NCBI GenBank assembly: GCA_022822865.1
Contig: JAJDYJ010000029.1
Coordinates: 26,440-90,439 of the forward strand
Length of the DNA: 64,000 bases
Source: Pseudomonadales bacterium
GTDB taxonomy: Bacteria > Pseudomonadota > Gammaproteobacteria > Pseudomonadales > Pseudohongiellaceae
Reading direction: 5' to 3'
Positions 1-64,000 of the stretch are shown piece by piece. How positions within the stretch are numbered: the first letter of the stretch is position 1; each line of letters opens with the position of its first letter. A model generated the notes under the pieces. The model was not told where the DNA came from, made no database searches, and saw nothing but the letters and a program-made list of their open reading frames with translations. Position numbers and translations under genes: made by a program.

Positions 1-271
1 CGCAGCCCGCATCGGCAGCTTTGGGAGCGTATTCGGCCGAAATCGAGCCTCCGGCGGAAAAAAGGCCGATCTCGACCTTGCTGAAATCGAAATCCGCAAG
101 GTTTTCCACCGTTATCGGTTTCTTGCCGAACATCACGCTGGAGCCCGCCGAACGCTCGCTGGCTAGGGCGTAGACGTTCTCCACCGGAAACTTGCGTTCG
201 GCGAGGATGCCCAGCAGGCTTTCGCCGACGGCGCCGGTGGCGCCGACCACGGCAACGTTGCACTTTTTCAT
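1..271 (-). CDS. asd: aspartate-semialdehyde dehydrogenase, N-terminal part (gene runs off the left edge)
   Basis: Reverse translation from the ATG at 269-271 gives MKKCNVAVVGATGAVGESLLGILAERKFPVENVYALASERSAGSSVMFGK. The GxxGxxG Rossmann start is typical of Asd. It is absent from the ORF track because it is truncated. Confidence 0.8.
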   Translation of the reverse strand, partial: MKKCNVAVVGATGAVGESLLGILAERKFPVENVYALASERSAGSSVMFGKKPITVENLADFDFSKVEIGLFSAGGSISAEYAPKAADAGC

Positions 272-285
272 CGCTCGCTTCCGCT

Positions 286-936
286 CTATTGACCACGGGG
301 GAGAAAATACCAGGGCGACCGCTCTTGCCAGCCCTGCTCGAATGCGCGGATGGCCGCCTCGTCTTCCAGTGTTATGCCGATATCGTCAAGCCCGTTCAAC
401 AGGCAATGCTTGCCGAATTCATCGACCTCGAATCCCGTTTCACTGCCGTCTGGCCTGACAACGACCTGGCCGGGCAGATCGATCCGCAGCCGATAACCTG
501 GCGCAGCCTCGGTCTCTTCAAAAAGTTTGCCTACAATATTTCTATCTAAAACAATAGGTAATATTCCATTTTTGAAACAATTATTAAAGAAAATGTCGGC
601 AAAGCTCGGCGCGATTACCGCGCGGAAACCATAGTCGTCGAGCGCCCACGGAGCGTGTTCCCGGCTCGAACCGCAACCGAAGTTATCTCGCGCGAGCAGG
701 ATCGAGGCGCCCTGGTAACGCGGCTGGTTCAGCACGAAATCCGGATTCACCCGCCGCTTGCTGTTGTCCCCGTCCGGCTCTCCGGCATCGAGATACCGAT
801 GCTCGTCGAACAGGTTGGCGCCGAACCCGCTGCGGCGAATCGACTTCAGAAACTGTTTCGGGATGATGTAATCCGTATCCACATTGGCCCGATCCAGGGG
901 CATTACCAATCCTTCTTCGACAATGAATGCTTTCAT
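286..936 (-). CDS. leuD: 3-isopropylmalate dehydratase small subunit
   Basis: This is the C-terminal 216 aa of track ORF 286..1872, starting at [31 protein letters not shown]. It carries the LeuD motifs [13 protein letters not shown] and [15 protein letters not shown]. The ATG at 934-936 overlaps the leuC stop. Confidence 0.93.
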
Positions 937-2357
937 GGCTGAAAATCCCGCACATCGACGAAACGGCCGTGGACCGCCGCGGCGGCCGCCATCGCCGGGC
1001 TGACCAGGTGGGTGCGGCCGCCCCGGCCCTGACGGCCCTCGAAATTTCGGTTCGAAGTCGAAGCGCAATGCTTGCCGGCGGGCAATTGGTCGGCGTTCAT
1101 CGCCAGGCACATCGAACAGCCGGGTTCGCGCCATTCCATGCCCGCGGCGGTGAAAATCCGGTCCAGACCTTCGGCTTCGGCCTGTTCCTTGACCAGCCCC
1201 GAGCCCGGAACGACCAGCGCGCATTCGATATTGTCGGCGATGCGCCTGCCTTCGACGACCCTGGCCGCTTCGCGCAAATCCTCGATCCGGGAATTGGTGC
1301 AGGAGCCGATGAAGACATAATCGAGCCGGATATCGCCAATGGCGGTGCCGGGCTTGAGCCCCATGTACGCCAGCGCCTGTTCCATATTGCCGCGTCTGGC
1401 GGCATCGGCTTCCGCGGCCGGCAAGGGGATTGCGGAGTTTACCGGGGCCACCATTTCCGGCGATGTGCCCCAGGTCACCTGGGGTTCGATTTCCTCGCCG
1501 CGCAATTCCACGATCTTGTCGAAATGCGCGTCCTCGTCGCTGGTCAACCCGCGCCAGACGGCGGCGGCGCGCTCCCACATCTCGCCCGTCGGCGCGAAAG
1601 GCCGGCCCTTGACGTAGGCCAGGGTTTTCTCGTCCACCGCGATCAGGCCCGCCCGGGCGCCGGCTTCGATCGTCATGTTGCAGACGGTCATGCGGCCCTC
1701 GATGCTCAGATCGCGAATGACATCGCCGGCGTATTCGATTGTGTATCCCGTGCCGCCCGCCGTTCCGATCCGGCCGATAACGGCGAGCACCACGTCTTTC
1801 GCGGTTACGCCGAGGCCCAGTTTGCCGTCGACGCGCACGAGCATGTTCTTCATCTTCTTCTGCAGCAGGCATTGCGTGGCGAGTACATGCTCGACCTCCG
1901 AAGTACCGATGCCATGGGCCAGGGCGCCAAGGGCGCCATGGGTCGAAGTGTGCGAGTCGCCGCAGACGATGGTCATGCCGGGCATCGTCGCCCCCTGCTC
2001 GGGTCCGACCACGTGAACGATGCCCTGGCGGCGGTCGTTCATGCCGAGTTCGGTGATGCCGAATTCGCTGCAGTTCTCATCGAGCGTGGCTACCTGCAAC
2101 TTGGAAACCGGATCCTTGATGCCGGACAAGCCCTGCTTCCGTTCTTCGACGGTCGTCGGGATATTGTGGTCCGGCGTCGCCAGATTGGCGCCGGTGCGCC
2201 ATGGCTTTCTGCCGGCCAGGCGCAATCCCTCGAACGCCTGGGGCGAGGTCACTTCATGGATGAGATGCAGGTCGATATAGATCAGCGCGGTGCCGTCGGC
2301 GCGCTGCCTGACCAGATGCGCATCCCAGATCTTGTCGTACAAGGTCTTGCCGCTCAT
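933..2357 (-). CDS. leuC: 3-isopropylmalate dehydratase large subunit
   Basis: Track ORF 933..2366 reads [16 protein letters not shown]...[10 protein letters not shown]...[11 protein letters not shown]...[11 protein letters not shown]...CSMCLAMN, an aconitase-family LeuC. I prefer the ATG at 2355-2357 over the GTG at 2366. Confidence 0.93.
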
Positions 2358-2406
2358 AGGTTTCACATTCAGCTTCAGCTATCCAAAAAGACTCGATTCG
2401 CGGCCT

Positions 2407-3477
2407 TCAGCGCCGCCTGTCACCGCATTGCGCCCGGTCGCGCAACAGGTGGTCCATCAATACGATCGCCATCATTGCCTCGGCGATGGGTGTTGCGCGA
2501 ATCCCCACGCAAGGATCGTGACGCCCGGTGGTCACCACTTCCGCCGGCTCTCCGGCCACGGTAATCGTCCTGCCGGGAATCCGGATGCTCGAAGTCGGCT
2601 TCAGGGCAATCTGCGCAAGGATATCCTGGCCGCTGGAGATTCCCCCGAGGATGCCGCCGGCATTATTGCCGAGAAACCCGTCCGGAGTGATCTCGTCGCG
2701 ATGCTCGCTGCCCTTCTGGGTAACCGACGCAAAGCCGGCGCCGATTTCCACGCCCTTGACCGCGTTGATGCTCATCAACGCCTTGGCGAGATCGGCGTCG
2801 AGCCGGTCGAACACCGGCTCCCCGAGACCGGCGGGTACGCCGCTGGCGCTCACGCAGATGCGGGCGCCGATGGAATCGCCTTCCTCGCGCAACGCGACAA
2901 TGTACTCTTCCATCGCCGCCACCTTGTCCGCATCCGGGCAGAAGAACGGGTTGTTCTCGATCTCGTCGTAATCGATCTTCTCGATCTCGATCGGCCCGAG
3001 TTGGCTCAGATAGCCGCGAATGCCGACACCGCAGTGTTCGGCCAGGTATTTCTTCGCGATCGCTCCCGCCGCGACGCGCATGGCGGTTTCACGCGCGGAA
3101 GCGCGGCCGCCGCCTCGATAGTCCCTGAATCCATACTTCCTGTCATAGGTATAATCCGCATGAGCAGGTCGATATAAATCCTTGATCTTGCTGTAATCTC
3201 TCGACCGCTGATCGATGTTTTCGATGATCAGTCCGATTGGTGTGCCCGTGGTTCTGCCTTCGAACACGCCGGACAGAATCTTCACCTTGTCGTCTTCCCT
3301 GCGCTGGGTGGTGTAACGCGACTGGCCGGGTTTGCGCCGGTCCAGATCCCGCTGCATGTCGGCCTCGCTCAATTCCATTCCCGGCGGACAGCCGTCCACG
3401 ATACAGCCCAGCGCCGGCCCGTGACTTTCGCCGAAACTGGTTACGGTGAACAATTTGCCTATGCTGTTCCCGGACAT
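2407..3477 (-). CDS. aroC: chorismate synthase
   Basis: 356 aa: [33 protein letters not shown]...GRHDPCVG. Classic AroC motifs. prmB lies just upstream, as in E. coli. Confidence 0.95.
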
Positions 3478-3559
3478 TTCATGCTCGCCGGCGAGGCCGC
3501 TGGAAAAGCAGCGGATTGTACCACTAACCTATTAGTCTTAGTTGTCGGTTTCATGGACT

Positions 3560-3815
3560 GGGGCTTCGATCCGTCGCCGCCGGGTGGCGGGTAGTGCAGC
3601 GGACGCCGTGAATACAACTCTCAATTATTGACTTCGGGTAGGTATGTTCATGCCGTCCCTGGCGCAAGGTTGGTGGCTTCGATAACCCCCAGCCTTGCCA
3701 TCCTTGGCAAGTCGTTCGGCCCTCAAGAAGCGTTGCTTCTTGTCGGCTGCGCCGACCGGGCCTCACCCCTGCCTCACACGCCCGCTGCACTCCCCGCCAC
3801 CCGACGGCGACTCAC
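3560..3815. repeat. composite structured intergenic repeat, copy A (28-nt inverted arms enclosing a roughly 170-bp module)
   Basis: Arms at 3573-3600 and 3784-3811 are complementary at 26 of 28 positions by hand alignment. The flanks resemble copy B (48405-48535). The interior 3644-3770 aligns with copy C (57507-57640). Internal hairpins lie at 3694-3711 and near 3727-3743. Confidence 0.75.
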
Positions 3816-3836
3816 ATCGTGCGCAAAGAAGCGGAG

Positions 3837-4715
3837 CTAGGGAATCTCTCGTAGTTGTTCGGCGGTCAGCGCACACACGCCGGCGCCTCCGTGTTCGAAT
3901 TCGAGCCAGAGGAAAGCCGTTTCCGGGAAGCGGTTTTCCAGCTCTCCGGCGCTGTATCCTGTTTCCAGGATCAGCCAACCGCCGGGGTTCAGGCGTTTTG
4001 CCGCCTGCCTGAGCAAGCGCTCGGCGATGTCGACGCCGTCCACGCCACCGTCTAGTCCGAGAGCAGGCTCATGGCCGTATTCGTCGGGCAGTTGTGCTAT
4101 TTCTTCAGGGGAAACATAGGGCGGATTGGCCAGGATCAGGTCGTAGCGGCCGTTCAATCCTTCGAACAGATCCGCTTGCCGGGCCGACACGCGCTCTTCC
4201 AGGCCATGCAGGCGAATGTTTTCCCGCGCCAGCTCGAGCGCTTCCCCGGAAATGTCGGCCAGATCGACCCGGCAGGCGGGAAAACGCAATGCGCAGGCGA
4301 TGCCGATACAGCCGCCGCCGCAACATAAATCAAGTACGGCGCCGGGTTCGCTGGCCAGCCCGGGTTTAAAAAGGGGTTCGAAACCGTTGCCGATCAATTC
4401 CGCGATCGGTGACCGCGGAATGAGAGCGCGGGAGTCGCAGATGAATTCATGCCCGGCGAACCAGGCCTTGCCAAGCAGATAGGCGGTGGGAATGCGTTGT
4501 TCGATGCGCGCCCGGACGAGCTGCTCCAGCCTCTCGATTTCATCGCAACCAAGTTCCCGGTCTTGTTGCCTTATCGACCGGTGGAAATCGAGGTCCAGTG
4601 CGCCGAACACGAGGAACACGGCCTCGTCATGGACGTTATCGACGCCATGACCGCAATGAATGCCGGCGGCCGCCAGACGGCCGGCAAGCTGCTCGATATA
4701 AGTCTGAAGGCGCAT
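3837..4715 (-). CDS. prmB: ribosomal protein L3 glutamine N5-methyltransferase (HemK/PrmB family)
   Basis: Track ORF 3837..4793, with the start taken at [11 protein letters not shown] (ATG 4713-4715). It has the SAM motif [12 protein letters not shown] and the NPPY motif (LILANPPYV). Adjacent to aroC. Confidence 0.85.
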
Positions 4716-4791
4716 GCGGCATGATGATATGATTGCGCGCTGGCTCACGGCCAGCAAAACGTATATGACAGCGGATCGAAGTGTTGGCGAC

Positions 4792-5340
4792 ATGCAGGAA
4801 CTCGAACAGGCTTACGCCACGATTCTGAATGCGATCGGCGAAGACCCCAACCGCGAAGGATTGCAAAAAACTCCCGGGCGCGCCGCGGAGGCGCTCAGAT
4901 TTCTGACGCGCGGCTATGCCCAGAACGTTGCCGAAGTAGTTAACGACGCCCTATACGAATCCACATCCGACGAAATGGTCATCGTCAGGAATATCGAGAT
5001 GTACAGCATGTGCGAGCATCATCTGCTGCCTTTCATCGGCAAGTGCCACGTGGCCTACGTGCCCGACGGCAAGGTGCTCGGCCTGTCGAAGATCGCCCGC
5101 ATCGTCGATGTTTTCGCCCGCCGCCTGCAGATCCAGGAAAATCTCACCCAGCAGATCGCCAATTGCATCCAGGAAATCACCGGCGCCAAGGGCGTGGGCG
5201 TGATCGTCGAAGCGCAACACATGTGCATGATGATGCGCGGAGTGGAAAAACAGAATTCGGTGATGACTACGTCCTGCATGCTCGGCGCTTTTCGCGCGCG
5301 GGCAACGACGCGGACCGAATTTCTGTCATTGCTCGGCTGA
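4792..5340 (+). CDS. folE: GTP cyclohydrolase I
   Basis: Track ORF 4714..5340. It contains [11 protein letters not shown]...[19 protein letters not shown]...QERLTQQI-like...[11 protein letters not shown], as in FolE. The start at MQELEQ (4792) matches short FolE proteins. Alternative ATGs lie at 4765 and 4714. Confidence 0.9.
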
Positions 5341-6243
5341 TTGCAGCACCAGTTCGACGCGCTCGGCGCAATCCGCCGCGGCGCACAAGGGCGCCAGCGG
5401 CCCCAGGCCGCGGGCCGTGAGCCGTTCGGCTTCGATGCCCCGCTCCAGCAACGATTGCCGCACCGCCCGGGCGCGGGCCTCGCTACGGGCAAGCAACTGT
5501 TCGAAATCGCCCTCCCCTCGCAGGTGGGCGACAATGAACAGACGCATCTCCGGGTCCAGCCGCAGCAATTCCGCGACGGCGTCCAGGTCCGCGTCCGCCG
5601 CCAGCCGATCGTCGGCGCCGAATTCCAGCCCCGGCACGACGACGCCGCCGGTTTCGCGCATTTGCTCGAGCATGAAGGCCGGACCGGCTTCCACCGGGTT
5701 CACGGCGTTGCCTTCGAGTTCGATGATTTCCAGATAGGCCAGCAACTGGCGGTTGATGCGGGTAATCACGTAAGCCGAGACAAAGAACTGTCCGGGAGGC
5801 TCCGATCCCATGGCCAGATAGAACTGGTTCCGCACCGGCCCGTACAGGATGCGATTGCCGAAAATGTCGTTGGCCCAATATTCGCTGCTGCCGCAGGCGC
5901 GACCCGTGCAGGTGAACAATTCGCGATATCCGCGCAAGTCCATCTGCTCGACCAGGAAATCGTATATGTCCTGGCCGGTATAGCCGCCGGAGACCTGGTA
6001 GAGAATTCGGGTCAGATTTCCGCGAACCCTTTCCGAGGCTTCGGGCGCCACCTGGCCGCGAGTGCTTTGCAGGCTGCCGAGCACTACGCGGTAATTTACA
6101 TTTTCGAGCGTCTCGAATTCGCTGATTTCGGCGTCTGGAAACCCGCTGAACAGCACATGATCGGCGGGGCCGACCTGCTGCGCACCGGCGTTACCCGCCA
6201 GCAGCAACAGCGAGATTGCTTGAACAAGGTATCGGGCCTGCAT
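5326..6243 (-). CDS. secreted OmpA-family C-terminal domain protein (N-terminal domain resembles DUF4892, from memory)
   Basis: 305 aa with the signal peptide [23 protein letters not shown]. The C-terminus reads [36 protein letters not shown], an OmpA-like peptidoglycan-binding motif. Confidence 0.75.
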
Positions 6244-6267
6244 TGAGACTACCCCATAACTTGCATT

Positions 6268-6717
6268 TCAGCTTTCGGAATCTTCCGCGGCGGCCTTTTT
6301 CGTCGAGGATTTCCTGCGAGTAGCTCTCTTCTTCGCCGGCTCTTTTGGCGCAGTATCTTCGACAGGCTCTTCAGCGGCGGATTCCGGTTCCGGTTCGGCT
6401 GCGGATTCATCGGCCGTTACCGCATCCTCCTGCTCCGCGACGCGGGGAAACTCCGAGAAAGGAAATGGTCTTTGTTCCCTGTTCCAGCTCGCGAACAGCA
6501 GAATCTCTCGGATGTATTCGGCCAGGGCCGCCGCCAGACCGCGCAGATTGCGGTTTTCCTCGCCGGTAATAATCGTGAACAGGGCCTGGACGACTCCGAG
6601 CACGATCGCCAGCGGCCCGACAATCAGCGCAAATATGAGCAGGAACAGGATGACAAATACGACCCGGCCCCAGATTCCCGGGTCTTTCCACGGACTTGCG
6701 TTCGAATTTTCCGACAT
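6268..6717 (-). CDS. small integral membrane protein with an acidic and Lys-rich tail (DUF4389-like, from memory)
   Basis: 149 aa. Two hydrophobic helices (VVFVILFLLIFALIVGPLAIVLGVVQALF) are followed by a low-complexity E/A/K tail. No recognisable catalytic motif. Confidence 0.65.
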   Translation of the reverse strand: MSENSNASPWKDPGIWGRVVFVILFLLIFALIVGPLAIVLGVVQALFTIITGEENRNLRGLAAALAEYIREILLFASWNREQRPFPFSEFPRVAEQEDAVTADESAAEPEPESAAEEPVEDTAPKEPAKKRATRRKSSTKKAAAEDSES

Positions 6718-6762
6718 ATCCTCGCCTCAAACCGAAAATCCCGTTCCAATCACCAGAACGGC

Positions 6763-7812
6763 TCAATCCGTATTGTTGCACCGCAGGGTCTTGTCCTCAA
6801 TGGCGGCGAACTCCACGTCGAGCGCCTGTTCGCTGAGCATCAGCGAGGACAGAATGCTCTTGATGGATTCCCGCTCGACGACGATTCGGTACAGGCCGTT
6901 CGCCAGCGGCATGTAAACGCCGAGTTCATCGGCCTTCCGGGCTACCAGTTTAACCGTGTTGACGCCTTCCGCAACCTGCCCCACTTCCTCCGCGGCCGTT
7001 TCGATGCTCTTGCCCTGACCGAGCGCGAACCCGATTCGGTAATTGCGGCTCAAGGGCGTGGAACTGGTCACAACCAGATCGCCGACCCCGGACAGGCCGA
7101 GAAAGGTCATCGGATCGGCGCCGAGTTCGCGGCCGAATCGGGCCATTTCCGTCAATGCCCGGGTTACCAGCATGCTGTTGGTGTTGTGGCCCATGCCCAG
7201 GGCGGCGGCGATGCCGGCGATAATGGCGTAGATGTTTTTCAGCGAGCCGCCGAGTTCCACGCCGAGCATGTCGTCGTTGGTATAGACCCGGAAGGATTCC
7301 GAACGCAGCAAGATGCGCACGTTCTCGCGCACGTCCTCGTCGTCGCTGGCGATGACGGTTCCCGTCAGGTGTCCCGCGGCGATTTCCCGGGCCAGGTTGG
7401 GACCGCTGAGCACACCGACTCGCGCCTCGGGCGCTTCCTGCCGCAGAATCTGGCTCATGAGCATGAAACTTCCCGCCTCGATGCCCTTGGTGCCGCTGAC
7501 CAGCATGGCGTCCGGCGAGACGTGGGGGGCCATTTCGCGCACGACGGCGCGGAAGTTCGAACTCGGCACCGCCACGAAGATGAGTTCGGCGGCGGCTACC
7601 GCCGCCGGCATGTCGTCCGAAGCCAATACGCGGGAACTGATTTCGTAACCCGGCAGATATTGCGGATTCTCGCGCCGGTTGTTCACGTCCCGGGCGAGTT
7701 CGTCGCTGCGCATCCAGAAACTGACGTCACAGCCGTTTCTGGCGGTTATGTTGGCGATGACCGTGCCGAAGCTGCCGCCCCCGACCACCGCGACCTTCTT
7801 GATCTGCTTCAC
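6763..7812 (-). CDS. gpsA: NAD(P)H-dependent glycerol-3-phosphate dehydrogenase
   Basis: 349 aa: VAVVGGGSFGTVIA...GPNLAREIA...LKNIYAIIAGI...SRNYRIGFALGQG. Typical GpsA. Confidence 0.93.
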   Translation of the reverse strand: MKQIKKVAVVGGGSFGTVIANITARNGCDVSFWMRSDELARDVNNRRENPQYLPGYEISSRVLASDDMPAAVAAAELIFVAVPSSNFRAVVREMAPHVSPDAMLVSGTKGIEAGSFMLMSQILRQEAPEARVGVLSGPNLAREIAAGHLTGTVIASDDEDVRENVRILLRSESFRVYTNDDMLGVELGGSLKNIYAIIAGIAAALGMGHNTNSMLVTRALTEMARFGRELGADPMTFLGLSGVGDLVVTSSTPLSRNYRIGFALGQGKSIETAAEEVGQVAEGVNTVKLVARKADELGVYMPLANGLYRIVVERESIKSILSSLMLSEQALDVEFAAIEDKTLRCNNTD

Positions 7813-7892
7813 GAAATTCGCTCCGCCGTGGAATGATGATAGCCGCTATGCAGCCACGCTGAAAATGGGAAAATCGAGCCAGGACGGGAATA

Positions 7893-9365
7893 TCAGAGTG
7901 CGATGCCCTGCATCAGGCTCATCAGCGAAGCCGGATACACGCCGAACAGGACGATCAGCGCGAACAGGACTAGCACTACCGAAAAAGCGGCGCTTCCCTG
8001 GCGCAACTCCGGCGCGTCAGCCGGTTCCGGCAACAGCATTCGATAGACGATACGCAAGTAGTAGTACAGCCCTATGCCGCTACCGACGATCAGGGCGGCG
8101 AGCAGCAGCCACAAGCCCGATTCCACCCCGGCCAGCACCAGGTAGAACTTGCCGATGAAGCCCGCGGTCAACGGAATCCCCGCCAGCGAGAGCAACATGG
8201 CGGTAAACGCGGCCGCCAGCCAGGGGCGCCGCCAGAACAGGCCCTGGTAGTCGGCGATGCTGTCTCGTTCCAGCGCGTCAGAGGACAGCAGCGAGACGAT
8301 GCTGAAAGCGCCGAGGGTCATGACAACGTAGGCGAACAGATAGAAACTGACCGCTTCGACGCTGATCGGGCCTTCGGCGTAAAAGGCGGCGATGATCGCG
8401 ATCAGCAGGTAGCCCATGTGGGCGATCGACGAATAGGCAAGTATCCGCTTTACATTGTCCTGCAACAATGCGAGCAGGTTGCCGGCGATGATGGAAAGCA
8501 GCGCAAGCAGGGAAAATACGATCACGACCGGCGCGATGCCGAGCGTCCTGGTCTCCACCACCACGCGCAACAGCACGATGAAAACGGCGATCTTGCCGAT
8601 CGTCGCCAGATAGGCGGTCGCAGGCGCCGGCGCGCCTTCATAGACATCCGGCGTCCAGATATGGAAAGGGAACAGGGACAGCTTGAAAGCCACGCCCGCG
8701 GAAATCAGCAGCAGTGCGACCACGGAGAAACCGATACCCGGCCCCGCCGGCAATCCTTCCAGCCCGGCGAAGCTGAGACTGCCGGTCTCGGCATAGATCA
8801 GGGCCACGCCGAACAGGATCATGGCGGTGGAAACCGCGGACAGGATCAGGTACTTGACCGCCGATTCGAGCGCGTGATTATTCGCCGCCCGCCTGCTTTG
8901 CACCGGATAGGCCAACATGCCGTAAAGTGACATGCTCAAGGTTTCCAGGCCCAGCAGCAGGCTGGCGAAATGGTTGGCGCCGGCAAGCACCACCGCCCCG
9001 AGAGTGGCCAACAACAGCAACAACAGGAATTCTTCCCGCTGGTCGTCGAATTCGGCCCAGTAATTGTGGCCGACGAGGCTCACGCCGATAGCCAGGGCGC
9101 AGATCAGCACGGTAAAGAACTGCGCGTAGGCGTCCATCGTCAGCAACGGCATCGGGTCCGGCGCGGAGCCGGACAGCAGGTCCATGGCGAGCAAGGCGGC
9201 AATGAGAAGGCCGGCGACCGTCGAGCCGAGGATAAACGGGTAGTTGCGCTTCACGCCGATCGCCATCATGACCCAGACCGATGACGCGGTAACGGCAAGT
9301 AGCGGCAGCAGGGGAATCAGATCCCCCGAAGTCATCGTGTAACCGGCGTATTCCAGGGGCGTCAT
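7893..9365 (-). CDS. nuoN: NADH-quinone oxidoreductase subunit N
   Basis: 490-aa polytopic antiporter-like protein and the last gene of the nuo cluster. Its ATG overlaps the nuoM stop (ATGA). An alternative start lies at MTSGDLIPLL (9335). Confidence 0.9.
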   Translation of the reverse strand: MTPLEYAGYTMTSGDLIPLLPLLAVTASSVWVMMAIGVKRNYPFILGSTVAGLLIAALLAMDLLSGSAPDPMPLLTMDAYAQFFTVLICALAIGVSLVGHNYWAEFDDQREEFLLLLLLATLGAVVLAGANHFASLLLGLETLSMSLYGMLAYPVQSRRAANNHALESAVKYLILSAVSTAMILFGVALIYAETGSLSFAGLEGLPAGPGIGFSVVALLLISAGVAFKLSLFPFHIWTPDVYEGAPAPATAYLATIGKIAVFIVLLRVVVETRTLGIAPVVIVFSLLALLSIIAGNLLALLQDNVKRILAYSSIAHMGYLLIAIIAAFYAEGPISVEAVSFYLFAYVVMTLGAFSIVSLLSSDALERDSIADYQGLFWRRPWLAAAFTAMLLSLAGIPLTAGFIGKFYLVLAGVESGLWLLLAALIVGSGIGLYYYLRIVYRMLLPEPADAPELRQGSAAFSVVLVLFALIVLFGVYPASLMSLMQGIAL

Positions 9366-10864
9366 GGCTGCGATGCTCCAAGCACGATGTTGCCGGCCTG
9401 CCCATCCAGCAGCGTCTGCAAGGCGGGCGCGGAAAGGTCGAGAAAGGACTGCGGATACACCCCCATCCAGACCAGGCCCGCCATCATGGCGGCGTAATAG
9501 GCCATTTCCCGATTGTCGAGGTCGAGCAGATGACTGCCGTCAAAGGCGCTGTCCGAATACTTGCCGTGAAAGACCTTCTGGATCACCCAGAGCGAATACA
9601 CCGAGGCGAAGATCAGGCCGAAGGCGGAAATGATCGTCAGAACCTGATTGGCCTGGAAAGCGCCCAGCAGGGCGAGGAACTCACCGATGAAATTGCCCAG
9701 CCCCGGCATGCCGAGCGCCGCGATGGAAAAGAACAACGCTACCGCCGACATGCGCGGCACGCGGCCCCAGAAGCCCCCCATTTCGAGCATGTTGCGGGTA
9801 TGGATGCGATGTTGCAGGGCGCCGGCGAGCATGAAGAGGGCGGCGGAACTGAGTCCATGGGCGAGCATGGTCATGACCGCGCCTTGCAGGGCCAGTTCGT
9901 TCCAGGCATATACGCCCAGGGTAACGAAGCCCATGTGGCTGACACTGGTATAGGCGATGAGACGCTTGAAGTCCGCCTGGGCGAAAGCGACCTTGGCGCA
10001 ATACAGGATGCTGACGGCTGCCAGGGTCATGGCGACGGGGGCAAACTCCGCGGCGGCCGTCGGGAACAGGGGCACGGCGAAGCGCACCAGGCCGTAGGCG
10101 CCGGTCTTGAGCAGAACGCCGGCGAGGATGATGCTGCCCGCGCTCGGCGCCTGGCTGTGAGCGTCGGGCAGCCAGTTATGGAACGGTACGCTGGGCAACT
10201 TGGTGGCGAAACCGATAAAGAATCCGAGCATGACCCACATTTCCATGCTCCGGTTCATGCCGACGTTGAGCAGATCCTGGTAGGCAAAACTGAAAAAGCC
10301 GAATTGCAGGTAGTGGAACCAGGCCAGCACGACTATCGAGACAAGCATGATCAGCCCGCTCACCTGGGTGAATATAAAGAACTTCTTCGCCGCGTAGAAC
10401 TTGTTCTCGTGCCCCCAGATCGCGATGATGAAATACATCGGGATCAGCATCACTTCCCAGAAGAAGAAGAACAGGAACAGGTCCAGGGCAGTGAAAATTC
10501 CGACCACGCCGGCGAGCGTCCAGAGCAGGTTGAAATAGAAGAATCCCGCGCGTTCCGTGATTTCCGACCAGGCCGAGCCGACCGCGACGATGCCGAGAAA
10601 AGCCGTCAGCAGGAGCAGCAGCAGGGAAAAGCCGTCGGCCGCGAACTGCAGGGAAATGCCGAAGCGCGGCAGCCAGGCGTGATTGTACGTCGCCAGCCAA
10701 CCGTCATTTCCAGGATCGGCGCCGAGCAGGCTGAGCATCAGCAGCAATTCGGCCGTCAGCACCGCGAGCGCGACCCAGCGCGGCCAGTCGGGATTGATGC
10801 GCTCGCTGAACCAGGCCAGCAGCCCGCCGACGAACAATAGCGCGACAAGCAAGGTGAGAATCAC
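9362..10864 (-). CDS. nuoM: NADH-quinone oxidoreductase subunit M
   Basis: 500 aa with the motif FHNWLPDAHSQAPSAGSIILAGVLLKTGAYG. The GTG start overlaps the nuoL stop. Confidence 0.93.
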   Translation of the reverse strand: MILTLLVALLFVGGLLAWFSERINPDWPRWVALAVLTAELLLMLSLLGADPGNDGWLATYNHAWLPRFGISLQFAADGFSLLLLLLTAFLGIVAVGSAWSEITERAGFFYFNLLWTLAGVVGIFTALDLFLFFFFWEVMLIPMYFIIAIWGHENKFYAAKKFFIFTQVSGLIMLVSIVVLAWFHYLQFGFFSFAYQDLLNVGMNRSMEMWVMLGFFIGFATKLPSVPFHNWLPDAHSQAPSAGSIILAGVLLKTGAYGLVRFAVPLFPTAAAEFAPVAMTLAAVSILYCAKVAFAQADFKRLIAYTSVSHMGFVTLGVYAWNELALQGAVMTMLAHGLSSAALFMLAGALQHRIHTRNMLEMGGFWGRVPRMSAVALFFSIAALGMPGLGNFIGEFLALLGAFQANQVLTIISAFGLIFASVYSLWVIQKVFHGKYSDSAFDGSHLLDLDNREMAYYAAMMAGLVWMGVYPQSFLDLSAPALQTLLDGQAGNIVLGASQP

Positions 10865-12711
10865 AGCAACACTCCCACCGCGATGATAAGAACGAGGCCG
10901 GCCGCCATCGACAAGGCGTACCAGCGCAGAAAACCGGTCTGGCTGCGCACGATCAGCAGATGACCGGCGCGGCTCAATGCCGCCAGCATGTCGTAAAAGG
11001 CGTCGACGATGTCTTTCGCATTGACTCGCGCCAGATACAGGAATGGATTTACGAACAGGAAGTCGTACAGCCGATCCATGCCCCAGCCGCTGTTCCAGAA
11101 GCGGTGCAAGGCGCGAGCGGCCGGCAGGGACATGAGCCGCTCCGCGGATAGCGCGCCCGATCCGTAAAACAGGTAACTGATCGCGATGCCGATCAGGGGC
11201 AGCGCGATCATGACGCCATGCATGAATGCGCTGATGTGATGCTCTTCATGTTCGGCTCCGTGACTGAAGACGGCGTCGAGAGGCACCGGAATCCAGCCGC
11301 CGAACAGCGACAGCGCCATCAGGATGAACAAGGGCAATACGATGTTCATGCCTTTCACTTCGGTAGCGTCGTGATGGCCCCTGCTCTCGCCGTAAAACAC
11401 CACGAAGAACAGGCGGAAAGTGTATATCCCCGTGAAAAAGGCGCCGATGACGCCGCCGAGCCAGAGCCACAGGCCCTGCCCTTCGACTTCGAGCGCGGCG
11501 ATCAGGATTTCGTCCTTGCTGAAATAGCCGGAAGTGTAGGGGAACGCCGTCAATGCGAGGCCGCCGATGAGGAAGCAAAGGAATCCGACCGGCAACTGCT
11601 TGCGCTTGGCGCCCATGCGGAAGATGTCCTGCTCGTGATGCAGGCTGAGAATGACCGCACCGGCGCCCAGGAACAGCAAGGCCTTGAAGAAGGCGTGGGT
11701 CATCAGGTGGAAAATCGCGCCGGACCAGGCGCCGACGCCGAGACCGAGAAACATGTAGCCGATCTGGGACACCGTTGAATACGCGAGAATTCGCTTGATG
11801 TCGCTCTGGGTCATCGCCGTGAACCCCGCCATCAGCAAGGTAATCAGTCCGACCCAGGCGACGAGCAACTGAATGTCGGGGGCGAGTTCGAACAGCGTAT
11901 GGGTGCGGGCAATCAGATAAACGCCGGCCGTGACCATGGTGGCGGCGTGAATCAGGGCGCTGATCGGCGTCGGGCCCGCCATGGCGTCGGGCAGCCAGGT
12001 CTGCAAGGGCAACTGGGCCGATTTGCCGACCGCGCCGCCGAGCAGCAATAGCGCGGTAATCGTTGGCAAGGCCGAACCCACGGCCCATTCCGCCTCGGCC
12101 GCGTGCAACATGTCCTGAATGTTCAGGGTGCCGAGTTGGGCGAACAGCAGAAACAGGCCGATGGCCATGGCGGTATCCCCGACCCGGGTAACGACGAAGG
12201 CCTTGCGCGCCGCATAACCGTTGTACGGATCGTCATACCAGAACCCGATCAGCAGATAACTGCACAGGCCGACGCCTTCCCAGCCCAGATACAGCAGCAG
12301 CAGATTGTCGCCGAGCACGAGCAGCAGCATGGCGAAGACGAACAGGTTCATGTAGCAGAAGAAACGGCTGAAATCCGGGTCGTCGGCCATGTAGCCGGTG
12401 GAGTAGACGTGGATCAGGAAACCGACCCCGGTGATGACGAGAATCATCACCAGCGAAAGGCCGTCGAGGTAGAGATTGACGCCGGGGTCGAAGCCGGCCA
12501 CCGACATCCAGGTCCAGATGGACACCGTATGACTCTCGAGACCCGATTGCAGGAAGCTGACGGCCACCAGCGCCGCGACCGCGAAGGACAGGCCGACGCT
12601 GCCGGCGCCGATCCAGCCCGCGGGACCCCTGGCGAGTTTGCCCTCGGTCAAGGCCAGGATCAGAAATCCCAGCAGCGGAAATGTCGGCAACAGCCAGATC
12701 AGATCAAGCAC
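10861..12711 (-). CDS. nuoL: NADH-quinone oxidoreductase subunit L
   Basis: 616 aa with the motif QTWLPDAMAGPTPISALIHAATMVTAGVYL. GTG start. Confidence 0.93.
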   Translation of the reverse strand: MLDLIWLLPTFPLLGFLILALTEGKLARGPAGWIGAGSVGLSFAVAALVAVSFLQSGLESHTVSIWTWMSVAGFDPGVNLYLDGLSLVMILVITGVGFLIHVYSTGYMADDPDFSRFFCYMNLFVFAMLLLVLGDNLLLLYLGWEGVGLCSYLLIGFWYDDPYNGYAARKAFVVTRVGDTAMAIGLFLLFAQLGTLNIQDMLHAAEAEWAVGSALPTITALLLLGGAVGKSAQLPLQTWLPDAMAGPTPISALIHAATMVTAGVYLIARTHTLFELAPDIQLLVAWVGLITLLMAGFTAMTQSDIKRILAYSTVSQIGYMFLGLGVGAWSGAIFHLMTHAFFKALLFLGAGAVILSLHHEQDIFRMGAKRKQLPVGFLCFLIGGLALTAFPYTSGYFSKDEILIAALEVEGQGLWLWLGGVIGAFFTGIYTFRLFFVVFYGESRGHHDATEVKGMNIVLPLFILMALSLFGGWIPVPLDAVFSHGAEHEEHHISAFMHGVMIALPLIGIAISYLFYGSGALSAERLMSLPAARALHRFWNSGWGMDRLYDFLFVNPFLYLARVNAKDIVDAFYDMLAALSRAGHLLIVRSQTGFLRWYALSMAAGLVLIIAVGVLL

Positions 12712-12717
12712 TGATTC

Positions 12718-13029
12718 TTATCCTTTCAACTCGCTGAGCACATTGATGTCGACGGTCTGGAAGCGCCGGTACATCTGGATGATCAGGCTCAGGCCGACGG
12801 CGACTTCGGCCGCGGCCAGAGTCAGGATCAGAATGAACATGATCTGCCCGTCCGCCTGTTCCCAGCGCGAGCCGGCGACAATGAACGCCAGCCCACAGGC
12901 ATTGAGCATGACTTCCAGCGACATCAGCACGAACACGATGTTGCGCCGGGTGAGCACGCCGATCAGCCCCAGCGAGAACAGGATTCCCGCCAGGATCAGG
13001 CCGTGTTCAACCGGAATCGCTCCCATCAT
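12718..13029 (-). CDS. nuoK: NADH-quinone oxidoreductase subunit K
   Basis: 103 aa with three TM helices (LSLEVMLNA-type). Position between nuoJ and nuoL. Confidence 0.9.
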
Positions 13030-13526
13030 TCCTCTCCCGACCCGGTTTTCCGCGCCAGGTGATAGGCGGAGACAAGCCCCGCCAGCAGCAGGATCGAGGC
13101 CAGTTCCACGGCAAGCACATAAGGCCCGAACAGCCGCGTACCGACCGCCATGACGCCGACCTGCTCCGCTGCCGACATGCCTTCGACCCCGCCCAGCACA
13201 TAAAGCAATTGTGCGAGCAGCACGGCCGCGAGCAGCGCCGGCAGGACCCAGCCGCGGCCCGCCAGCCAGACCCGTTCCTGCTGCCGCGTGTTCTGGCCGA
13301 GATTGAGCATCATGATCACGAACAGGAAGAGCACCATGATGGCCCCGGCGTAAACGATGGCCTCGAGCATGGCCGCCAGCGGCGCCCCGAGCGTATAGAA
13401 GATCACCGCTACCGCGAGCAGCGAGAGAATCAGGTAAATCAGGGCGTGCACGATATTGGTCTGCACGATGACGCCGATGGTGGCGATGACGGCCACGGCT
13501 CCGGCCAGATAGAACAGCAGCGTCAT
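13026..13526 (-). CDS. nuoJ: NADH-quinone oxidoreductase subunit J
   Basis: Track ORF 13026..13847, trimmed to [20 protein letters not shown] (ATG 13524-13526, overlapping the nuoI stop). 166-aa membrane protein. Confidence 0.88.
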
Positions 13527-14062
13527 GGCAGCAGGCTCCTGACGTCCACGGGCTCCGCTTCGTTGAGCGCCTCGCCCTTGTCCTTGCCCGCGACCTGCTT
13601 GCCCGCCACGCGGTAGAAATTGTAGTCGTGGTACTTGCCGACGCCGTCGATCAGCAGGTCTTCCTTTTCCCAGACCATGTCCTGGCGCACGTATTCGGCC
13701 ATTTCGAAATCCGGCGTCAGTTGAATGGCGTTGGTGGGACAGGCTTCCTCGCAGAAACCGCACATGATGCAGCGGGAAAAATTGATGCGGAAGAACTCCG
13801 GATACCAGCGGCCGTCTTCGGTTTCCGCCTTTTGCAAGGCGATGCAATCCACCGGACAGGCCACGGCGCAGAGATTGCAGGCCACGCAGCGCTCCTCGCC
13901 GTCGGGGTCGCGGCTGAGGATGATGCGGCCGCGCCAGCGGGGAAACATGTACGGCTGTTCGTCAGGGTATTGCACGGTATCCGCCTTTACGAACAACTTG
14001 CGGAACACACCCCACAGGGTAACCGCCTGACTGAGCAGCGTGTCCTTTATCAATCTGAACAT
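13523..14062 (-). CDS. nuoI: NADH-quinone oxidoreductase subunit I
   Basis: 179 aa with two 4Fe-4S ferredoxin motifs, [12 protein letters not shown] and [12 protein letters not shown]. Confidence 0.95.
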
Positions 14063-14076
14063 GGCTCTTCCTCCCC

Positions 14077-15036
14077 CTACATCGTGCCCAGGACCACCGC
14101 GCCGGTGACCAGCAGGTTCAGCAGCGACAGCGGCAGCAGGAACAGCCAGCCGTAGCTCATGAGCTGGTCATAGCGCGGCCGCGGCAGCGCCGCTCGCATC
14201 AGGATGAAAAACGCGATGAAGATTCCGGCCTTGAGCGAGAACCAGACGATCGGCGGCAAAAACGCCGGCCCCAGCCAGCCGCCGAAGAACAAGACCGTGA
14301 TCAGCGAGGATATCAGCACGAGGCCGAGATACTCGCCGACGAAAAACATGCCGAATTTCATGCCGGAATATTCGGTGTGATAGCCCGCGCAGATTTCCTG
14401 TTCGGCCTCGGGAATGTCGAAAGGCAGCCGGTGGCTTTCGGCGACGCCGGCGATCAGGAATATGAGAAAGCCGATGCATTGCGGCGCGATGTACCAGCCG
14501 TCGGCCTGGGTTTCGACGATCTCGCGCAGATTGAAACTGCCCGCCAGCACTACCACGCCAAGCAGCGAAATGCCCATGAAGACTTCGTAGCTGACCATCT
14601 GCGCCGCCGCGCGCAGGCTGCCGAGCAAGGCGTACTTGTTGTTCGACGACAGGCCGCCGAGCATGACGCTGTAGGCGCCGAGAGAGGCCATCGCCAGCAC
14701 GAACAGAACGCCGATATTCGAATCGATGACGCCGACTTCGGGCGTGAAGGGGATCACCGCGAAACTCATCAGCACGACGATCATGATGATCGCCGGCGCA
14801 AGCACGAATGTGAGCCTGTCGGCGAAAGGCGGCACCCAGTCTTCCTTGGTGAAGATCTTGATCATGTCGGCGACGACCTGCATGATGCCGAACCAGCCCA
14901 CGCGGTTCGGGCCGAGGCGTTCCTGCCAGAAACTGAGCAGCCGCCGTTCGACCCAGATCAGCATCGCGGCGAGCACGATCACCACCAGCAGTATGCTGGC
15001 GATGCTCAGGGCCGAACCGACCGCGAAGCTAAACAT
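14077..15036 (-). CDS. nuoH: NADH-quinone oxidoreductase subunit H
   Basis: Track ORF 14077..15054, with the start at [10 protein letters not shown] (ATG 15034-15036, overlapping the end of nuoG). Polytopic, with the motifs [18 protein letters not shown] and [15 protein letters not shown]. Confidence 0.92.
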
Positions 15037-17785
15037 AGTCCCGCCCCCGCGCAAGATCGGACACGATCAATTCGCCGAGGCCGCGGCCCTCGGGGGCTTC
15101 CGCCGGCGCCAGCTCGACGCGCGCGCCCAGGCCATGAAAGAGCCCGTGAAAATCGATTTCCGCATCGCCGACGTACAAAGCCACCGCGCCGGCGCTCATT
15201 TGCGTGCGAATGCAAGTCAGTGCGGTTGCCGTAACACCGCCTGCGCCGCTCAGCGTCACGCCCTGGCCCTGTTGCAGACCGTGCCGCTGCGCATCGGCGG
15301 GTGAAATCGCCACATAGGCGCCGGTCATGCGCGCGCGTATCGCTTCGCTGCGGGAAGACAACTCCTCGCTGCCGAATATCTGCAAGGCGGGAAGCAATTC
15401 GAGGCCGGCGCCGTCGACCTTCGCCGGAAGCGGATGGTATTCGCCGCTCTCCGATCTCTTTTCCAACAACAGTGTCCCGCCGTGTCCCTGGCGCAGGGGG
15501 CCGTTGATCTCGTCCTGGAACTTGCTGATGCTCTGGTTGGAATTCCATTGCGGGGCCCAGGACGAGGCCAGAATCGTCGCATCGCGCCGGGGCGGGACGC
15601 CTTCCATCGAAAACGCCAGCGCGGACTCGGGATCCTGGGTTTGTTTGGGTTCGTGCACGTTCAGGTTCGCCTTCATCGCGGTCCTGCCGCTATAGCGTTC
15701 GGACTGGCGCGGCACCTTGATGCCGTTGGGCAGGTTGGAGGTATCGGGCAATACATCTCCCAGTTTCGCGAAAGCCGGAATCGAGTCCGCGCAGTCGAGC
15801 AGCGCCCGGCGGAAATGTTCGAAGCCGCCGGTCCATTGCCAGGCCGGACGCGCCGCGCTATGGCTGCGATGCACCTGGTAGGCGAGTTGCGCCCTGCCCT
15901 CGTAATTCACATAGCTTGTCTGCTGCTCGGAGAACGCGGTTACCGGCAATACGAGGTCCGCTTTCGCCGTGGTGCGATTGGGCAACAGATCGAGCGCGGC
16001 GGTCTGTCCGGCCGCGGCCAGGGCCGCGTCGACCCCGGCGTGAGGCGCGCGGCGATAAAGATCGTTTTCGAGCACGATGACATTCGCCGCCTCGCCGGAA
16101 CTCAACTTGCGCAGGGCTGCGCCGAGACTGTTTTCCGGCCGGGTCATCAGGTGCAGGCCCATGCTGTTGACTTCGGCGGTCAGCAGGCAAAGATCCACCG
16201 GCGACGCGCCGCCGTTCCCGCGGCGCTTGCGCAAGGCGCCGGCGACATTTACCGCGGCCTTGATCAGATCGATGTCGCCGCCGCTTGCCCCGGCAACGAT
16301 CAGCGGCCTGCGGGCGGCAAGCAATTGATCGGCGATTCGCGCGAGTGCATCGACGCCGCCTCCGCCGGAAGGAGCGTCGGAATCTATCCGGTGAGCCAAC
16401 TCGAACGCGTTCCGCGCGAGCGCCGATGGCGTGTCGATGACACGGTCCGAAGCGACGTCGTCCAGCCGGGTCGCGCCGCAAGCGAAAATGCTTAACGGAC
16501 TGCGCTCCTGTTGCGCGAGTTCGCGCACGGCGGCGTCCTGCCAGCGCGGGATATTGGCGCCGTCGGCCAACTCCAGCGCCTTGTTGTGTACCGACTGGCG
16601 CAGGGCCAAGGCGACTCGCGGCGCGGTATTGGTGACGTCCTCGCCGAGTACGAGGACGGCGTCGGCCTGCTCGATTTCGCGGATGGAGGGATTGTGGAAA
16701 CGCGGGTCCGACGCCGCTTCGGCGATCAGTTGCATGCAGGCATGTTCCGCATCGGAATAGCCGGCATGAAAATTCTCTTCGCCGACCAGCTTGCGCAAGG
16801 CGAAGTTGGCTTCGTTTCCGGCCCGCGGCGAGCCTATACCAATAGTGCCGCCGTCGCTGCCGGCGATTTCACACAATTGCCGTTGCGCGGCGGCCGCATC
16901 GAGTTCCTTGTCCGCGCCGTCAAGCGGGGTCTTGAGACGCTCCGCGTCGTTCACATAGCCCGTACCGAAGCGGCCGCGGTCGCAGATGAAATAGCCATTG
17001 AGTTCGCTGTGATAACGATTGACGACACGGCGCAATTCCCCGTAGCGCTCGCCGGGCGCGATGTTGCAGCCCACGCCGCAGCCGGCGCAGATCGAAGGCG
17101 CGGTCTGCAGATCCCATTTGCGCGTGTAGTTCTCGCTGAAAACCTTGTCGGTAAAGACCCCGGTGGGGCAAACCTCGACCAGGTTGCCGCTGAACTCGCT
17201 TTCCAGCGTGCCTTCCCGGTGCCTCCCGAAATAAGTGAAATGGTGCGCGGCCTGGGCCGAGAGATCTTCCCCGCCCGCATATTCGTTGTAGAAGCGCACG
17301 CAGCGATAGCAGGTGATGCAGCGATTCATCTCGTGATTGATGAAAGGGCCGAGATACTGGTTGCGGTGGGTGACCTTTTTCTTGTCGTAACGGCGATAGT
17401 TGTGGCCCGACATCAGGGTCATGTCCTGCAGATGGCATTCGCCGCCTTCCTCGCAAACCGGACAATCGTGAGGATGGCTGATCATCAGGCTTTCGATGAC
17501 GCCGGCCCGGAAGGCTTTCGCTTGCTGATCTTCGATGGAAATCCTCGCGCCGGGCTGTACCGGGGTCATGCAGGCCATGGTCATGATGCCGGCGCTGTCT
17601 TCCTCGTCGCGATATTGCTTGACCGCGCATTGGCGGCAGGCGCCGACTGAGCCCATGCAGGGATGCCAGCAGAAATACGGCAGGTCCAGGCCCAGCGACA
17701 GGCATTCCTGCAACAGGTTGCTGCCGGCGTTCACTTCGTAAGTGACGCCATCTATCGAAATTTCCACCTTCGCCTTGTCAGTCAT
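15029..17785 (-). CDS. nuoG: NADH-quinone oxidoreductase subunit G
   Basis: Track ORF 15029..18031, trimmed to [18 protein letters not shown] (ATG 17783-17785). Motifs: 2Fe-2[16 protein letters not shown], then [18 protein letters not shown] and [10 protein letters not shown]. 918 aa, the long E. coli-type form. Confidence 0.93.
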
Positions 17786-17790
17786 TGTAC

Positions 17791-19071
17791 TCAGTGCCTG
17801 TACGGGCAACGTTGCTCCTTGATATGCCGCTCGAAATCTTCGCGGAAGTATCGCAGGCCGCTGCCCAGGGGCGCGGTGGCGCCGGGCGCGAGCGCGCAGA
17901 AAGTCTTGCCCGGTCCCATGTAGTCCACGTGTTCTTCGAGGATCGCCAGATCCTCGTAAGTGCCGTTGCCACGCTCGAATTCCCGGAAAATCTCGTCGAC
18001 CCAGGGCAAGCCGTCCCGGCACGGCGTGCAATAGCCGCAGGACTCATGGGAGAAAAACGTCATCAGATTGCCGATCATGCCCACCGGACAGGTCTTGTCG
18101 TCGAGCAGGATCAGGGTGCCGGTGGCGAGCCTGCTGCCCGCCCCGGCGATATCGTCGTAATCAAGATTCAGGTCGAGATGTTCCGGCAGCATGAAATCCG
18201 TCGATCCGCCGCCTGGCAGAAAGCCTTTCAGTTGCAATCCGTCGCGCATGCCGCCGCCGTATACTTCGAGCAATTCGCGGATCGGCGTGCCCAGGGGCAG
18301 TTCCCAGCAGCCGGGCGTGCGCGCCTTGCCGCTGATGCCGAACAGCTTGGTGCCGTGATCGTTGCCTTTCGTCAGGCTGCGATACCAGTCGATGCCCCAG
18401 GCGAGGATGCCGGGCAGATTGCAGATGGTTTCCACGTTATTGACGATGGTCGGCTTGCCCCAGAGCCCGCTGACCTGGGGGAAAGGCGGCTTCGCGCGCG
18501 GATTGGCGCGTTTGCCTTCGAGCGCGTTCAGCAACGCGGTTTCCTCGCCGCAGATGTAGCGCCCGGCGCTGGTATGCAGGATGATGTCGAGGTCGAAGCC
18601 GGTGTCGAGGATATTGCGCCCCAGGTAGCCGCTTTCATAGGCCTCCGCCAGCGCCTTGCGCAGGATGCGTTCCGAATCGGTGTATTCGCCGCGCAGAAAG
18701 ATATAGGCCTTGCTTGCCTGGATGGCGTAGGAGGCGATGAGCATGCCGTCAATGAGCAGATGCGGATCGCCCTCCATCAGCAGGCGGTCCTTGAAGGTGC
18801 CCGGCTCCATTTCGTCGGCGTTGACGACGAAATACTTCTGTTTCGGCGCCTTCTCGCCCATGGGCACGAAACTCCATTTCAGGCCGGTCGGGAAACCCGC
18901 GCCGCCGCGGCCTTTCAGGCCCGACTCCTTGACCTGTTCCAGCACGTCGGCCGGATCGAGACCGCGGGCGATCGCGTGCAGGCCATGATAACCGCCGGTC
19001 GCCTCGTAGGCCGCCAACTCCAGCGGCTGCCGCGAGAAATCGATATTTCTTGTCAGGGGGTTGCTGACCAC
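17791..19071 (-). CDS. nuoF: NADH-quinone oxidoreductase subunit F
   Basis: Track ORF 17791..19314. The likely start is the GTG at 19069-19071, just after the nuoE stop. Motifs: GLKGRGGAGFPTGLKW and ESCGYCTPCRDG. Confidence 0.9.
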   Translation of the reverse strand: MVSNPLTRNIDFSRQPLELAAYEATGGYHGLHAIARGLDPADVLEQVKESGLKGRGGAGFPTGLKWSFVPMGEKAPKQKYFVVNADEMEPGTFKDRLLMEGDPHLLIDGMLIASYAIQASKAYIFLRGEYTDSERILRKALAEAYESGYLGRNILDTGFDLDIILHTSAGRYICGEETALLNALEGKRANPRAKPPFPQVSGLWGKPTIVNNVETICNLPGILAWGIDWYRSLTKGNDHGTKLFGISGKARTPGCWELPLGTPIRELLEVYGGGMRDGLQLKGFLPGGGSTDFMLPEHLDLNLDYDDIAGAGSRLATGTLILLDDKTCPVGMIGNLMTFFSHESCGYCTPCRDGLPWVDEIFREFERGNGTYEDLAILEEHVDYMGPGKTFCALAPGATAPLGSGLRYFREDFERHIKEQRCPYRH

Positions 19072-19073
19072 GA

Positions 19074-19601
19074 TCAGTCCTGCCTGTCCCGGTAGTTCGC
19101 GAAGATTTCGCCCAGATTCTTCCGATCCAGGTTGCGATGCAGGTCCGGCCCCACCATCATCACCGGCGCCCGGTCGCAGTCGCCGAGACAGGGAACCGGG
19201 ATCAAGGTGAATTCGCCGTCTGCGCTGGTTTCGCCGTAATCGATGCCGAGTTCCCCGGAAATCTTCTCCTTGACCTGATCGCAGCCCATGATCCAGCAAC
19301 TGACGCTCTTGCAATAGAGAATCACGTTCCTGCCTACCGGACGGCGGTAGATCAGGTTGAAAAAAGTCGCCACGCCTTCGAGTTCCGCCGCCGGCAGGCC
19401 GAGATATTCGGCGACGGCGAGCAGGGATTCGTCGGAAACCCAGCCGCGATGCTTCTGCACGATCTTCAGGGCTTCCAGGCCCACGGCGCGGGTGTCCGGA
19501 TAAAGCGTACGCTCGTGTTCAATCTCGGCGATTTCCGCATCCAGCAGGTAATCCGTGGAAACGGCCGTCGAGGCGATCAGTTGTTCGGTCTTTGTACTCA
19601 T
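19074..19601 (-). CDS. nuoE: NADH-quinone oxidoreductase subunit E
   Basis: 175 aa with 2Fe-2S ligand motifs CKSVSCWIMGC and CLGDCDRAP. Confidence 0.93.
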   Translation of the reverse strand: MSTKTEQLIASTAVSTDYLLDAEIAEIEHERTLYPDTRAVGLEALKIVQKHRGWVSDESLLAVAEYLGLPAAELEGVATFFNLIYRRPVGRNVILYCKSVSCWIMGCDQVKEKISGELGIDYGETSADGEFTLIPVPCLGDCDRAPVMMVGPDLHRNLDRKNLGEIFANYRDRQD

Positions 19602-19633
19602 CGGTTTCCGCTAGCTTTTCTTGACCCCTTGGC

Positions 19634-21409
19634 TTAGCGATCCACGTCCGCCATGACGAAATCGATGCTGGCGATGATCGCGATCAGGTCCGCCACCATG
19701 AAACCGTTGCTGATATGCGGAATCATCTGCAAATGGGCGAAGGACGGGGTGCGGATCCGCGTGCGGTAGGAGCCGCCGCTGCCGTCGCTGACCAGGTAAT
19801 AGCTGTTGATGCCCTTGGTCGCTTCGATCGAAACGGTGACTTCGTCGGGCGGAATCACCGGCCCCCAGCTTACGCTGAGAAAGTGGTTGATCAGGGTTTC
19901 GATGTCGCGCAGGGTTTCTTCCTTGCGCGGCGGCGTGGTCAGCGGATGGTCGGCCTTGTAGTGGCCGCCGGGCATGTTGTCCAGGCATTGCTTGATGATG
20001 CGCAGGCTCTGTCGCATTTCCTCGACGCGCACCGCGCAGCGGTCGTAGCAATCGCCGTTGACGGCGATGGGCACGTCGAATTCGAAGTTGTCGTAGCCGG
20101 CGTAGGGCCGCTGCTTGCGGAAATCCCATTCCAGGCCGGTGGCGCGCAGTCCGGCGCCGGTAACGCCCCAATCGAAGGCTTCCTGCGTATCGTAGACGCC
20201 GACGCCCTGGGTGCGCCGCTTGAGGATGCCGTTATTGAGCACCATGCTGTCGTATTCGTCGATCCGCGGCGGCATGAATTCGAGCAGCTCCCGCACGCGC
20301 ATGTCCCAGCCTTCGGGCAGGTCCTGGGCGACGCCGCCGATGCGGAACCAGCCCGGATGCATGCGCGCGCCACAGATCGATTCGATGATGTTGAAGATGC
20401 GTTCGCGCTCGACGAACATGTAGAAGATCGGCGAAAGCTGGCCCACGTCCTGGGCGAAAGTGCCATAGAACAGCAAGTGGCTGCAGATACGGAACATTTC
20501 GGCCAGCATGATGCGGATGACTTTGGCGCGCTCGGGCACTTCGATGCCCGCCATCTTCTCCACCGCCATCACGTAAGGCAGGTTGTTCATTACCCCGCCG
20601 AGGTAATCGATGCGGTCGGTATAGGGAATGAAAGTGTGCCAGGACTGGCGCTCGGCCATCTTTTCCGCGCCACGGTGGTGGTAACCGATATCCGGCACCG
20701 CGTCGATGAGTATTTCGCCGTCGAGTTGCAATGCGATGCGGAAAGCGCCATGGACGCTAGGGTGATTGGGCCCTAGATTCAGAAACATGAATTCCGAATC
20801 CTCCGACTTTCGCTTCATGCCCCATTGTTCGGGATTGAACAGCAGGGCGTCCTGTTCGTAGCCCGCCTGATCGTCGTCGAGCGAATACGGGTCCATTTCC
20901 GTCGCCCGGGCCGGATGTTCCTTGCGCAGGGGGTGGCCTTCCCAGGTCGGCGGCAGGATCAGCCGGTAGAGATTCGGATGACCTTCGAAATTAATGGCGA
21001 ACATGTCCCAGGCTTCGCGCTCGTACCAGTTCGCGGCGGGCCAGAGTCCGGTCACGGTCGGTATGTTCAGGTCCGCGTCCATCAGGGGCACCTTGACGCG
21101 GAAGTCGCAATTGCCGGAGAAGGACATCAGGTGATAGACGACGGTGAACTCGCTCGGCGGCTGCGATTCGCGATGCGTGCGCATGCGCTCGTCGATGGCG
21201 GTCAGATCGAACAGCATCTCGAAACGCGGATTGGCCCCTTCGCGCAGTTCGCGCAGGAATTCCACCACGTCGCCGCGGTCTACCCAGACCGTGGGAATGC
21301 CGTCACAGGTGAATTGCTCGGCGAGAATGCGGCCGGCGAATTTCGCCTGTAACGCAGCCGGGATCAGGCTGGTTGCCATTGTCGTGCTGGTAGCGGTCGC
21401 GACTGGCAT
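19634..21409 (-). CDS. nuoC: NADH-quinone oxidoreductase fused subunit C/D
   Basis: 591 aa. The NuoC part carries [10 protein letters not shown] and the NuoD part carries [14 protein letters not shown]...VMADVDR. The fusion is as in E. coli and Pseudomonas. Confidence 0.94.
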
Positions 21410-21451
21410 GTCCTTGAATTTTCCGGCTCTGCTACTTTGTTTGACCTGGAT

Positions 21452-22093
21452 TCAGACGCGGTCCGGAGAGCGCAATTCGGTCGCGGCGATCCGCTCGTCA
21501 TGGCGGAACTCGCGTTGCACCGTCCTCGGTTTTTTCTGGATGATGCCCTGGTCGTTGATGACCCAACTCAGCGGCCGGCGTTGCTTGCCGACCTGTTCCT
21601 GCAACAGGATCAGACCCTGCAGCAGCGCCTCCGGACGCGGCGGGCAACCGGAAACGTAAACGTCCACGGGCAGGAACTTGTCGACTCCCTGCACTACTGA
21701 ATAGATGTCGTACATGCCGCCGGAGTTGGCGCAGGAGCCCATGCTGATCACCCATTTGGGCTCGAGCATCTGGTCGTACAGCAATCGCACCACCGGCGCC
21801 ATCTTGCGGAACACCGTGCCGGCGATAACGATCATGTCCGCCTGCCGCGGCGTGCCGCGAATGACCTCGGCGCCGAACCGCGCCAGGTCGTGGCGGGCGG
21901 TGAAGGCGGTCGCCATTTCCACGTAGCAGCAGGAAAGGCCGAAATTGAACGGCCAGATCGAGTTCTTGCGGCCCCAGGCGATCATGTCCTCCAGTCTGGC
22001 CATGACCACGTTGCGGCGCAGGAATTCGTCGACGCTCGCGCCGCCGGGCTGACCTGAAGAAGCCTCCTCGGCCTTTTGCAACTGCCAGCTCAC
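21452..22093 (-). CDS. nuoB: NADH-quinone oxidoreductase subunit B
   Basis: Track ORF 21452..22258. The likely start is the GTG at 22091-22093, overlapping the nuoA stop (TTGTGA). Motifs: [28 protein letters not shown]. Confidence 0.9.
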
Positions 22094-22518
22094 AAGTGGA
22101 ATTCCTTCTTGTTGGTCACGCCGCCGGCGCCGCGCAATTCGCGCAATTCTCGCCGCTGGATATCGGTACGCCAATCCAGCGCGCCCACGCGCCAGAGATA
22201 GAACAGCGCCGCAAGCAATATGACGATGAAAACGGCGATTTCGATAAAGCCGACCCATCCGGTCTCGCGCACGGAAACCGCCCAGGCGAACAGGAAAACG
22301 ACCTCGAGATCGAAAATGATGAACAGGATCGCCGGCAGATAGAAATGCACGGCGGTGCGGAATTGCGCCGAACCGACGGAAACGATGCCTGACTCGAAAG
22401 GCGTATCGGTGTATTTGCGGGAGGCGCTCTGCCCGAGAAAATACGACAGGCCGAGCATGAGGCCGACTATCGCCAGCACGGCGGCGGCGTAAAAGAAAAA
22501 AGGTGCTAGATCGCTCAT
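22090..22518 (-). CDS. nuoA: NADH-quinone oxidoreductase subunit A
   Basis: Track ORF 22090..22569, trimmed to [19 protein letters not shown] (ATG 22516-22518). 142 aa with three TM helices and [11 protein letters not shown]. Confidence 0.9.
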
Positions 22519-22545
22519 GAATGACGGCGCCGAAATCGGTCCGGG

Positions 22546-22574
22546 AATGTACACGGAACGGCCGTTCAAGGCAA
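22546..22574 (-). promoter_or_regulatory. weak sigma70-like promoter candidate upstream of nuoA
   Basis: The minus strand reads TTGCCT, a 17-nt spacer, then TACATT. It ends about 28 nt upstream of the nuoA ATG. This rests on hexamer match only. Confidence 0.25.
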
Positions 22575-22616
22575 GCGACTTGTACCGGGCTGCCCCGGTT
22601 GCGGTTACACCCCGGA

Positions 22617-22946
22617 TCAGTTCGGCACGTAGATTATCTCGCCGGATTCGAGCTGGTACGCGGTACCGACCGGGCGGCCCCGCTCGCCTGTCTGTTGCCG
22701 GGATTCTTCTGCCGTATAGGCGCGGATTTCCTCCCCTTCCCTGATGATGATCTCCATGTCTTCCTCGCCGGGATTCTTGACCAGGGTGAACTCTTCGCTG
22801 AACAGCAGTTCTCCGAGTTCGAGGTGGCTGATCAGAGCCGCCATCAGCGCCACGGAGAAAACCATGGCGATATCGAACAGGTTGACGAGCGAACTCAATG
22901 GGTCGAGTTCGTCGCTGTCGGCAAGAAAGGTCTCGTATCGCTTCAT
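22617..22946 (-). CDS. DUF2149-like single-pass membrane protein (topology resembles ExbD/TolR)
   Basis: 109 aa. A short N-terminus is followed by one TM helix with an embedded Asp ([20 protein letters not shown]) and a soluble roughly 70-aa C-terminal domain. Its ATG overlaps the stop of the ExbB-like gene (ATGA). Confidence 0.8.
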
Positions 22947-23557
22947 GATCGTTCCGCCTCCGACTCGGTCTTGTATTGCAGCACGAACTCCAGCCGATGC
23001 ATGCCCTGGGCGAAACGCCGCTTGCGCGACTGATGCAGGACGAAGCCGATGCTGCCGATCACGATGCCGAGCACCGTGGTCGAAAAGGCGACTTGCATGT
23101 TCTGGGTCAGGCTGGCCATATCTCCCGCCGCGAGGCCCGCGAGCGCCGGGCCCATGGGGATCAGCGTGCCGATCAGCCCGAGGCTGGGACCGAGACGGAT
23201 CAGCAGCCGCGGGAAAGAGAGCTGATTATCGCCGTGCAGGGCAAAATCTCCGAGCTGTCGTTCGCGCACCGAGCGCTTCGTCATGTCGTCCATGACCGTG
23301 AGCATGTGTCTGCTCAGCGGCGAGGCGTAGCTGCCCGCGCATTCCACGAGCCGCGCCTTGTAATCGGCAAATTCTCCGGCGACAAGCCGGCCTTCCGCGG
23401 CGTCGAGCGCCTTGAGAAGGCTCAGGTCCTGCTGGCGTTGCTGCCAGTCCTGCCCGAGCAGCAGCAGCGCGCGCACGAGCAGATAGAGCAGCAAGGCGAT
23501 GCACGGAACGAGCAGGCCCGTGCTCACCCAGGTAAGCGTGGAGAAAAAACTCAGCAT
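22943..23557 (-). CDS. MotA/TolQ/ExbB-family proton channel protein
   Basis: 204 aa with three TM helices and the family motif LGPSLGLIGTLIPMGPAL...AFSTTVLGIVIG. It starts 1 nt after the upstream stop. Confidence 0.82.
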   Translation of the reverse strand: MLSFFSTLTWVSTGLLVPCIALLLYLLVRALLLLGQDWQQRQQDLSLLKALDAAEGRLVAGEFADYKARLVECAGSYASPLSRHMLTVMDDMTKRSVRERQLGDFALHGDNQLSFPRLLIRLGPSLGLIGTLIPMGPALAGLAAGDMASLTQNMQVAFSTTVLGIVIGSIGFVLHQSRKRRFAQGMHRLEFVLQYKTESEAERS

Positions 23558-23558
23558 G

Positions 23559-24257
23559 TCAGGCTCGAGACCTCGCCCTGGCGCCTCTGTCGCGCAGATT
23601 TTGCCACGAATAACCGGCGATTATCAGGACGAGCAGGATGCCGGGTGCCTGCACGGCGCTTGCCAACGTGATCCACTCGTAGCCCTGGAAGTAGCCGGCC
23701 CAACTCGTGTCCGTCGCGTACAGCCATTGCAGGATCAGCAGCAGGCAGGCGAGAAAGCGCGCGGCCGGCAGCCTGCGGGCGAGATTGATCCGTCCCAGTG
23801 CGAAGATCAGCCCGGGCAGCGCGAGCAGCAGGGCCGCGGCGTAGAGCATGCCGAGCCGCGAAAATTCGATGCCCAGCGCCTTATAGAACAGCAACAGTTG
23901 CAGGCTCAGCGCTGCCGGCAGCAACAACAGCAGGGCGCCGTACATCCGCCCATGCAGCAGCAGGCCGAGCGCCTGCAGGCTCAGCGCCACGCCGATCGGT
24001 CTTGACCAGAATTCGAGTGCTGCCAGCCAGACGGTCACGCTCTGACCGCTCAGCCACTTTGACAGCCACAGCGCCGCGCAAGCGAGCGTCGCCGGAACCA
24101 GCGCAAGGCCGAGTCCCAGCGCCACGGGCGGCGGGCAGTAGCGCTGCACCAGCGCGTTGCGGCCGAAAAACGACTGCCGCTGAGACGGCCAGGCGAGCAA
24201 GGCGCAGCAGCAGCCGAGTCCCAGGCTCAGCGCCCACCAGGACGCGGCTTCGCTCAT
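23559..24257 (-). CDS. polytopic (about 6-7 TM) membrane protein of unknown function
   Basis: Track ORF 23559..24293, with the start at MSEAASWWALSLGL. The ATG at 24255-24257 overlaps the CobN-like stop (ATGA). It is Leu/Ala-rich and I recognise no motif. Confidence 0.65.
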   Translation of the reverse strand: MSEAASWWALSLGLGCCCALLAWPSQRQSFFGRNALVQRYCPPPVALGLGLALVPATLACAALWLSKWLSGQSVTVWLAALEFWSRPIGVALSLQALGLLLHGRMYGALLLLLPAALSLQLLLFYKALGIEFSRLGMLYAAALLLALPGLIFALGRINLARRLPAARFLACLLLILQWLYATDTSWAGYFQGYEWITLASAVQAPGILLVLIIAGYSWQNLRDRGARARSRA

Positions 24258-27200
24258 GCCCGCCAGGCGGCCGCCGGCCGCGACCGCCGCCAACGTGCTA
24301 TTGCCAGCAGCGCCGTCAGCGCAAGGCCGATGCCGAGCAGGATCATCGCCAGGTTACGGCCTGCCACGGCCGGCGGCTGAGCGGCTTCGTTGCGCGTCGT
24401 CAATTCCGCCTCAGTGGGCTGTTCCCCGTTTTCTGCCTGCACATCCTGTTCGCGTAACACGAGTTCCGTACTCTGCTCGACCGAGCCGACTTCCGCCGCT
24501 TCGATCTGCTGCTGGTAGCTGGCAAGCAAGGTCGGGTCCAGACGCGCCGCAATGAAGTCCTGCAATGCCGCGTTGCCGCAAGTAAAACTGCCGCAGCCGG
24601 CTTCGAAACGGCTCACGAGGTCGGCGTGCAAATCGGCCAGCGCCTGCAATTGCGCGGCGTCCGGGGTCCAGAAATCCTTGCGGGCGGCTTCGAGCATTAC
24701 TCCGGTGACTTCCTGCAGGGCGTAGGGATTTTCGGTTTCGAAAAAGTCATTGAGGCCCAGGGCGTGCTTGTCGTCGATCAGCGTCTCGAAGACCTGGTTC
24801 CAGAATCCCGGCGCGATGGCGGCGGGTTTCATGGTGTTCCAGCCGAAGGAGTTGCGCAGGGTCTCGGCCATCACTTCGGCACTCGACGCCTCTCCGGCCG
24901 TAAGACCTTCCAGGTAGCGCGGATTGAACAGCGTGGTCCTGGCTTCCTGGGCGATCGCGCTTTGCAGCGTTTCCATCTTCGCCCGATTCGGATTGCGGTA
25001 ATCGGAGAAATACGCCTCCGCGTCCTTGCCGGTGACCGAACGCACCGCCAGGCTCAGGCCGCCCATGAATTCGTAGACGTGATCGAGGCTGAGACCGCCC
25101 CAGGTGTTGCTCGACCTCGGCTGGATGACCACGTCGGTATTGAGCAGCGCGGCGGTAAACAGTTCCGGCACGAACTCGCCCCATTCGCCGGATTCGCCGT
25201 ACATGGCGCCCATGTTGTAGAGATACTGGCTGGCGACATCGGCATCGGACTCCCAAGTGTCGCCCTGCTCCACCATGCCCATGATCTGCGTGCCATAGGA
25301 GCCGTTGACGCCGCCGAAACTCCTGCGCGTCGACAGCCGCCGCGCCTCAGCCGGCGGCAGGCCCTGATCGAGCAGGTGCTGTTCGGCGAGGCGTACGCCG
25401 TCGCGGACGAAGTTTTCGTCTTGATCGGCCGCCAGCGCCGCCATTTCCACCGCGCGGTTGATCAGCGCCAGCCGGGACGCGGCAAGATCGCGCAACTGGC
25501 CCGCGCTTTGCACCACGACGTCGATGCGCGGTCGTCCGAGTTCTTCGGCGGGAATAAGCTCAAGCAACTGTACTTGCCCGTTAGGCGCCCATACCGGGGC
25601 GACGCCAAGCAGGTACATCACTTGCGCGACCGTGGCGCCCTGGGAATGGATGAACTCACTCGGCCAGAGCGTGAAACTGACCTTGTTCGGCAGGCGGCCG
25701 TGGCGTTCCCGGTAATCGCGCAGCATGTCGTCGGCGAGCGCCTTGCCGACTTCCCAGGCGGCCTGGGAAGGCGTCTGCTCGGCGTCGATCGAATACATGT
25801 TGCGCCCGGTCGGCAGTGCGTCGGCATTGAGCAACGGGTCGCCGCCCGAGGCCGGCGAGACGTAGCCGCCGGAGACGGCGTTGCCAAGCGCGACTTTCTG
25901 GTCGGCGCCGCCGGCGAGCAGCAGGTCGGTGTAATTGTCGTACAGCGAAAGCGCCTCAAGCAGGCCAGGTTCGTAATCGAAGGCCAGCGAATCGACGAGC
26001 CCGCCCGGCGTCGCGCCCTCGTTCAGTTCGGCGAACAGCGCTTCCCCGCCTGAAGTCGCTTGCACGGATTCGGGCAACAGATTGTTGACCGAATCGATCA
26101 GCATCAGTTCGGCCGTCAGCGCGGCGTCCGCGTCGGCCCATGTTTCGCCCCAGGTGTACAGGCCCTTGTTGATGCTCGCCTGGGCGAGATCGTCAATGTA
26201 CAACTCGAGTTTCGGCAGCACGTCATCGTCCCAGCCCGGAGCGTCGGCCAGGTCGGTTTCAAGATCGACGTGCAGCTCGATTTCGGTCGCCAGTTCGATG
26301 ATCAGCCGGCGCTGCTCCTCGCGCACCTGGCCCTCTGTGAGGCGGTAATCGTCGAGCCAGCGCCCCAGCGTGGCGAGTTCGGAATACAGGCCGGCGCGCT
26401 GGAACGGCGGCGTCAGGTGGTTGATGATCGTGGCGTAAGAGCGCCGCTTGGCGATGATCGCCTCGCCGACGTTGCTCATCGTGTAAATGTAGAAATGCGG
26501 CGTGTTGCCGATCAGGGCGTCCGCCCAGTCATTGGACGACAGCGCGACCTGCTTGCCCTGGGTGAATTCGAGACTGCCGTGGGTGCCGTAATGGACGATG
26601 GCGTCGGCGCCGAAGCCCAGCCGCATCCAGAGATAGGCAGCCACGTAGCTGTGCGGCGGCGCCTCGCCCGTGCCGTGCACCATGCGGAAATTGTCTTCGC
26701 CGAAGCCCGCCAGCGGCTGCGGCATCAGCGCGACGTTGCCGAACTCGAGCCGCGGCACGGCGATGCGGCTTTCGTCTGCCGGCGGCGTGTCGACGAGGAA
26801 TCTGCCGAGGTTGCCGCCGTGGCGCTCGTCGACCCGGGCGCAAACACCCGCCGCGAGCTCTTCCCGGCACCACTGCCGGTACTCGCCGGCAGTCACCCAG
26901 GCGGGGTTCTGTTCTTCGAGAAAGCGCCGCGCCTGGCCCATGCCGTCGGGCGTCAACACCGGGCCTTCGACGTCGAGCCGGGCGCGGAACGCGGCGTAAT
27001 CGTCCGGCAAATCGCCGAGGTCGTAGCCCTGCTCCTTGAGCATGTGCAGGGTATTGAACAGCGACGGGCTGACTTCCAGCCCGCCGGCAACGAGCGCGTT
27101 CTTGCCGGGGCCGCGGAAATAGACGATGCCGATGCGCTTTTCGGCGTTGGCCGTGCGCTTCAGCCCAATCCAGCGATCGACCATTTCGACATATTCGTCG

Positions 27201-28222
27201 AGCCGTTCAGGAATTGCCTCGAAAATGCGGAAGCCGCGCTCGTCAGCGAATTGCGCATTGACGACCCGCGGTGCGACGCCGCCGTCGAGTTCGGGCAGCA
27301 CGACGTTCATGGTCAGCATGCCGCCCGCATATCCCTGCGAGTCTTCGAGCCATTCCCGGTGTTCCTCGAAAACCGACAGCGGCGTCAGCAGCGGCACCTG
27401 GTTCTCGGTGAACCAGTTGGCCACGGCGTTTTCCCGGCCGAAATTGAAACGCCCGTGGGGCATGAGCACCACCGCGTCGGGATTGACCTCGGCGACCAGC
27501 GCGAGCCGCTCGGCCTGGCCGTTGATAGGATACACGCGCATGCCCGCGCCTTCGAAGGCCTCGATCATCGCGTTGAGATGGTCGCGGTTGGCGTTGAACG
27601 GTCCAGGCACCGTGGTGATCAGCGCAATCTTGTAGCCGTCGGGATTGTAGTTCGGCACGGTTTCGTAGAAACGCTGGTAATCCTCCACCGTGGTGAACAC
27701 TTCGTCGCCGAGGTAGAACAGCACGTCGGTATCGATAAGCAGTGGGTCGCCGGCCTCGGGAGACCGCCAAAGTTTGCCGTCGAGTTCGCGGCGCACGTAG
27801 TACCAGAAATTGCGGTAGTTGTAGTCGCCGCCGTTATCGACGTAGGTTCGCACGAGTTCACTCGCGTCAGGGTTGAGGCTCGTGAGTTGCACGTGGTTGG
27901 GATTGGTGGGACTGTCGATGAAAATCGCGCTGCCGGATTGCACGGCTTCGTCGATCCAGGCCAGTTGTTCGCCGTCCAGCGCGAGACCGCGGCCGAAGAT
28001 CATCACGAAGTCGAAATCCCGCGCGCGCTCGAGCGCCCCGACTTCGAGGCGCTCGAAACGGAACTGCGGCATGTCGGCTACAGCCTTGATGACGCGGCTG
28101 GCGGTGAAATCCGCGAAACTGACCAGTGCGACGCGCGTCGGCGCTGCATAGCGCTGATATGAGAAGAACAGAGCCAGCGCGAACGTCGTGAATATCAAGG
28201 CAGGGACGGAGAATCTTTTCAT
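24254..28222 (-). CDS. CobN/Mg-chelatase-family protein with N-terminal signal or anchor and C-terminal TM anchor
   Basis: 1322 aa. CobN hallmark IVHYGTHGSLEFTQGKQV. The N-terminus is MKRFSVPALIFTTFALALFF. The C-terminus is LAMILLGIGLALTALLAIARWRRSR. A GGAG Shine-Dalgarno (SD) sequence lies 8 nt upstream, and the gene starts 11 nt after the receptor stop. Confidence 0.85.
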   Translation of the reverse strand: MKRFSVPALIFTTFALALFFSYQRYAAPTRVALVSFADFTASRVIKAVADMPQFRFERLEVGALERARDFDFVMIFGRGLALDGEQLAWIDEAVQSGSAIFIDSPTNPNHVQLTSLNPDASELVRTYVDNGGDYNYRNFWYYVRRELDGKLWRSPEAGDPLLIDTDVLFYLGDEVFTTVEDYQRFYETVPNYNPDGYKIALITTVPGPFNANRDHLNAMIEAFEGAGMRVYPINGQAERLALVAEVNPDAVVLMPHGRFNFGRENAVANWFTENQVPLLTPLSVFEEHREWLEDSQGYAGGMLTMNVVLPELDGGVAPRVVNAQFADERGFRIFEAIPERLDEYVEMVDRWIGLKRTANAEKRIGIVYFRGPGKNALVAGGLEVSPSLFNTLHMLKEQGYDLGDLPDDYAAFRARLDVEGPVLTPDGMGQARRFLEEQNPAWVTAGEYRQWCREELAAGVCARVDERHGGNLGRFLVDTPPADESRIAVPRLEFGNVALMPQPLAGFGEDNFRMVHGTGEAPPHSYVAAYLWMRLGFGADAIVHYGTHGSLEFTQGKQVALSSNDWADALIGNTPHFYIYTMSNVGEAIIAKRRSYATIINHLTPPFQRAGLYSELATLGRWLDDYRLTEGQVREEQRRLIIELATEIELHVDLETDLADAPGWDDDVLPKLELYIDDLAQASINKGLYTWGETWADADAALTAELMLIDSVNNLLPESVQATSGGEALFAELNEGATPGGLVDSLAFDYEPGLLEALSLYDNYTDLLLAGGADQKVALGNAVSGGYVSPASGGDPLLNADALPTGRNMYSIDAEQTPSQAAWEVGKALADDMLRDYRERHGRLPNKVSFTLWPSEFIHSQGATVAQVMYLLGVAPVWAPNGQVQLLELIPAEELGRPRIDVVVQSAGQLRDLAASRLALINRAVEMAALAADQDENFVRDGVRLAEQHLLDQGLPPAEARRLSTRRSFGGVNGSYGTQIMGMVEQGDTWESDADVASQYLYNMGAMYGESGEWGEFVPELFTAALLNTDVVIQPRSSNTWGGLSLDHVYEFMGGLSLAVRSVTGKDAEAYFSDYRNPNRAKMETLQSAIAQEARTTLFNPRYLEGLTAGEASSAEVMAETLRNSFGWNTMKPAAIAPGFWNQVFETLIDDKHALGLNDFFETENPYALQEVTGVMLEAARKDFWTPDAAQLQALADLHADLVSRFEAGCGSFTCGNAALQDFIAARLDPTLLASYQQQIEAAEVGSVEQSTELVLREQDVQAENGEQPTEAELTTRNEAAQPPAVAGRNLAMILLGIGLALTALLAIARWRRSRPAAAWRA

Positions 28223-28233
28223 GACGGATGCTC

Positions 28234-30411
28234 CTACATGCCGAATCGATAGCGGGCCGAGACGGAGAAAGTCCTGCCCGGCGCGGCGGCGCCGTCAGGG
28301 TCGTCGCTGATGCCCGACCCCGCCACGAATTGCGGCCAGTACTGTTCGTCGAACAGGTTGTCGATCCTGAAATTCAGGCTGAAGCTGTCGGAGAAGTCGT
28401 AAAAAAGGCTGGCGTCGACGCGCGTGTAGTCAGGCACGACGAAACTGCCCGGTTCGACATCGGTGAACTCGTCCACCAGCAGGGCCTGCAGGTTGGCGCC
28501 GAAGTTGGCGTCGGCGGAGCGGTAGCCGAGTCCGAGAATCGTCTGTCGCGGGCCGACGCTGGTCAGCGGTTCGTCGCTCGAGCGGTTTTCGCCCTCGATG
28601 TCGCCCCAGCTCAGGCTCAGCAGCCATTCGTCCTCGGTGTCCAGCCAGTTGTGCAGGTACAGCTCAGCGTCGATTTCAGCGCCGCTTACTTCCACCTCGC
28701 TCAGATTCCGATACTGAATCTGCGTCACGGAACGGAAACCGGGAATCGGGTTCGGGCGGCTGCCGGAACGCGTGCTCTCGATGAAGTCCTCGTAGTCGGT
28801 GTTGTAAGTCGAGATTTCGAATCTGCCCATCTCGCCGCGCAACCGCAGGCCGACCTCGATGCCGTTGCTCTTTTCCGACTTCAGGTCGGGATTGGCGAGC
28901 ACTTCGTGCGGGAACCAACGGCTCTGGATGAAGGTGTTGATGTACTGCGAAGAAACCGGCGGCGCACGGAATCCGCTGACGTAATTGCCGAACAGGATCA
29001 GGTTTTCGTTCGCTTCCCAGGTCAGGCCGACGCTCGGCGAAACGCTGTCGCTGCTGAATGCGCCGACGCTTATTCCCGTGGGATTCGAATTGAAATACAA
29101 CTCATCCGGCTGGGGATCGTTCTCGAAGTAGTCGTAGCGCAATCCCAGCGTGATCCGCAGCCGGTCTTCCGCGAGTCTCAACTCGTCCTGGACGAAAACG
29201 CCAAGCAGGTCGGTATCGCTGGAAGGATAACTCTTGAGCGGGTAAACGACGCCGTTGCGCGCCGGATCGACTACGCCGGTGTCCGGATAGAAATCCCGAT
29301 AATAGTTGAGGCGTTCGGCGGACTTGCGCACGAAATCGACCCCGGCCAGCAATTCGTGGTTCGAGAATTCCTCGCCGATCAGTAAACTGGCCGAGACCAG
29401 ATCCTGGTCGATGTCGACCTCTTCCATGTCGATTACATTCTCGCCGCCACGGGTCACGCTTTCCTCGAATTCGTCTTCGTCGATGCGCCCCTGCTGCAGG
29501 TCGACTTGCCAGTCGAGGCGGTCCAGCCCCATGACGTCCGTCAGGTTCTGGTAGAAACCGATGCGCCAGCGATGGCTCCGGTCCTGCTCGTAGTGGTCGG
29601 TAACCGAAGTTCCGGAGGGGAGGGCAGAGTTGTAACTGACGTCCACGCTACGGCGCCAGAAATCCGCCAGGACGCCATACTCGTTGTCGGAGGCGCCGTC
29701 GTTCTCCCACTTCAGCAGCACGTTTTCCTGGTTGCCGTCGAAGGGATGATTCTTGTAGTCGCCGTAAATCTCCGTTTCGGAGAATTGCCGCGTGGAAACC
29801 TGTAGCAGGTACGCCCCGCCGAGTGCTGCGCCGGCGCCGCTGAATGTCTGCCGGAAGCCATCGTTGACCTGGTCGTAGCCGCCGCCTACTTCGAATACCG
29901 AATCGTTGCCGCCGCCGAGCATCTGCCGCGGCGAAATCGTGTTCAGCAACACCACGCCGGCGAGGGCGTCGCTGCCGTAAAGTGCGGATGACGGCCCCTT
30001 GAGGAACTGGATGTTGTTCATCGAATAAGGTTCGAAACTGTTGCGGCCGTTGGAGACGCCGGCGGAACCGAAGCCGTCCGGCAATCGCGTGCCGTCGATC
30101 AGCATCACCACACGGTTGCCCGACAGGCCGCGGATGACGAAGGTGCCGTTGCCGCGCCGGTCGCTGGACTGATCGATACTGATGGCCGGCTGATAGCGGA
30201 CCAGGTCCGCCAGACTGTTCGGCTGCAATTCCTGTATATCCTGCTCGTCCAGCACTTCCAGGCTTGCCGGCGTGCTCCAGAGGGAGGTTTCCTTTCGCTG
30301 CACCTGGACAACGATTTCTTCGACTTGTTCTTGCGCGACCGCAAGTTCCGCGCTCGTAAAGGCGCAAACCGCCAAAGGAATGGTCCAACCATACTTTCGC
30401 TTGAAACTCAT
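28234..30411 (-). CDS. TonB-dependent outer-membrane receptor (receptor 2)
   Basis: Track ORF 28234..30564, trimmed to MSFKRKYGWTIPLAVCAFTSAELAVAQ (ATG 30409-30411). Signal peptide, TonB-box-like EEIVVQV, plug motif IRGLSGNRVVMLIDG...LKGPSSALYGSDALAGVV, and a beta-barrel C-terminus. Confidence 0.88.
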   Translation of the reverse strand: MSFKRKYGWTIPLAVCAFTSAELAVAQEQVEEIVVQVQRKETSLWSTPASLEVLDEQDIQELQPNSLADLVRYQPAISIDQSSDRRGNGTFVIRGLSGNRVVMLIDGTRLPDGFGSAGVSNGRNSFEPYSMNNIQFLKGPSSALYGSDALAGVVLLNTISPRQMLGGGNDSVFEVGGGYDQVNDGFRQTFSGAGAALGGAYLLQVSTRQFSETEIYGDYKNHPFDGNQENVLLKWENDGASDNEYGVLADFWRRSVDVSYNSALPSGTSVTDHYEQDRSHRWRIGFYQNLTDVMGLDRLDWQVDLQQGRIDEDEFEESVTRGGENVIDMEEVDIDQDLVSASLLIGEEFSNHELLAGVDFVRKSAERLNYYRDFYPDTGVVDPARNGVVYPLKSYPSSDTDLLGVFVQDELRLAEDRLRITLGLRYDYFENDPQPDELYFNSNPTGISVGAFSSDSVSPSVGLTWEANENLILFGNYVSGFRAPPVSSQYINTFIQSRWFPHEVLANPDLKSEKSNGIEVGLRLRGEMGRFEISTYNTDYEDFIESTRSGSRPNPIPGFRSVTQIQYRNLSEVEVSGAEIDAELYLHNWLDTEDEWLLSLSWGDIEGENRSSDEPLTSVGPRQTILGLGYRSADANFGANLQALLVDEFTDVEPGSFVVPDYTRVDASLFYDFSDSFSLNFRIDNLFDEQYWPQFVAGSGISDDPDGAAAPGRTFSVSARYRFGM

Positions 30412-30600
30412 GAGATAGTTACCTGACTTGTTCTTTCGCTTGCCGGTCAATGCGGGAAAACCGCGGGAAGTTCTGGCAAGCCAGTTCCCCTGGACCGAAT
30501 CTTTTACTGCCAACCGGCAGGAACGTTCAGAACGCCTGCAAGTGAACGTACGCCGCCGCGTCAAAGACGCGGACGATCGTGCCGGTTGGGAATTTGTCAG
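30412..30600 (-). promoter_or_regulatory. 189-nt structured leader between the small ORF and receptor 2 (candidate riboswitch; cobalamin-like motifs)
   Basis: The minus strand contains the hairpins CCGCGTC-TTT-GACGCGG and CTGCC-GGTT-GGCAG. It also contains GGGGAAC..AGAACTTCC..CGCGGTTTTCCCGCATTGACC..GAAAG..AAGTCAGGTAAC, which resembles the cobalamin riboswitch core and B12 box. Not verified with a covariance model. Confidence 0.3.
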
Positions 30601-30882
30601 TTAACCGCGGGGTGGAGAGCGGGACCGCGCCGTGGGGACTTCGACCGACTGGGGAGTCAGCGAGGCGCGGGTGTAGTTTTTGTCAGCCGGGAGTGGATTC
30701 GAATCGGATTCCCGGGATTGCGTGAAATCGTCGTCCTGGCCGAACTTGAGGCAGATTTCACATTCGAAATGTTCGCCTGGCTCACCGTCATGACTGTGAG
30801 CCGTATCGGAGTTCAGCGCGAAAACCAGCAACAGGGAAAGCACGGCCATCGAATTGAGATGGCCAGCCAGGACTTTCCTCAT
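30601..30882 (-). CDS. small secreted His/Cys protein (DUF2946-like, from memory)
   Basis: 93 aa from MRKVLAGHLNSMAVLSLLLVFALNSDTAHS (an alternative ATG at 30903 adds 7 aa). The mature part reads HDGEPGEHFECEICLKF...ARSRSPPRG. CxxC plus a C-terminal R-x-PP is what I recall for DUF2946. Confidence 0.6.
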   Translation of the reverse strand: MRKVLAGHLNSMAVLSLLLVFALNSDTAHSHDGEPGEHFECEICLKFGQDDDFTQSRESDSNPLPADKNYTRASLTPQSVEVPTARSRSPPRG

Positions 30883-30946
30883 GCCTGCTATTGAAATTCG
30901 CATTGCAATCCGCTTTTTCGTCCGTGCTTCGTGCAACAACCGGCTG

Positions 30947-30975
30947 AGTATCCGAACTGGCCCGCGCCTTGTCAA
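30947..30975 (-). promoter_or_regulatory. sigma70-type promoter candidate for the small ORF / receptor 2 / CobN-like operon
   Basis: The minus strand reads TTGACA (30970-30975), a 17-nt spacer, then GATACT (30947-30952). It sits in the 130-bp gap after the MerC-like gene. Confidence 0.5.
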
Positions 30976-31034
30976 GTTGACGCGTTGCCGTTTAAGCCCT
31001 GGAGGACCAATTGGAAACGCCTGCGCGCGCCTGA

Positions 31035-31478
31035 TCAGTGCGTCGTTTGTTCGTCGAGTTCCGACATGCCTTGCCGAGACACGTCCGTGGAATGGCAATC
31101 GTGTTGCCGGCAAAGCCAGAAATTGCGTACATGCGCATAAGCGATAATCGTTGCGCCGGCAACGGTGAGAATCTTCTCGCCGGTCTCTCCCGTCACGTCT
31201 TCCCCCAGTATCGGCACGAGGAAAAGTACGAAGAGACCGAGCAGCCCCGTTATTAGAATCTTGAAATGACCATGCTTGCGACAGCCGAGGCTCAAGGCGA
31301 AGAGACTGGTAGGGAGCACGAGAAAGAGAACCGCGTAGTGGAAGCTTTCGTCTTCCAGAAAAGTCGCTCCCAGCGCCGGAATCATGGCGATGGCCACCGG
31401 CGTGAGCAGGCAATGGACCACGCAAACCAGCGATAGGCCTATAGCCGCCTTATCCGCATTTGCCGACGATGCCTGCAC
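31035..31478 (-). CDS. MerC-like four-TM membrane protein with Cys/His motifs
   Basis: Track ORF 31035..31499. I prefer the GTG at 31476-31478, which is preceded by AGGAGA. Motifs: LVCVVHCLLTP, GCRKHGH, and the C-terminal FWLCRQHDCH. Confidence 0.65.
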   Translation of the reverse strand: MQASSANADKAAIGLSLVCVVHCLLTPVAIAMIPALGATFLEDESFHYAVLFLVLPTSLFALSLGCRKHGHFKILITGLLGLFVLFLVPILGEDVTGETGEKILTVAGATIIAYAHVRNFWLCRQHDCHSTDVSRQGMSELDEQTTH

Positions 31479-31495
31479 TATTGTTCTCCTGACAA

Positions 31496-32926
31496 TCAAC
31501 TGTTGATGGGGCTCGCCGACCGCAGCCGCCGGTTCACAAGCAGCATCATACCAATGGAGAGCAACAACAGGAACATCATCGGCGCCATGCCGCGAGCCAA
31601 TCTTGCGAAGAGCGCTTCGCCTTCGAAGCTGAACTCCGGGATAGTCTGGTAAAACCCGGAATCGATCGGCTGTTTGGCGACGATGTTCGGGCCGACCAGT
31701 TCCGCATACCCCGCCTTGAATTGCCGCGCCTGGGTCAGGTAGTCCTGGTGCCGCCGGGCCGACGTTCCGGCCAGTTCCACAAACAGGCTATTGGCCGCAA
31801 TGGCCGGAGATACGAAACGGAAAAGTCCGATTGCGTTTTCGCGGCTCCTCAGCGCCTCTTCAAAGGAATCCACGATGGGCCGTGTCGCCTCGTCCACTGT
31901 CGAGGTCACCAGGAAAGAGGAAAGCACGAAAGCCGGAATCTGCGATTCCTGATCGACCAGCAGTTCCGGATGGTCAAGCATGAACTGGTTGGCCACATCG
32001 GCCTCCTGGAGCCGGGTTTCGTTTTCGACTTCCCTCGCATCGGCCAGAAAGGCCAGGCGCGACGGCGTCGGATAGAGCGCCTCCGCCGTCGCGCTGGTGG
32101 CCGCGGGAATGACCAGGGTGAGCCCGGCCCACAAGCCCAGCAGCGCCAGCAAATTGAATTCGCCGCTCCTGTTGTAGCTGGCGATCCAGGCGATCAGCAT
32201 CAACCAGAAGAACCCGTAAAGAAGTACGAGCAGCGACCAGAATCCGAACGCCGGCAAACGCGCACCGGGACTTGCTTCGCCCGACCCGGACGCCAGCGCA
32301 ATCAGCGCGGCGGCAAAGGTCACGAACAATACGATGCCCGCGCGAAACAGCAGGCGCTGCCAGAACAAGTTCCTGACGCTCGCACCCTGCGCTACCGCAA
32401 GACCCAGCCTCCCGGCGTCGCGGTCGGCGGCGATCACGTCGAAACAGAAAACGATCAGCAGCAGCGGCAGGAACAGGATTACCGCCTTGCTGATGTCGAA
32501 ACTGCCGAGCGCCAATGAAACCGGATCCGCGATTTCATACCTTGAGAACAATCGTATGTCCGGGTCCCATAGCGAAATCTCGCCGGCAAAGGGCAACAGA
32601 TCCGATTGGCCGACGGCGAAATCAGCCAGCGGCTCCTGGGGCAGTGACGACGCGAACACCACATCCATGGCCGAGCCTGTCGCGGGCGGCACTTCCGCCG
32701 CGCTACCGAGTCTTTCGAGTTCGCGCAAATCGTCCAGCCAGCCGGCCATCGCCTGTTCGATTTCGGAGTTATGGCCAGCGATGGCCGCGGCGCGTTCATC
32801 GTGCTCCGTCCTGCCCGCCTGCCCGCCGTAAATCAGCACCGAGGCAAACGCCAGCAGCAACAGGAGCGAAGAGACGCGCTGAAACTGCATCTTCCACTCG
32901 CAAGCGACGAGATCCGTCATACGCAT
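31496..32926 (-). CDS. ABC-2-type permease, DUF3526-like (module 2, second permease)
   Basis: 476 aa: an N-terminal TM, a periplasmic segment, a TM bundle (AVILFLPLLLIVF...), a roughly 170-aa soluble insert, and a terminal TM. Confidence 0.7.
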   Translation of the reverse strand: MRMTDLVACEWKMQFQRVSSLLLLLAFASVLIYGGQAGRTEHDERAAAIAGHNSEIEQAMAGWLDDLRELERLGSAAEVPPATGSAMDVVFASSLPQEPLADFAVGQSDLLPFAGEISLWDPDIRLFSRYEIADPVSLALGSFDISKAVILFLPLLLIVFCFDVIAADRDAGRLGLAVAQGASVRNLFWQRLLFRAGIVLFVTFAAALIALASGSGEASPGARLPAFGFWSLLVLLYGFFWLMLIAWIASYNRSGEFNLLALLGLWAGLTLVIPAATSATAEALYPTPSRLAFLADAREVENETRLQEADVANQFMLDHPELLVDQESQIPAFVLSSFLVTSTVDEATRPIVDSFEEALRSRENAIGLFRFVSPAIAANSLFVELAGTSARRHQDYLTQARQFKAGYAELVGPNIVAKQPIDSGFYQTIPEFSFEGEALFARLARGMAPMMFLLLLSIGMMLLVNRRLRSASPINS

Positions 32927-32935
32927 GAGCGAACC

Positions 32936-34375
32936 TCACACTCGGGTTCGATCGGCGCCGAACCAGAACATGGCCGCCATGGCGGCCAGACCCCAGAACA
33001 GCAATATCGTCAGATCCCGGGCGCTCTCGCTCCAGGCCGTGGCAACGGAAGGCGGCCGGTAGTCGAACTCCGGCACCGTTTCCCAGAATTCGGGAGGCGA
33101 CAGGTAACCGAAACTCTCACCGGCGCCATTGAGCATCATGTCCTCGTTCATCGCTCGCACGATATCGTTGCGCTGGCGCTCCGCTTCCAGCGAAAAGTGT
33201 TCATGGGCGCCGATGTCGGTGCCCGAGTAAGCGCGTGAAAGATGTTGCAATGCGATCGTCGGGGAGAGAACGGAGAGCATTCGGCGCAGGTTCTTCTGTT
33301 TTTCGTAGTTGGCGAAGAGTTCGGCGTAAGCCGCGTTGTAGGCTTCCTGATCGATCACCTCGCTCACTTCCAGGCGCAGCGCACCGCGGTTTATCTCCAG
33401 GTCATCCAGTTCGTCCACGCGCAATTCCCTGCCTAACGCGCGTTCGACCACTTCCCGCTCCACGGCGACGTAGTCTTCACTCTCGCTCGGCGGCCGATTG
33501 GCCTGCAGGCTGGCCCGGGTGTCTTCCCAGAACGTTGCCGAGTCCGGGCTTGGATATACCTGTTCGGCAATACTTGCCGACAGCCGCGGCAATCCGACGA
33601 CGGTCACGACCCAGATCCCCAGCAAGAGCAGCAAGGCCGTTCTGGCCTCGGCAACCAGCATGGATACCAGCAGCGTGACGGCGGTCAGGCACACGATGTA
33701 AAGCCCATACACGAAAAGCAGCGAGAGACCGCGCAGGACCAGATCGCCGCCCGAAAAGCCCGATTCCGACAGCGACAGCAAGGAAAACGACGTCGATATC
33801 GCAACAGCGGCGGCCAGCACGGCGAAAGCCACCCCGGCAATTACGATGAATTTCCCAAGCAGCAGGTGAATCGGACTGGCGCCCGAACCGACCAGTTGCC
33901 GCAAGGTGCCGCGTTCACGCTCGCCGGCGATGCTGCCGTAGCCCATGAGCACTACCAGCAATGGCAGGATGAGCGTCAATACTCCCGCGATACTGAAATT
34001 TTCCAGCCTGCTGAGTTCAGGGGCATCCTCCGCTGCGCGAAACATGGCTGGGTTGCGTGAATGCGCCTCAAGCCAGATGACCTGCCCCATGAAAGAAGAA
34101 ACGCCGGGGTCGAAGGAAGCCAGGGGGGCCACCGGCTTATGGGCCATGCGGCTGAAATGCGCGGCGGAGTGCGGGTTTTTTTCACCCTGTTCCAGGAACA
34201 CCGCGGAATCGTCGGCCTGGGCCTGCAGGACTTCCCGCTCTCTCGCATTCTCGGTTGCAAGACCGGTAGTCAATCCAAGCACGAGCAGCAGCCCGACGAT
34301 GCCCAGCAAGCCCAGGGCCCTGCCGTCGCGCCTTATCTCTGTCAACTCTTTACCGATTATTGCGCCAATCATCAC
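32936..34375 (-). CDS. ABC-2-type permease, DUF3526-like (module 2, first permease)
   Basis: 479 aa. It is a paralog of 36362..37804 (NPHSAAHFSRMAHKPVAPLASFDPGV versus HPHRMVHYGHYVFRTPPPLAMIDPGV; both carry ERE..TL..L). The start overlaps the ATPase stop. Confidence 0.72.
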   Translation of the reverse strand: MMIGAIIGKELTEIRRDGRALGLLGIVGLLLVLGLTTGLATENAREREVLQAQADDSAVFLEQGEKNPHSAAHFSRMAHKPVAPLASFDPGVSSFMGQVIWLEAHSRNPAMFRAAEDAPELSRLENFSIAGVLTLILPLLVVLMGYGSIAGERERGTLRQLVGSGASPIHLLLGKFIVIAGVAFAVLAAAVAISTSFSLLSLSESGFSGGDLVLRGLSLLFVYGLYIVCLTAVTLLVSMLVAEARTALLLLLGIWVVTVVGLPRLSASIAEQVYPSPDSATFWEDTRASLQANRPPSESEDYVAVEREVVERALGRELRVDELDDLEINRGALRLEVSEVIDQEAYNAAYAELFANYEKQKNLRRMLSVLSPTIALQHLSRAYSGTDIGAHEHFSLEAERQRNDIVRAMNEDMMLNGAGESFGYLSPPEFWETVPEFDYRPPSVATAWSESARDLTILLFWGLAAMAAMFWFGADRTRV

Positions 34376-35118
34376 TACGCCTCCTCGGTGGTCTCATCAA
34401 CGGTTTCGTCGTCGTGCATGTGATTGAGGTAGACCTGTTCGAGCGCTGCCTGGTCCAGGGATTCGGGGGAGAGTTCTTCCACCAGGGTCCCGGATTTCAT
34501 GATGCCGATGCGGTCGGCGAGTTCCCTGGCCCGGAACAGGTCATGGGTCGCCATCAGCACCGCCGCGCCGTTATCGGCAAGCTGTCGCAGCAGCCGGCAA
34601 AATTCGTTCGCGGCGCTGGGGTCCAGGCCGGACAGCGGTTCGTCGAGCAACAGCGCCCTGGCGCCTTTGGCGAGCGCGATCGCGAGCCCGATCTTCTGCC
34701 GCATGCCCTTGGAATACGCGCCGACTTTCTGATCCGCGGCGCCCTGATCCAGCCCAACCTGATCGAGCAGTCCGCGGAGATGGCTTTCATCGCGATGCCC
34801 GCCGCCGAGCCTGACGAAATAGTCGAGATTCTCCAGGCCCGTCAAGGCCGGATACAGCGACACCTGCTCGGGCACGTAGCCGAGTTTGCTTCGCGCCCGC
34901 TTCAGGTCGGCGGTCACTTCGGTTCCGTCAACGATGGCGGCGCCCGAAGTCGGTTCGAGAAAGCCGAGAAAAAGGTTTATCGTCGTCGTCTTGCCCGCGC
35001 CGTTGGCGCCGAGCAGGCAGACGATCTCCTTCTCGTTTACCGAAAGATTCAAGCCATTCAGCGCCGTATTCGACCGGAATGACTTGGTCAAATCCCGGGC
35101 GCGAAGCAGTTCACTCAT
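34375..35118 (-). CDS. ABC transporter ATP-binding protein (module 2)
   Basis: 247 aa. Walker A GANGAGKTT, signature YSKGMRQK, Walker B LLLDEP, and an H-loop ATHD. Confidence 0.92.
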   Translation of the reverse strand: MSELLRARDLTKSFRSNTALNGLNLSVNEKEIVCLLGANGAGKTTTINLFLGFLEPTSGAAIVDGTEVTADLKRARSKLGYVPEQVSLYPALTGLENLDYFVRLGGGHRDESHLRGLLDQVGLDQGAADQKVGAYSKGMRQKIGLAIALAKGARALLLDEPLSGLDPSAANEFCRLLRQLADNGAAVLMATHDLFRARELADRIGIMKSGTLVEELSPESLDQAALEQVYLNHMHDDETVDETTEEA

Positions 35119-36365
35119 GATTCATTTCCCTGGAATTGCGGCCGTTGTTCGAGGCTGGCGGTTGAGACAGGCTCCCCGCGAAACAGGCGCGGGTAGTAAT
35201 ACTCTCTCAGCGCCTTGTGGAAAGCGCGCACTCGCTGTTCATAAGCCAGGGTCGCCGCCACATTGGTATCGGCAAGCGCCTGCATTGCGCGCTCGGCCAG
35301 CGCCGGCGGCGACAGCCAGGCAAGCGAACCCACCAATCGGTCCCGCCCGATGCGGCCGTCATGATAAGCCTGCGACAGCGGTTCGACGGTCTGGTCGCCG
35401 ACCTGTTGAAAGGCGTAATACCACTTCCACTCGAATGGCTGGCCGACTTCGGTGTAGTCCGCCCATTCCGGATGACGCTCGATAAAGGGCTCCATCGTTG
35501 CGGCTTTGGGCAGATCCCAGGCGTCGTTGACCGCCTCTCTCTGGGTAAGCAGGATTTCACCGCCGTCCGGCAACGGCACGGCGGCCTCTACCGAGATCTT
35601 GATAGCCGCCGGAACGATCACGGCCAGGGCCAGCCAGGCGCCGACCAGCGCGGTCAGATTGACCGGGCTGGTCCAGCCGTAACGGTCGACCAGGACGCAA
35701 ACGCTCCACCAGAACGCGATATGCAATATCACAACGAGGCTTGCCAAAATCAGGGTCGATGCGCCGGCCCCGCCGGGCAGGCCACCGGCCCAGAGCGGAC
35801 CGATCAGGCATAACGCCAACGCGCCTGTGCGCAAGGCAGCCCGGGCGAACCAGGGGCTCCCCCGGCTCGCCGCGGTCGCGCTGAGCAATTCATAGCGGCC
35901 CGCGGTGCGCTCGGCCGAGCGCAGGTCGTGCAACAGGAGAATCAGCAACAGCGGGGCAAGCAGATTCGCAGCGAAAGCGAAGTCGAAACGGCCGATCAGG
36001 GCGAAGTCCGGGTTTTCCGCGTCTGTCTCGTAAATCTGCCCTTCCAGCGCCAGTGCGCGGATCTGGTGCTTCCAGGGAGAAGTGTCGCGTTGGCCCAGCG
36101 CGGCGAAAGCAAAATCCGACGGCGAATCCCAGGTGAGGTGGAATGTGTAATACGCCACATCGCCCCAGTCCTGGTACAGCGTGTCGAGGACTTCCCGTTC
36201 CGCGTAATCGATTTCGATCAAATCGTTCAGGACCGCGCGTTGCGCGGCGATTTCACGCAGGCCGAGGATTACCGACACACAGGCGACAAGCAGCGCGATT
36301 CCCAGCCAGAGCAAGGCCGCCCGGTCACTCGCAAGAAAGCGGATTTCTCGGATCAGTCCGCTCAT
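35115..36365 (-). CDS. ABC-2-type permease, DUF3526-like (module 1, second permease)
   Basis: 416-aa polytopic protein. It has 4-nt overlaps with both neighbours. Confidence 0.7.
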   Translation of the reverse strand: MSGLIREIRFLASDRAALLWLGIALLVACVSVILGLREIAAQRAVLNDLIEIDYAEREVLDTLYQDWGDVAYYTFHLTWDSPSDFAFAALGQRDTSPWKHQIRALALEGQIYETDAENPDFALIGRFDFAFAANLLAPLLLILLLHDLRSAERTAGRYELLSATAASRGSPWFARAALRTGALALCLIGPLWAGGLPGGAGASTLILASLVVILHIAFWWSVCVLVDRYGWTSPVNLTALVGAWLALAVIVPAAIKISVEAAVPLPDGGEILLTQREAVNDAWDLPKAATMEPFIERHPEWADYTEVGQPFEWKWYYAFQQVGDQTVEPLSQAYHDGRIGRDRLVGSLAWLSPPALAERAMQALADTNVAATLAYEQRVRAFHKALREYYYPRLFRGEPVSTASLEQRPQFQGNES

Positions 36366-37804
36366 GGCTGCATTCTTCGCGCGGCGCGGATGCCGCCTGC
36401 CGTCAACAGCAGCAACCAGGCGGAAAGCATGCCCAGGGGCGCGCCGGCGCGAGCCAGGCGTTGATCGGCGGCAGCGGGCTGGAAGGAAAACTCGTCGAGG
36501 ACGTTCCAGTTTTCGGCTGACATCCGCGTGCGACGATTGGCTTCTTCGTTGAGACTGCGATTGATGTCGTCGGTATAGTCCAGTTGCTCGACATGGACGC
36601 GATTAAGGCCCTGCACGAAATCGAAGCGCACGTCCTCTGCTTCACGCAGAAAACGATGGTGCGTCGCGAGGTCGGTGCCCGATAGTGCGCGGGAGCCCGC
36701 AGAAACCGCCACCACCGGTGAAAGCCAGCCGAAAGATTCGGCAAATCGCGCCTGGCGCACTTCAAGATCCATGCGTTCTTCGGCAAACCGGTTCATCACC
36801 TCGGTCACATCGGCTTCCGCAACTTCGGAGACGACGCCGCGAAAATTGACCGGCAGGTCTTCCACGCGCTCGACATCGTACTGGATCAGCAGATTCGCCC
36901 GAAGCTGCTGAAACTGCGGAGCGCCGGCGTTGTGGCCATCGCCCACTTCCCGCAGTTCCGCCTGCATGCGCAGGTCGGTCTCGATCTTGCCTGGCGCGGG
37001 CACCGCCGAAACGGCGGATTCAACCGCCATGCGCGGAACGATCAGGGCTGAGGCGAGCCAGAACAGCGCCAGAATGCCGAGCGAGAGCGCGCGCGACCGG
37101 ACCATGGCCGATACGAGCAGGATCACGCCGCACCAGACAAACAGATAAAGCGCGTAGAGGCCCATGACGCCAAAACTCGCCAGCAGCGCCTCGCCCCGAA
37201 CGACAGCCGCGGCCGACACCATCGCCAGCGGCAGCAACAGCGCCAGCGTGACTCCCGCCATGGCGACCCATTTGCCCGCGTACAACTCATTTCCCGTCAC
37301 GCCCTGGGCCAGCAGCGGCGCAAGCGTGTTCTCTTCGCGCTCGCGAATGAATACGCCATGGCCGATGGCGATCAGCAGCAGCGGCACGAACAATTGGTAA
37401 ACCAGCGCCGCGGTCAACCCCTGGAAGCCGCCGAGTTCGGCGCCCGACCTCGCATCGGCGAACATTGCCGAGTTTTGCCGGTGGGCTTCCAGAAAAATCG
37501 ATTGCCCGGTGAACGAGTCGACACCGGGGTCGATCATCGCAAGCGGCGGCGGCGTACGGAAAACATAATGCCCGTAATGCACCATTCTGTGTGGATGGCG
37601 GTCCGGCTGGGACAGAAAAGTCTCTTCCGCCAGCGCCTGCTGTTCGGAACGTTCCCGATGTTCTTCGCTCATCCTTAGCGAAGTCGCGATGCTGACGGCT
37701 GCCAGCAACACAGTGAAAATCAGCAAGGTAAATAACGCGAGCCGCGATCTCAGCCACAGCCGCGACTCTTCCCGCGCGATTGAAAGTACTTTGCTCATCG
37801 TCAT
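36362..37804 (-). CDS. ABC-2-type permease, DUF3526-like (module 1, first permease)
   Basis: 480 aa with a His-rich periplasmic motif (RHPHRMVHYGHYVF), a TM bundle and a terminal TM. It has a 4-nt overlap with the ATPase gene. Confidence 0.72.
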   Translation of the reverse strand: MTMSKVLSIAREESRLWLRSRLALFTLLIFTVLLAAVSIATSLRMSEEHRERSEQQALAEETFLSQPDRHPHRMVHYGHYVFRTPPPLAMIDPGVDSFTGQSIFLEAHRQNSAMFADARSGAELGGFQGLTAALVYQLFVPLLLIAIGHGVFIREREENTLAPLLAQGVTGNELYAGKWVAMAGVTLALLLPLAMVSAAAVVRGEALLASFGVMGLYALYLFVWCGVILLVSAMVRSRALSLGILALFWLASALIVPRMAVESAVSAVPAPGKIETDLRMQAELREVGDGHNAGAPQFQQLRANLLIQYDVERVEDLPVNFRGVVSEVAEADVTEVMNRFAEERMDLEVRQARFAESFGWLSPVVAVSAGSRALSGTDLATHHRFLREAEDVRFDFVQGLNRVHVEQLDYTDDINRSLNEEANRRTRMSAENWNVLDEFSFQPAAADQRLARAGAPLGMLSAWLLLLTAGGIRAARRMQP

Positions 37805-38523
37805 GCTCCCGCGTGTTGGGCAAAAGCGACATGCACCGCCTCGGTGTCGATCCGGTCCATGCCGGGCGGCCGGTCGAAGGCGCCGACAAGTACGCCGTTC
37901 TGCAACAGGTCAATGCGGTCGGCCACATGGCAGGCGCCGTAGACATCGTGGGTGACCAGGAGAATGGTTCGGCCGGCCTCGGCCAGATTCCGGGCCAGCC
38001 GGTTGAACTCGTCGATCGCCACGGGATCGAGACCCGAGGTCGGCTCGTCCAATAGCAGGATCGGCGTATCCCGCAGGATTGCCAGGGCGATCGCCACCTT
38101 CTGACGCATGCCCTTGGAGTAGGTTTCCATTCGCATGTTTCGGGCTTCGGGTTGCAACGCCACCCGGTCCAGGGCGTCATCCAGCGCTTCCCGGCCGGTA
38201 TCCGTGCCCGCCAGCGAAAGGAAATAGTGGAGATTTTCATAGGCGCTCAAATGCCCATACAAGGTGGCCGCCTCGGGCAGATAGGCGATGGCCTGCCGGG
38301 CCGCTCCCAGGTTTCCGTTCACGTCGCGGCCTTGCACATGCACGCTTCCCGAAGCCGGCTTGAGAAAGCCGAGAAAGGTCAGCAAGGTCGTCGACTTGCC
38401 GGCGCCGTTACCTCCAAGCAAGGCATGAATCTCCCCTTGCTCGATGCTGAAGGAGACATCCTTCAGCACTTGCTGGCCGGAGCGCATTACGCTGAGAGAC
38501 TGAGCTGCGAGCATGGAAATCAT
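37801..38523 (-). CDS. ABC transporter ATP-binding protein (module 1)
   Basis: Track ORF 37801..38724, trimmed to MISMLAAQSLSV (ATG 38521-38523, with an AGGAG SD 5 nt upstream). Walker A GGNGAGKST, signature YSKGMRQK, Walker B LLLDEP. Confidence 0.9.
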   Translation of the reverse strand: MISMLAAQSLSVMRSGQQVLKDVSFSIEQGEIHALLGGNGAGKSTTLLTFLGFLKPASGSVHVQGRDVNGNLGAARQAIAYLPEAATLYGHLSAYENLHYFLSLAGTDTGREALDDALDRVALQPEARNMRMETYSKGMRQKVAIALAILRDTPILLLDEPTSGLDPVAIDEFNRLARNLAEAGRTILLVTHDVYGACHVADRIDLLQNGVLVGAFDRPPGMDRIDTEAVHVAFAQHAGA

Positions 38524-38570
38524 TTGAACTCCTGAATCAGGGGCGGTACCGCGCGCCTCGCCGGTTTTGG

Positions 38571-38601
38571 TCCATGACGCAACCGTTTGTTGCGCCATGG
38601 A
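38571..38601 (-). other. 13-bp-stem hairpin between receptor 1 and ABC module 1
   Basis: The minus strand reads TCCATGGCGCAAC-AAACG-GTTGCGTCATGGA (one G-U pair). No following U-tract, so this is an intra-operon attenuator or stabiliser candidate rather than a clear terminator. Confidence 0.5.
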
Positions 38602-38611
38602 CTCAGGCCGG

Positions 38612-40813
38612 CTAGAACGAATAGGCCACCGTAAGATGGAAATGACGCGGTGCGCCCGGCTCGACCCAGACGTCCGCATAGGAATTGGTGTAGTACACCT
38701 CGTCGAATGTGTTGTCCAGGTCAAAGCGAATCATGAGACGCTCAGTGGGCGCGATCTGGCCAAAGAGTCGTGCGGTGGTGTAGCCGGGCAAGTAGAAGTC
38801 AAAGGCGGTAAACCCGAGCCGCTCGCCGGTGTATTGAACGCCGGCGCCCACCTGCGCAGGCATGCCTCCCACTTCGAAATCCTGGCTGAAATGCACGTTC
38901 GCCTGTTGTTCCGGCGAGTTGATGAGCGGGTCGCCGGCTTCAATGACCGCGCCCCAGTCGGCTTCGAGACTGGTGGTGGTGAATACCGCGTCGGCGTAGG
39001 CGTAGGACAACCACAGATTGGCGCCGCTCTCGAAGGCAAGGTTCGCGTCGATTTCGAACCCGCGGCTGCGCGCTTCGCCTGCATCGTGAGAAAACCACCC
39101 CAGTGCCTGGGCCTCCGGCCGATCGTCGTTCACCAGAATATTGCTTTGGTCCACCCGGAACAGCGCGAACGTGAGCGAGCCGGAAACCTCATCGGAAAAC
39201 TGCGCCATATCGAACTTCAGCCCGACTTCCGCGGACTCGGTGAGGTTCGGATTGAACTGGTTGCCTTGATAGTCGGACCCCGGTTGCTGGCGGAAGCCTT
39301 CGCCGTAGGAAGCGTAGAGGCTGGCGCCGTCGTTTATCGAGTAGACCGCGCCAAACTGCGGCGAGACGCGACTATCCGATGTCGTACTCGTAGATGGGGG
39401 CGTCCTGAGCAGGTTGGTCAAATCCTGCTCGAAGTCATCCCAGCGCAAGCCCAGGCGAACCTGCAACCGATCCGTGATGTCGATCTGGTCCTGTATGTAG
39501 AAGCCGAAGCCGTCCAGGTTTTCGTCCCGGTTCGTGTTTGGCCCGGGCGCCGGTTGCGGAGACTGACCGTAGACCGGATTGAATACGTCCAGGAAAAGAT
39601 AGGCTGCCGGATCGAGCGTGTCGATATCCGTGCTCCCGGGAAACCAGCCTGGCCGATAACGCTGGATAAACCAATTCAGGTCGAAACGGTCGAAGTCGGC
39701 GCCCACAAGCAGTCTGTGACGAAGCGCGCCTGATTCAAATTCGCCCGCAAGTTCAGCCCGGGCTACGAAATACTCCGACTCAAAATTTCGATAGCGGAAA
39801 AATCGCGACAGGGTTCGGCCATCCAGAAAGTATGTCTGGCGTCCGCCGAAGTTGGTTTCGGATGCGTTGCCTTCAAAAGACGTATCCCGGTACCCAAGAC
39901 CGGCAAGAAGGCTCCAGTTATTGGAAAAGTTGTGCTGGATTTCGAACTGATGACCCAGCACCTCGGTCTCGATGGGGCCGTCGCCGGGCTCGCCGACAAA
40001 GGTTTCACGTGGCGTGAAACCATATTCTGTCGAATAGGCGACACCTCGATCGAAAGGAATCTCCTGATTTGTGTATTCCAGCTCGTAAGTCAGGCTGGTC
40101 GCATCGGAGATAGCCCAGGCGATCGACGGATAAAGGCCTGTACGCGCTGTTTCAACCGTTTCCCTGAAGCTCTCCGCATCCTCCTGGAATCCCACGATGC
40201 GCAGCCCAATCTCGTCGTTGCTCCCCGCCGTGGTTTGGAAATCCCCTTCGAAACGCCTTTGATTCCAGCTTCCGAAGGTGGCCCGAAAGTCCCCCTGCGT
40301 CTGGAATTGCGGTCGTTTGGTTACCAGATTTACCGTGCCGCCAGGCTCGCCGCGTCCAAACAGCGCCGAGCGCGGCCCTTTGAGCACTTCCACGGACTCG
40401 ATGCCCACCAGGTCCCGTGGACCGGCGAACCCGCGGCCCGCATTGAATCCGTTGACCAGAAATCCGCTTGGCAGATTGATGTCTCCGTAGAAGCCGCGAA
40501 TCGAAAAGCTGTTCCACAATCCGCCAAAGTTGTTCTGGCGCGCAACGGACGCCGATAGATCCAGCGCTTGATTGAGGTTTATCGCGCCGGCTTCGCGAAG
40601 CAGGGCTTCATCGATGATCTGGTCCGCCGATGGTTTTTCGAGATCGTCGAAATTTCCTCGATACGCGCGGCGCTCGCCCAGTACGAAGATCTCTTCCAGG
40701 ACTTCCTCGCCGTCGCCTGTCTGTGTTGATTGCGCCGCAATGGGCAGCGCGCATGGAACCGTAAGTGCGGCAGCGAATGCGATCGCCACCGGCTTGAATC
40801 TGTGCTTGGACAT
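38612..40813 (-). CDS. TonB-dependent siderophore-type receptor (receptor 1)
   Basis: Track ORF 38612..40825, with the ATG at 40811-40813 (MSKHRFKPVAIAFAAALTV). Plug motifs FSIRGF and VEVLKGPRSALFGRGEPGGTVNLVTK. The terminal residues are TVAYSF. Confidence 0.9.
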   Translation of the reverse strand: MSKHRFKPVAIAFAAALTVPCALPIAAQSTQTGDGEEVLEEIFVLGERRAYRGNFDDLEKPSADQIIDEALLREAGAINLNQALDLSASVARQNNFGGLWNSFSIRGFYGDINLPSGFLVNGFNAGRGFAGPRDLVGIESVEVLKGPRSALFGRGEPGGTVNLVTKRPQFQTQGDFRATFGSWNQRRFEGDFQTTAGSNDEIGLRIVGFQEDAESFRETVETARTGLYPSIAWAISDATSLTYELEYTNQEIPFDRGVAYSTEYGFTPRETFVGEPGDGPIETEVLGHQFEIQHNFSNNWSLLAGLGYRDTSFEGNASETNFGGRQTYFLDGRTLSRFFRYRNFESEYFVARAELAGEFESGALRHRLLVGADFDRFDLNWFIQRYRPGWFPGSTDIDTLDPAAYLFLDVFNPVYGQSPQPAPGPNTNRDENLDGFGFYIQDQIDITDRLQVRLGLRWDDFEQDLTNLLRTPPSTSTTSDSRVSPQFGAVYSINDGASLYASYGEGFRQQPGSDYQGNQFNPNLTESAEVGLKFDMAQFSDEVSGSLTFALFRVDQSNILVNDDRPEAQALGWFSHDAGEARSRGFEIDANLAFESGANLWLSYAYADAVFTTTSLEADWGAVIEAGDPLINSPEQQANVHFSQDFEVGGMPAQVGAGVQYTGERLGFTAFDFYLPGYTTARLFGQIAPTERLMIRFDLDNTFDEVYYTNSYADVWVEPGAPRHFHLTVAYSF

Positions 40814-40904
40814 TGGTTGTCTCAATCTGTAAACGTTTGAAATACCGCAAAGTCAGCGGCGCAGAGTGCGCAGACGCTCGCGGTCGTACGAAAATCAAGG
40901 CGTT

Positions 40905-41201
40905 TCAGATTGAGGGCGGACCCGTGGGCGGAGGTCGAATCAGGCGCAGACGCTTCAGCGGCGCTTGTCTTGCGGATTGAATTGCCGCGGAGGCCGCGGC
41001 GACGAACACTGGCGCGGCGAGATTTGCAGTCGGTACGAGCCCTTCCTGCGCATCGGTCAGGATCGCAATACAGGCAACGCCATTATGCTCGTGGGGAAGT
41101 GAGCCGAATTCGCCCGCATGCACAACGGAGATCGATTGCCCGGCCAGGAACAGGACTACCCCGAGCTTCAGTATCCAATTGTGCCGAGCGATTGGCGACA
41201 T
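40905..41201 (-). CDS. small secreted His/Cys protein (DUF2946-like, from memory)
   Basis: 98 aa with signal peptide MSPIARHNWILKLGVVLFLAGQSISVVHA. The mature part reads GEFGSLPHEHNGVACIAIL...LRLIRPPPTGPP. It has the same layout as 30601..30882. Confidence 0.55.
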   Translation of the reverse strand: MSPIARHNWILKLGVVLFLAGQSISVVHAGEFGSLPHEHNGVACIAILTDAQEGLVPTANLAAPVFVAAASAAIQSARQAPLKRLRLIRPPPTGPPSI

Positions 41202-41297
41202 GCCGACATTCTACACGAGTCGGATTCCTGCGCAAATTCACGCAAAGCTTCCCTGGGAGCCTAATTGGTCTTGACGATTCTCTGCCAAAAAATCCGA

Positions 41298-42344
41298 TTA
41301 CCGCGCCAGATAGATATGGAATCCTTCGCTGGCGTGGTGGCTCCACTCGCCTGACTCGCCGGCGTAGATCAGGTAAACGGGCTTGCCATTGCTTTCGGCG
41401 AAAGCGCGGCTTTCGGCCAATCCCAGCACCATGAGGCCCGTGGCCAGGGCGTCCGCTCTTGCGGCGGACGGGTCGATGACATAGGCAGCCGCGAGTTCGT
41501 GCCGCACCGGGCGGCCGTTGCGCGGGTCAATCTGGTGGGACCAGCGTTCGCCTTCGAGTTCGAAATAGTTTCGATAGTTACCCGAGCCGGCGATGGCGAA
41601 GCTCTCGCCCCGATTATCGACCACGGCATGGATATCGAAGGCTTCGGAATCGGGCGCTTCGAGCGCGGCCAGCCATGACTGGAAGCCGGGTTTGCGGCCG
41701 CCGATCCTGAGTTCGCCGCCGATTTCGAGGAAGTAGCCGTCGAATCCCCGCTCTTCAAGCAAGGCGGCCATGCGGTCCACGGCATAGCCCTTGGCGACCG
41801 CGCTCAAATCGATGTAAACGTCGGCCAGGCGGGTCGCTGTCGATGCGGATTCATCCAGTTCGATCTTGTCCGCGCCGGTGCGGTTCAACGCTTCGCGGAT
41901 TTCGTCTTCTCCGGGGATTCGCGGGCCGCCGGCCACCGGGCCGCCCGGCCCGAAGCCCCAGAGATTGACCAGGGCGCCCGCGGTCACGTCGAAGGCGCCG
42001 CCAGTGAGCGACGAGATCTCGCGCGACAGGCGCAAGACTTCAAGCAATTCGCCGGATACGGGCATCGCAGTTCCGACAGGCTGCGAGTTCAGGCGGGAAA
42101 GCTCCGATTCGGCGGCATAGGTCGAGAATACCTGCCGGTCGAGGCGCTCAAGCAGGGATTCGAAGTCAGCCGTCAGGCCGGGCGATTGGTCTTGCCAGGG
42201 CGGGACCACCCATTGCGCCGACCACGAGGTGCCCATGGTTCGGCCGGAGGCCTCGCGAATCGTACCCGAGCCGGCGAACCAGATCAGTCCGAAAGCGAGC
42301 AGCAGCCCCCAGATGCCGGCAAATGCGAGCAGGCGCCTGAACAC
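41298..42344 (-). CDS. apbE: FAD:protein FMN transferase (ApbE family)
   Basis: Track ORF 41298..42434. I prefer the GTG at 42342-42344, which starts after the gap stop. Membrane anchor LLAFAGIWGLLLAFGLIWF. ApbE motifs: MGTSWS, GAFDVT, LSAVAKGYAVD, AIAGSGNYRNYF, ADALATG. Confidence 0.85.
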   Translation of the reverse strand: MFRRLLAFAGIWGLLLAFGLIWFAGSGTIREASGRTMGTSWSAQWVVPPWQDQSPGLTADFESLLERLDRQVFSTYAAESELSRLNSQPVGTAMPVSGELLEVLRLSREISSLTGGAFDVTAGALVNLWGFGPGGPVAGGPRIPGEDEIREALNRTGADKIELDESASTATRLADVYIDLSAVAKGYAVDRMAALLEERGFDGYFLEIGGELRIGGRKPGFQSWLAALEAPDSEAFDIHAVVDNRGESFAIAGSGNYRNYFELEGERWSHQIDPRNGRPVRHELAAAYVIDPSAARADALATGLMVLGLAESRAFAESNGKPVYLIYAGESGEWSHHASEGFHIYLAR

Positions 42345-42363
42345 CCGCGAATTCCCGCCCGCG

Positions 42364-43941
42364 TCAGGCAGCGGCCTCTTCCCGCGGATAATGCCGGTAA
42401 AGTATGCCGGCCATCTTGTAGACCGTGCGCACAACCTGGGCGCAATAGCCGAATTCGTTGTCGTACCACAGGTACAGTACGCAATTGTTGCCGCTGGCCA
42501 CGGTGGCGATGCTGTCGACGATGGCCGCCTCGCGGGTGCCGACGAAGTCGCTGGATACCGCGTCCTCGGACTGGGTAAAGCTGATCTGGTTCTGCAGATT
42601 CGAGTGCAGCGCGATATCGCGCAAAAACTCGTTCAACTCATCCTTGCACGTTTCCCGCTCCAGGCTCAGATTCATGATGGCCATGGAAACGTTGGGCACG
42701 GGTACGCGAACCGCGTTGCCGGTAAGCTTGCCTTCGAGTTCCGGAATCGCCTTTACCGCCGCCTTGGCCGCACCGGTTTCGGTCAGCACCATGTTCATTG
42801 CCGCGCCGCGTCCGCGCCGGGCGCCCTTGTGGTAGTTGTCGATGAGATTCTGGTCGTTGGTGTAGGCATGCACGGTTTCGATATGCCCGCGCTCAATGCC
42901 AAACTCGTCCTGGATCACCTTGAGTACGGGAACGACGGCATTGGTGGTGCAGGAAGCCGCGGAGACTATCCTGTCGTCCGCTTCGATCAAATCGTCGTTG
43001 ATTCCATAGACGATGTTCTTCAGATCGCCCTTGCCCGGCGCGGTCAGCAGCACCTTGCTCGCGCCTTTCGATTTCAGATGCAGCGAAAGACCCGCTTCGT
43101 CGCGCCACTTGCCGGTGTTGTCGATGATCAGGGCGTTGTCGATGCCGTACTCGGTATAGTCGATCTCGTCCGGCGAGTTCGCGTAGATCACCTTGATCAC
43201 ATTGCCGTTGGCGATCAGGGCGTTGTTTTCCTCGTCGATGCGCAAGGTGCCCTGGAAGGCGCCATGCACGGAATCGGCGGTGAACAGATTGGCGCGCTTG
43301 ACCAGATCGCCTTCGACACCGGGCCGCACCACGATGGCCTTAAGGCGCATGTCCTCGCCGGTGCTCGTGCGCTCGAGCAGCAGCCTGGCGCAAAGCCGGC
43401 CGATACGGCCGAACCCGTATAACACCACATCCGTGGAGTGATCCGACGGGCGCTTGCGCACACCGTCGAGATAGCTGAGTTCCCTGCGCACGAAAACCGC
43501 CGGAGACATGGCGCCGGGATTTTTCGCGTCGAGTTCCATGAACTTGACGGTCAGCTTGCCGAGATCGATGCGCGCGTGCCAGAGATCGAGTTCCGCCATC
43601 GCCATCAGGATGGGATGGGTCTCGAACTCGGACATCTCGTTGCGTTCGACCTGCCGCACGAAGCGATGCGACTTCATGATGAACGTGACCGAGCGGTTGT
43701 GCACCGGCCGGCCGTAGATGTAAACGCCGACATTACGCTGGCTGAACAGGCGGCCGATGACGGGAATCATCTCCTGCACGAGCGCCTCGCGCTGCTTCCA
43801 GTCGCCGAAATAGTCGTCGACCCTGGGCCGCGCGGTTTTCGCGGAAGCCGCAATCCTGGCCCGGCCCTTTGGTTTTGCCCGTTTCGCCGGCTTGGTATCG
43901 GTCACTGATTCGGATTCGGCTTCTGCTTTGAGCTGATCCAC
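42364..43941 (-). CDS. gap: glyceraldehyde-3-phosphate dehydrogenase, long form (like the Pseudomonas gene next to mfd)
   Basis: 525 aa from the GTG at 43939-43941 (start uncertain; another in-frame GTG lies 12 codons downstream). GAPDH core GFGRIGR...SCTTNA...WYDNEFGY, preceded by a long N-terminal extension. Divergent from mfd. Confidence 0.88.
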   Translation of the reverse strand: MDQLKAEAESESVTDTKPAKRAKPKGRARIAASAKTARPRVDDYFGDWKQREALVQEMIPVIGRLFSQRNVGVYIYGRPVHNRSVTFIMKSHRFVRQVERNEMSEFETHPILMAMAELDLWHARIDLGKLTVKFMELDAKNPGAMSPAVFVRRELSYLDGVRKRPSDHSTDVVLYGFGRIGRLCARLLLERTSTGEDMRLKAIVVRPGVEGDLVKRANLFTADSVHGAFQGTLRIDEENNALIANGNVIKVIYANSPDEIDYTEYGIDNALIIDNTGKWRDEAGLSLHLKSKGASKVLLTAPGKGDLKNIVYGINDDLIEADDRIVSAASCTTNAVVPVLKVIQDEFGIERGHIETVHAYTNDQNLIDNYHKGARRGRGAAMNMVLTETGAAKAAVKAIPELEGKLTGNAVRVPVPNVSMAIMNLSLERETCKDELNEFLRDIALHSNLQNQISFTQSEDAVSSDFVGTREAAIVDSIATVASGNNCVLYLWYDNEFGYCAQVVRTVYKMAGILYRHYPREEAAA

Positions 43942-44074
43942 GAGGGTCTCCGCTTGGCTGATTTTCGGCGCGGCGTATTATCGTTTTTTGGCCGCCGGAA
44001 TTCAATGTGAGGCGGAGCATGGGTTACAATCCGCGGCCCTTCGCGCTCGCTTCGAACCGGTATGTCGGGAACCC

Positions 44075-47000
44075 ATGGCTGAAGTCTTCAATCCGCCCTT
44101 GCCGGCCGGCGCCGGCAAAGCCGGTTATTGGCCGATCCGGCAGGATTCCGCCAATAGCCTGGCGCTCGCGGCGGCTGTCCGCCGCACCAAAGGTCCCCTG
44201 CTCGCCGTCTGCGAAGACACCGAAGCGGCCGAGCGGCTGTCAAGGGAGTTGCGCTATTACCTGTCCCGGCATGAGGATCTGCCCGTACTCGGCTTGCCGG
44301 ATTGGGAAACCCTGCCCTACGATAACTTTTCTCCACACCAGGACATCGTTTCCCAGCGCCTGACCACCTTGCACCGGTTTCCCCTGCTGCGAAAGGGCAT
44401 CCTGGTGCTTCCAGTGACCGGACTGTTACTGCGGCTGCCGCCGAAAAACCATGTGGCCGCCAACAGCCTGGATTTGCGAGTCGGCCAGCGGCTGACGATC
44501 GAGGAGTTCCGCGCTCAACTGATTACCGCGGGATACACGGCGGTCAATACCGTACTCGACCACGCCGAGTTCGCCGTACGCGGATCCGTGGTCGATCTGT
44601 TTCCCATGGGCAGCCCGGAGCCGATCCGCGTCGACCTGTTCGACGAGGAGATCGAATCCTTGCGCAGCTTCGACCCGGAAACCCAGCGGACCCGGGAACG
44701 GATTCAGGAAATACGCCTGCTGCCGGGGCGCGAATTTCCGCTCGATGCGGCCGCGATCAGCGGCTTCCGGGGACGTTTCCAGGACCGTTTCGACGTAAAT
44801 CCCCGGCAATGCCCGATTTATCGCGATGTCAGCGACGGCATCGCCTCTCCCGGCCTCGAGTACTATCTGCCGCTGTTCTTCGACGAATTGCACACCCTGT
44901 TCGACTATCTTCCGGAACGGACCCTTGTGGTCCAGGTCGGTGACATCCACCAGGCCGGCGAGGAATTCCGGCGCGAGGTCGCAAATCGTCACCACGACCG
45001 CAATTTCGACAGCCGCCGCCCCATTCTCGAACCCGACGAGATCTTCCTGCCGGTCAACGAAGCGCTGGCCGGTCTCAAGCGTTATCCGCGCATTCGCATG
45101 ACCGCATCCGCGCGGGAGGTCTTCCGCCTGCGGCAGCTTCCCGATCTGGCGATGAATCCCCGCTTGCAAAAACCCTTGCAGGCCGTGAGCGACTTCATCG
45201 GCAGTTGCGAATCGCGCGTGCTGTTCTGCGCGGAAAGCCCGGGCCGCCGGGAAAACCTGCAACAGTTGCTCGGCCGGATCGGACTGCGGCCGACGGCCTT
45301 CGATCACTGGGAGGACTTCATCGAAGCGGATGCGCCGAGCGGCATTACCGTCGCGCCGATCGACCGCGGGCTATGGCTCGAAGACGAAAAGCTCGTGCTC
45401 ATCACCGAAGAGATGCTGTTCGGCAACCGTGTCGCGCAACGGCGGCGCAGAAGGCGCTCGGAACAGAATCCCGAACTCGTGCTGAAAGACCTGTCCGAGT
45501 TGCATCTCGACGACGCCGTGGTCCATGTCGAGCACGGCGTAGGCAGATATCGCGGCCTGACGACGATCGCCACCGACGGCCAGAACGCCGAATTCCTGAC
45601 GATCGAATACGCCAGACAGGCAAGATTGTACGTGCCGGTGACCGACCTCCATCTCGTCGGCCGCTATAGCGGCATGAGCCAGGACGAGGCGCCGCTGAAC
45701 ATCCTGGGCACGGAGCAATGGCGGCGCGAAAAACGCAAGGCCGCCGAGAAAATCCGCGATGTCGCCGCCGAACTGCTCGACATTCATGCCCGGCGCGAGG
45801 CGGAAAAGGGCTTTGCCTATCGTTGCGACTTGCCCGAGTACGACCGCTTCGCCGCCGGATTTCCCTTCGAGGAGACAGCCGATCAGCAGACCGCCATCGA
45901 CGCGGTGATCGCCGACATGGGTTCGCAAAGGCCGATGGACCGGCTGGTCTGCGGCGACGTCGGTTTCGGCAAGACCGAAGTCGCCATGCGGGCGGCGTTC
46001 ATTGCCGTGATGAACGGCCGTCAGGCCGCCGTACTCGTGCCGACCACCCTGCTGGCGCAACAGCATTTCGAGAATTTCCGCGACCGCTTCAGCGACTGGC
46101 CGTATACGGTGGAGGTCATCTCCCGCTTCAGGACCCAGGCCGAGCAGACGGAGATTCTCCAGCGCGTAAAGTCCGGCGGCATCGACATCCTCATCGGCAC
46201 CCATAGCCTGCTGAACGCGAAAATCGACTATGGCAAGCTCGGCCTGCTCGTCATCGACGAGGAGCACCGTTTCGGCGTGCGGCAGAAAGACAAGCTGAAA
46301 TCCCTGCGCGCGAGCGTGGATATTCTCACGCTCACCGCGACCCCGATCCCCCGCACGCTCAACATGGCGCTCGCCGACATGCGCGACCTGTCGCTGATCG
46401 TCACGCCGCCGGCGAAACGGCTGTCGATCCGCACCTTCGTGCGCGAACACGAGGATGCCATCGTCAAGGAAGCGATCAGCCGCGAATTGCTGCGCGGCGG
46501 CCAGGTGTTCTACCTGCATAACGAAGTACGCGGCATGGAGCGCGCCATGCTGCATCTGGCCGACATCGTGCCCCAGGCGCGGCTCGCCATGGCCCACGGA
46601 CAGATGCCCGAGCGCCAGCTCGAAAAGGTCATGGCCGATTTCTACCACAAGCGTTACAACGTACTCGTCTGCTCGACCATCATCGAAACCGGCATCGACA
46701 TCCCCAGCGCCAACACCATCGTCATCCGCCGCGCCGACAAATTCGGGCTTGCGCAATTGCACCAGTTGCGCGGCCGCGTCGGCCGCTCGCATCACCAGGC
46801 CTATGCCTATCTGCTGATCCCCGAGCGCCGCGCGCTCAAGCCGGACGCGCGCAAGCGCATCGAAGCGATCGAGACCGCCACCGAACTCGGCGCGGGCTTC
46901 ACCCTCGCCTCCCACGATCTCGAAATCCGCGGGGCGGGCGAATTGCTCGGGGACGAGCAAAGCGGGCATATGCAGAAGATCGGATATGCACTCTATATGG

Positions 47001-47533
47001 AAATGCTGATGGACGCGGTGCGGGCGATTCGCGAAGGAAGAATGCCGAGCAGCAGTCCGGAACTGGAAGAAACGGTGGATATCAGTCTGCGCATTCCGGC
47101 GCTGATTCCGGAAGACTACCTGCCGGACGTGCATACCCGCCTGATCATGTACAAGCGCATCGCCTCCTGCCGCGGCAAGGAGGAACTCGACGAATTGCAG
47201 GTGGAAATGATCGACCGTTTCGGACTGTTGCCACAGCCGCTGAAATCGATGTTCCGGCTGAGCGAACTGAAATTGCGCGCCCGGGATTTCGGTATCCGCA
47301 AGATTGATGCTAATGTTTCCGGCGGGCGCATTGAATTCGCCGAATCCGCCCGCGTCGACCCGGCGGCCATCGTGCGGCTGATCGAATCCGAACCGGCGAA
47401 TTTCGCCCTCGGCGGCACGAGACTGTTACGAATCAAGGGCGGGTTCCTCGACGCGGACGACAAGCTCGAATATATAGACGGCCTGCTCGACCGCATCGAA
47501 ATCAAGGAGCGGCCTGTCGCGCAAACTGCCTGA
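44075..47533 (+). CDS. mfd: transcription-repair coupling factor
   Basis: Track ORF 43988..47533, with the ATG at 44075 (MAEVFNPPLPAG). Helicase motifs GDVGFGKTEVA, DEEHRFGV, TATPIPRT, QLRGRVGR. 1152 aa. Confidence 0.95.
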   Translation: MAEVFNPPLPAGAGKAGYWPIRQDSANSLALAAAVRRTKGPLLAVCEDTEAAERLSRELRYYLSRHEDLPVLGLPDWETLPYDNFSPHQDIVSQRLTTLHRFPLLRKGILVLPVTGLLLRLPPKNHVAANSLDLRVGQRLTIEEFRAQLITAGYTAVNTVLDHAEFAVRGSVVDLFPMGSPEPIRVDLFDEEIESLRSFDPETQRTRERIQEIRLLPGREFPLDAAAISGFRGRFQDRFDVNPRQCPIYRDVSDGIASPGLEYYLPLFFDELHTLFDYLPERTLVVQVGDIHQAGEEFRREVANRHHDRNFDSRRPILEPDEIFLPVNEALAGLKRYPRIRMTASAREVFRLRQLPDLAMNPRLQKPLQAVSDFIGSCESRVLFCAESPGRRENLQQLLGRIGLRPTAFDHWEDFIEADAPSGITVAPIDRGLWLEDEKLVLITEEMLFGNRVAQRRRRRRSEQNPELVLKDLSELHLDDAVVHVEHGVGRYRGLTTIATDGQNAEFLTIEYARQARLYVPVTDLHLVGRYSGMSQDEAPLNILGTEQWRREKRKAAEKIRDVAAELLDIHARREAEKGFAYRCDLPEYDRFAAGFPFEETADQQTAIDAVIADMGSQRPMDRLVCGDVGFGKTEVAMRAAFIAVMNGRQAAVLVPTTLLAQQHFENFRDRFSDWPYTVEVISRFRTQAEQTEILQRVKSGGIDILIGTHSLLNAKIDYGKLGLLVIDEEHRFGVRQKDKLKSLRASVDILTLTATPIPRTLNMALADMRDLSLIVTPPAKRLSIRTFVREHEDAIVKEAISRELLRGGQVFYLHNEVRGMERAMLHLADIVPQARLAMAHGQMPERQLEKVMADFYHKRYNVLVCSTIIETGIDIPSANTIVIRRADKFGLAQLHQLRGRVGRSHHQAYAYLLIPERRALKPDARKRIEAIETATELGAGFTLASHDLEIRGAGELLGDEQSGHMQKIGYALYMEMLMDAVRAIREGRMPSSSPELEETVDISLRIPALIPEDYLPDVHTRLIMYKRIASCRGKEELDELQVEMIDRFGLLPQPLKSMFRLSELKLRARDFGIRKIDANVSGGRIEFAESARVDPAAIVRLIESEPANFALGGTRLLRIKGGFLDADDKLEYIDGLLDRIEIKERPVAQTA

Positions 47534-47537
47534 AACC

Positions 47538-48395
47538 ATGAAAAATTTCCGTTTCCTGACCATGCTGGCCGGCCTGCTTGTTTCGGGCCATTCCGGTCTT
47601 GTCGAAGCCCAGGGGTTCCAGCGCTGGTTTCAGGTCGAGCTGACGATATTCAGCAATGAATCGAGCTCGGACCGCGAGCGGGAGACCTGGCGCCCGGAAT
47701 ATCCGGATCTGGCTTTTCCTCCGGATATGGTTCGACTGGGAAAACTGACCGATCTGCTCTTGCTGGAGTTGTTCGCGCCCGATAGCGACGCGGACGATTC
47801 CGCGGCGGAAGGCGAAACGCCTGATCCCGACCTCGCACGTTTGCGCGAAACCGGGCCGTTTCCCGCCCGCGACGCAAGCGGTTTCCGCTTTCCCGACCTG
47901 CAACGGGATCCGTTTCTGGAGTTACCTGTCTCGTTCAGCGATTTCCGCCAGACGAATCAGGCGATCGATCGGGCGGGTCAATATCGGGTGCTTTACGACG
48001 CGATATGGCGCCAGCCGATAGGAGACCCGGGCTCGGCAACGCCGATATTCGTCGCCGGCGGCGCCCGTTACGGTCCGCTGGCCGAATTGCAGGGCTCGGT
48101 AGCGCTGGAGTTCAACGCGAGCCGCGACCGGGTAATATTCAGCGCGAACCTCTGGCTGGTCGAATTCGGCGGCGCGCCGGACGATCAATTGTCACTGCCG
48201 CCGCTGCCGGAAGAATTCAGGGAAACTACCGACAGTTCGGCCTCACCGGCGATCAGCCGGATTTATCCCATGCACCAGCAACGCGAACTGCGCAGCGGCG
48301 AGTTCCACTATCTCGACCACCCCGCCCTGGGCATCGTCGTGCAGATCACACCCTACGACCTCCCCCCTCCGGAACCCGTCGAAGTTCAGCCCTGA
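47538..48395 (+). CDS. CsiV-family periplasmic protein (follows mfd)
   Basis: 285 aa with signal peptide MKNFRFLTMLAGLLVSGHSGLVEA. It carries WFQVELTIFS and the C-terminal HYLDHPALGIVVQITPY, which I recall as CsiV/DUF2803-like. The position after mfd matches Vibrio and Pseudomonas. Confidence 0.7.
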   Translation: MKNFRFLTMLAGLLVSGHSGLVEAQGFQRWFQVELTIFSNESSSDRERETWRPEYPDLAFPPDMVRLGKLTDLLLLELFAPDSDADDSAAEGETPDPDLARLRETGPFPARDASGFRFPDLQRDPFLELPVSFSDFRQTNQAIDRAGQYRVLYDAIWRQPIGDPGSATPIFVAGGARYGPLAELQGSVALEFNASRDRVIFSANLWLVEFGGAPDDQLSLPPLPEEFRETTDSSASPAISRIYPMHQQRELRSGEFHYLDHPALGIVVQITPYDLPPPEPVEVQP

Positions 48396-48404
48396 AGGTG
48401 GGTA

Positions 48405-48535
48405 ATTGACTTCGATCCGTCGCTGGCGGCATTGGGCTTTGCTGCGGACGCCGTAAATACATCCATGTAGGCTTCGCGTTCGGCATCCCTGCCTCACACG
48501 CCCGCCGCAAAGCCCAATGCCGCCAGCGACTCAGG
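48405..48535. repeat. structured intergenic repeat, copy B (perfect 24-nt inverted arms)
   Basis: Arms at 48419-48442 (GTCGCTGGCGGCATTGGGCTTTGC) and 48507-48530 are exact reverse complements. The flanks and loop share CTTCGATCCGTCGC, GCGGACGCCGTRAATAC and CCCTGCCTCACACGCCCGC with copy A. Confidence 0.8.
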
Positions 48536-48563
48536 TTGTGCGTAAGTTTAGTTGGCTGGGTTT

Positions 48564-49307
48564 CTAAAGTGATTCGATGAAGGCTTCTATGATGCCGATC
48601 AGTTCCACGGTGCCGAAGCCATGGACCCGTTTTATGTCTTTCATGTCGATGACGCCTTCGCCGAGGCCGGCGGCCCAGTTGACGGACAGGGCGAGGCAGG
48701 CGTAGGGGATTTCGAGTTCTCGCGCAAGGACTGCTTCGGGCATGCTGGTCATGCCTACCATGTCGCAGCCGTCGCGGCGCAGGCGCAGGATTTCGGCGGC
48801 GGTTTCCAGGCGCGGGCCTTGCAGGACGCCATAGACGCCGCCGAATTTGATGCTTTTTTCGACCCGGGCCGCGGCGTCGCGCAGGGCCTCGCGTAGCGGC
48901 TGGTCGTACGGCCAGGTGAAGTCGATGTGCCTGGGCGGTTCGTCGGCGCCATCGAAAAAGGTGCATTCCCGGCCCCATGTGTAGTCGATCAATTGCTCCG
49001 GAATCGCCATGGCGCCGGGCGGAAGGTCTTCGCTGATGCCGCCGACGGTATTGGTCGCGACGATCCGGTCGACGCCGAGGCTTTGCAGCGCCCAGATATT
49101 GGCCTTGTAATTGACCTTGTGGGCGGGCACGCGGTCGCCGGCTGCGTGACGCGGCAGAAACGCGATTCTGACCTTGTTCAGGCGGCAGATATCGACCTGC
49201 ACCGGCCCGCCGTAGGGCGTCCGGATGGCTTCGATGGTTTCCACTTCCAGCGCGCGCACTTCGCCGCGCAACGAGCCCAGACCCGACCCTCCGATAACGG
49301 CCAGCAT
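48564..49307 (-). CDS. mtnP: S-methyl-5'-thioadenosine/thioinosine phosphorylase (MTAP family)
   Basis: 247 aa: MLAVIGGSGL...FLPRH...NTVGG...GPRLETAAE...DMVGMTSMPEA. PNP/MTAP family. Confidence 0.88.
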   Translation of the reverse strand: MLAVIGGSGLGSLRGEVRALEVETIEAIRTPYGGPVQVDICRLNKVRIAFLPRHAAGDRVPAHKVNYKANIWALQSLGVDRIVATNTVGGISEDLPPGAMAIPEQLIDYTWGRECTFFDGADEPPRHIDFTWPYDQPLREALRDAAARVEKSIKFGGVYGVLQGPRLETAAEILRLRRDGCDMVGMTSMPEAVLARELEIPYACLALSVNWAAGLGEGVIDMKDIKRVHGFGTVELIGIIEAFIESL

Positions 49308-49372
49308 GCTTTTATCCTCGCTTGGGATTGCGCGGGCAACATAAACCAGAAGATCGCACAGGGCAATGCCCC

Positions 49373-51214
49373 CTAGATCAGGGAAACGTCGTCGTACCAG
49401 ATCATTCCGTACTCGAAATCCGCATGCAGACGCACTTGCTCATTCGCCGTTTCCGATTCGGCGATGAACCAGAATGTCTGCGCGGCCGTCATCCCGGTTT
49501 CTTCCATTAAATCAAGCAACAGTTCCTCTGCGGCCTCTGCGTCGACGCCGAAGATGTTTTCCGTGGCCAGCAGCAGGGACGGCATGAGGTCTTCGCGTTG
49601 ACCGAACAGGTATTCGTTGATGAACCAGGGCGCCTCGTCCTTTTCCATGTTCTCCATGATATCGATCACATAACCGACGATCGTACGGTCGGTGAATAAC
49701 TCGCCGCCCGCATAGGCGTTGATGAGTTGCAGCGAATCGTCGACGATCAGATCGTTGACGGATGAAACTAGTACTCCGTCGAGGAATCTGAAAGTCTCTA
49801 TTTCAAACGAATCGTAGTCGGAAAAGTCGACTGGCGGTGTGACATAGGATTCCGGGTTGCGCGGAAACCGCAAAAAACCTTCGTAATCGCTGTATCCCGG
49901 CATAAGCAGGATTTCGCGTACTGACGTTCCCTGAACATCGTTCCGGAACCCTTCGTAGGAACCTTCAAGCCAGGAGATCGAGCGTGTTGCGCCATATTTC
50001 GGTATTGAAGAGGAATCGGCCAATATGTCGATAATCTCCCCGGGAGTGATATCGGGCCATTTCTGATACAGAAGCGCGGCGATTCCGGCCAAATAGGGAG
50101 AAGACAGCGATGTGCCATCGCTTTCGACATAACCGTCGTTTTCGTCCGGATACCAGCCGCCGGATGGCGCGAAGAAGAAAGCGGCGATCTGATCTCCGGC
50201 CAGGTTTGTATACCCGGCGGGCTTCAGCGTGTCTCCGGCCAATGAACCCCCGATAATCACGGGATAACCATGCAGAGCCAGATCTTCCAGTCCCCTGGGA
50301 CTGGAGTTTCCCGAATTTCCTGCTGCAATAGAGATCAGTACATTGTTGTTTGCGGCGTATTCGAGCCCGACTTGCATGGCTGTCGCGAAGTCCTCGTCAG
50401 CGGTGATATTCAGGGAGATCTGAATTATGCTGGCGCCATTGTCGACTGCATAAATGATCGCGTCATTCATGAGTCCGCGGGAACGAATCGGCCCTCCAAA
50501 GACATGCAGATCGATGATCTCGGCGCCGTGGGCGATTCCCGTGATGTCTTTGGTGGTCTTGCTCTCCTGTTTTCCTGCGATTACCGACGCCACCTTCAAA
50601 CCGTGATGACTGAAGTTTTCGTTTTCTGCATTCTCGTCTTCGCTGGAAAAATGCCGTTTCAACACCGGAGTAACTTCCGGGTGATTCGCTATACCAAAGT
50701 CGAGTACGGCCACCTTGACTCCCGAGCCGTCATAGCCGGCATTCCAGGCCTCCAGCGCGTTGAGCAGATTCAGCGCCCTGTTGTTGTTCAAATCGCTTTC
50801 GGGAAGTTTTTCCGGTTGATCGACGTCCAGTTGGAGCGCTTGCACGAGGTCCGGAATTCCATAGCCATAGATATCGGACCATTCCTTGATTTCGTAGGGT
50901 GCACCGGACTCGGGAATGACCAGGGTGCTGACTTCTCCCACCTTGAAGTCGATATCTTCGCCTTGAATCCGAATCAGTCCCGCACTTACTTCGAGCCTGA
51001 TTTCACCTCGCCCTTCCAGCGTCAGCGATTCCTCAAGCAGCGGGTGTGAAACGACGAGAACCTTGTCGTTTTCGTTGATGATGCGAACGCTGTCGATGAT
51101 GCGGTTCGAATCAACCTGAGAGGGCCATTCCAGAGATCCGTAAACTCCCCGCGGTCCATAACTTGCCCATTCCAGCCTTTCGTAATGGGCGTGAGACTTG
51201 TCGACCAGAATCAT
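49373..51214 (-). CDS. S8 (subtilisin-like) serine peptidase without a signal peptide, with unknown N- and C-terminal domains
   Basis: 613 aa. Catalytic Asp in VAVLDFG, His in HHGLKVASVIAG, Asn in AAGNSGN, Ser in DGTSLSSPYLAG. There is no N-terminal hydrophobic segment. Codon third positions are visibly more A/T-rich than in neighbouring genes. Confidence 0.85.
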   Translation of the reverse strand: MILVDKSHAHYERLEWASYGPRGVYGSLEWPSQVDSNRIIDSVRIINENDKVLVVSHPLLEESLTLEGRGEIRLEVSAGLIRIQGEDIDFKVGEVSTLVIPESGAPYEIKEWSDIYGYGIPDLVQALQLDVDQPEKLPESDLNNNRALNLLNALEAWNAGYDGSGVKVAVLDFGIANHPEVTPVLKRHFSSEDENAENENFSHHGLKVASVIAGKQESKTTKDITGIAHGAEIIDLHVFGGPIRSRGLMNDAIIYAVDNGASIIQISLNITADEDFATAMQVGLEYAANNNVLISIAAGNSGNSSPRGLEDLALHGYPVIIGGSLAGDTLKPAGYTNLAGDQIAAFFFAPSGGWYPDENDGYVESDGTSLSSPYLAGIAALLYQKWPDITPGEIIDILADSSSIPKYGATRSISWLEGSYEGFRNDVQGTSVREILLMPGYSDYEGFLRFPRNPESYVTPPVDFSDYDSFEIETFRFLDGVLVSSVNDLIVDDSLQLINAYAGGELFTDRTIVGYVIDIMENMEKDEAPWFINEYLFGQREDLMPSLLLATENIFGVDAEAAEELLLDLMEETGMTAAQTFWFIAESETANEQVRLHADFEYGMIWYDDVSLI

Positions 51215-51237
51215 TCGCCAACTTCCGTTTGGAAAAC

Positions 51238-51314
51238 TGGTGCGCCCGGCAGGACTTGAACCTGCAACCCTCGGCTTAGAAGGCCGATGCTCTATCCCGT
51301 TGAGCTACGGGCGC
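51238..51314 (-). tRNA. tRNA-Arg (anticodon TCT)
   Basis: The reverse complement GCGCCCGTAGCTCAACGGGATAGAGCATCGGCCTTCTAAGCCGAGGGTTGCAGGTTCAAGTCCTGCCGGGCGCACCA folds as a cloverleaf. The anticodon loop is CTTCTAA and CCA is encoded. Confidence 0.93.
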
Positions 51315-51381
51315 ATTGTCTTGCGGTGAAATTGCAACACGATTCGCCCGCGCCGGGCAATCCCGAAACAGGCGAGCGAAA

Positions 51382-51458
51382 TGGGGTGACCGATGGGGCT
51401 CGAACCCACGACAACCGGAGTCACAGTCCGGGGCTCTACCAACTGAGCTACGGTCACC
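51382..51458 (-). tRNA. tRNA-His (anticodon GTG)
   Basis: The reverse complement is GGTGACCGTAGCTCAGTTGGTAGAGCCCCGGACTGTGACTCCGGTTGTCGTGGGTTCGAGCCCCATCGGTCACCCCA. It has the extra G at position -1 typical of tRNA-His. The anticodon loop is CTGTGAC. Confidence 0.93.
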
Positions 51459-51477
51459 ACGAAGAAGGAACGGGATT

Positions 51478-51554
51478 TGGTCGGGGTAGAGAGATTTGAA
51501 CTCCCGACATCTTGCTCCCAAAGCAAGCGCGCTACCAGACTGCGCTATACCCCG
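51478..51554 (-). tRNA. tRNA-Pro (anticodon TGG)
   Basis: The reverse complement is CGGGGTATAGCGCAGTCTGGTAGCGCGCTTGCTTTGGGAGCAAGATGTCGGGAGTTCAAATCTCTCTACCCCGACCA. The anticodon loop is TTTGGGA. Confidence 0.93.
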
Positions 51555-51563
51555 ATATAGTAC

Positions 51564-51592
51564 ATTATCGGACCTGCCGTGAACGGCGTGAA
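51564..51592 (-). promoter_or_regulatory. sigma70-type promoter candidate for the tRNA-Pro/His/Arg cluster
   Basis: The minus strand reads TTCACG (51587-51592), a 17-nt spacer, then GATAAT (51564-51569). The -10 element ends 9 nt before the mature tRNA-Pro 5' end. Confidence 0.45.
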
Positions 51593-51655
51593 TAATACTT
51601 GCCGGCCCTTTGCCAGTCAATCGGCGGCGGCTGGAAACGATGAGCGGAAATCAGC

Positions 51656-52465
51656 ATGAGCAGTGCGAAAAACAGCAAGAATTCGAATCGCATGGATAAC
51701 AGCGCGTACCTCGCGGAACTCTTTCGACTGCAAGTGGAACTGGTGAAATTGCAGGCGTGGATCAAGCACGAGGGTCTGAAAGTCGTCGTCATTTTCGAAG
51801 GCCGCGACGCCGCGGGCAAGGGCGGCGTGATCAAGCGCATCACCGAGTATCTCAATCCGCGGATATGCCGCGTCGTCGCCCTGCCCGCTCCGAGCGAACG
51901 CGAAACTTCACAATGGTATTTCCAGCGCTATGTGTCCCACCTGCCGGCGGCCGGGGAAATGGCGCTGATGGACCGGAGCTGGTACAACCGGGCCGGCGTC
52001 GAGCGCGTGATGGGATTCTGCAGCGAAGCGGAGTATCGCGATTTCCTGGCGGAATGTCCGCGCTTCGAACGCATGCTCGTGCGCGCCGGTATCGTCCTGG
52101 TCAAGTACTGGTTCTCGATTTCCGAGGAAGAACAGGAACGGCGTTTTCTCTCCCGCGTCCGCAACCCCCACAAACGCTGGAAACTTTCGCCGATGGATCT
52201 CGAAGCGCGGGCTCGCTGGGTCGAATATTCCAGGGCAAAGGACGAGATGTTCGCCCATTGCGACATCGTCGAGGCGCCCTGGCACGTGGTGAACGCGGAA
52301 ATCAAGGAACACGCGCGGCTCAATTGCATTCGTCATCTGTTGAGCCTGATCCCATACGAAGACCTGACGCCGGAGACCGTCTCCCTGCCCGAGCGCCCCG
52401 GCGACGACGATTATCAGCGCCCGCCGGTCTCCAGCCAGAAATTCATTCCGGAGTACTATCCCTAG
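51656..52465 (+). CDS. ppk2: polyphosphate kinase 2
   Basis: 269 aa: VVVIFEGRDAAGKGGVIKRI (Walker A), QWYFQRYVSHLP, DRSWYNRAGVERV. PPK2 family. An alternative start lies at MDNSAYL (51692). Confidence 0.9.
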   Translation: MSSAKNSKNSNRMDNSAYLAELFRLQVELVKLQAWIKHEGLKVVVIFEGRDAAGKGGVIKRITEYLNPRICRVVALPAPSERETSQWYFQRYVSHLPAAGEMALMDRSWYNRAGVERVMGFCSEAEYRDFLAECPRFERMLVRAGIVLVKYWFSISEEEQERRFLSRVRNPHKRWKLSPMDLEARARWVEYSRAKDEMFAHCDIVEAPWHVVNAEIKEHARLNCIRHLLSLIPYEDLTPETVSLPERPGDDDYQRPPVSSQKFIPEYYP

Positions 52466-52475
52466 CGGCCGGCTA

Positions 52476-53879
52476 TCAGGACTCCGCCTTGACTATCCGC
52501 CAGCGCGAACCCTCGGCGCCGTCTTCCACGGCCACGTTCATGGCGCTGAGCTGATCCCGTATCCGGTCCGCTTCCTTCCAGTTCTTCTCCGTGCGGGCCT
52601 GTTCCCTGGCCGCGATCAGCGATTCCACCTGTGTGGCGTCCACCTGTTCCGCGCCCGCCGCCGCGCCGCGCAGCCAGACTTCCGGTTCGACTTGCAGGAT
52701 GCCGAGCACGCCGCCGAGCTTGACGAGCAGCCGGCCGAGTTGCGCGGCGGCGCGCAGGTCCCCTGCTTTCAGCCGATTGATTTCCCGGGCGAGGTCGAAC
52801 AGGACGCGGAATGCCGTCGGGGTATTGAAATCATCGTCCATGGCGGCGTTGAAGGCGCGCTCGAAGCGGCTGTTGACCAGCGCTCTCGCATTCGCCGTAT
52901 CCAGTCCTTGCAAGGCCGTGTATAGACGCTTGAGCGCGCTCGCGGACCGGGCAAGCGCCTGTTCCGAATAGTTCAGCGGGCTGCGGTAGTGGCTGGAGAT
53001 CAGGAACTGCCGCACGACTTCGGCATCGTGCCGGGAAAGCACCTCTCTCACCGTGAAGAAATTGCCCAGGGACTTGGACATCTTCTCGTCGTCGATCCGC
53101 AGCGGACCGTTATGCATCCACAGGTTCGCGAAGGGCTTGCCGGTGGCGGCGACGGACTGCGCGATCTCGTTCTCGTGATGGGGAAAGATCAGGTCCGAGC
53201 CGCCGCCGTGGATATCGAAATGTTCACCCAGCGTGCAGCAGGACATCGCCGAACATTCGATATGCCAGCCCGGCCGCCCGTAACCCCAGGGCGAGTCCCA
53301 GCCGACGCCTTCGTCGGGCGACGCTTTCCACAAGGCGAAATCGCGCGGGTCGCGTTTCAACTCGCCCGGCTCGACCCGGGCGCCGCTGAGCAGTTCGTCG
53401 AGATTCCGGTTCGACAGCCGCCCGTATTCGGGGAAACGCAGCACGGAAAAATAGACGTCGCCATTGTCGGTTCGGTAGGCATGACCACCGTCCACGAGGG
53501 TTTCGATCATGGCGACGATCTCGTTCATGTAGACCGTGGCCCGGGGCTCCTGATCCGGCGGCTGGATGCCGAGCGCCCTTTCATCCTCATGCATGGCGGC
53601 GATGAAACGTTCGGTCAGGTCGGAGAACAGTTCTCCGTTTTCCTCGGCCCTGGCGAGAATCTTGTCGTCGATGTCGGTGATGTTGCGGACGTAGTTGACG
53701 TCGAAGCCGCGCGAGCGCAGATAGCGCACGACGATGTCGAAGGCCACCAGGCAGCGGGCGTGACCGAGATGGCAATAGTCGTAGGTGGTGATTCCGCAAA
53801 CATACATGCGCACCTTGCCCGGTTCGATCGGCCTGAATTCTTCCTTTCGGCCCGTAAAAGTGTTGTAAATAGAAAGCAT
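52476..53879 (-). CDS. cysS: cysteine--tRNA ligase
   Basis: 467 aa: [18 protein letters not shown] (HIGH region), [15 protein letters not shown]. Confidence 0.95.
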
Positions 53880-53885
53880 TACAAA

Positions 53886-55634
<1,749 letters not shown>

Positions 55635-55730
55635 GAAATGCCAAAGCGGCTATTATAGCGGGCTTCCCGAAATCGCTTCATCCATAGCAAGGAACCGTTC
55701 GAAGACAGTTCCGCAACCAAGGACAGCCCC

Positions 55731-56234
55731 GTGATTGAACTTCAGACCAACTTCGGAACCATTCGCGTCGAACTCGACTTCGACAAGGCGCCCCTGTCGG
55801 CGCGCAACTTCCAGGATTATGTCGAACAGGGCTTCTACGACGGCACCCTGTTTCACCGGGTGATCGACGATTTCATGATCCAGGGCGGCGGTTTCACTTC
55901 AGGGCTCGGCGGCAAGCGCGGCAGCGCCCCGATCCGTAACGAAGCCGATAACGGCCTGAAAAACCTGACCGGGACGCTCGCCATGGCGCGAACTTCGGAC
56001 CCGCATTCGGCCACCTCGCAGTTTTTCATCAACGTCTCCGACAACGGCTTTCTCGACCATCGCAACCAGACTCCCGAAGGCTGGGGCTATGCGGTGTTCG
56101 GCAGGGTCGTGGAAGGCATGGACGTGGTCAACCGGATCAAGGGCTGCGCGACCACGGCCATGGCCGGCCATCGCGATGTGCCGGTCGAGGAAGTCGTAAT
56201 CGAATCGGCCAGGGTCGAATCCGGAGAAGACTGA
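55731..56234 (+). CDS. ppiB: peptidyl-prolyl cis-trans isomerase B (cyclophilin type)
   Basis: 167 aa with a GTG start: [22 protein letters not shown]...[22 protein letters not shown]. Confidence 0.93.
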
Positions 56235-57005
56235 ATGGCGGCGCCAGCCGTGCCCGTCTCGCCGGTCGTCCTCATTTCCGACTTGCATTTGCAGGAATCG
56301 CGGCCCGACATCACACGCGCGTTCGTCGATTTCGTCGCGGCTGTGCCCGCGGGCTGCCGGCAATTTTTCATCCTCGGCGACCTTTTTGAACTATGGATAG
56401 GCGACGACGCGGAATCGCCGCTGACGAACGAAGTCGCCGCTTCGCTGCAATCGCTTGCCGCGCGCGGCGTGAGTGTTTTCCTGATGCACGGCAACCGGGA
56501 TTTTCTCATCGGCGACGATTATGCCGCCCGTTGCGGCGGCGAACTCATTTCCGAACCGTTCGAACTCGATGTCGATGGCGCAAAGTGGCTTCTGTTGCAT
56601 GGCGATGTGCTTTGCACGGACGACACCGGTTACATGGAATTCCGCCGCATGGTCAGAAATCCGGCCTGGCAGCGGGAGTTTCTCTCGCAGCCGCTGTCCG
56701 AACGCCAGGCATGGGCCGACCGGGCCCGGGAACAAAGCCAGGCCGCCACCGCGGGCAAACCGGCCGAAATCATGGACGTAAACCAGGGCGCCGTACTTGA
56801 ATTGATTCGCGGCAGCGGCTGCCATCGCATCCTCCACGGACATACTCACCGTCCCGCGGTGCATGAACTGCCCGAAGCGGGGCCATCGCCCGAAGAGCCT
56901 GCCAGGCGAGTCGTCCTCGGCGACTGGGACCGCCAGGGCTGGTACGCCGCCATCGCCGGTAATCAGATCGCGTTACGGAGTTTCCCTCTGCCGGGCGCGA
57001 TGTAG
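56235..57005 (+). CDS. lpxH: UDP-2,3-diacylglucosamine diphosphatase
   Basis: 256 aa: VLISDLHL, FILGDLFELWIGDD, MHGNRDFLIG, LLHGDVLCTDD, LHGHTHRP. It immediately follows ppiB, as in E. coli. Confidence 0.93.
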   Translation: MAAPAVPVSPVVLISDLHLQESRPDITRAFVDFVAAVPAGCRQFFILGDLFELWIGDDAESPLTNEVAASLQSLAARGVSVFLMHGNRDFLIGDDYAARCGGELISEPFELDVDGAKWLLLHGDVLCTDDTGYMEFRRMVRNPAWQREFLSQPLSERQAWADRAREQSQAATAGKPAEIMDVNQGAVLELIRGSGCHRILHGHTHRPAVHELPEAGPSPEEPARRVVLGDWDRQGWYAAIAGNQIALRSFPLPGAM

Positions 57006-57430
57006 CGGTCGTAATGGGCTTCGGCGAGGCGCAACAGTTCTTCCTCGATCTGGACCGACAGTTCAAGCAAGTCCCGGTCGGCGTATTTCGGCAGCAGGCG
57101 CACGCCGAAACTGTCGAGATCGTCGATGTCTTTAAGGCCCTTCTTGAGCAGGTTGTGCAGCCAGCTCCAGGGCGATTGCCGCGGATCGCAGGGAATGCGC
57201 AGGCGGCGCAGGCCGGCCTGCAGGCGATCGGGCGCGCTGATGCTGAAGCGGGCTTCGAGAATCTGGATATTCAGGCGTTCGATACGCGCGAGCACGGCGT
57301 TCTTCGCACGGTCGTCGTAGCTGTTCCAGTCGATCACTTCGGTCGCGTAACGCTTGCAGCCCCGGCAAACTCGATCCCCCAGGGAAGTGGTGGAGCAGAT
57401 ACCTATACAGGGCGTTTTGACGTCTTTCAT
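56963..57430 (-). CDS. DUF1289-like Cys-rich protein (YdhL-like N-terminus)
   Basis: Track ORF 56963..57514, with the start taken at MKDVKTPCIGICSTTSLGDRVCRGCKR (ATG 57428-57430; alternative at 57469). The four-Cys motif is what I recall for DUF1289. It converges on and overlaps the end of lpxH. Confidence 0.6.
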   Translation of the reverse strand: MKDVKTPCIGICSTTSLGDRVCRGCKRYATEVIDWNSYDDRAKNAVLARIERLNIQILEARFSISAPDRLQAGLRRLRIPCDPRQSPWSWLHNLLKKGLKDIDDLDSFGVRLLPKYADRDLLELSVQIEEELLRLAEAHYDRYIAPGRGKLRNAI

Positions 57431-57506
57431 GGTGCGCCGGAAGGGCTGGACAGAGTTATTGTAACGCATTGTCGGGATCTGGCGGACTTCGTGGCTTAGG
57501 GCTCGG

Positions 57507-57671
57507 CTGTGCATGCCTTCCCTGGCGCGACTTCAGTGGCTTCGGCTGGCCCCAGTCTCGCCATCCATGGCGAGCCGTTCGGCCCTCAAGAAACGTTGCT
57601 TCTTGTCGACTACGCCGACCGGGCCTCACCCTCGCACGCCCGCTGCACGCAGCCCGCCGGACGGCGACTAT
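57507..57671. repeat. structured intergenic repeat, copy C (internal module plus right-arm-like end), just upstream of acnB
   Basis: It aligns by eye with 3644-3811 of copy A: CCCTGGCGC..GGCTTCG..GCCATCCWTGGCRAG..GTTCGGCCCTCAAGAARCGTTGCTTCTTGTCG..GCCGACCGGGCCTCACCC..CACGCCCGCTGCAC..GACGGCGACT. No matching left arm was found. Confidence 0.75.
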
Positions 57672-57706
57672 TGCCGTACAGACAAACGGGGGCTGATTCA
57701 CTTAAA

Positions 57707-60328
57707 ATGGGAGGTTATTTGGAGGGCTTCAGTTTGTTGGTAGAGTATCGAAAGCATGTCGCTGAACGGGCCGAACTTGGGATCGTTCCCCTTCCCCTCG
57801 ACGCCCGGCAAGTTGCCGAACTTGTGGAATTGCTCAAGGATCCGCCTGCCGGAGAAGAGGAATTTCTGCTCGATCTCATTTCCAACCGGGTTCCGCCCGG
57901 CGTCGACGAGGCGGCTTATGTGAAGGCGGGATTTCTGTCCGCGATCGCCCGCGGCGAGGCGGAATCGCCGCTGATCGAGCGCGCCAGGGCGGTGGAACTG
58001 CTCGGCACCATGCTTGGCGGCTATAACGTTTCGACTCTGGTGGAGTTGCTGGACGATGCTGAAATGGCCGCGGCCGCAGCGGACGAATTGAGCCGGATCC
58101 TGCTGATTTTCGATGCCTTTCACGATGTAGAGGAACGCGCCGGCAAGGGTAACGAACATGCCCGGCGCGTGCTGCGAAGCTGGGCCGACGCCGAATGGTT
58201 CACCTCGCGGCCGCCTTTGCCGGAAAAGCTCACCATGACCGTGTTCAAGGTGCCCGGCGAGACCAATACCGACGATCTTTCCCCGGCCCAGGACGCCTGG
58301 TCGCGGCCCGATATTCCGCTGCACGCCCTGGCGATGTACAAGAATCCGCGCGAAGGCGTCACCAACGCCATCGAACAGATCGCCGAACTCGAACGAAGCG
58401 GCCATCCGGTCGTGCTCGTGGGCGATGTCATGGGCACCGGTTCGTCGCGCAAATCGGCCACCAATTCGGTGCTCTGGCATATCGGCGACGACATTCCCCA
58501 TATTCCCAACAAGCGCGCGGGCGGCGTCTGCATCGGCGGCAAGATGGCGCCGATCTTCTTCAACACCATGGAAGACGCCGGCGCCCTGCCCCTCGAATGC
58601 GATGTCGACAAGTTGAACACCGGCGATGTCGTCGATATCGACGCTTATGCGGGCACGATCCACGACCATGAAAGCGGCGAACTGTTGAGCGAGTTTGAAC
58701 TGAAGACCGAAGTGCTGCTCGACGAAGTCCAGGCCGGCGGCAGGATTCCGCTGATCATCGGCCGCGGATTGACCGGCCGCGCCCGTGCCGCGCTCGACCT
58801 GCCGCCCAGCGATGTTTTTCGCTCGCCGGTGACCGGGCAGGAATCGGACAAGGGATTTACCCTCGCCCAGAAAATGGTCGGCCGCGCCTGCGGCGTCGAA
58901 GGCGTACGTCCGGGCAGTTATTGCGAACCGCATATGACCACCGTCGGCAGCCAGGACACCACCGGCCCGATGACCCGGGACGAATTGAAGGATCTCGCCT
59001 GCCTCGGCTTTTCCGCCGACCTGGTAATGCAATCCTTCTGTCACACAGCGGCGTATCCCAAGCCCGTGGATATCGAAACCCAGCATTCCCTGCCGAGCTT
59101 TTTCCAGACCCGGGGCGGCGTTTCCCTGCGCCCCGGCGACGGCATCATCCATAGCTGGATGAATCGCATGTTGCTGCCGGATACCGTCGGCACCGGCGGC
59201 GACTCGCACACCCGCTTTCCCATCGGCATTTCCTTCCCGGCCGGCTCGGGCCTCGTCGCCTTCGCCGCCGCCACCGGCGTCATGCCGCTGGACATGCCGG
59301 AATCGGTACTCGTGCGCTTCACGGGCGAAATGCAGCCCGGCATCACCTTGCGCGACCTCGTCAACGCGATTCCCTATGCGGCGCTGCAATCCGGCGACCT
59401 GACCGTCGCCAAGAAAGGCAAGAAAAACATTTTCTCCGGCCGGGTGCTGGAGATCGAAGGCCTGCCCAATCTGAAAGTGGAACAGGCGTTCGAGATATCC
59501 GACGCGTCGGCGGAACGTTCGGCCGGCGGCTGCACGATCCTGCTCGACGAGGAGCCGATCATCGAATATCTCAAGTCGAACGTCACCTTGCTGCGCTGGA
59601 TGATCGACAACCACTACGGCGATGCGCGCACCCTGGAACGCCGCGCGCGGCAGATGGAAGAATGGCTTGAGAATCCGGTATTGCTGCAGCCCGACCCGGA
59701 CGCCGAGTACCACAAGGTACTTGAGATCGACCTGAACGAGATCACCGAACCTCTCCTCGCCTGCCCGAACGATCCCGACGACATCAAGCCGCTGTCGGCG
59801 GTGGCCGGAACGAAGATCGATGAAGTCTTCATTGGTTCCTGCATGACCAATATCGGCCATTTCCGCGCCGCCGGCGAAGTACTGCAACAGGTGCAGCCCC
59901 CCTTGCCGACCCGGCTCTGGATCGCACCGCCGACAAAGATGGACGAACACCAGTTGATCAGCGAGGGCGTCTACAGCATTTTCGGCGTTTCCGGCGCACG
60001 CACCGAACTGCCGGGCTGCTCGCTATGCATGGGCAACCAGGCCCGGGTGGCGCCGAATTCAACGGTGGTCTCGACTTCCACCCGGAACTTTCCGAACCGG
60101 CTCGGACAGGGAGCGAACGTATTTCTCGCTTCTTCGGAACTGTCGGCGGTAAGCGCCGCGCTCGGCAGGATTCCGACCATGGACGAATACATGGCGCACA
60201 TGAAGCCGATCGACACGATGGCGGACAAAATCTACCGCTATCTCAATTTCAACGAGATCGAATCGTTCATGGAAGCCGCCGAACGCGCCAAATCCATCCC
60301 CCTGACCAACATCGCGGAAGTCGCGTAA
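57707..60328 (+). CDS. acnB: aconitate hydratase B (bifunctional aconitase 2 / 2-methylisocitrate dehydratase)
   Basis: Track ORF 57509..60328. Close match by eye to the E. coli AcnB N-terminus ([21 protein letters not shown]...[30 protein letters not shown]). The start is either the ATG at 57707 or, perhaps more likely, the TTG at 57734, which is preceded by GGAGGG. Confidence 0.93.
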
Positions 60329-60348
60329 GGGCGAGGCATGCCTCGCCC
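60329..60348 (+). terminator. GC-rich hairpin immediately after the acnB stop
   Basis: GGGCGAGG-CATG-CCTCGCCC forms a perfect 8-bp stem. It is not followed by a T-tract, so intrinsic-terminator status is uncertain. Confidence 0.45.
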
Positions 60349-60438
60349 GCTGGGGGCTACCATAGCGACTTGGATACTATCTCGTTCACGTCCCGGGAGA
60401 TACCTTGGCGCTACTCGCCAATTCACATGGCGCTTTTC

Positions 60439-60502
60439 TTGTGTAAAGCAGAAGAGTCATAAAATGTTTTGTGTAAAGCACATCTGAAAACACTTTACAC
60501 AA
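60439..60502. repeat. three copies of a TTGTGTAAAG motif (two direct, one inverted) in an AT-rich spacer
   Basis: TTGTGTAAAGCA occurs at 60439-60450 and 60469-60480. The reverse complement CTTTACACAA lies within 60491-60502. The last two form an 11-bp inverted repeat with a 14-nt spacer. Confidence 0.7.
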
Positions 60503-60512
60503 AGTGAATTGC

Positions 60513-61039
60513 TTACAGTGTTTCTTGGTCGAAATAATCTTCGTCGATTCGCTTGACCTCATGGCGGACGCGCGTTCGCACACCGATTCCGTGTTGGACC
60601 ATCAAGCGAGCAAGTTCCTCGCCGTCGATGAGAATGATTCGCTTCGGACTTCGCGCCACGTAATTCCGTGCGGCGCGCGTGAAGCTGGCGGTAGTCACAA
60701 ACACACCCTTGGTCGTGCCTGCTGCGTCTATCGCACCGGCAAAATTACGCAGGTCGCCTTCTCCCACGGTGTTGCCGTCTCCGTATCTTTTCGCCTGCAA
60801 ATGGACCTCATCCAGACCAAACGTGTCTTCCCGGATCGTACCGTCAATCCCCCCATCTCATCTCCTGAACGTCCAGTTACTTGACCCATTGCGGCATCGC
60901 CGCCGCCATAGCCCATTGCGATCAGCAAATCGACAACCACCCTCTCCAGAAAGTCTGGTTCCGCATCGCGAACCCGGTTCAGCACTTCGGCCTCCAACGA
61001 CTCACGGAGAAACCGAGCGGCCGCGCGGTGCGCTCTCAC
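60513..61039 (-). pseudogene. mrr: decayed Mrr-family restriction endonuclease gene (frameshifted, N-terminus lost)
   Basis: Track ORFs 60728..61039 (FLERVVVDLLIAMGYGG...GRSGDE) and 60513..60800 (QAKRYGDGNTVGEGDLRNFAGA...GVFVTTASFT) are the two halves of one Mrr catalytic domain in different frames. The junction is a GAGAT tandem duplication. An in-frame TAA lies just upstream of 61039. Confidence 0.8.
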
Positions 61040-61146
61040 CGCACCATTCCACCCTTACCGGACCGGGGTCCGACGGTATGCTTTCTGTTGCACTTTCCGT
61101 AGGCTCGCGCAGCCTTCCCCGAGTCAATCCGCGCGAAGCGAATTGT

Positions 61147-61232
61147 CCATATGCGCCGTCATCCTGCGCGAAGTCGCGGAATCCCGGCAGGTGGCCTCCC
61201 GGGGAAATTCTGCGACTCCGCTTCGCTCCGCA
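61147..61232. repeat. inverted pair of REP-like units downstream of the giant gene
   Basis: Unit 1 is CGTCATCCTGCGCGAAGTCGCGGAATCCC (61147-61175). Unit 2, read on the opposite strand, is CGTCATTCTGTGCGGAGCGAAGCGGAGTCGCAGAATTTCCCC (61191-61232). Together they can form a long imperfect hairpin. Confidence 0.6.
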
Positions 61233-61266
61233 CAGAATGACGGGTGGGGGCGGCCGGGTCTCTGAC

Positions 61267-64000
61267 CTATCGTGACATCGCCTCCCGCAGGGACTGCCGT
61301 TCCATACAGCTGAGCGCGTCCGCCACGGGGAGCCAGCCGGGCTGGCCGGCGGCGGCGCGGAAACTCGCCTCGGCGGGGGTCACGACCGTCGCGTCGTTGG
61401 CGCCGCCGGAGAAGGTCTGCGCCACCCGCAGCCAGCGCTCCACGTGGGCCGCGCCGCGCCAGGTCTCCCTTGCCCTCGCCGTCGCCCCGGATCGCAGTTG
61501 CGGGGAGATACAGCTTCCCGCGGCGAAACCGGGCATCGCATCCGGCCCGAATCCTCCCGGGGCGGTTTGCGGATTCCAGCGGTTGCCACCGGTTGCGGGT
61601 TGCGGATTCGTGGCGCCCACTTCGCCGGATTGACCCGTTGGCGTGATGCCGCCGATGACAGAACTCGTCGATGTGCCGCCATTGGCTCGTTCCAGACACT
61701 CCAGCGCCTCGCGCACTGGCGTCCAGCCGAACCACAGCTTCTCGCCGTCCTCCGCCTCCTCCACGGTGTAGGCCGCGGTCGGCGCGGCGGTCGGCCCCGT
61801 CCAGTCCGGCAGCGCCCTGTGGGTGTGCTCGCTCCGGTACGCGATCAGCACCCGGTACCAGTTCGCGCCGTAGTTCGGGGATTTGTTCGCGTTGGCGTCG
61901 TAGTAGCCCTTGACGGTTTTCCACTGGGTGCCGCTCACACAGGCGCCGATGGCGATCGCCGGCGCCGGGTCGTCGTTGTCGCGCACGGCGACCGTGGCCG
62001 TGTCGCCGGGGGGCGAAGCCACCGTGTAGCCCGCGCCGCCGTCGATGCTGACGCTGATCGAGCCGTCGGGCTCGTCGGCGCCGTCGTCCTCCGTGGCGAC
62101 GGTCAGGGTCGCGCTGCCGGAAGCGGGCACCGTGACGGTTCTGGATCCGTTGCCGCCGGAAGCCGCGAAATCGCCGCTCTGGGCCACCGTCACGTCGATG
62201 TCCAGCGGCGAGGCCGGCGCCGGGCTGGCGGTGACCGTGAAGCTCGCCGCCGCGCCCTCCGCCACATCGCCGCCGGCGGAGATGGAAATCTCGGAAACGG
62301 GCTCGTCGTCGTCGCGCACGGCGACCGACGCCGCGTCGTTCGGGGACGAGGCCACCGTGTAGCCCGCGCCGCCGTCGAGGCTGACGCTGACGGAGCCGTC
62401 GGGCTCGTCCGCGCTGTCGTTTACCGTGGCCACATCGATGCTGGCGGTGGTCGCGCCCGCGGCGAGGGTAACCGTGCGGGTTCCCGCGCCGGGGGCATCA
62501 AGATAGTCGCCGCTCTGGGCGACGCTGACGTTCACCGTCACGTCGGCGCCCGGCGCGGAGTCGGCGTGGACCGTGAACGACGCGCCGCTTCCCTCGTCCA
62601 CGGCGGAACCGGCCGACAGGCTGAGTTCGGGGTCGGGCGGCGGCGGGGGCGGGTCGGGTGGCGGCTCGGAAGTTTGCGGTTTTTCCAGACACTCCAGCAC
62701 TTCGCGCACCGGGGTCCAGCCGGACCACAGCTTTTCGCCTTCTTCCGCCTCTTCCGCGGTGAAGGCCGCGGTCGGCCGCGCCGTGGCGCCCTCCCAGTTC
62801 GGCAGCGCCTTTTCCGGGCGCGCCAGCCGGTAGGCGATCAGCAAGCGGTACCAGTTGGCGCCGTAGTTGGGGGATTTGTTCGCGTTGGCGTCGTAATAGC
62901 CCGCGACCTGGTCCCACTGGGCGTCGCTCACGCAGGAGGCGGGGGGCGGGTTGCCGGTTTTTGTGTCGCTGGTGTCCGTGTCGCCGCCATTGCCGTCTTT
63001 CGCGGAAACCTGGGTCACCGCGTCCCGCCGGGCCTCCGCCTGGACTTCCCCCCTGATCGTGAAGGTCCGGCTGTGCCCGTAGGACACCTCGTCATGGCCG
63101 TACAGTGAGGTGCCCGCCGGATTGGCGAGCGTGACGATGATCGTTTCGTCCCCTTCGGTTTCGCCGTCACGCAAATAGCGGATATAGAAATTCGTCCTGT
63201 CGAAGCCCGCGGGCCGGGCGGTCCCCTGGTCGCTGTCGTTGGCCCTTGAACAGCCGTCTGGACCAATTACCAGGGGGTGATTGCTGTGGTTGGTCACCGA
63301 GTAGTCCACATTCGGCGTCGCGGTGCCGGTGAAACAGAGCTGGAAACCATAGTCATTGGAAGACGGCACGATACCCGTAGGCGCTCCGAACCGATCATAC
63401 GCGATGACATTGCGCACAATCGCGAAATGCTGCCGGTCCCCCTCGGGACCGGTCAGATCGGCATTCGCCATGGGTCTGATGAAATCGCTGGCGCTGCGGC
63501 GCGGACCCAGAACCGGACCGACCGGGGGCGTGGCCAACTTCCGCTGATTCCCGTTCCCATCGGTATAACTGACATTCACAGCGATCCTCTTGCCCACATC
63601 ACCTTGCGTCAGGGTGTAGGTTGTGGCCGATGCCCCTGATTTTTGCAAGACCCGCCTACCATCGAAAACCCGAACCCATTCGTAGCTACTTATCGTGCCG
63701 TTACCGTCCGGGTCATCGACCGTCCGCGCCACCGTCAGCGTCTCCCCCAACCGGAGCGTGCCCTGAACCTCAAAGGTGGCGTCGCCGCTGTTTTCAGTGA
63801 CCGTGATCCGCTGTTCACTGGGACTCCCCAGATTGACGACGCTGGTGTCGTCAATCGTCAGAATGATCGTCTCGCCGTTGTCGCTGACACTGTCATTGAC
63901 AATCGTCAACGGGAAATCAACCGTGCCGAAGCGCGGCCTCCCGGCCGGGATCGTGAAGGTCGCGGTTCCGTTCGCGTAGGTGACGCCAGTGCCAAACGTG
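61267..64000 (-). CDS. giant secreted-type repeat protein, C-terminal part (frame open to the right edge): Ig-like and Calx-beta-like repeats plus an unrecognised Cys-bounded module
   Basis: Track ORF 61267..63909, and the frame stays open to position 64000. Calx-beta-like units include TVTLAAGATTASIDVATVNDSADEPDGSVSVSLDGGAGYTV...VAVRDDD (two copies). A proline linker reads EPPPDPPPPPPDPE. There are three roughly 85-aa C...C modules. Confidence 0.8.
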   Translation of the reverse strand, partial: TFGTGVTYANGTATFTIPAGRPRFGTVDFPLTIVNDSVSDNGETIILTIDDTSVVNLGSPSEQRITVTENSGDATFEVQGTLRLGETLTVARTVDDPDGNGTISSYEWVRVFDGRRVLQKSGASATTYTLTQGDVGKRIAVNVSYTDGNGNQRKLATPPVGPVLGPRRSASDFIRPMANADLTGPEGDRQHFAIVRNVIAYDRFGAPTGIVPSSNDYGFQLCFTGTATPNVDYSVTNHSNHPLVIGPDGCSRANDSDQGTARPAGFDRTNFYIRYLRDGETEGDETIIVTLANPAGTSLYGHDEVSYGHSRTFTIRGEVQAEARRDAVTQVSAKDGNGGDTDTSDTKTGNPPPASCVSDAQWDQVAGYYDANANKSPNYGANWYRLLIAYRLARPEKALPNWEGATARPTAAFTAEEAEEGEKLWSGWTPVREVLECLEKPQTSEPPPDPPPPPPDPELSLSAGSAVDEGSGASFTVHADSAPGADVTVNVSVAQSGDYLDAPGAGTRTVTLAAGATTASIDVATVNDSADEPDGSVSVSLDGGAGYTVASSPNDAASVAVRDDDEPVSEISISAGGDVAEGAAASFTVTASPAPASPLDIDVTVAQSGDFAASGGNGSRTVTVPASGSATLTVATEDDGADEPDGSISVSIDGGAGYTVASPPGDTATVAVRDNDDPAPAIAIGACVSGTQWKTVKGYYDANANKSPNYGANWYRVLIAYRSEHTHRALPDWTGPTAAPTAAYTVEEAEDGEKLWFGWTPVREALECLERANGGTSTSSVIGGITPTGQSGEVGATNPQPATGGNRWNPQTAPGGFGPDAMPGFAAGSCISPQLRSGATARARETWRGAAHVERWLRVAQTFSGGANDATVVTPAEASFRAAAGQPGWLPVADALSCMERQSLREAMSR

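Follow-up and report, generated by a model that had tools for sequence, protein, structure and literature searches.

The closest described counterparts of the locus analysed here are the hmuYRSTUV loci of Bacteroidota and the PA1922-PA1925 genes of Pseudomonas aeruginosa. HmuS, the CobN-like protein of the former, was found in Bacteroides thetaiotaomicron to convert haem to PPIX and Fe(II) with no requirement for ATP, and the H538A exchange abolished this activity (PMC12583661). Soluble HmuS devoid of its anchors made PPIX with only 1–2 turnovers, whereas conversion reached ∼80% when membranes and NADH were present (PMC12583661). PA1922-PA1925 respond to zinc and not to iron (PMC4542158); they are induced 45- to 150-fold under zinc depletion and are thought to constitute an importer for zinc or cobalt (PMC4542158, PMC10393844, PMC11761036).

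The operon is located on the minus strand of the window (the whole 64-kb stretch of DNA that was analysed) and comprises six co-directional genes downstream of a single promoter. This sigma-70-like promoter, TTGACA-17-GATACT (30947..30975, minus strand), sits in the gap 5′ of the first gene and leaves a short 5′-UTR of ∼40 nt. It was the sole sigma-70-like match within positions 22300–31600; because shuffled sequence yielded 1.6 ± 1.5 matches, the count is not above chance. Its −35 element, spacer, and −10 element are kept in the related loci L001, L004, and L005. Direct reading of the sequence gave TAG-11 nt-ATG for the junction between the receptor and CobN-like genes, an ATGA overlap between the CobN-like and membrane-protein genes, TGA-C-ATG (1-nt spacer) between the latter and the ExbB-like gene, and a second ATGA overlap between the ExbB-like and DUF2149 genes. 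Both the arrangement of six genes behind one promoter-like site and the four tight junctions are exactly as given in the preliminary description, and every family assignment made there proved correct when checked with HMMs. Its proposal of a candidate new system, on the other hand, did not hold, as the gene set corresponds to hmuR-S-T-U-V and PA1922-PA1925 are similar. Judged by gene content and homology, the operon is of the Hmu type, its last five genes matching hmuR-S-T-U-V one-to-one; being a proteobacterial copy of the hmuRSTUV operon found in gut and oral Bacteroidota, it represents an established system in a divergent form. The gene-by-gene correspondence rests partly on a published table (PMC11681262), and the named Bacteroidota comparators were HmuS of B. 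thetaiotaomicron (9d26), PG1551-1556 of Porphyromonas gingivalis, and BtuS2 of B. fragilis. The preliminary description had named HmuS and HmuR alone, neither the full hmuR-S-T-U-V set nor PA1922-PA1925.

The third gene (24254..28222, minus strand) encodes an HmuS-like class I chelatase homologue of 1322 aa, matched over its full length by PF02514 (E 3e-277). Its best PDB match was HmuS (9d26, 1018 bits), compared with at most 356 bits for CobN or ChlH, so that HmuS is nearer than CobN by a factor of three, and the protein remained under the cut-offs of all nine NCBIfam CobN/BchH equivalog models (best 617 bits vs 1248). The site-2 catalytic residues of HmuS, H538/E577 and D1208/H1209, are all retained in the window protein and do not vary among the 128 relatives compared; the His-Gly-Arg motif, which in HmuS provides the site-1 haem ligand His-254, is also present. 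At the position of the other haem ligand, Met-79, the window protein has arginine, as do 113 of the 128 relatives, with methionine found in 14. The Met-rich insertion of HmuS, reported to span ∼120 residues (Nath et al, 2025; PMC12583661), is missing: the corresponding segment consists of 75 aa with one Met, vs 215–219 aa with 16–24 Met in HmuS of Odoribacter and Butyricimonas. Two of the three features considered to define the HmuS family (Nath et al, PMC12583661), Met-79 and the Met-rich insertion, are therefore absent.

Hydropathy analysis placed hydrophobic segments at residues 4–22 and 1291–1309, the second followed by a basic tail (RWRRSRPAAAWRA), which confirms the anchors described earlier at both ends of this 1322-aa protein; both anchors and the basic C-terminal tail occur in all full-length relatives listed. 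Apart from their hydrophobicity, the sequences of the anchor helices are not conserved, and no polar motif of the type found in the TonB-like SHLS signature was seen in them. The positive-inside rule predicts a periplasmic location for the chelatase body, with attachment to the inner membrane through each end. That it lies outside the cytoplasm had been suggested before; the predicted topology supports this, in agreement with the HmuS literature (PMC13227078, PMC6460266). The protein is probably a metalloporphyrin de-chelatase, and the earlier notion of metal removal outside the cytoplasm gains support by homology, this reaction having been demonstrated for HmuS of B. thetaiotaomicron (PMC12583661).

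Partners of the kind used by cytoplasmic class I chelatases were not encountered. A six-frame Walker-A scan of the 64 kb returned only Mfd and two ABC ATPases, and Pfam searches with ∼44 ORFs of the window (a set with few of the nuo genes and not all of the short ORFs) yielded neither ChlI/ChlD/CobS/CobT nor vWA, TonB, or ExbD matches, which corroborates the absence of an AAA+/vWA partner noted previously. No AAA+ partner is annotated in six related loci either, and the sole match in a seventh is a faint one to VWA_2, 4.7 kb away and on the opposite strand. A TonB gene is present neither in the window nor in the annotated relatives.

The gene upstream of the HmuS-like gene (28234..30411, minus strand) occupies the hmuR position and encodes a TonB-dependent outer-membrane receptor of the haem/haemoglobin family, with plug and barrel domains according to Pfam. 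It scores higher than the curated thresholds for TIGR01786 (342 vs 323.75) and TIGR01785 (327 vs 316.85) and carries the motif GFRAPP...FPHEVLANPDL, which, including its histidine, is conserved in proteobacterial relatives. FRAP and NPNL boxes with an intervening histidine are what we take to be the haem-receptor motif of the HemR/ShuA literature. The score with the ZnuD model was 43 bits (cut-off 950), and similarity to BtuB models was partial (119 vs a cut-off of 600). Compared with Bacteroidota HmuR, the receptor is not an orthologue, identity being ∼25–30% over short stretches of ∼120–190 residues.

The three remaining genes encode membrane proteins. The HmuT-like one (23559..24257, minus strand; its start overlaps the HmuS-like stop) is a polytopic inner-membrane protein of 232 aa with ∼6 TM helices by hydropathy. 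It matched no Pfam or NCBIfam family; aligned by hhalign to the Bacteroidota ORFs in the same position, it gave a probability of 95.6% (E 1e-8), and an ORF of ∼150–300 aa is found at this position in 74 of 76 loci. The homologue search retrieved six close relatives, and the AF2 model was poor (pLDDT 58). The protein in the HmuU position (22943..23557, minus strand) belongs to PF01618 (E 3e-10) and has the 3-TM topology of ExbB (TM helices at 15–33, 126–144, and 156–174, with a large cytoplasmic loop); across the channel helices, it also gave a weak PDB match to MotA. Finally, the HmuV-like protein (22617..22946, minus strand; 109 aa; PF09919, E 8e-28), whose start overlaps the ExbB-like stop, is a DUF2149 member 50–60% identical to Bacteroidota HmuV, with one N-terminal TM helix followed by a small β-rich domain predicted to be periplasmic. 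Within the TM helix, Asp-25 is invariant in the context NLFD[VI]AMVF (15 sequences). No similarity to ExbD was detected by Pfam (E up to 10) or by PDB profile search; hhalign against E. coli ExbD and TolR aligned the TM helix alone, with a probability of 5.8%, and the poor AF2 model (pLDDT 61.5, 15 sequences) gave no Foldseek match in the PDB below E 0.4. HmuV had earlier been described as lacking known homology. With its single-pass helix, invariant Asp, and ExbB-like neighbour gene, it has the features that typify stator subunits.

The survey of gene neighbourhoods called for in the preliminary description revealed that these genes are kept together as a conserved unit. The order CobN-like, membrane ORF, ExbB-like, DUF2149 was found in 63 of 65 DUF2149 loci, and the ExbB-like gene adjoins DUF2149 in 64 of them. 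This four-gene order occurs in alpha-, beta-, and gammaproteobacteria, the unit being present in Bordetella, Pseudomaricurvus, Glycocaulis, and a MAG, with flanking genes that vary around it.

The first gene (30601..30903, minus strand) encodes a small protein of 100 aa, putatively exported, with a signal-like N-terminus (its single hydrophobic segment by hydropathy, residues 11–29), a His-rich stretch that is expanded in L005, and two invariant motifs, CxxC and, at the C-terminus, RSRSPP. ORF and start codon are conserved in four relatives, and three of the five members showed a weak match to DUF2946 (best E 0.0017). The gene holds the position that hmuY, encoding the hemophore, has in hmuYRSTUV, but its product is unrelated to HmuY. 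Directly 3′ of the ORF, a stem-loop (GTCCGCGTC-TTT-GACGCGGC; 30555..30574, minus strand) was read from the sequence; relatives retain its helix and show some changes on both sides of it. Of the 190-nt spacer between the small ORF and the receptor gene, the other ∼100 nt are deleted in the closest relative, L004. Rfam gave no match for the 64 kb at gathering thresholds, nor for positions 30300–31100 at E up to 10. Of the structured leader proposed earlier, the hairpin thus stands, its place being just 3′ of the small ORF, whereas the brevity of the 5′-UTR and the lack of an Rfam family speak against the rest. A riboswitch or other known RNA was rejected on account of the Rfam result and the loss of the middle part of the spacer in the nearest relative; the stem-loop is possibly an attenuator or an mRNA-stability element.

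With regard to regulation, no Zur box was found anywhere in the window at up to three mismatches (best 9/19 in the upstream regions of the operon), none in the closest relatives L001, L002, L004, and L005, and no Fur box in the window. Sister operons have Zur-type boxes and no Fur boxes: L085 (18/19), L042 (17/19), L003 and L006 (16/19 each), L084 (14/19), and L087, with two palindromes. The small ORF is absent from the relatives with Zur boxes. Because the operon has neither a Fur nor a Zur box, sister operons have Zur boxes, PA1922-PA1925 are zinc-responsive, and the first gene product is His-rich with a CxxC, haem iron may not be the target.

Taken as a whole, the locus is best explained, with somewhat better than an even chance of being right, as an hmuR-S-T-U-V operon extended by a small exported metal-binding protein, which imports a tetrapyrrole and removes its metal. 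The receptor would take up a metallated tetrapyrrole, presumably haem by homology, with a zinc or other metal porphyrin as a serious alternative. The HmuS-like protein, tethered to the inner membrane by a helix at each end and facing the periplasm, would then strip off the metal at the His/Glu and Asp/His site, with neither ATP nor an AAA+ partner, and the free metal ion would enter through an ordinary inner-membrane transporter. HmuT, HmuU (ExbB-like), and HmuV (DUF2149) may together constitute a module of the inner membrane that draws on the proton gradient. Its likeliest job would be to energise transport steps, i.e. receptor gating and/or movement through HmuT; the main alternative is a mechanical drive of the de-chelatase. 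Gene content, homologies, catalytic residues, and conservation as a unit are equally compatible with energising the receptor and with energising the chelatase.

In the latter case, a proton-driven HmuU/HmuV stator would exert mechanical force on the HmuS-like protein with its two anchors, possibly via HmuT, in place of the AAA+ subunits ChlI/ChlD or CobS/CobT, and would drive metal removal or product release. This is conceivable, although we would sooner bet against it. S, T, U, and V are translationally coupled and almost always adjacent, whereas the receptor gene can be divergent from them (L084). In one Prevotellaceae locus, DUF2149 lies immediately 3′ of an unrelated CbiK-type chelatase gene, and its periplasmic domain is not recognisably the domain by which ExbD handles TonB. 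DUF2149 also occurs in archaea (arCOG03208, "linked to TolQ"), which have no outer membrane. Among these is one ANME-1 locus, where it follows a giant CARDB surface protein whose last 500 residues contain no detectable MotA/ExbB domain. The 1–2 turnovers of soluble HmuS, compared with the conversion reached with membranes and NADH (PMC12583661), point in the same direction, as NADH-respiring membranes could build up a proton gradient too. However, the same anchor-free protein already yields PPIX with no motor (PMC12583661), the anchor helices lack the sequence conservation of the TonB/TolA helix, and modules exist that have no CobN-like gene: in L083, T-U-V stands beside a receptor and an Ig-domain protein, and in L063, U-V follows alaS. 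Moreover, published models assign to HmuU/V either receptor energisation or inner-membrane transport. That such a stator drives the chelatase homologue itself and that, in addition, Proteobacteria use the system under zinc limitation, stripping zinc or cobalt rather than haem iron from imported metalloporphyrins, is a combination we consider unlikely.

Slightly less probable still is zinc or cobalt acquisition of the PA1922-PA1925 type, in which the receptor would take up free or weakly bound divalent metal and the CobN-like protein would bind it in the periplasm and hand it on, instead of de-chelating a tetrapyrrole. The Zur-type boxes 5′ of the six orthologous operons named above and the induction of PA1922-PA1925 by zinc depletion are in line with this, as are the His-rich small protein with its CxxC and weak DUF2946 similarity and the absence of Met-79 and the Met-rich insertion. 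Yet neither the window nor L001, L002, L004, or L005 has a Zur box, the receptor belongs with the haem receptors and scores far under the ZnuD model, and a simple metal carrier is hard to reconcile with the invariance of the full tetrapyrrole de-chelation site of HmuS.

Corrinoid or cobalamin salvage, reflected in the old SEED name "BtuS", would have the receptor import a corrinoid into which the CobN-like protein inserts cobalt or from which it removes it. Databases do label relatives as cobaltochelatase CobN, the receptor is partially similar to BtuB models, and a B12-box is under discussion for the hmu locus of P. gingivalis (PMC11681262). This reading is nonetheless very improbable, given that the search for a cobalamin riboswitch remained negative even at E up to 10, that the receptor is well below the BtuB cut-off, and that the CobN-like protein fails every CobN equivalog cut-off and is nearer to HmuS. 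A conventional CobN that serves aerobic B12 synthesis in the cytoplasm and adjoins unrelated membrane genes by chance, the reading given by automatic annotation, would explain the full-length PF02514 match, but is contradicted by the anchors at both ends with their positive-inside topology, the lack of CobS/CobT and cob genes in the 64 kb, the unmet equivalog cut-offs, and the conservation of the gene set across phyla, and its likelihood is close to nil.

The Hmu machinery thus reaches beyond Bacteroidota, and the branch lacking Met-79 and the Met-rich insertion is widespread, both among Proteobacteria and in further phyla, and accounts for 113 of the 128 relatives that are closest. The comparison also joins two literatures that do not cite each other, that on HmuS of gut anaerobes and that on the unexplained Zur-regulated PA1922-PA1925 of P. 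aeruginosa, which leads to the testable idea that, when zinc is limiting, imported metalloporphyrins may be stripped of their metal by the products of these operons. The stator-like hallmark of HmuV and the archaeal occurrence of DUF2149 sharpen the question of the role of HmuT/U/V. If the stator did drive the chelatase, this would be a second, ATP-free way to power a member of the class I chelatase superfamily.

Compared with known systems, the operon shares with ExbB-ExbD-TonB and TolQ-TolR-TolA a 3-TM MotA/ExbB protein and an overlapping gene for a single-pass protein whose helix contains a seemingly essential Asp, but the periplasmic domain of DUF2149 is not detectably ExbD-like, and the cluster has, instead of a TonB or TolA gene, the 6-TM HmuT as its third component. 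CobNST and ChlH/I/D have a homologous large subunit (PF02514), in which the central His/Glu and Asp/His positions are superfamily-wide; these are soluble enzymes of the cytoplasm that require ATP and AAA+ subunits and insert metal, whereas the window protein is membrane-anchored, predicted to be periplasmic, and by homology works in the direction of removal. Like PA1922-PA1925, the operon is proteobacterial and encodes a TonB-dependent receptor, a CobN-like, an ExbB-like, and a DUF2149 protein (the P. aeruginosa set according to published annotation). PA1922-PA1925 belong to the Zur regulon, and relatives of the window operon have Zur-type boxes; the latter itself has no Zur box, and it additionally contains the small gene at its start and an HmuT-like gene that is annotated. 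From hmuYRSTUV it differs by its host, a marine, Pseudohongiella-like gammaproteobacterium, by the small His-rich CxxC protein in place of the HmuY hemophore, by the exchange of Met-79 for Arg and the loss of the Met-rich insertion (75 vs ∼215 aa), and by having no evident iron-type regulation. What it has in common with hmuYRSTUV is the receptor, the doubly anchored CobN-like protein, the polytopic membrane protein, and the ExbB-like and DUF2149 proteins, encoded in the same order with no AAA+ partner, together with the conserved site-2 catalytic residues and His-Gly-Arg.

All six genes lie on the minus strand of the window (GC content ∼61%), in the order 100-aa small ORF (30601-30903), TonB-dependent receptor (28234-30411), 1322-aa CobN-like protein (24254-28222), 232-aa membrane protein (23559-24257), ExbB-like protein (22943-23557), and DUF2149 protein (22617-22946). 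What the preliminary description had observed of this operon was confirmed overall, and the junctions it had claimed (11 nt, ATGA, 1 nt, ATGA) were borne out exactly. The σ70-like promoter TTGACA-17-GATACT (30975-30947, minus strand) was the sole such match in 22300-31600, which is the chance level (1.6 ± 1.5 in shuffled sequences); it is credible because it is located in the gap ahead of the first gene and is kept in three relatives. Transcription is predicted to begin near 30939. Downstream of the operon, the nuo operon starts, with nuoA first. Upstream and co-directional (31035-40825, minus strand) are genes for MerC, two sets of an ABC ATPase with two DUF3526 permeases, and a siderophore-type TonB-dependent receptor. 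In the related gammaproteobacterial MAG locus L003, DUF2149 is directly followed by one ABC ATPase and two DUF3526 permeases, an arrangement that hints at a functional link of these neighbors with the operon. A cluster of three tRNA genes (51241-51554, minus strand) has no relation to it.

When compared with solved structures, the CobN-like protein scored 1018 bits against 9d26, the heme de-chelatase HmuS from Bacteroides thetaiotaomicron, versus at most 356 bits for CobN/ChlH, and its score was under all NCBIfam CobN/BchH equivalog cut-offs. More than 560 DUF2149 loci are on record; a genome scan seeded with DUF2149 yielded 80 loci, for the most part hmu operons of Bacteroidota, 65 of which had sufficient upstream sequence for counting neighbors. 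The gene set proved to be conserved as a unit: a CobN-like gene was present on the same strand within 2.5 kb upstream of DUF2149 in 63 of these 65 loci, and an ExbB-like gene adjoined DUF2149 in 64. An ORF of about 150-300 aa separated the CobN-like and ExbB-like genes in 74 of 76 loci examined, and the membrane protein of the window matched the Bacteroidota ORFs at the equivalent position (hhalign probability 95.6%, E 1e-8). Because of this gene order and this match, the last five genes correspond to hmuR-S-T-U-V; their annotations equal those of PG1552-1556 of Porphyromonas gingivalis (PMC11681262). The five-gene array also occurs in close relatives with other flanking genes, as well as in Bordetella, Pseudomaricurvus, Glycocaulis, and a MAG; the nearest genomes are Gammaproteobacteria MAG SB0675_bin_1 (five hmu-type proteins 93-98% identical) and an uncultured Pseudohongiella. 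The operon is a proteobacterial variant of the known hmu system and no new class.

The HmuS site-2 residues H538, E577, D1208, and H1209 are invariant across 128 relatives of the CobN-like protein. In contrast, Arg takes the place of the site-1 heme ligand Met-79 in the window protein as well as in 113 of the 128, and the Met-rich insertion is absent (the segment has 75 aa with one Met), which means that two of the three features by which Nath et al. define HmuS (PMC12583661) are missing. The protein belongs to a larger, mainly non-Bacteroidota branch. The receptor scores over the cut-offs of heme/hemoglobin receptor families, despite the fact that it is not orthologous to HmuR of Bacteroidota. 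In several Bacteroides loci (L013, L015, L023, and L025, about 4600-8800 each), the CobN-like protein paired with DUF2149 is shorter (∼1300-1340 aa) and has Arg at the Met-79 and Met at the His-254 position, perhaps a second Bacteroidota type of the BtuS1 kind. In another locus (L086:63-12071), CobN-like paralogues of 1596 and 1356 aa flank one receptor and are followed by a single T-U-V set.

The CobN-like protein begins with MKR, which leads into a hydrophobic helix (4-22), and another helix (1291-1309) precedes its C-terminal tail RWRRSRPAAAWRA; the 1268 residues in between form an acidic body. Following the positive-inside rule, both ends are predicted to be cytoplasmic and the body periplasmic, the periplasmic domain covering residues ∼25-1285. 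This two-helix plan is common to all listed full-length relatives, the hydrophobicity of the anchors being kept but not their sequence. The ExbB-like protein has the classical ExbB layout with three transmembrane segments, and the DUF2149 protein a single N-terminal helix preceding a predicted periplasmic part of 70 residues. That no AAA+ or vWA partner is encoded nearby held true: a six-frame Walker-A scan of the window matched Mfd and two ABC ATPases only, and no ChlI/ChlD/CobS/CobT, vWA, TonB, or ExbD was found by Pfam in ∼44 window ORFs, a set that includes a minority of the nuo genes and part of the short ORFs.

The B. thetaiotaomicron HmuS is bound to the membrane and de-chelates heme to protoporphyrin IX and Fe(II); it requires NADH, not ATP, and loses activity in the H538A variant (PMC12583661). 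P. gingivalis HmuS expressed in E. coli behaves as a periplasm-exposed inner-membrane protein (PMC13227078). The interpretation given in the preliminary description is supported in part: uptake and subsequent removal of the metal in the periplasm, with no AAA+ partner, match the demonstrated homologue. Its second proposal, that proton-motive force powers the chelatase, is still hypothetical. In one paper HmuU/V are drawn as the power source of the receptor (PMC12583661), and in others inner-membrane transport by HmuT/U/V or a complex with HmuS is suggested (PMC12094164, PMC13227078). HmuV itself is described in the literature as having no known homology.

DUF2149 is 50-60% identical between this gammaproteobacterium and Bacteroidota, and its helix holds an invariant Asp inside NLFD[VI]AMVF. 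An Asp in a single helix is a hallmark of stator subunits of the ExbD/TolR/MotB type. Neither sequence nor fold similarity of DUF2149 to ExbD was demonstrable. That such a motor would drive the chelatase directly we regard as rather unlikely. The S-T-U-V genes overlap and remain together, and recombinant soluble HmuS turns over poorly, halting after 1-2 turnovers, whereas the membrane fraction with NADH reaches ∼80% conversion (PMC12583661), both of which would fit direct coupling; soluble HmuS is, however, active already without the motor, and the CobN-like anchors have no conserved motifs. Gene neighborhoods point both ways. In a Prevotellaceae MAG (L011:7166-8498), with neither a CobN-like nor an ExbB-like gene near DUF2149, 7 nt separate the latter from a class II chelatase gene of the CbiK type (PF06180, E 9e-75) upstream of it, a single case of a second, unrelated chelatase family beside it. 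Conversely, a Prevotella contig has U-V without a nearby CobN-like gene, and a Verrucomicrobiota contig (L083:179-5710) has a divergent TonB-dependent receptor, a 449-aa Ig-domain (He_PIG) protein replacing the CobN-like protein, a 238-aa ORF without Pfam match, and ExbB-like and DUF2149 genes, so that the T-U-V module can pair with another periplasmic protein. DUF2149 is also found in archaea, including ANME-1, and arCOG03208 is labeled "linked to TolQ", which favors coupling. In ANME-1 (Methanophagales; L088:1-8366 and L089:463-8366), the DUF2149 gene shares 4 nt with the end of the gene for a giant CARDB/DUF2341 surface protein (2513 to 4607 aa), and no MotA/ExbB domain was detected in the last 500 residues of that protein.

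The small first gene stands where hmu operons of Bacteroidota have the hemophore HmuY, and is confined to the window's own clade. Its product has a signal-like N terminus, a His-rich N-terminal stretch of varying length (grown to HSHDDHGNHDDHDHH in the related locus L005), and two invariant motifs, CxxC and the C-terminal RSRSPP. This exported protein, which weakly resembles DUF2946, probably binds metal. The hairpin after this ORF is conserved among relatives. Of the 190-nt spacer to the receptor gene (30411-30601), ∼100 nt are missing in the closest relative (L004:2440-2536), in which the ribosome-binding region and the first hairpin are all that is left of it.

Neither Rfam elements nor Fur or Zur boxes were found in the window, and its closest relatives were again devoid of Zur-type palindromes. 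Orthologous receptor/CobN-like operons of alpha-, beta-, and gammaproteobacteria have such palindromes immediately ahead of them: in Pseudomaricurvus (L085:5658-5676, 18/19), a Colwellia MAG (L042:1131-1149, 17/19), a gammaproteobacterial MAG whose CobN-like protein is 72% identical to that of the window (L003:7296-7314 and L006:2030-2048, 16/19), Bordetella (L084:7897-7920, 14/19), and, as two palindromes, Glycocaulis (L087:5630-5675). Where these operons carry Zur-type boxes, the clade of the window has instead acquired the small gene plus a consensus-like promoter. The link to Zur and the stator-like nature of HmuV are the two most useful new leads. By annotation (TonB-dependent receptor, CobN-like, ExbB-like, DUF2149), PA1922-25 of Pseudomonas aeruginosa is a gene set of the same kind, which within the Zur regulon ranks with the genes that zinc depletion induces most strongly (PMC4542158, PMC10393844, PMC11761036); taken with the Zur-type boxes, this connects the proteobacterial branch with limitation for zinc rather than for iron.

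Follow-up and report, generated by a model that had tools for sequence, protein, structure and literature searches.

A class I chelatase-superfamily protein encoded in a 64,000-nucleotide stretch of DNA from a Pseudomonadales bacterium (the window) almost certainly belongs to the clade of HmuS, and is most likely an unusual proteobacterial variant of this known class. It very probably sits in the inner membrane with its body exposed to the periplasm. A membrane-anchored, periplasmic relative of the chelatases is a protein class already known from gut Bacteroides. The host of the present protein is an uncultured Pseudomonadales-like bacterium that carries a complex I operon and is probably aerobic. 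Coordinates of all features are given in Table 1.

Table 1. Features of the HmuS-like gene and its neighbours (positions are those of the window)
Feature	Position	Strand	Basis or remark
Sigma-70-like promoter match, TTGACA-17 nt-GATACT, 5' of the small gene	30947..30975	minus	10/12 positions; consensus match only
First gene of the putative operon: small exported protein of 100 aa with a signal-like segment and the motifs HSHD and CEIC	30601..30903	minus	
TonB-dependent outer-membrane receptor, heme/hemoglobin type, 725 aa as called	28234..30411	minus	ORF extends to 30564
HmuS-like class I chelatase-superfamily protein	24254..28222	minus	1322-aa ORF, ATG start; stop codon 24254-24256
N-terminal hydrophobic segment FSVPALIFTTFALALFFSY (residues 4-22), MKR before it; signal anchor or signal peptide	28157..28213	minus	KD19 1.77
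Arg78, where HmuS has the heme ligand Met-79	27989..27991	minus	Alignment to 9d26
His256-Gly-Arg, corresponding to HmuS His254-Gly-Arg (heme axial ligand, head/neck interface)	27449..27457	minus	Alignment to 9d26
Met305, where HmuS has Gln-299; co-varies with Arg78	27308..27310	minus	Alignment
HYGTHG, residues 544-549 (HmuS HFG(T/A)HG with catalytic His-538)	26576..26593	minus	Alignment
LSLDHVYEFMGG, residues 1044-1055 (LSLDHxxEFMGG motif; His = HmuS His-1209)	25058..25093	minus	Alignment
Acidic low-complexity linker, residues 1237-1290, joining the folded body to the C-terminal helix	24353..24514	minus	Sequence
C-terminal transmembrane helix LAMILLGIGLALTALLAIA (residues 1291-1309)	24296..24352	minus	KD19 2.61
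Predicted cytoplasmic tail RWRRSRPAAAWRA, five Arg and zero acidic residues	24257..24295	minus	Sequence
HmuT-position gene, 232 aa, six predicted TM segments	23559..24257	minus	ATG start shares bases with the stop of the HmuS-like gene (ATGA)
MotA/TolQ/ExbB-like proton-channel protein, 204 aa, three TM segments, HmuU position	22943..23557	minus	Pfam MotA_ExbB 40.5 bits, cutoff 22.9
DUF2149 protein, 109 aa, one TM segment with Asp25, HmuV position	22617..22946	minus	Pfam DUF2149 97 bits

Identity of the chelatase-like protein

Among solved structures, the closest relative was 9d26_A, the HmuS heme dechelatase, matched with 1018 bits over residues 22-1268. This score is about three times that of CobN (356 bits); ChlH reached 332 bits. 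HmuS has been described as a heme dechelatase that is bound to the membrane through anchors at both ends and does not depend on ATP (PMC12583661).

The original prediction had labelled the protein a CobN-family enzyme, and an ordinary cytoplasmic cobaltochelatase subunit, in which the terminal hydrophobic stretches would be irrelevant or would stem from a mis-called start, has some points in its favor: the Pfam CobN-Mg_chel domain is matched with 923 bits, and homologs bear the database name 'cobaltochelatase subunit CobN'. The protein also belongs to the six-domain fold family of CobN and ChlH/BchH and has the His residues that occur superfamily-wide in the central cavity. However, all NCBIfam CobN and BchH equivalog models scored far below their cutoffs (NF004644, 617 versus 1248; TIGR02257, 490 versus 822; TIGR02025, 545 versus 829), and the same was true of seven homologs. 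Canonical CobN and ChlH/BchH are soluble cytoplasmic proteins that work with AAA+ ATPase partners in metal insertion, whereas the window protein has membrane helices at its termini. No cob or bch gene and no AAA+ partner (CobS/CobT, ChlI/ChlD) was present among the neighbours scanned with Pfam or NCBIfam or called on the source contig (receptor, membrane proteins, ABC/DUF3526, MerC and nuo), and the 64-kb window contained no second CobN-like ORF. A cytoplasmic CobN is thus contradicted by the equivalog scores, the HmuS match, a secure start codon, helices kept across phyla and the gene neighbourhood, and we consider it very improbable; HmuS-like (de)chelatase is the label that replaces it.

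Residues were compared with the HmuS family criteria of Nath et al. 2025 (PMC12583661), using a first set of 120 homologous sequences from several phyla, this protein included. The His-Gly-Arg neck motif, the body motifs with both His residues and the predicted terminal anchoring helices are all present. His256, which aligns with the neck-domain axial ligand His-254 of HmuS, and Gly257 are invariant (120/120), as are His544 and His548 of HYGTHG and His1048, the equivalent of His-1209. Two other features of the family are missing. The head-domain axial ligand Met-79 is replaced by Arg78, and a methionine-rich insertion is absent, as the variable stretch of domain IV (690-770) has 80 residues with a single Met, compared to 120 residues with 21 Met in Bacteroides thetaiotaomicron HmuS (PDB 9D26; PMC12583661). 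The length of this stretch varies from 34 to 367 residues among the homologs, and the window protein as a whole is about 140 residues shorter than the B. thetaiotaomicron protein.

The position of Met-79 is occupied by Arg in 108 of the 120 sequences and by Met in the remaining 12. All 12 Met-79 sequences have Gln at the position of Gln-299, and the 108 Arg sequences have Met (101) or Leu (7) there, so that co-variation of the two positions is perfect in this first set. In addition, a third ligand pattern was seen in many Bacteroidales homologs in the sample, with Arg at 79, Met at the His-254 position and Ala at 299.

Terminal helices and predicted topology

We found all strings quoted in the original prediction (MKRFSVPALIFTTFALALFFSYQRYAAP, RVALVSFADF, HYGTHGSLEF at residues 544-553, the C-terminal helix and the RWRRSRP tail) within the ORF, and the HYGTHGSLEF signature is intact. 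It had also been considered that the true start might lie downstream of the N-terminal hydrophobic segment. An AGGAG sequence is located 8 nt 5' of the ATG and shares bases with the receptor gene's stop codon. Up to codon 60, in-frame alternatives are limited to a TTG (codon 9) and an ATG (codon 51). The latter would cost the protein two invariant residues, Pro28 and Thr29. Given the placement of AGGAG, the small number of alternatives and the loss of these residues, the start does not lie downstream of the hydrophobic segment.

Only two membrane-like segments were detected, one at each end, and the internal maximum of the protein was 1.22 (Kyte-Doolittle, 19-residue mean). By the same measure, an N-terminal segment above 1.4 was present in 114 of the 120 sequences and a C-terminal segment above 1.6 in 119, and an internal segment above 1.6 occurred in none of the 120. 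The cytoplasmic flank was more positive than the periplasmic flank at the N-terminus in 115 sequences and at the C-terminus in 118. The linker at residues 1237-1290 lies outside the Pfam domain, which ends at residue 1191.

Pro28 and Thr29 follow the N-terminal segment directly, and the invariant Pro28 blocks signal peptidase cleavage after Ala27. An Ala15-Leu16-Ala17 sequence lies inside the segment and is not conserved among homologs. In a simple sum on the Hessa scale, the C-terminal helix scored -3.2 and the N-terminal segment +1.8, a value at which the latter would be only marginal as a stable anchor. The C-terminal helix would hold the protein, and an uncleaved N-terminal anchor probably does so as well.

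The idea of a membrane-tethered protein with a periplasm-facing body was well supported by the homolog-wide charge bias, the operon context and homology to HmuS. The protein would be seated in the inner membrane, its two short termini in the cytoplasm and its body (about 1270 residues) on the periplasmic side. We regard this arrangement, drawn from charge rules and published work on HmuS, as very probable because the terminal segments and the positive-inside bias recur in about 115-119 of the 120 homologs across several phyla, the operon also encodes a heme receptor of the outer membrane and an ExbB/ExbD-like protein pair, and anchoring and periplasmic exposure have been published for the strongly homologous HmuS. 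Periplasmic anchoring was predicted for HmuS-type proteins (PMC6460266), HmuS activity was found in the membrane fraction and both terminal helices were removed for expression (PMC12583661), and periplasmic exposure was probed by proteinase K accessibility in spheroplasts (PMC13227078). The contrast with soluble cytoplasmic CobN and ChlH is not new, being a known hallmark of the HmuS/BtuS branch.

Operon, receptor type and regulation

The gene is part of an hmuR-S-T-U-V-like operon, in which receptor, HmuS-like, 6-TM, MotA_ExbB and DUF2149 genes follow one another and overlap or abut. Compared to the complete six-gene hmuYRSTUV operon named in the family criteria, R, S, U and V each have an equivalent here, and the T position is taken by the 6-TM gene. 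The downstream order (membrane protein, ExbB-like, DUF2149) is also that of B. thetaiotaomicron, whose HmuS has in common with the window protein a single hydrophobic helix at each terminus and the His-Gly-Arg, HxGTHG and LSLDHxxEFMGG motifs with both catalytic His residues. The B. thetaiotaomicron operon has a gene for the HmuY hemophore and the window operon does not; Pfam scans of the operon genes gave no match to HmuY, and the 100-residue exported protein encoded upstream is unrelated. Moreover, the host here is a proteobacterium with a complex I operon and not one of the anaerobic Bacteroidota. Bacteroides fragilis BtuS1/BtuS2 and Porphyromonas gingivalis HmuS are likewise CobN-like proteins for which inner-membrane anchoring and periplasmic exposure were predicted or partly shown; they are encoded in hmu-type clusters, are required for use of heme as an iron source (PMC6460266, PMC13227078) and, unlike the window protein, come from Bacteroidota.

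Neither the 100-residue protein nor the 232-residue 6-TM protein matched a Pfam family, and the latter also had no NCBIfam match. A search of solved structures gave only a marginal MotA match for the MotA-like protein (E 0.057) and none for DUF2149. The transmembrane Asp of DUF2149, in the NLFD motif, is invariant in 63/63 sequences. Both hexamers of the candidate promoter are identical in two relatives. Among the 53 genome loci with enough flanking sequence, which represent several phyla, the pair of MotA-like and DUF2149 genes adjoins the HmuS-like gene in 50; a receptor linked to it by the criteria of the analysis is rarer, with 26 of 53 loci. No TonB family match was obtained in Pfam scans of the five other genes of the putative operon. 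Adjacency to the nuo operon was considered as a functional link, as HmuS needs reducing power, and was rejected: it is not conserved, and the corresponding downstream genes in a close relative (L010) are ABC/DUF3526.

The receptor passed two NCBIfam models, TIGR01786 (341.6 bits, cutoff 323.75) and TIGR01785 (326.6 bits, cutoff 316.85). Its best solved relative is PhuR (8the_A, 187 bits), followed by ShuA. Residues 481-510 contain a FRAP...His...NPDL box, which reads FRAPPVSSQYINTFIQSRWFPHEVLANPDL and is retained in the three closest relatives (L004, L005 and L010); we take the FRAP...His...NPNL box to be a mark of heme receptors. The heme type of the receptor suggests heme as the substrate.

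No Fur box with fewer than five mismatches was found in the two candidate promoter regions or in the whole window, and the matches found lie inside genes, so that iron regulation is not supported. The window also contained no Zur box in either of the published forms searched, the gamma-type or ATGTTATAACAT at up to two mismatches, and no cobalamin riboswitch or other RNA family was detected between 20000 and 43000 at E values up to 0.1. A published Zur box, GATATGTTATAACATATC (quoted in PMC2706843), has the palindrome ATGTTATAACAT as its core. Most of the short-type Burkholderiales loci that were fetched have this palindrome directly 5' of a gene for the HmuS-like protein or the receptor: 13 loci have exact copies, and one more (L087) has copies with one mismatch. 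In the gammaproteobacterial loci L060 and L059 it was found exactly and with one mismatch, respectively. The window protein is of the Arg78/His256/Met305 type, like those of the Zur-box-bearing loci.

Proposed function and significance

Taken as a whole, the data are best explained by an inner-membrane-anchored, periplasmic heme dechelatase of a variant HmuS type, acting within the hmuR-S-T-U-V-like operon, which we consider a probable account. A PhuR-like TonB-dependent receptor would deliver heme to the periplasm, where the HmuS-like body would bind it. The cavity formed around His548 and His1048 may then take Fe(II) from ferrous heme and leave protoporphyrin IX, a removal that would proceed without ATP or an AAA+ partner, and the MotA/ExbB-like protein together with the ExbD-like DUF2149 protein would form a proton-driven module of the inner membrane that energises the system. 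That the actual function is removal of iron from heme is favoured on balance, a chemistry suggested by the conserved catalytic residues. Several observations were counted against this account: the methionine-rich insertion is absent, Arg78 stands in place of Met-79 and there is no HmuY homolog; Zur-box palindromes occur in related branches and the similarly organised PA1922-1925 is zinc-regulated (PMC4542158); and HmuS chemistry has been demonstrated only under anaerobic conditions, whereas the host, with its complex I operon, is probably an aerobe.

The same architecture and periplasmic site could also serve another metal, with zinc or cobalt taken from an imported chelate or metallo-tetrapyrrole (Zn-protoporphyrin, corrinoid), as suspected for PA1922-PA1925 of P. 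aeruginosa; we judge this unlikely, although a different metal is conceivable because sister clades carry the Zur-core palindromes ahead of their genes and share the ligand type of the window protein. PA1922-1925 comprises receptor, CobN-like, ExbB/D-like and DUF2149 genes. Zinc depletion raises its expression 45- to 147-fold (PMC4542158, PMC9431628), and its CobN-like product PA1923 is found in the inner-membrane fraction (PMC7694347). The likeness lies in gene content and order around the CobN-like protein and in a host that is also of the Pseudomonadales. PA1923 was absent from the 120 homologs listed and from the loci of the two genome scans. The systems differ in that PA1922-PA1925 has a Zur box and a zinc response, its receptor PA1922 is described as CirA-like rather than PhuR-like, and the window has one extra gene, coding for the 6-TM protein. 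Absence of the palindrome, of the published Zur box and of a cobalamin riboswitch from the regions searched also speaks against zinc or cobalt, as does the window receptor, which is of heme type and keeps the FRAP-His-NPDL box, of which at most a part is left in the receptors encoded at the Zur-box loci.

It is rather improbable that the anchored periplasmic protein is mainly not an enzyme and instead shuttles or chaperones heme from the receptor to the inner-membrane HmuT/U/V, or regulates another dechelatase. Such a role would fit the observation that B. fragilis btuS1 btuS2 mutants still produce protoporphyrin IX, for which a regulatory or assimilation role was proposed (PMC6460266), the discussion of a chaperone or transfer role in P. 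gingivalis, where turnover was not proven (PMC13227078), and the tight synteny with the 6-TM protein and the motor-like pair. But B. thetaiotaomicron HmuS makes protoporphyrin IX from heme in vitro in a His-538-dependent manner (PMC12583661), and invariance of the His-538 and His-1209 equivalents in all 120 sequences is hard to explain for a pure carrier. With similarly low probability, a proton-driven ExbB/ExbD-like motor may have taken the place of the AAA+ ATP motor, and Arg78, His256 and Met305 may define a distinct and widespread proteobacterial/acidobacterial class with His/Met ligation through a relocated Met, some branches of which were recruited to zinc acquisition. The replacement of the motor is suggested by the prevalence of the motor-like pair over the receptor (50 versus 26 of 53 loci), by the lack of a TonB match in the operon and by the TonB-like layout of the HmuS-like protein, an N-terminal anchor followed by a large periplasmic body. 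Through the terminal helices, such a motor might act directly on the anchored protein and so shift its head domain, draw heme out of the receptor or deform the porphyrin.

A genome scan confirmed at least 582 relatives, and the 79 loci examined came from Proteobacteria, Acidobacteria, Planctomycetota, Lentisphaerota-like groups and Bacteroidota. Proteins of this kind carry the name cobaltochelatase CobN and fall under none of the curated NCBIfam models, a systematic mis-annotation that is corrected here. The HmuS-type periplasmic system, so far described as characteristic of anaerobic Bacteroidota, reaches probably aerobic environmental proteobacteria, and it does so in a form that has neither the methionine-rich insertion nor Met-79, both regarded as defining features of the family. 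If this variant still strips iron from heme, neither feature is essential for the chemistry. In addition, sister clades with Zur boxes point to a possible connection with PA1922-1925, a zinc-regulated operon that is still unexplained and that could thereby gain a testable function.

Relationship to HmuS and predicted anchoring in the membrane

The HmuS-like ORF encodes 1322 aa and begins with ATG, and all sequence strings quoted in the original prediction were found in its translation. This start is well supported. An AGGAG that overlaps the upstream gene's stop codon lies 8 nt 5' of the ATG, and the only alternative in-frame starts in the first 60 codons are TTG (codon 9) and ATG (codon 51). 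Initiation at codon 51 would eliminate Pro28 and Thr29, both of which are unchanged throughout an alignment of 14 sequences from several phyla.

The window protein matched the Pfam family CobN-Mg_chel with 923 bits and fell far under the cutoff of every curated NCBIfam CobN or BchH equivalog. Its best match among all solved structures was HmuS of Bacteroides thetaiotaomicron (9d26_A; 1018 bits, residues 22-695 and 761-1268), compared with 356 bits for CobN and 332 bits for ChlH in the same search. HmuS is a membrane-bound, ATP-independent and NADH-dependent enzyme that yields protoporphyrin IX and Fe(II) from heme (PMC12583661). No NCBIfam model covers the HmuS-like proteins, as seen for the window protein and seven homologs (P0012, P0033, P0065, P0105, P0109, P0111 and P0116), which scored ~610-670 bits against the CobN model (cutoff 1248). 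Public names of HmuS-like proteins are nonetheless 'cobaltochelatase subunit CobN' or 'protoporphyrin IX magnesium chelatase'.

In a Kyte-Doolittle profile (19-residue window), only residues 4-22 (1.77) and 1291-1309 (2.61) exceeded 1.6, and the internal peak was 1.22. The C-terminal tail beyond the last helix, RWRRSRPAAAWRA, contains five Arg and lacks acidic residues. A search of 5.8 billion proteins (E <= 1e-50) yielded 258 relatives, the best 120 of which came from Gamma-, Alpha- and Betaproteobacteria, Acidobacteria, Planctomycetota and Bacteroidota. We analyzed the window protein together with 119 of these 120 homologs, one incomplete entry being left out. An N-terminal hydrophobic segment (Kyte-Doolittle >1.4) was present in 114 of the 120 sequences, a C-terminal segment (>1.6) in 119 and an internal segment (>1.6) in none. 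Positive charge was higher on the cytoplasmic than on the periplasmic flank in 115 sequences at the N-terminus and 118 at the C-terminus. Since both segments and the charge bias are kept across the set, the two-anchor, body-outside architecture is a conserved family trait.

The body is predicted to be exported whether the N-terminal segment is cleaved or uncleaved. The invariant Pro28 bars signal peptidase from cutting after Ala27, and Ala15-Leu16-Ala17 within the N-terminal hydrophobic stretch is not conserved in homologs. Simple Hessa-scale sums were +1.8 for the N-terminal segment, only marginal as a stable helix, and -3.2 for the C-terminal helix.

Published HmuS has one predicted helix per terminus, both of which were cut off for expression (PMC12583661). 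BtuS1 and BtuS2 of B. fragilis are predicted to be periplasmic and membrane-anchored, and a requirement for FeoAB assigned heme iron release in this organism to the periplasm (PMC6460266). When produced in E. coli, P. gingivalis HmuS was found in the inner-membrane fraction and was reached by proteinase K once the outer membrane was stripped (PMC13227078). The terminal segments and charge bias in the 120-sequence set, the homology to HmuS and the published topology of HmuS relatives all support the original prediction of a membrane-tethered enzyme facing the periplasm. In view of the published data, that topology was right but described a known property: periplasmic anchoring is already known for HmuS and its relatives, a known branch of the superfamily.

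Heme-site residues and domain IV

The authors of the HmuS study listed four family-defining features, i.e., a methionine-rich insertion, Met-79, His-254 and the body motifs (PMC12583661). The body motifs and both cavity His residues are present in the window protein and invariant in all 120 sequences, and His-Gly-Arg is present as well. At the head/neck heme site, Met-79 is replaced by Arg78 and Gln-299 by Met305. The methionine-rich insertion is absent, the equivalent stretch having 80 aa and one Met. Compared with published HmuS, the window protein thus fails two defining features (Met-79 and the methionine-rich insertion) and keeps the catalytic site, anchors and operon; it is a variant of the known HmuS class.

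The residues at ligand positions 79 and 299 are perfectly correlated among the 120 sequences: Met at 79 occurs only together with Gln at 299 (12 sequences), and Arg at 79 only together with Met or Leu at 299 (108 sequences). Three patterns were observed at this site: Met/His/Gln, as in B. thetaiotaomicron, Arg/His/Met-or-Leu, as in the window protein, and Arg/Met/Ala, as in many Bacteroidales. The third surfaced, with a few mixed cases, in a wider genome sample (L004-L082). In sequences of the window type, a Met supplied from the neck may preserve the His/Met pair at the heme site.

The length of the domain IV stretch varies among homologs between 34 and 367 aa, and most of these stretches are not rich in Met. 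Most homologs (1560-1600 aa forms, within P0014-P0120) carry an extra ~250-270 aa between window residues 746 and 753. This insertion is missing from the window protein and a few clades, and is not methionine-rich (4-16 Met per ~325-367 aa). In addition, a CGSFTC cysteine pair just past the Pfam domain (residues 1210-1215) is conserved in 110 of 120 homologs and a second pair, Cys452/Cys461, in ~70-79 of 120. Both pairs could be periplasmic disulfides.

Gene neighborhood and conservation of the system

Features of the window and palindrome sites in other loci; genes from MerC to nuo follow their order on the source metagenome contig
Feature	Size	Position (strand)
Second TonB-dependent receptor		38612-40825 (-)
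Exported His/Cys protein	98 aa	40905-41201 (-)
Upstream cluster		31035-41201 (-)
MerC	147 aa	31035-31478 (-)
Exported protein without family match	100 aa	30601-30903 (-)
TonB-dependent receptor	725 aa	
HmuS-like gene	1322 aa	24254..28222 (-)
Arg78 codon (HmuS Met-79)		27989-27991
Codon for His of heme-site trio		27455-27457
Met305 codon (HmuS Gln-299)		27308-27310
CGSFTC pair		24578-24595 (-)
Six-hydrophobic-segment protein	232 aa	
MotA/ExbB-like protein	204 aa	
DUF2149 protein	109 aa	22617-22946 (-)
nuo operon, from nuoA onward		7893-22569 (-)
ATGTTATAACAT, exact		L009:4231, L043:7854, L066:852, L078:7841, L083:5848, L084:5888, L085:5891
ATGTTATAACAT, exact		L086:5844, L088:5855, L089:5870, L090:1510, L091:5851, L092:5855, L060:5622
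ATGTTATAACAT, one mismatch		L087:5833/5860, L059:5534

The window operon has the same gene order as Bacteroidota hmuR-S-T-U-V (PMC12583661, PMC13227078), and the HmuS-like stop codon shares nucleotides with the 232-aa gene's ATG. Its receptor is, judged by sequence, of the heme type: it passes the cutoffs of TIGR01785 and TIGR01786, among solved structures it is closest to PhuR (187 bits) and then ShuA, and it has a FRAP...His...NPDL box that is kept in its closest relatives. A sigma-70-like promoter match was detected 5' of the 100-aa gene, and two relatives had both hexamers identical. Searches for a Fur box, a Zur box and a cobalamin riboswitch found none in the operon or nearby.

A genome scan with one genome per species confirmed at least 582 relatives; among the matches listed, the closest were in uncultured Pseudomonadales and Gammaproteobacteria genomes (96% identity). 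Among the 53 listed loci with at least 2.5 kb of flank on each side, the MotA-like and DUF2149 pair followed the HmuS-like gene on the same strand in 47 and immediately preceded it in three. The DUF2149 transmembrane motif NLFD(V/I)AMVF..ALM.A is invariant, and all 63 sequences (the window and 62 loci) have its Asp25. We take this residue to resemble the membrane Asp that is essential in ExbD, TolR and MotB, and the most plausible reading of the pair is a proton-driven ExbB/ExbD-like module. A second HmuS-like ORF occurs on the same strand near the matched gene in four Vicinamibacterales loci, directly adjacent in L058 and separated by a receptor gene in L006, L008 and L012.

Besides its exported protein, second receptor and MerC, the same-strand cluster upstream contains two sets of an ABC ATPase and two DUF3526 permeases. 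HmuS-like genes in three distant genomes (L010, L070 and L075) likewise have DUF3526 neighbors, joined by MerC in one locus. The small exported proteins before each receptor share a layout of signal-like segment, His-rich patch, Cys and Pro-rich C-terminus, and have no significant mutual sequence similarity or Pfam match. Downstream, nuoA starts ~50-100 nt past the end of the hmu-like operon, and the entire complex I operon is on the same strand. This adjacency is not kept in a 72%-identical relative (L010) and is therefore probably coincidental.

Possible zinc-regulated relatives and the likely substrate

The main rival to iron removal from heme is that the window protein acts on another metal chelate. 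Most of the short-type Burkholderiales loci retrieved have an exact copy of the palindrome ATGTTATAACAT ~110-170 nt 5' of the HmuS-like gene, between this gene and a divergent receptor gene. It was exact in 13 such loci, with only one-mismatch copies in L087. Two gammaproteobacterial loci have it at the receptor start, L060 as an exact copy and L059 with one mismatch. The probability that a 20-kb locus contains an exact 12-mer by chance is ~0.001. The palindrome is the core of the published Zur box GATATGTTATAACATATC (quoted in PMC2706843). Zinc depletion strongly induces the P. aeruginosa operon PA1922-PA1925, which has the same gene set as the window operon (PMC4542158, PMC9431628), and its CobN-like protein PA1923 was found in the inner-membrane fraction (PMC7694347). 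Together, the palindromes and this induction suggest that a zinc-regulated branch of the HmuS-like family seems to exist.

No copy of the palindrome is present in the window. In addition, receptors of the Zur-box loci lack the full heme-type box, whereas the window receptor has it. On balance, we modestly favor periplasmic removal of iron from imported heme as the most likely function of the window protein.
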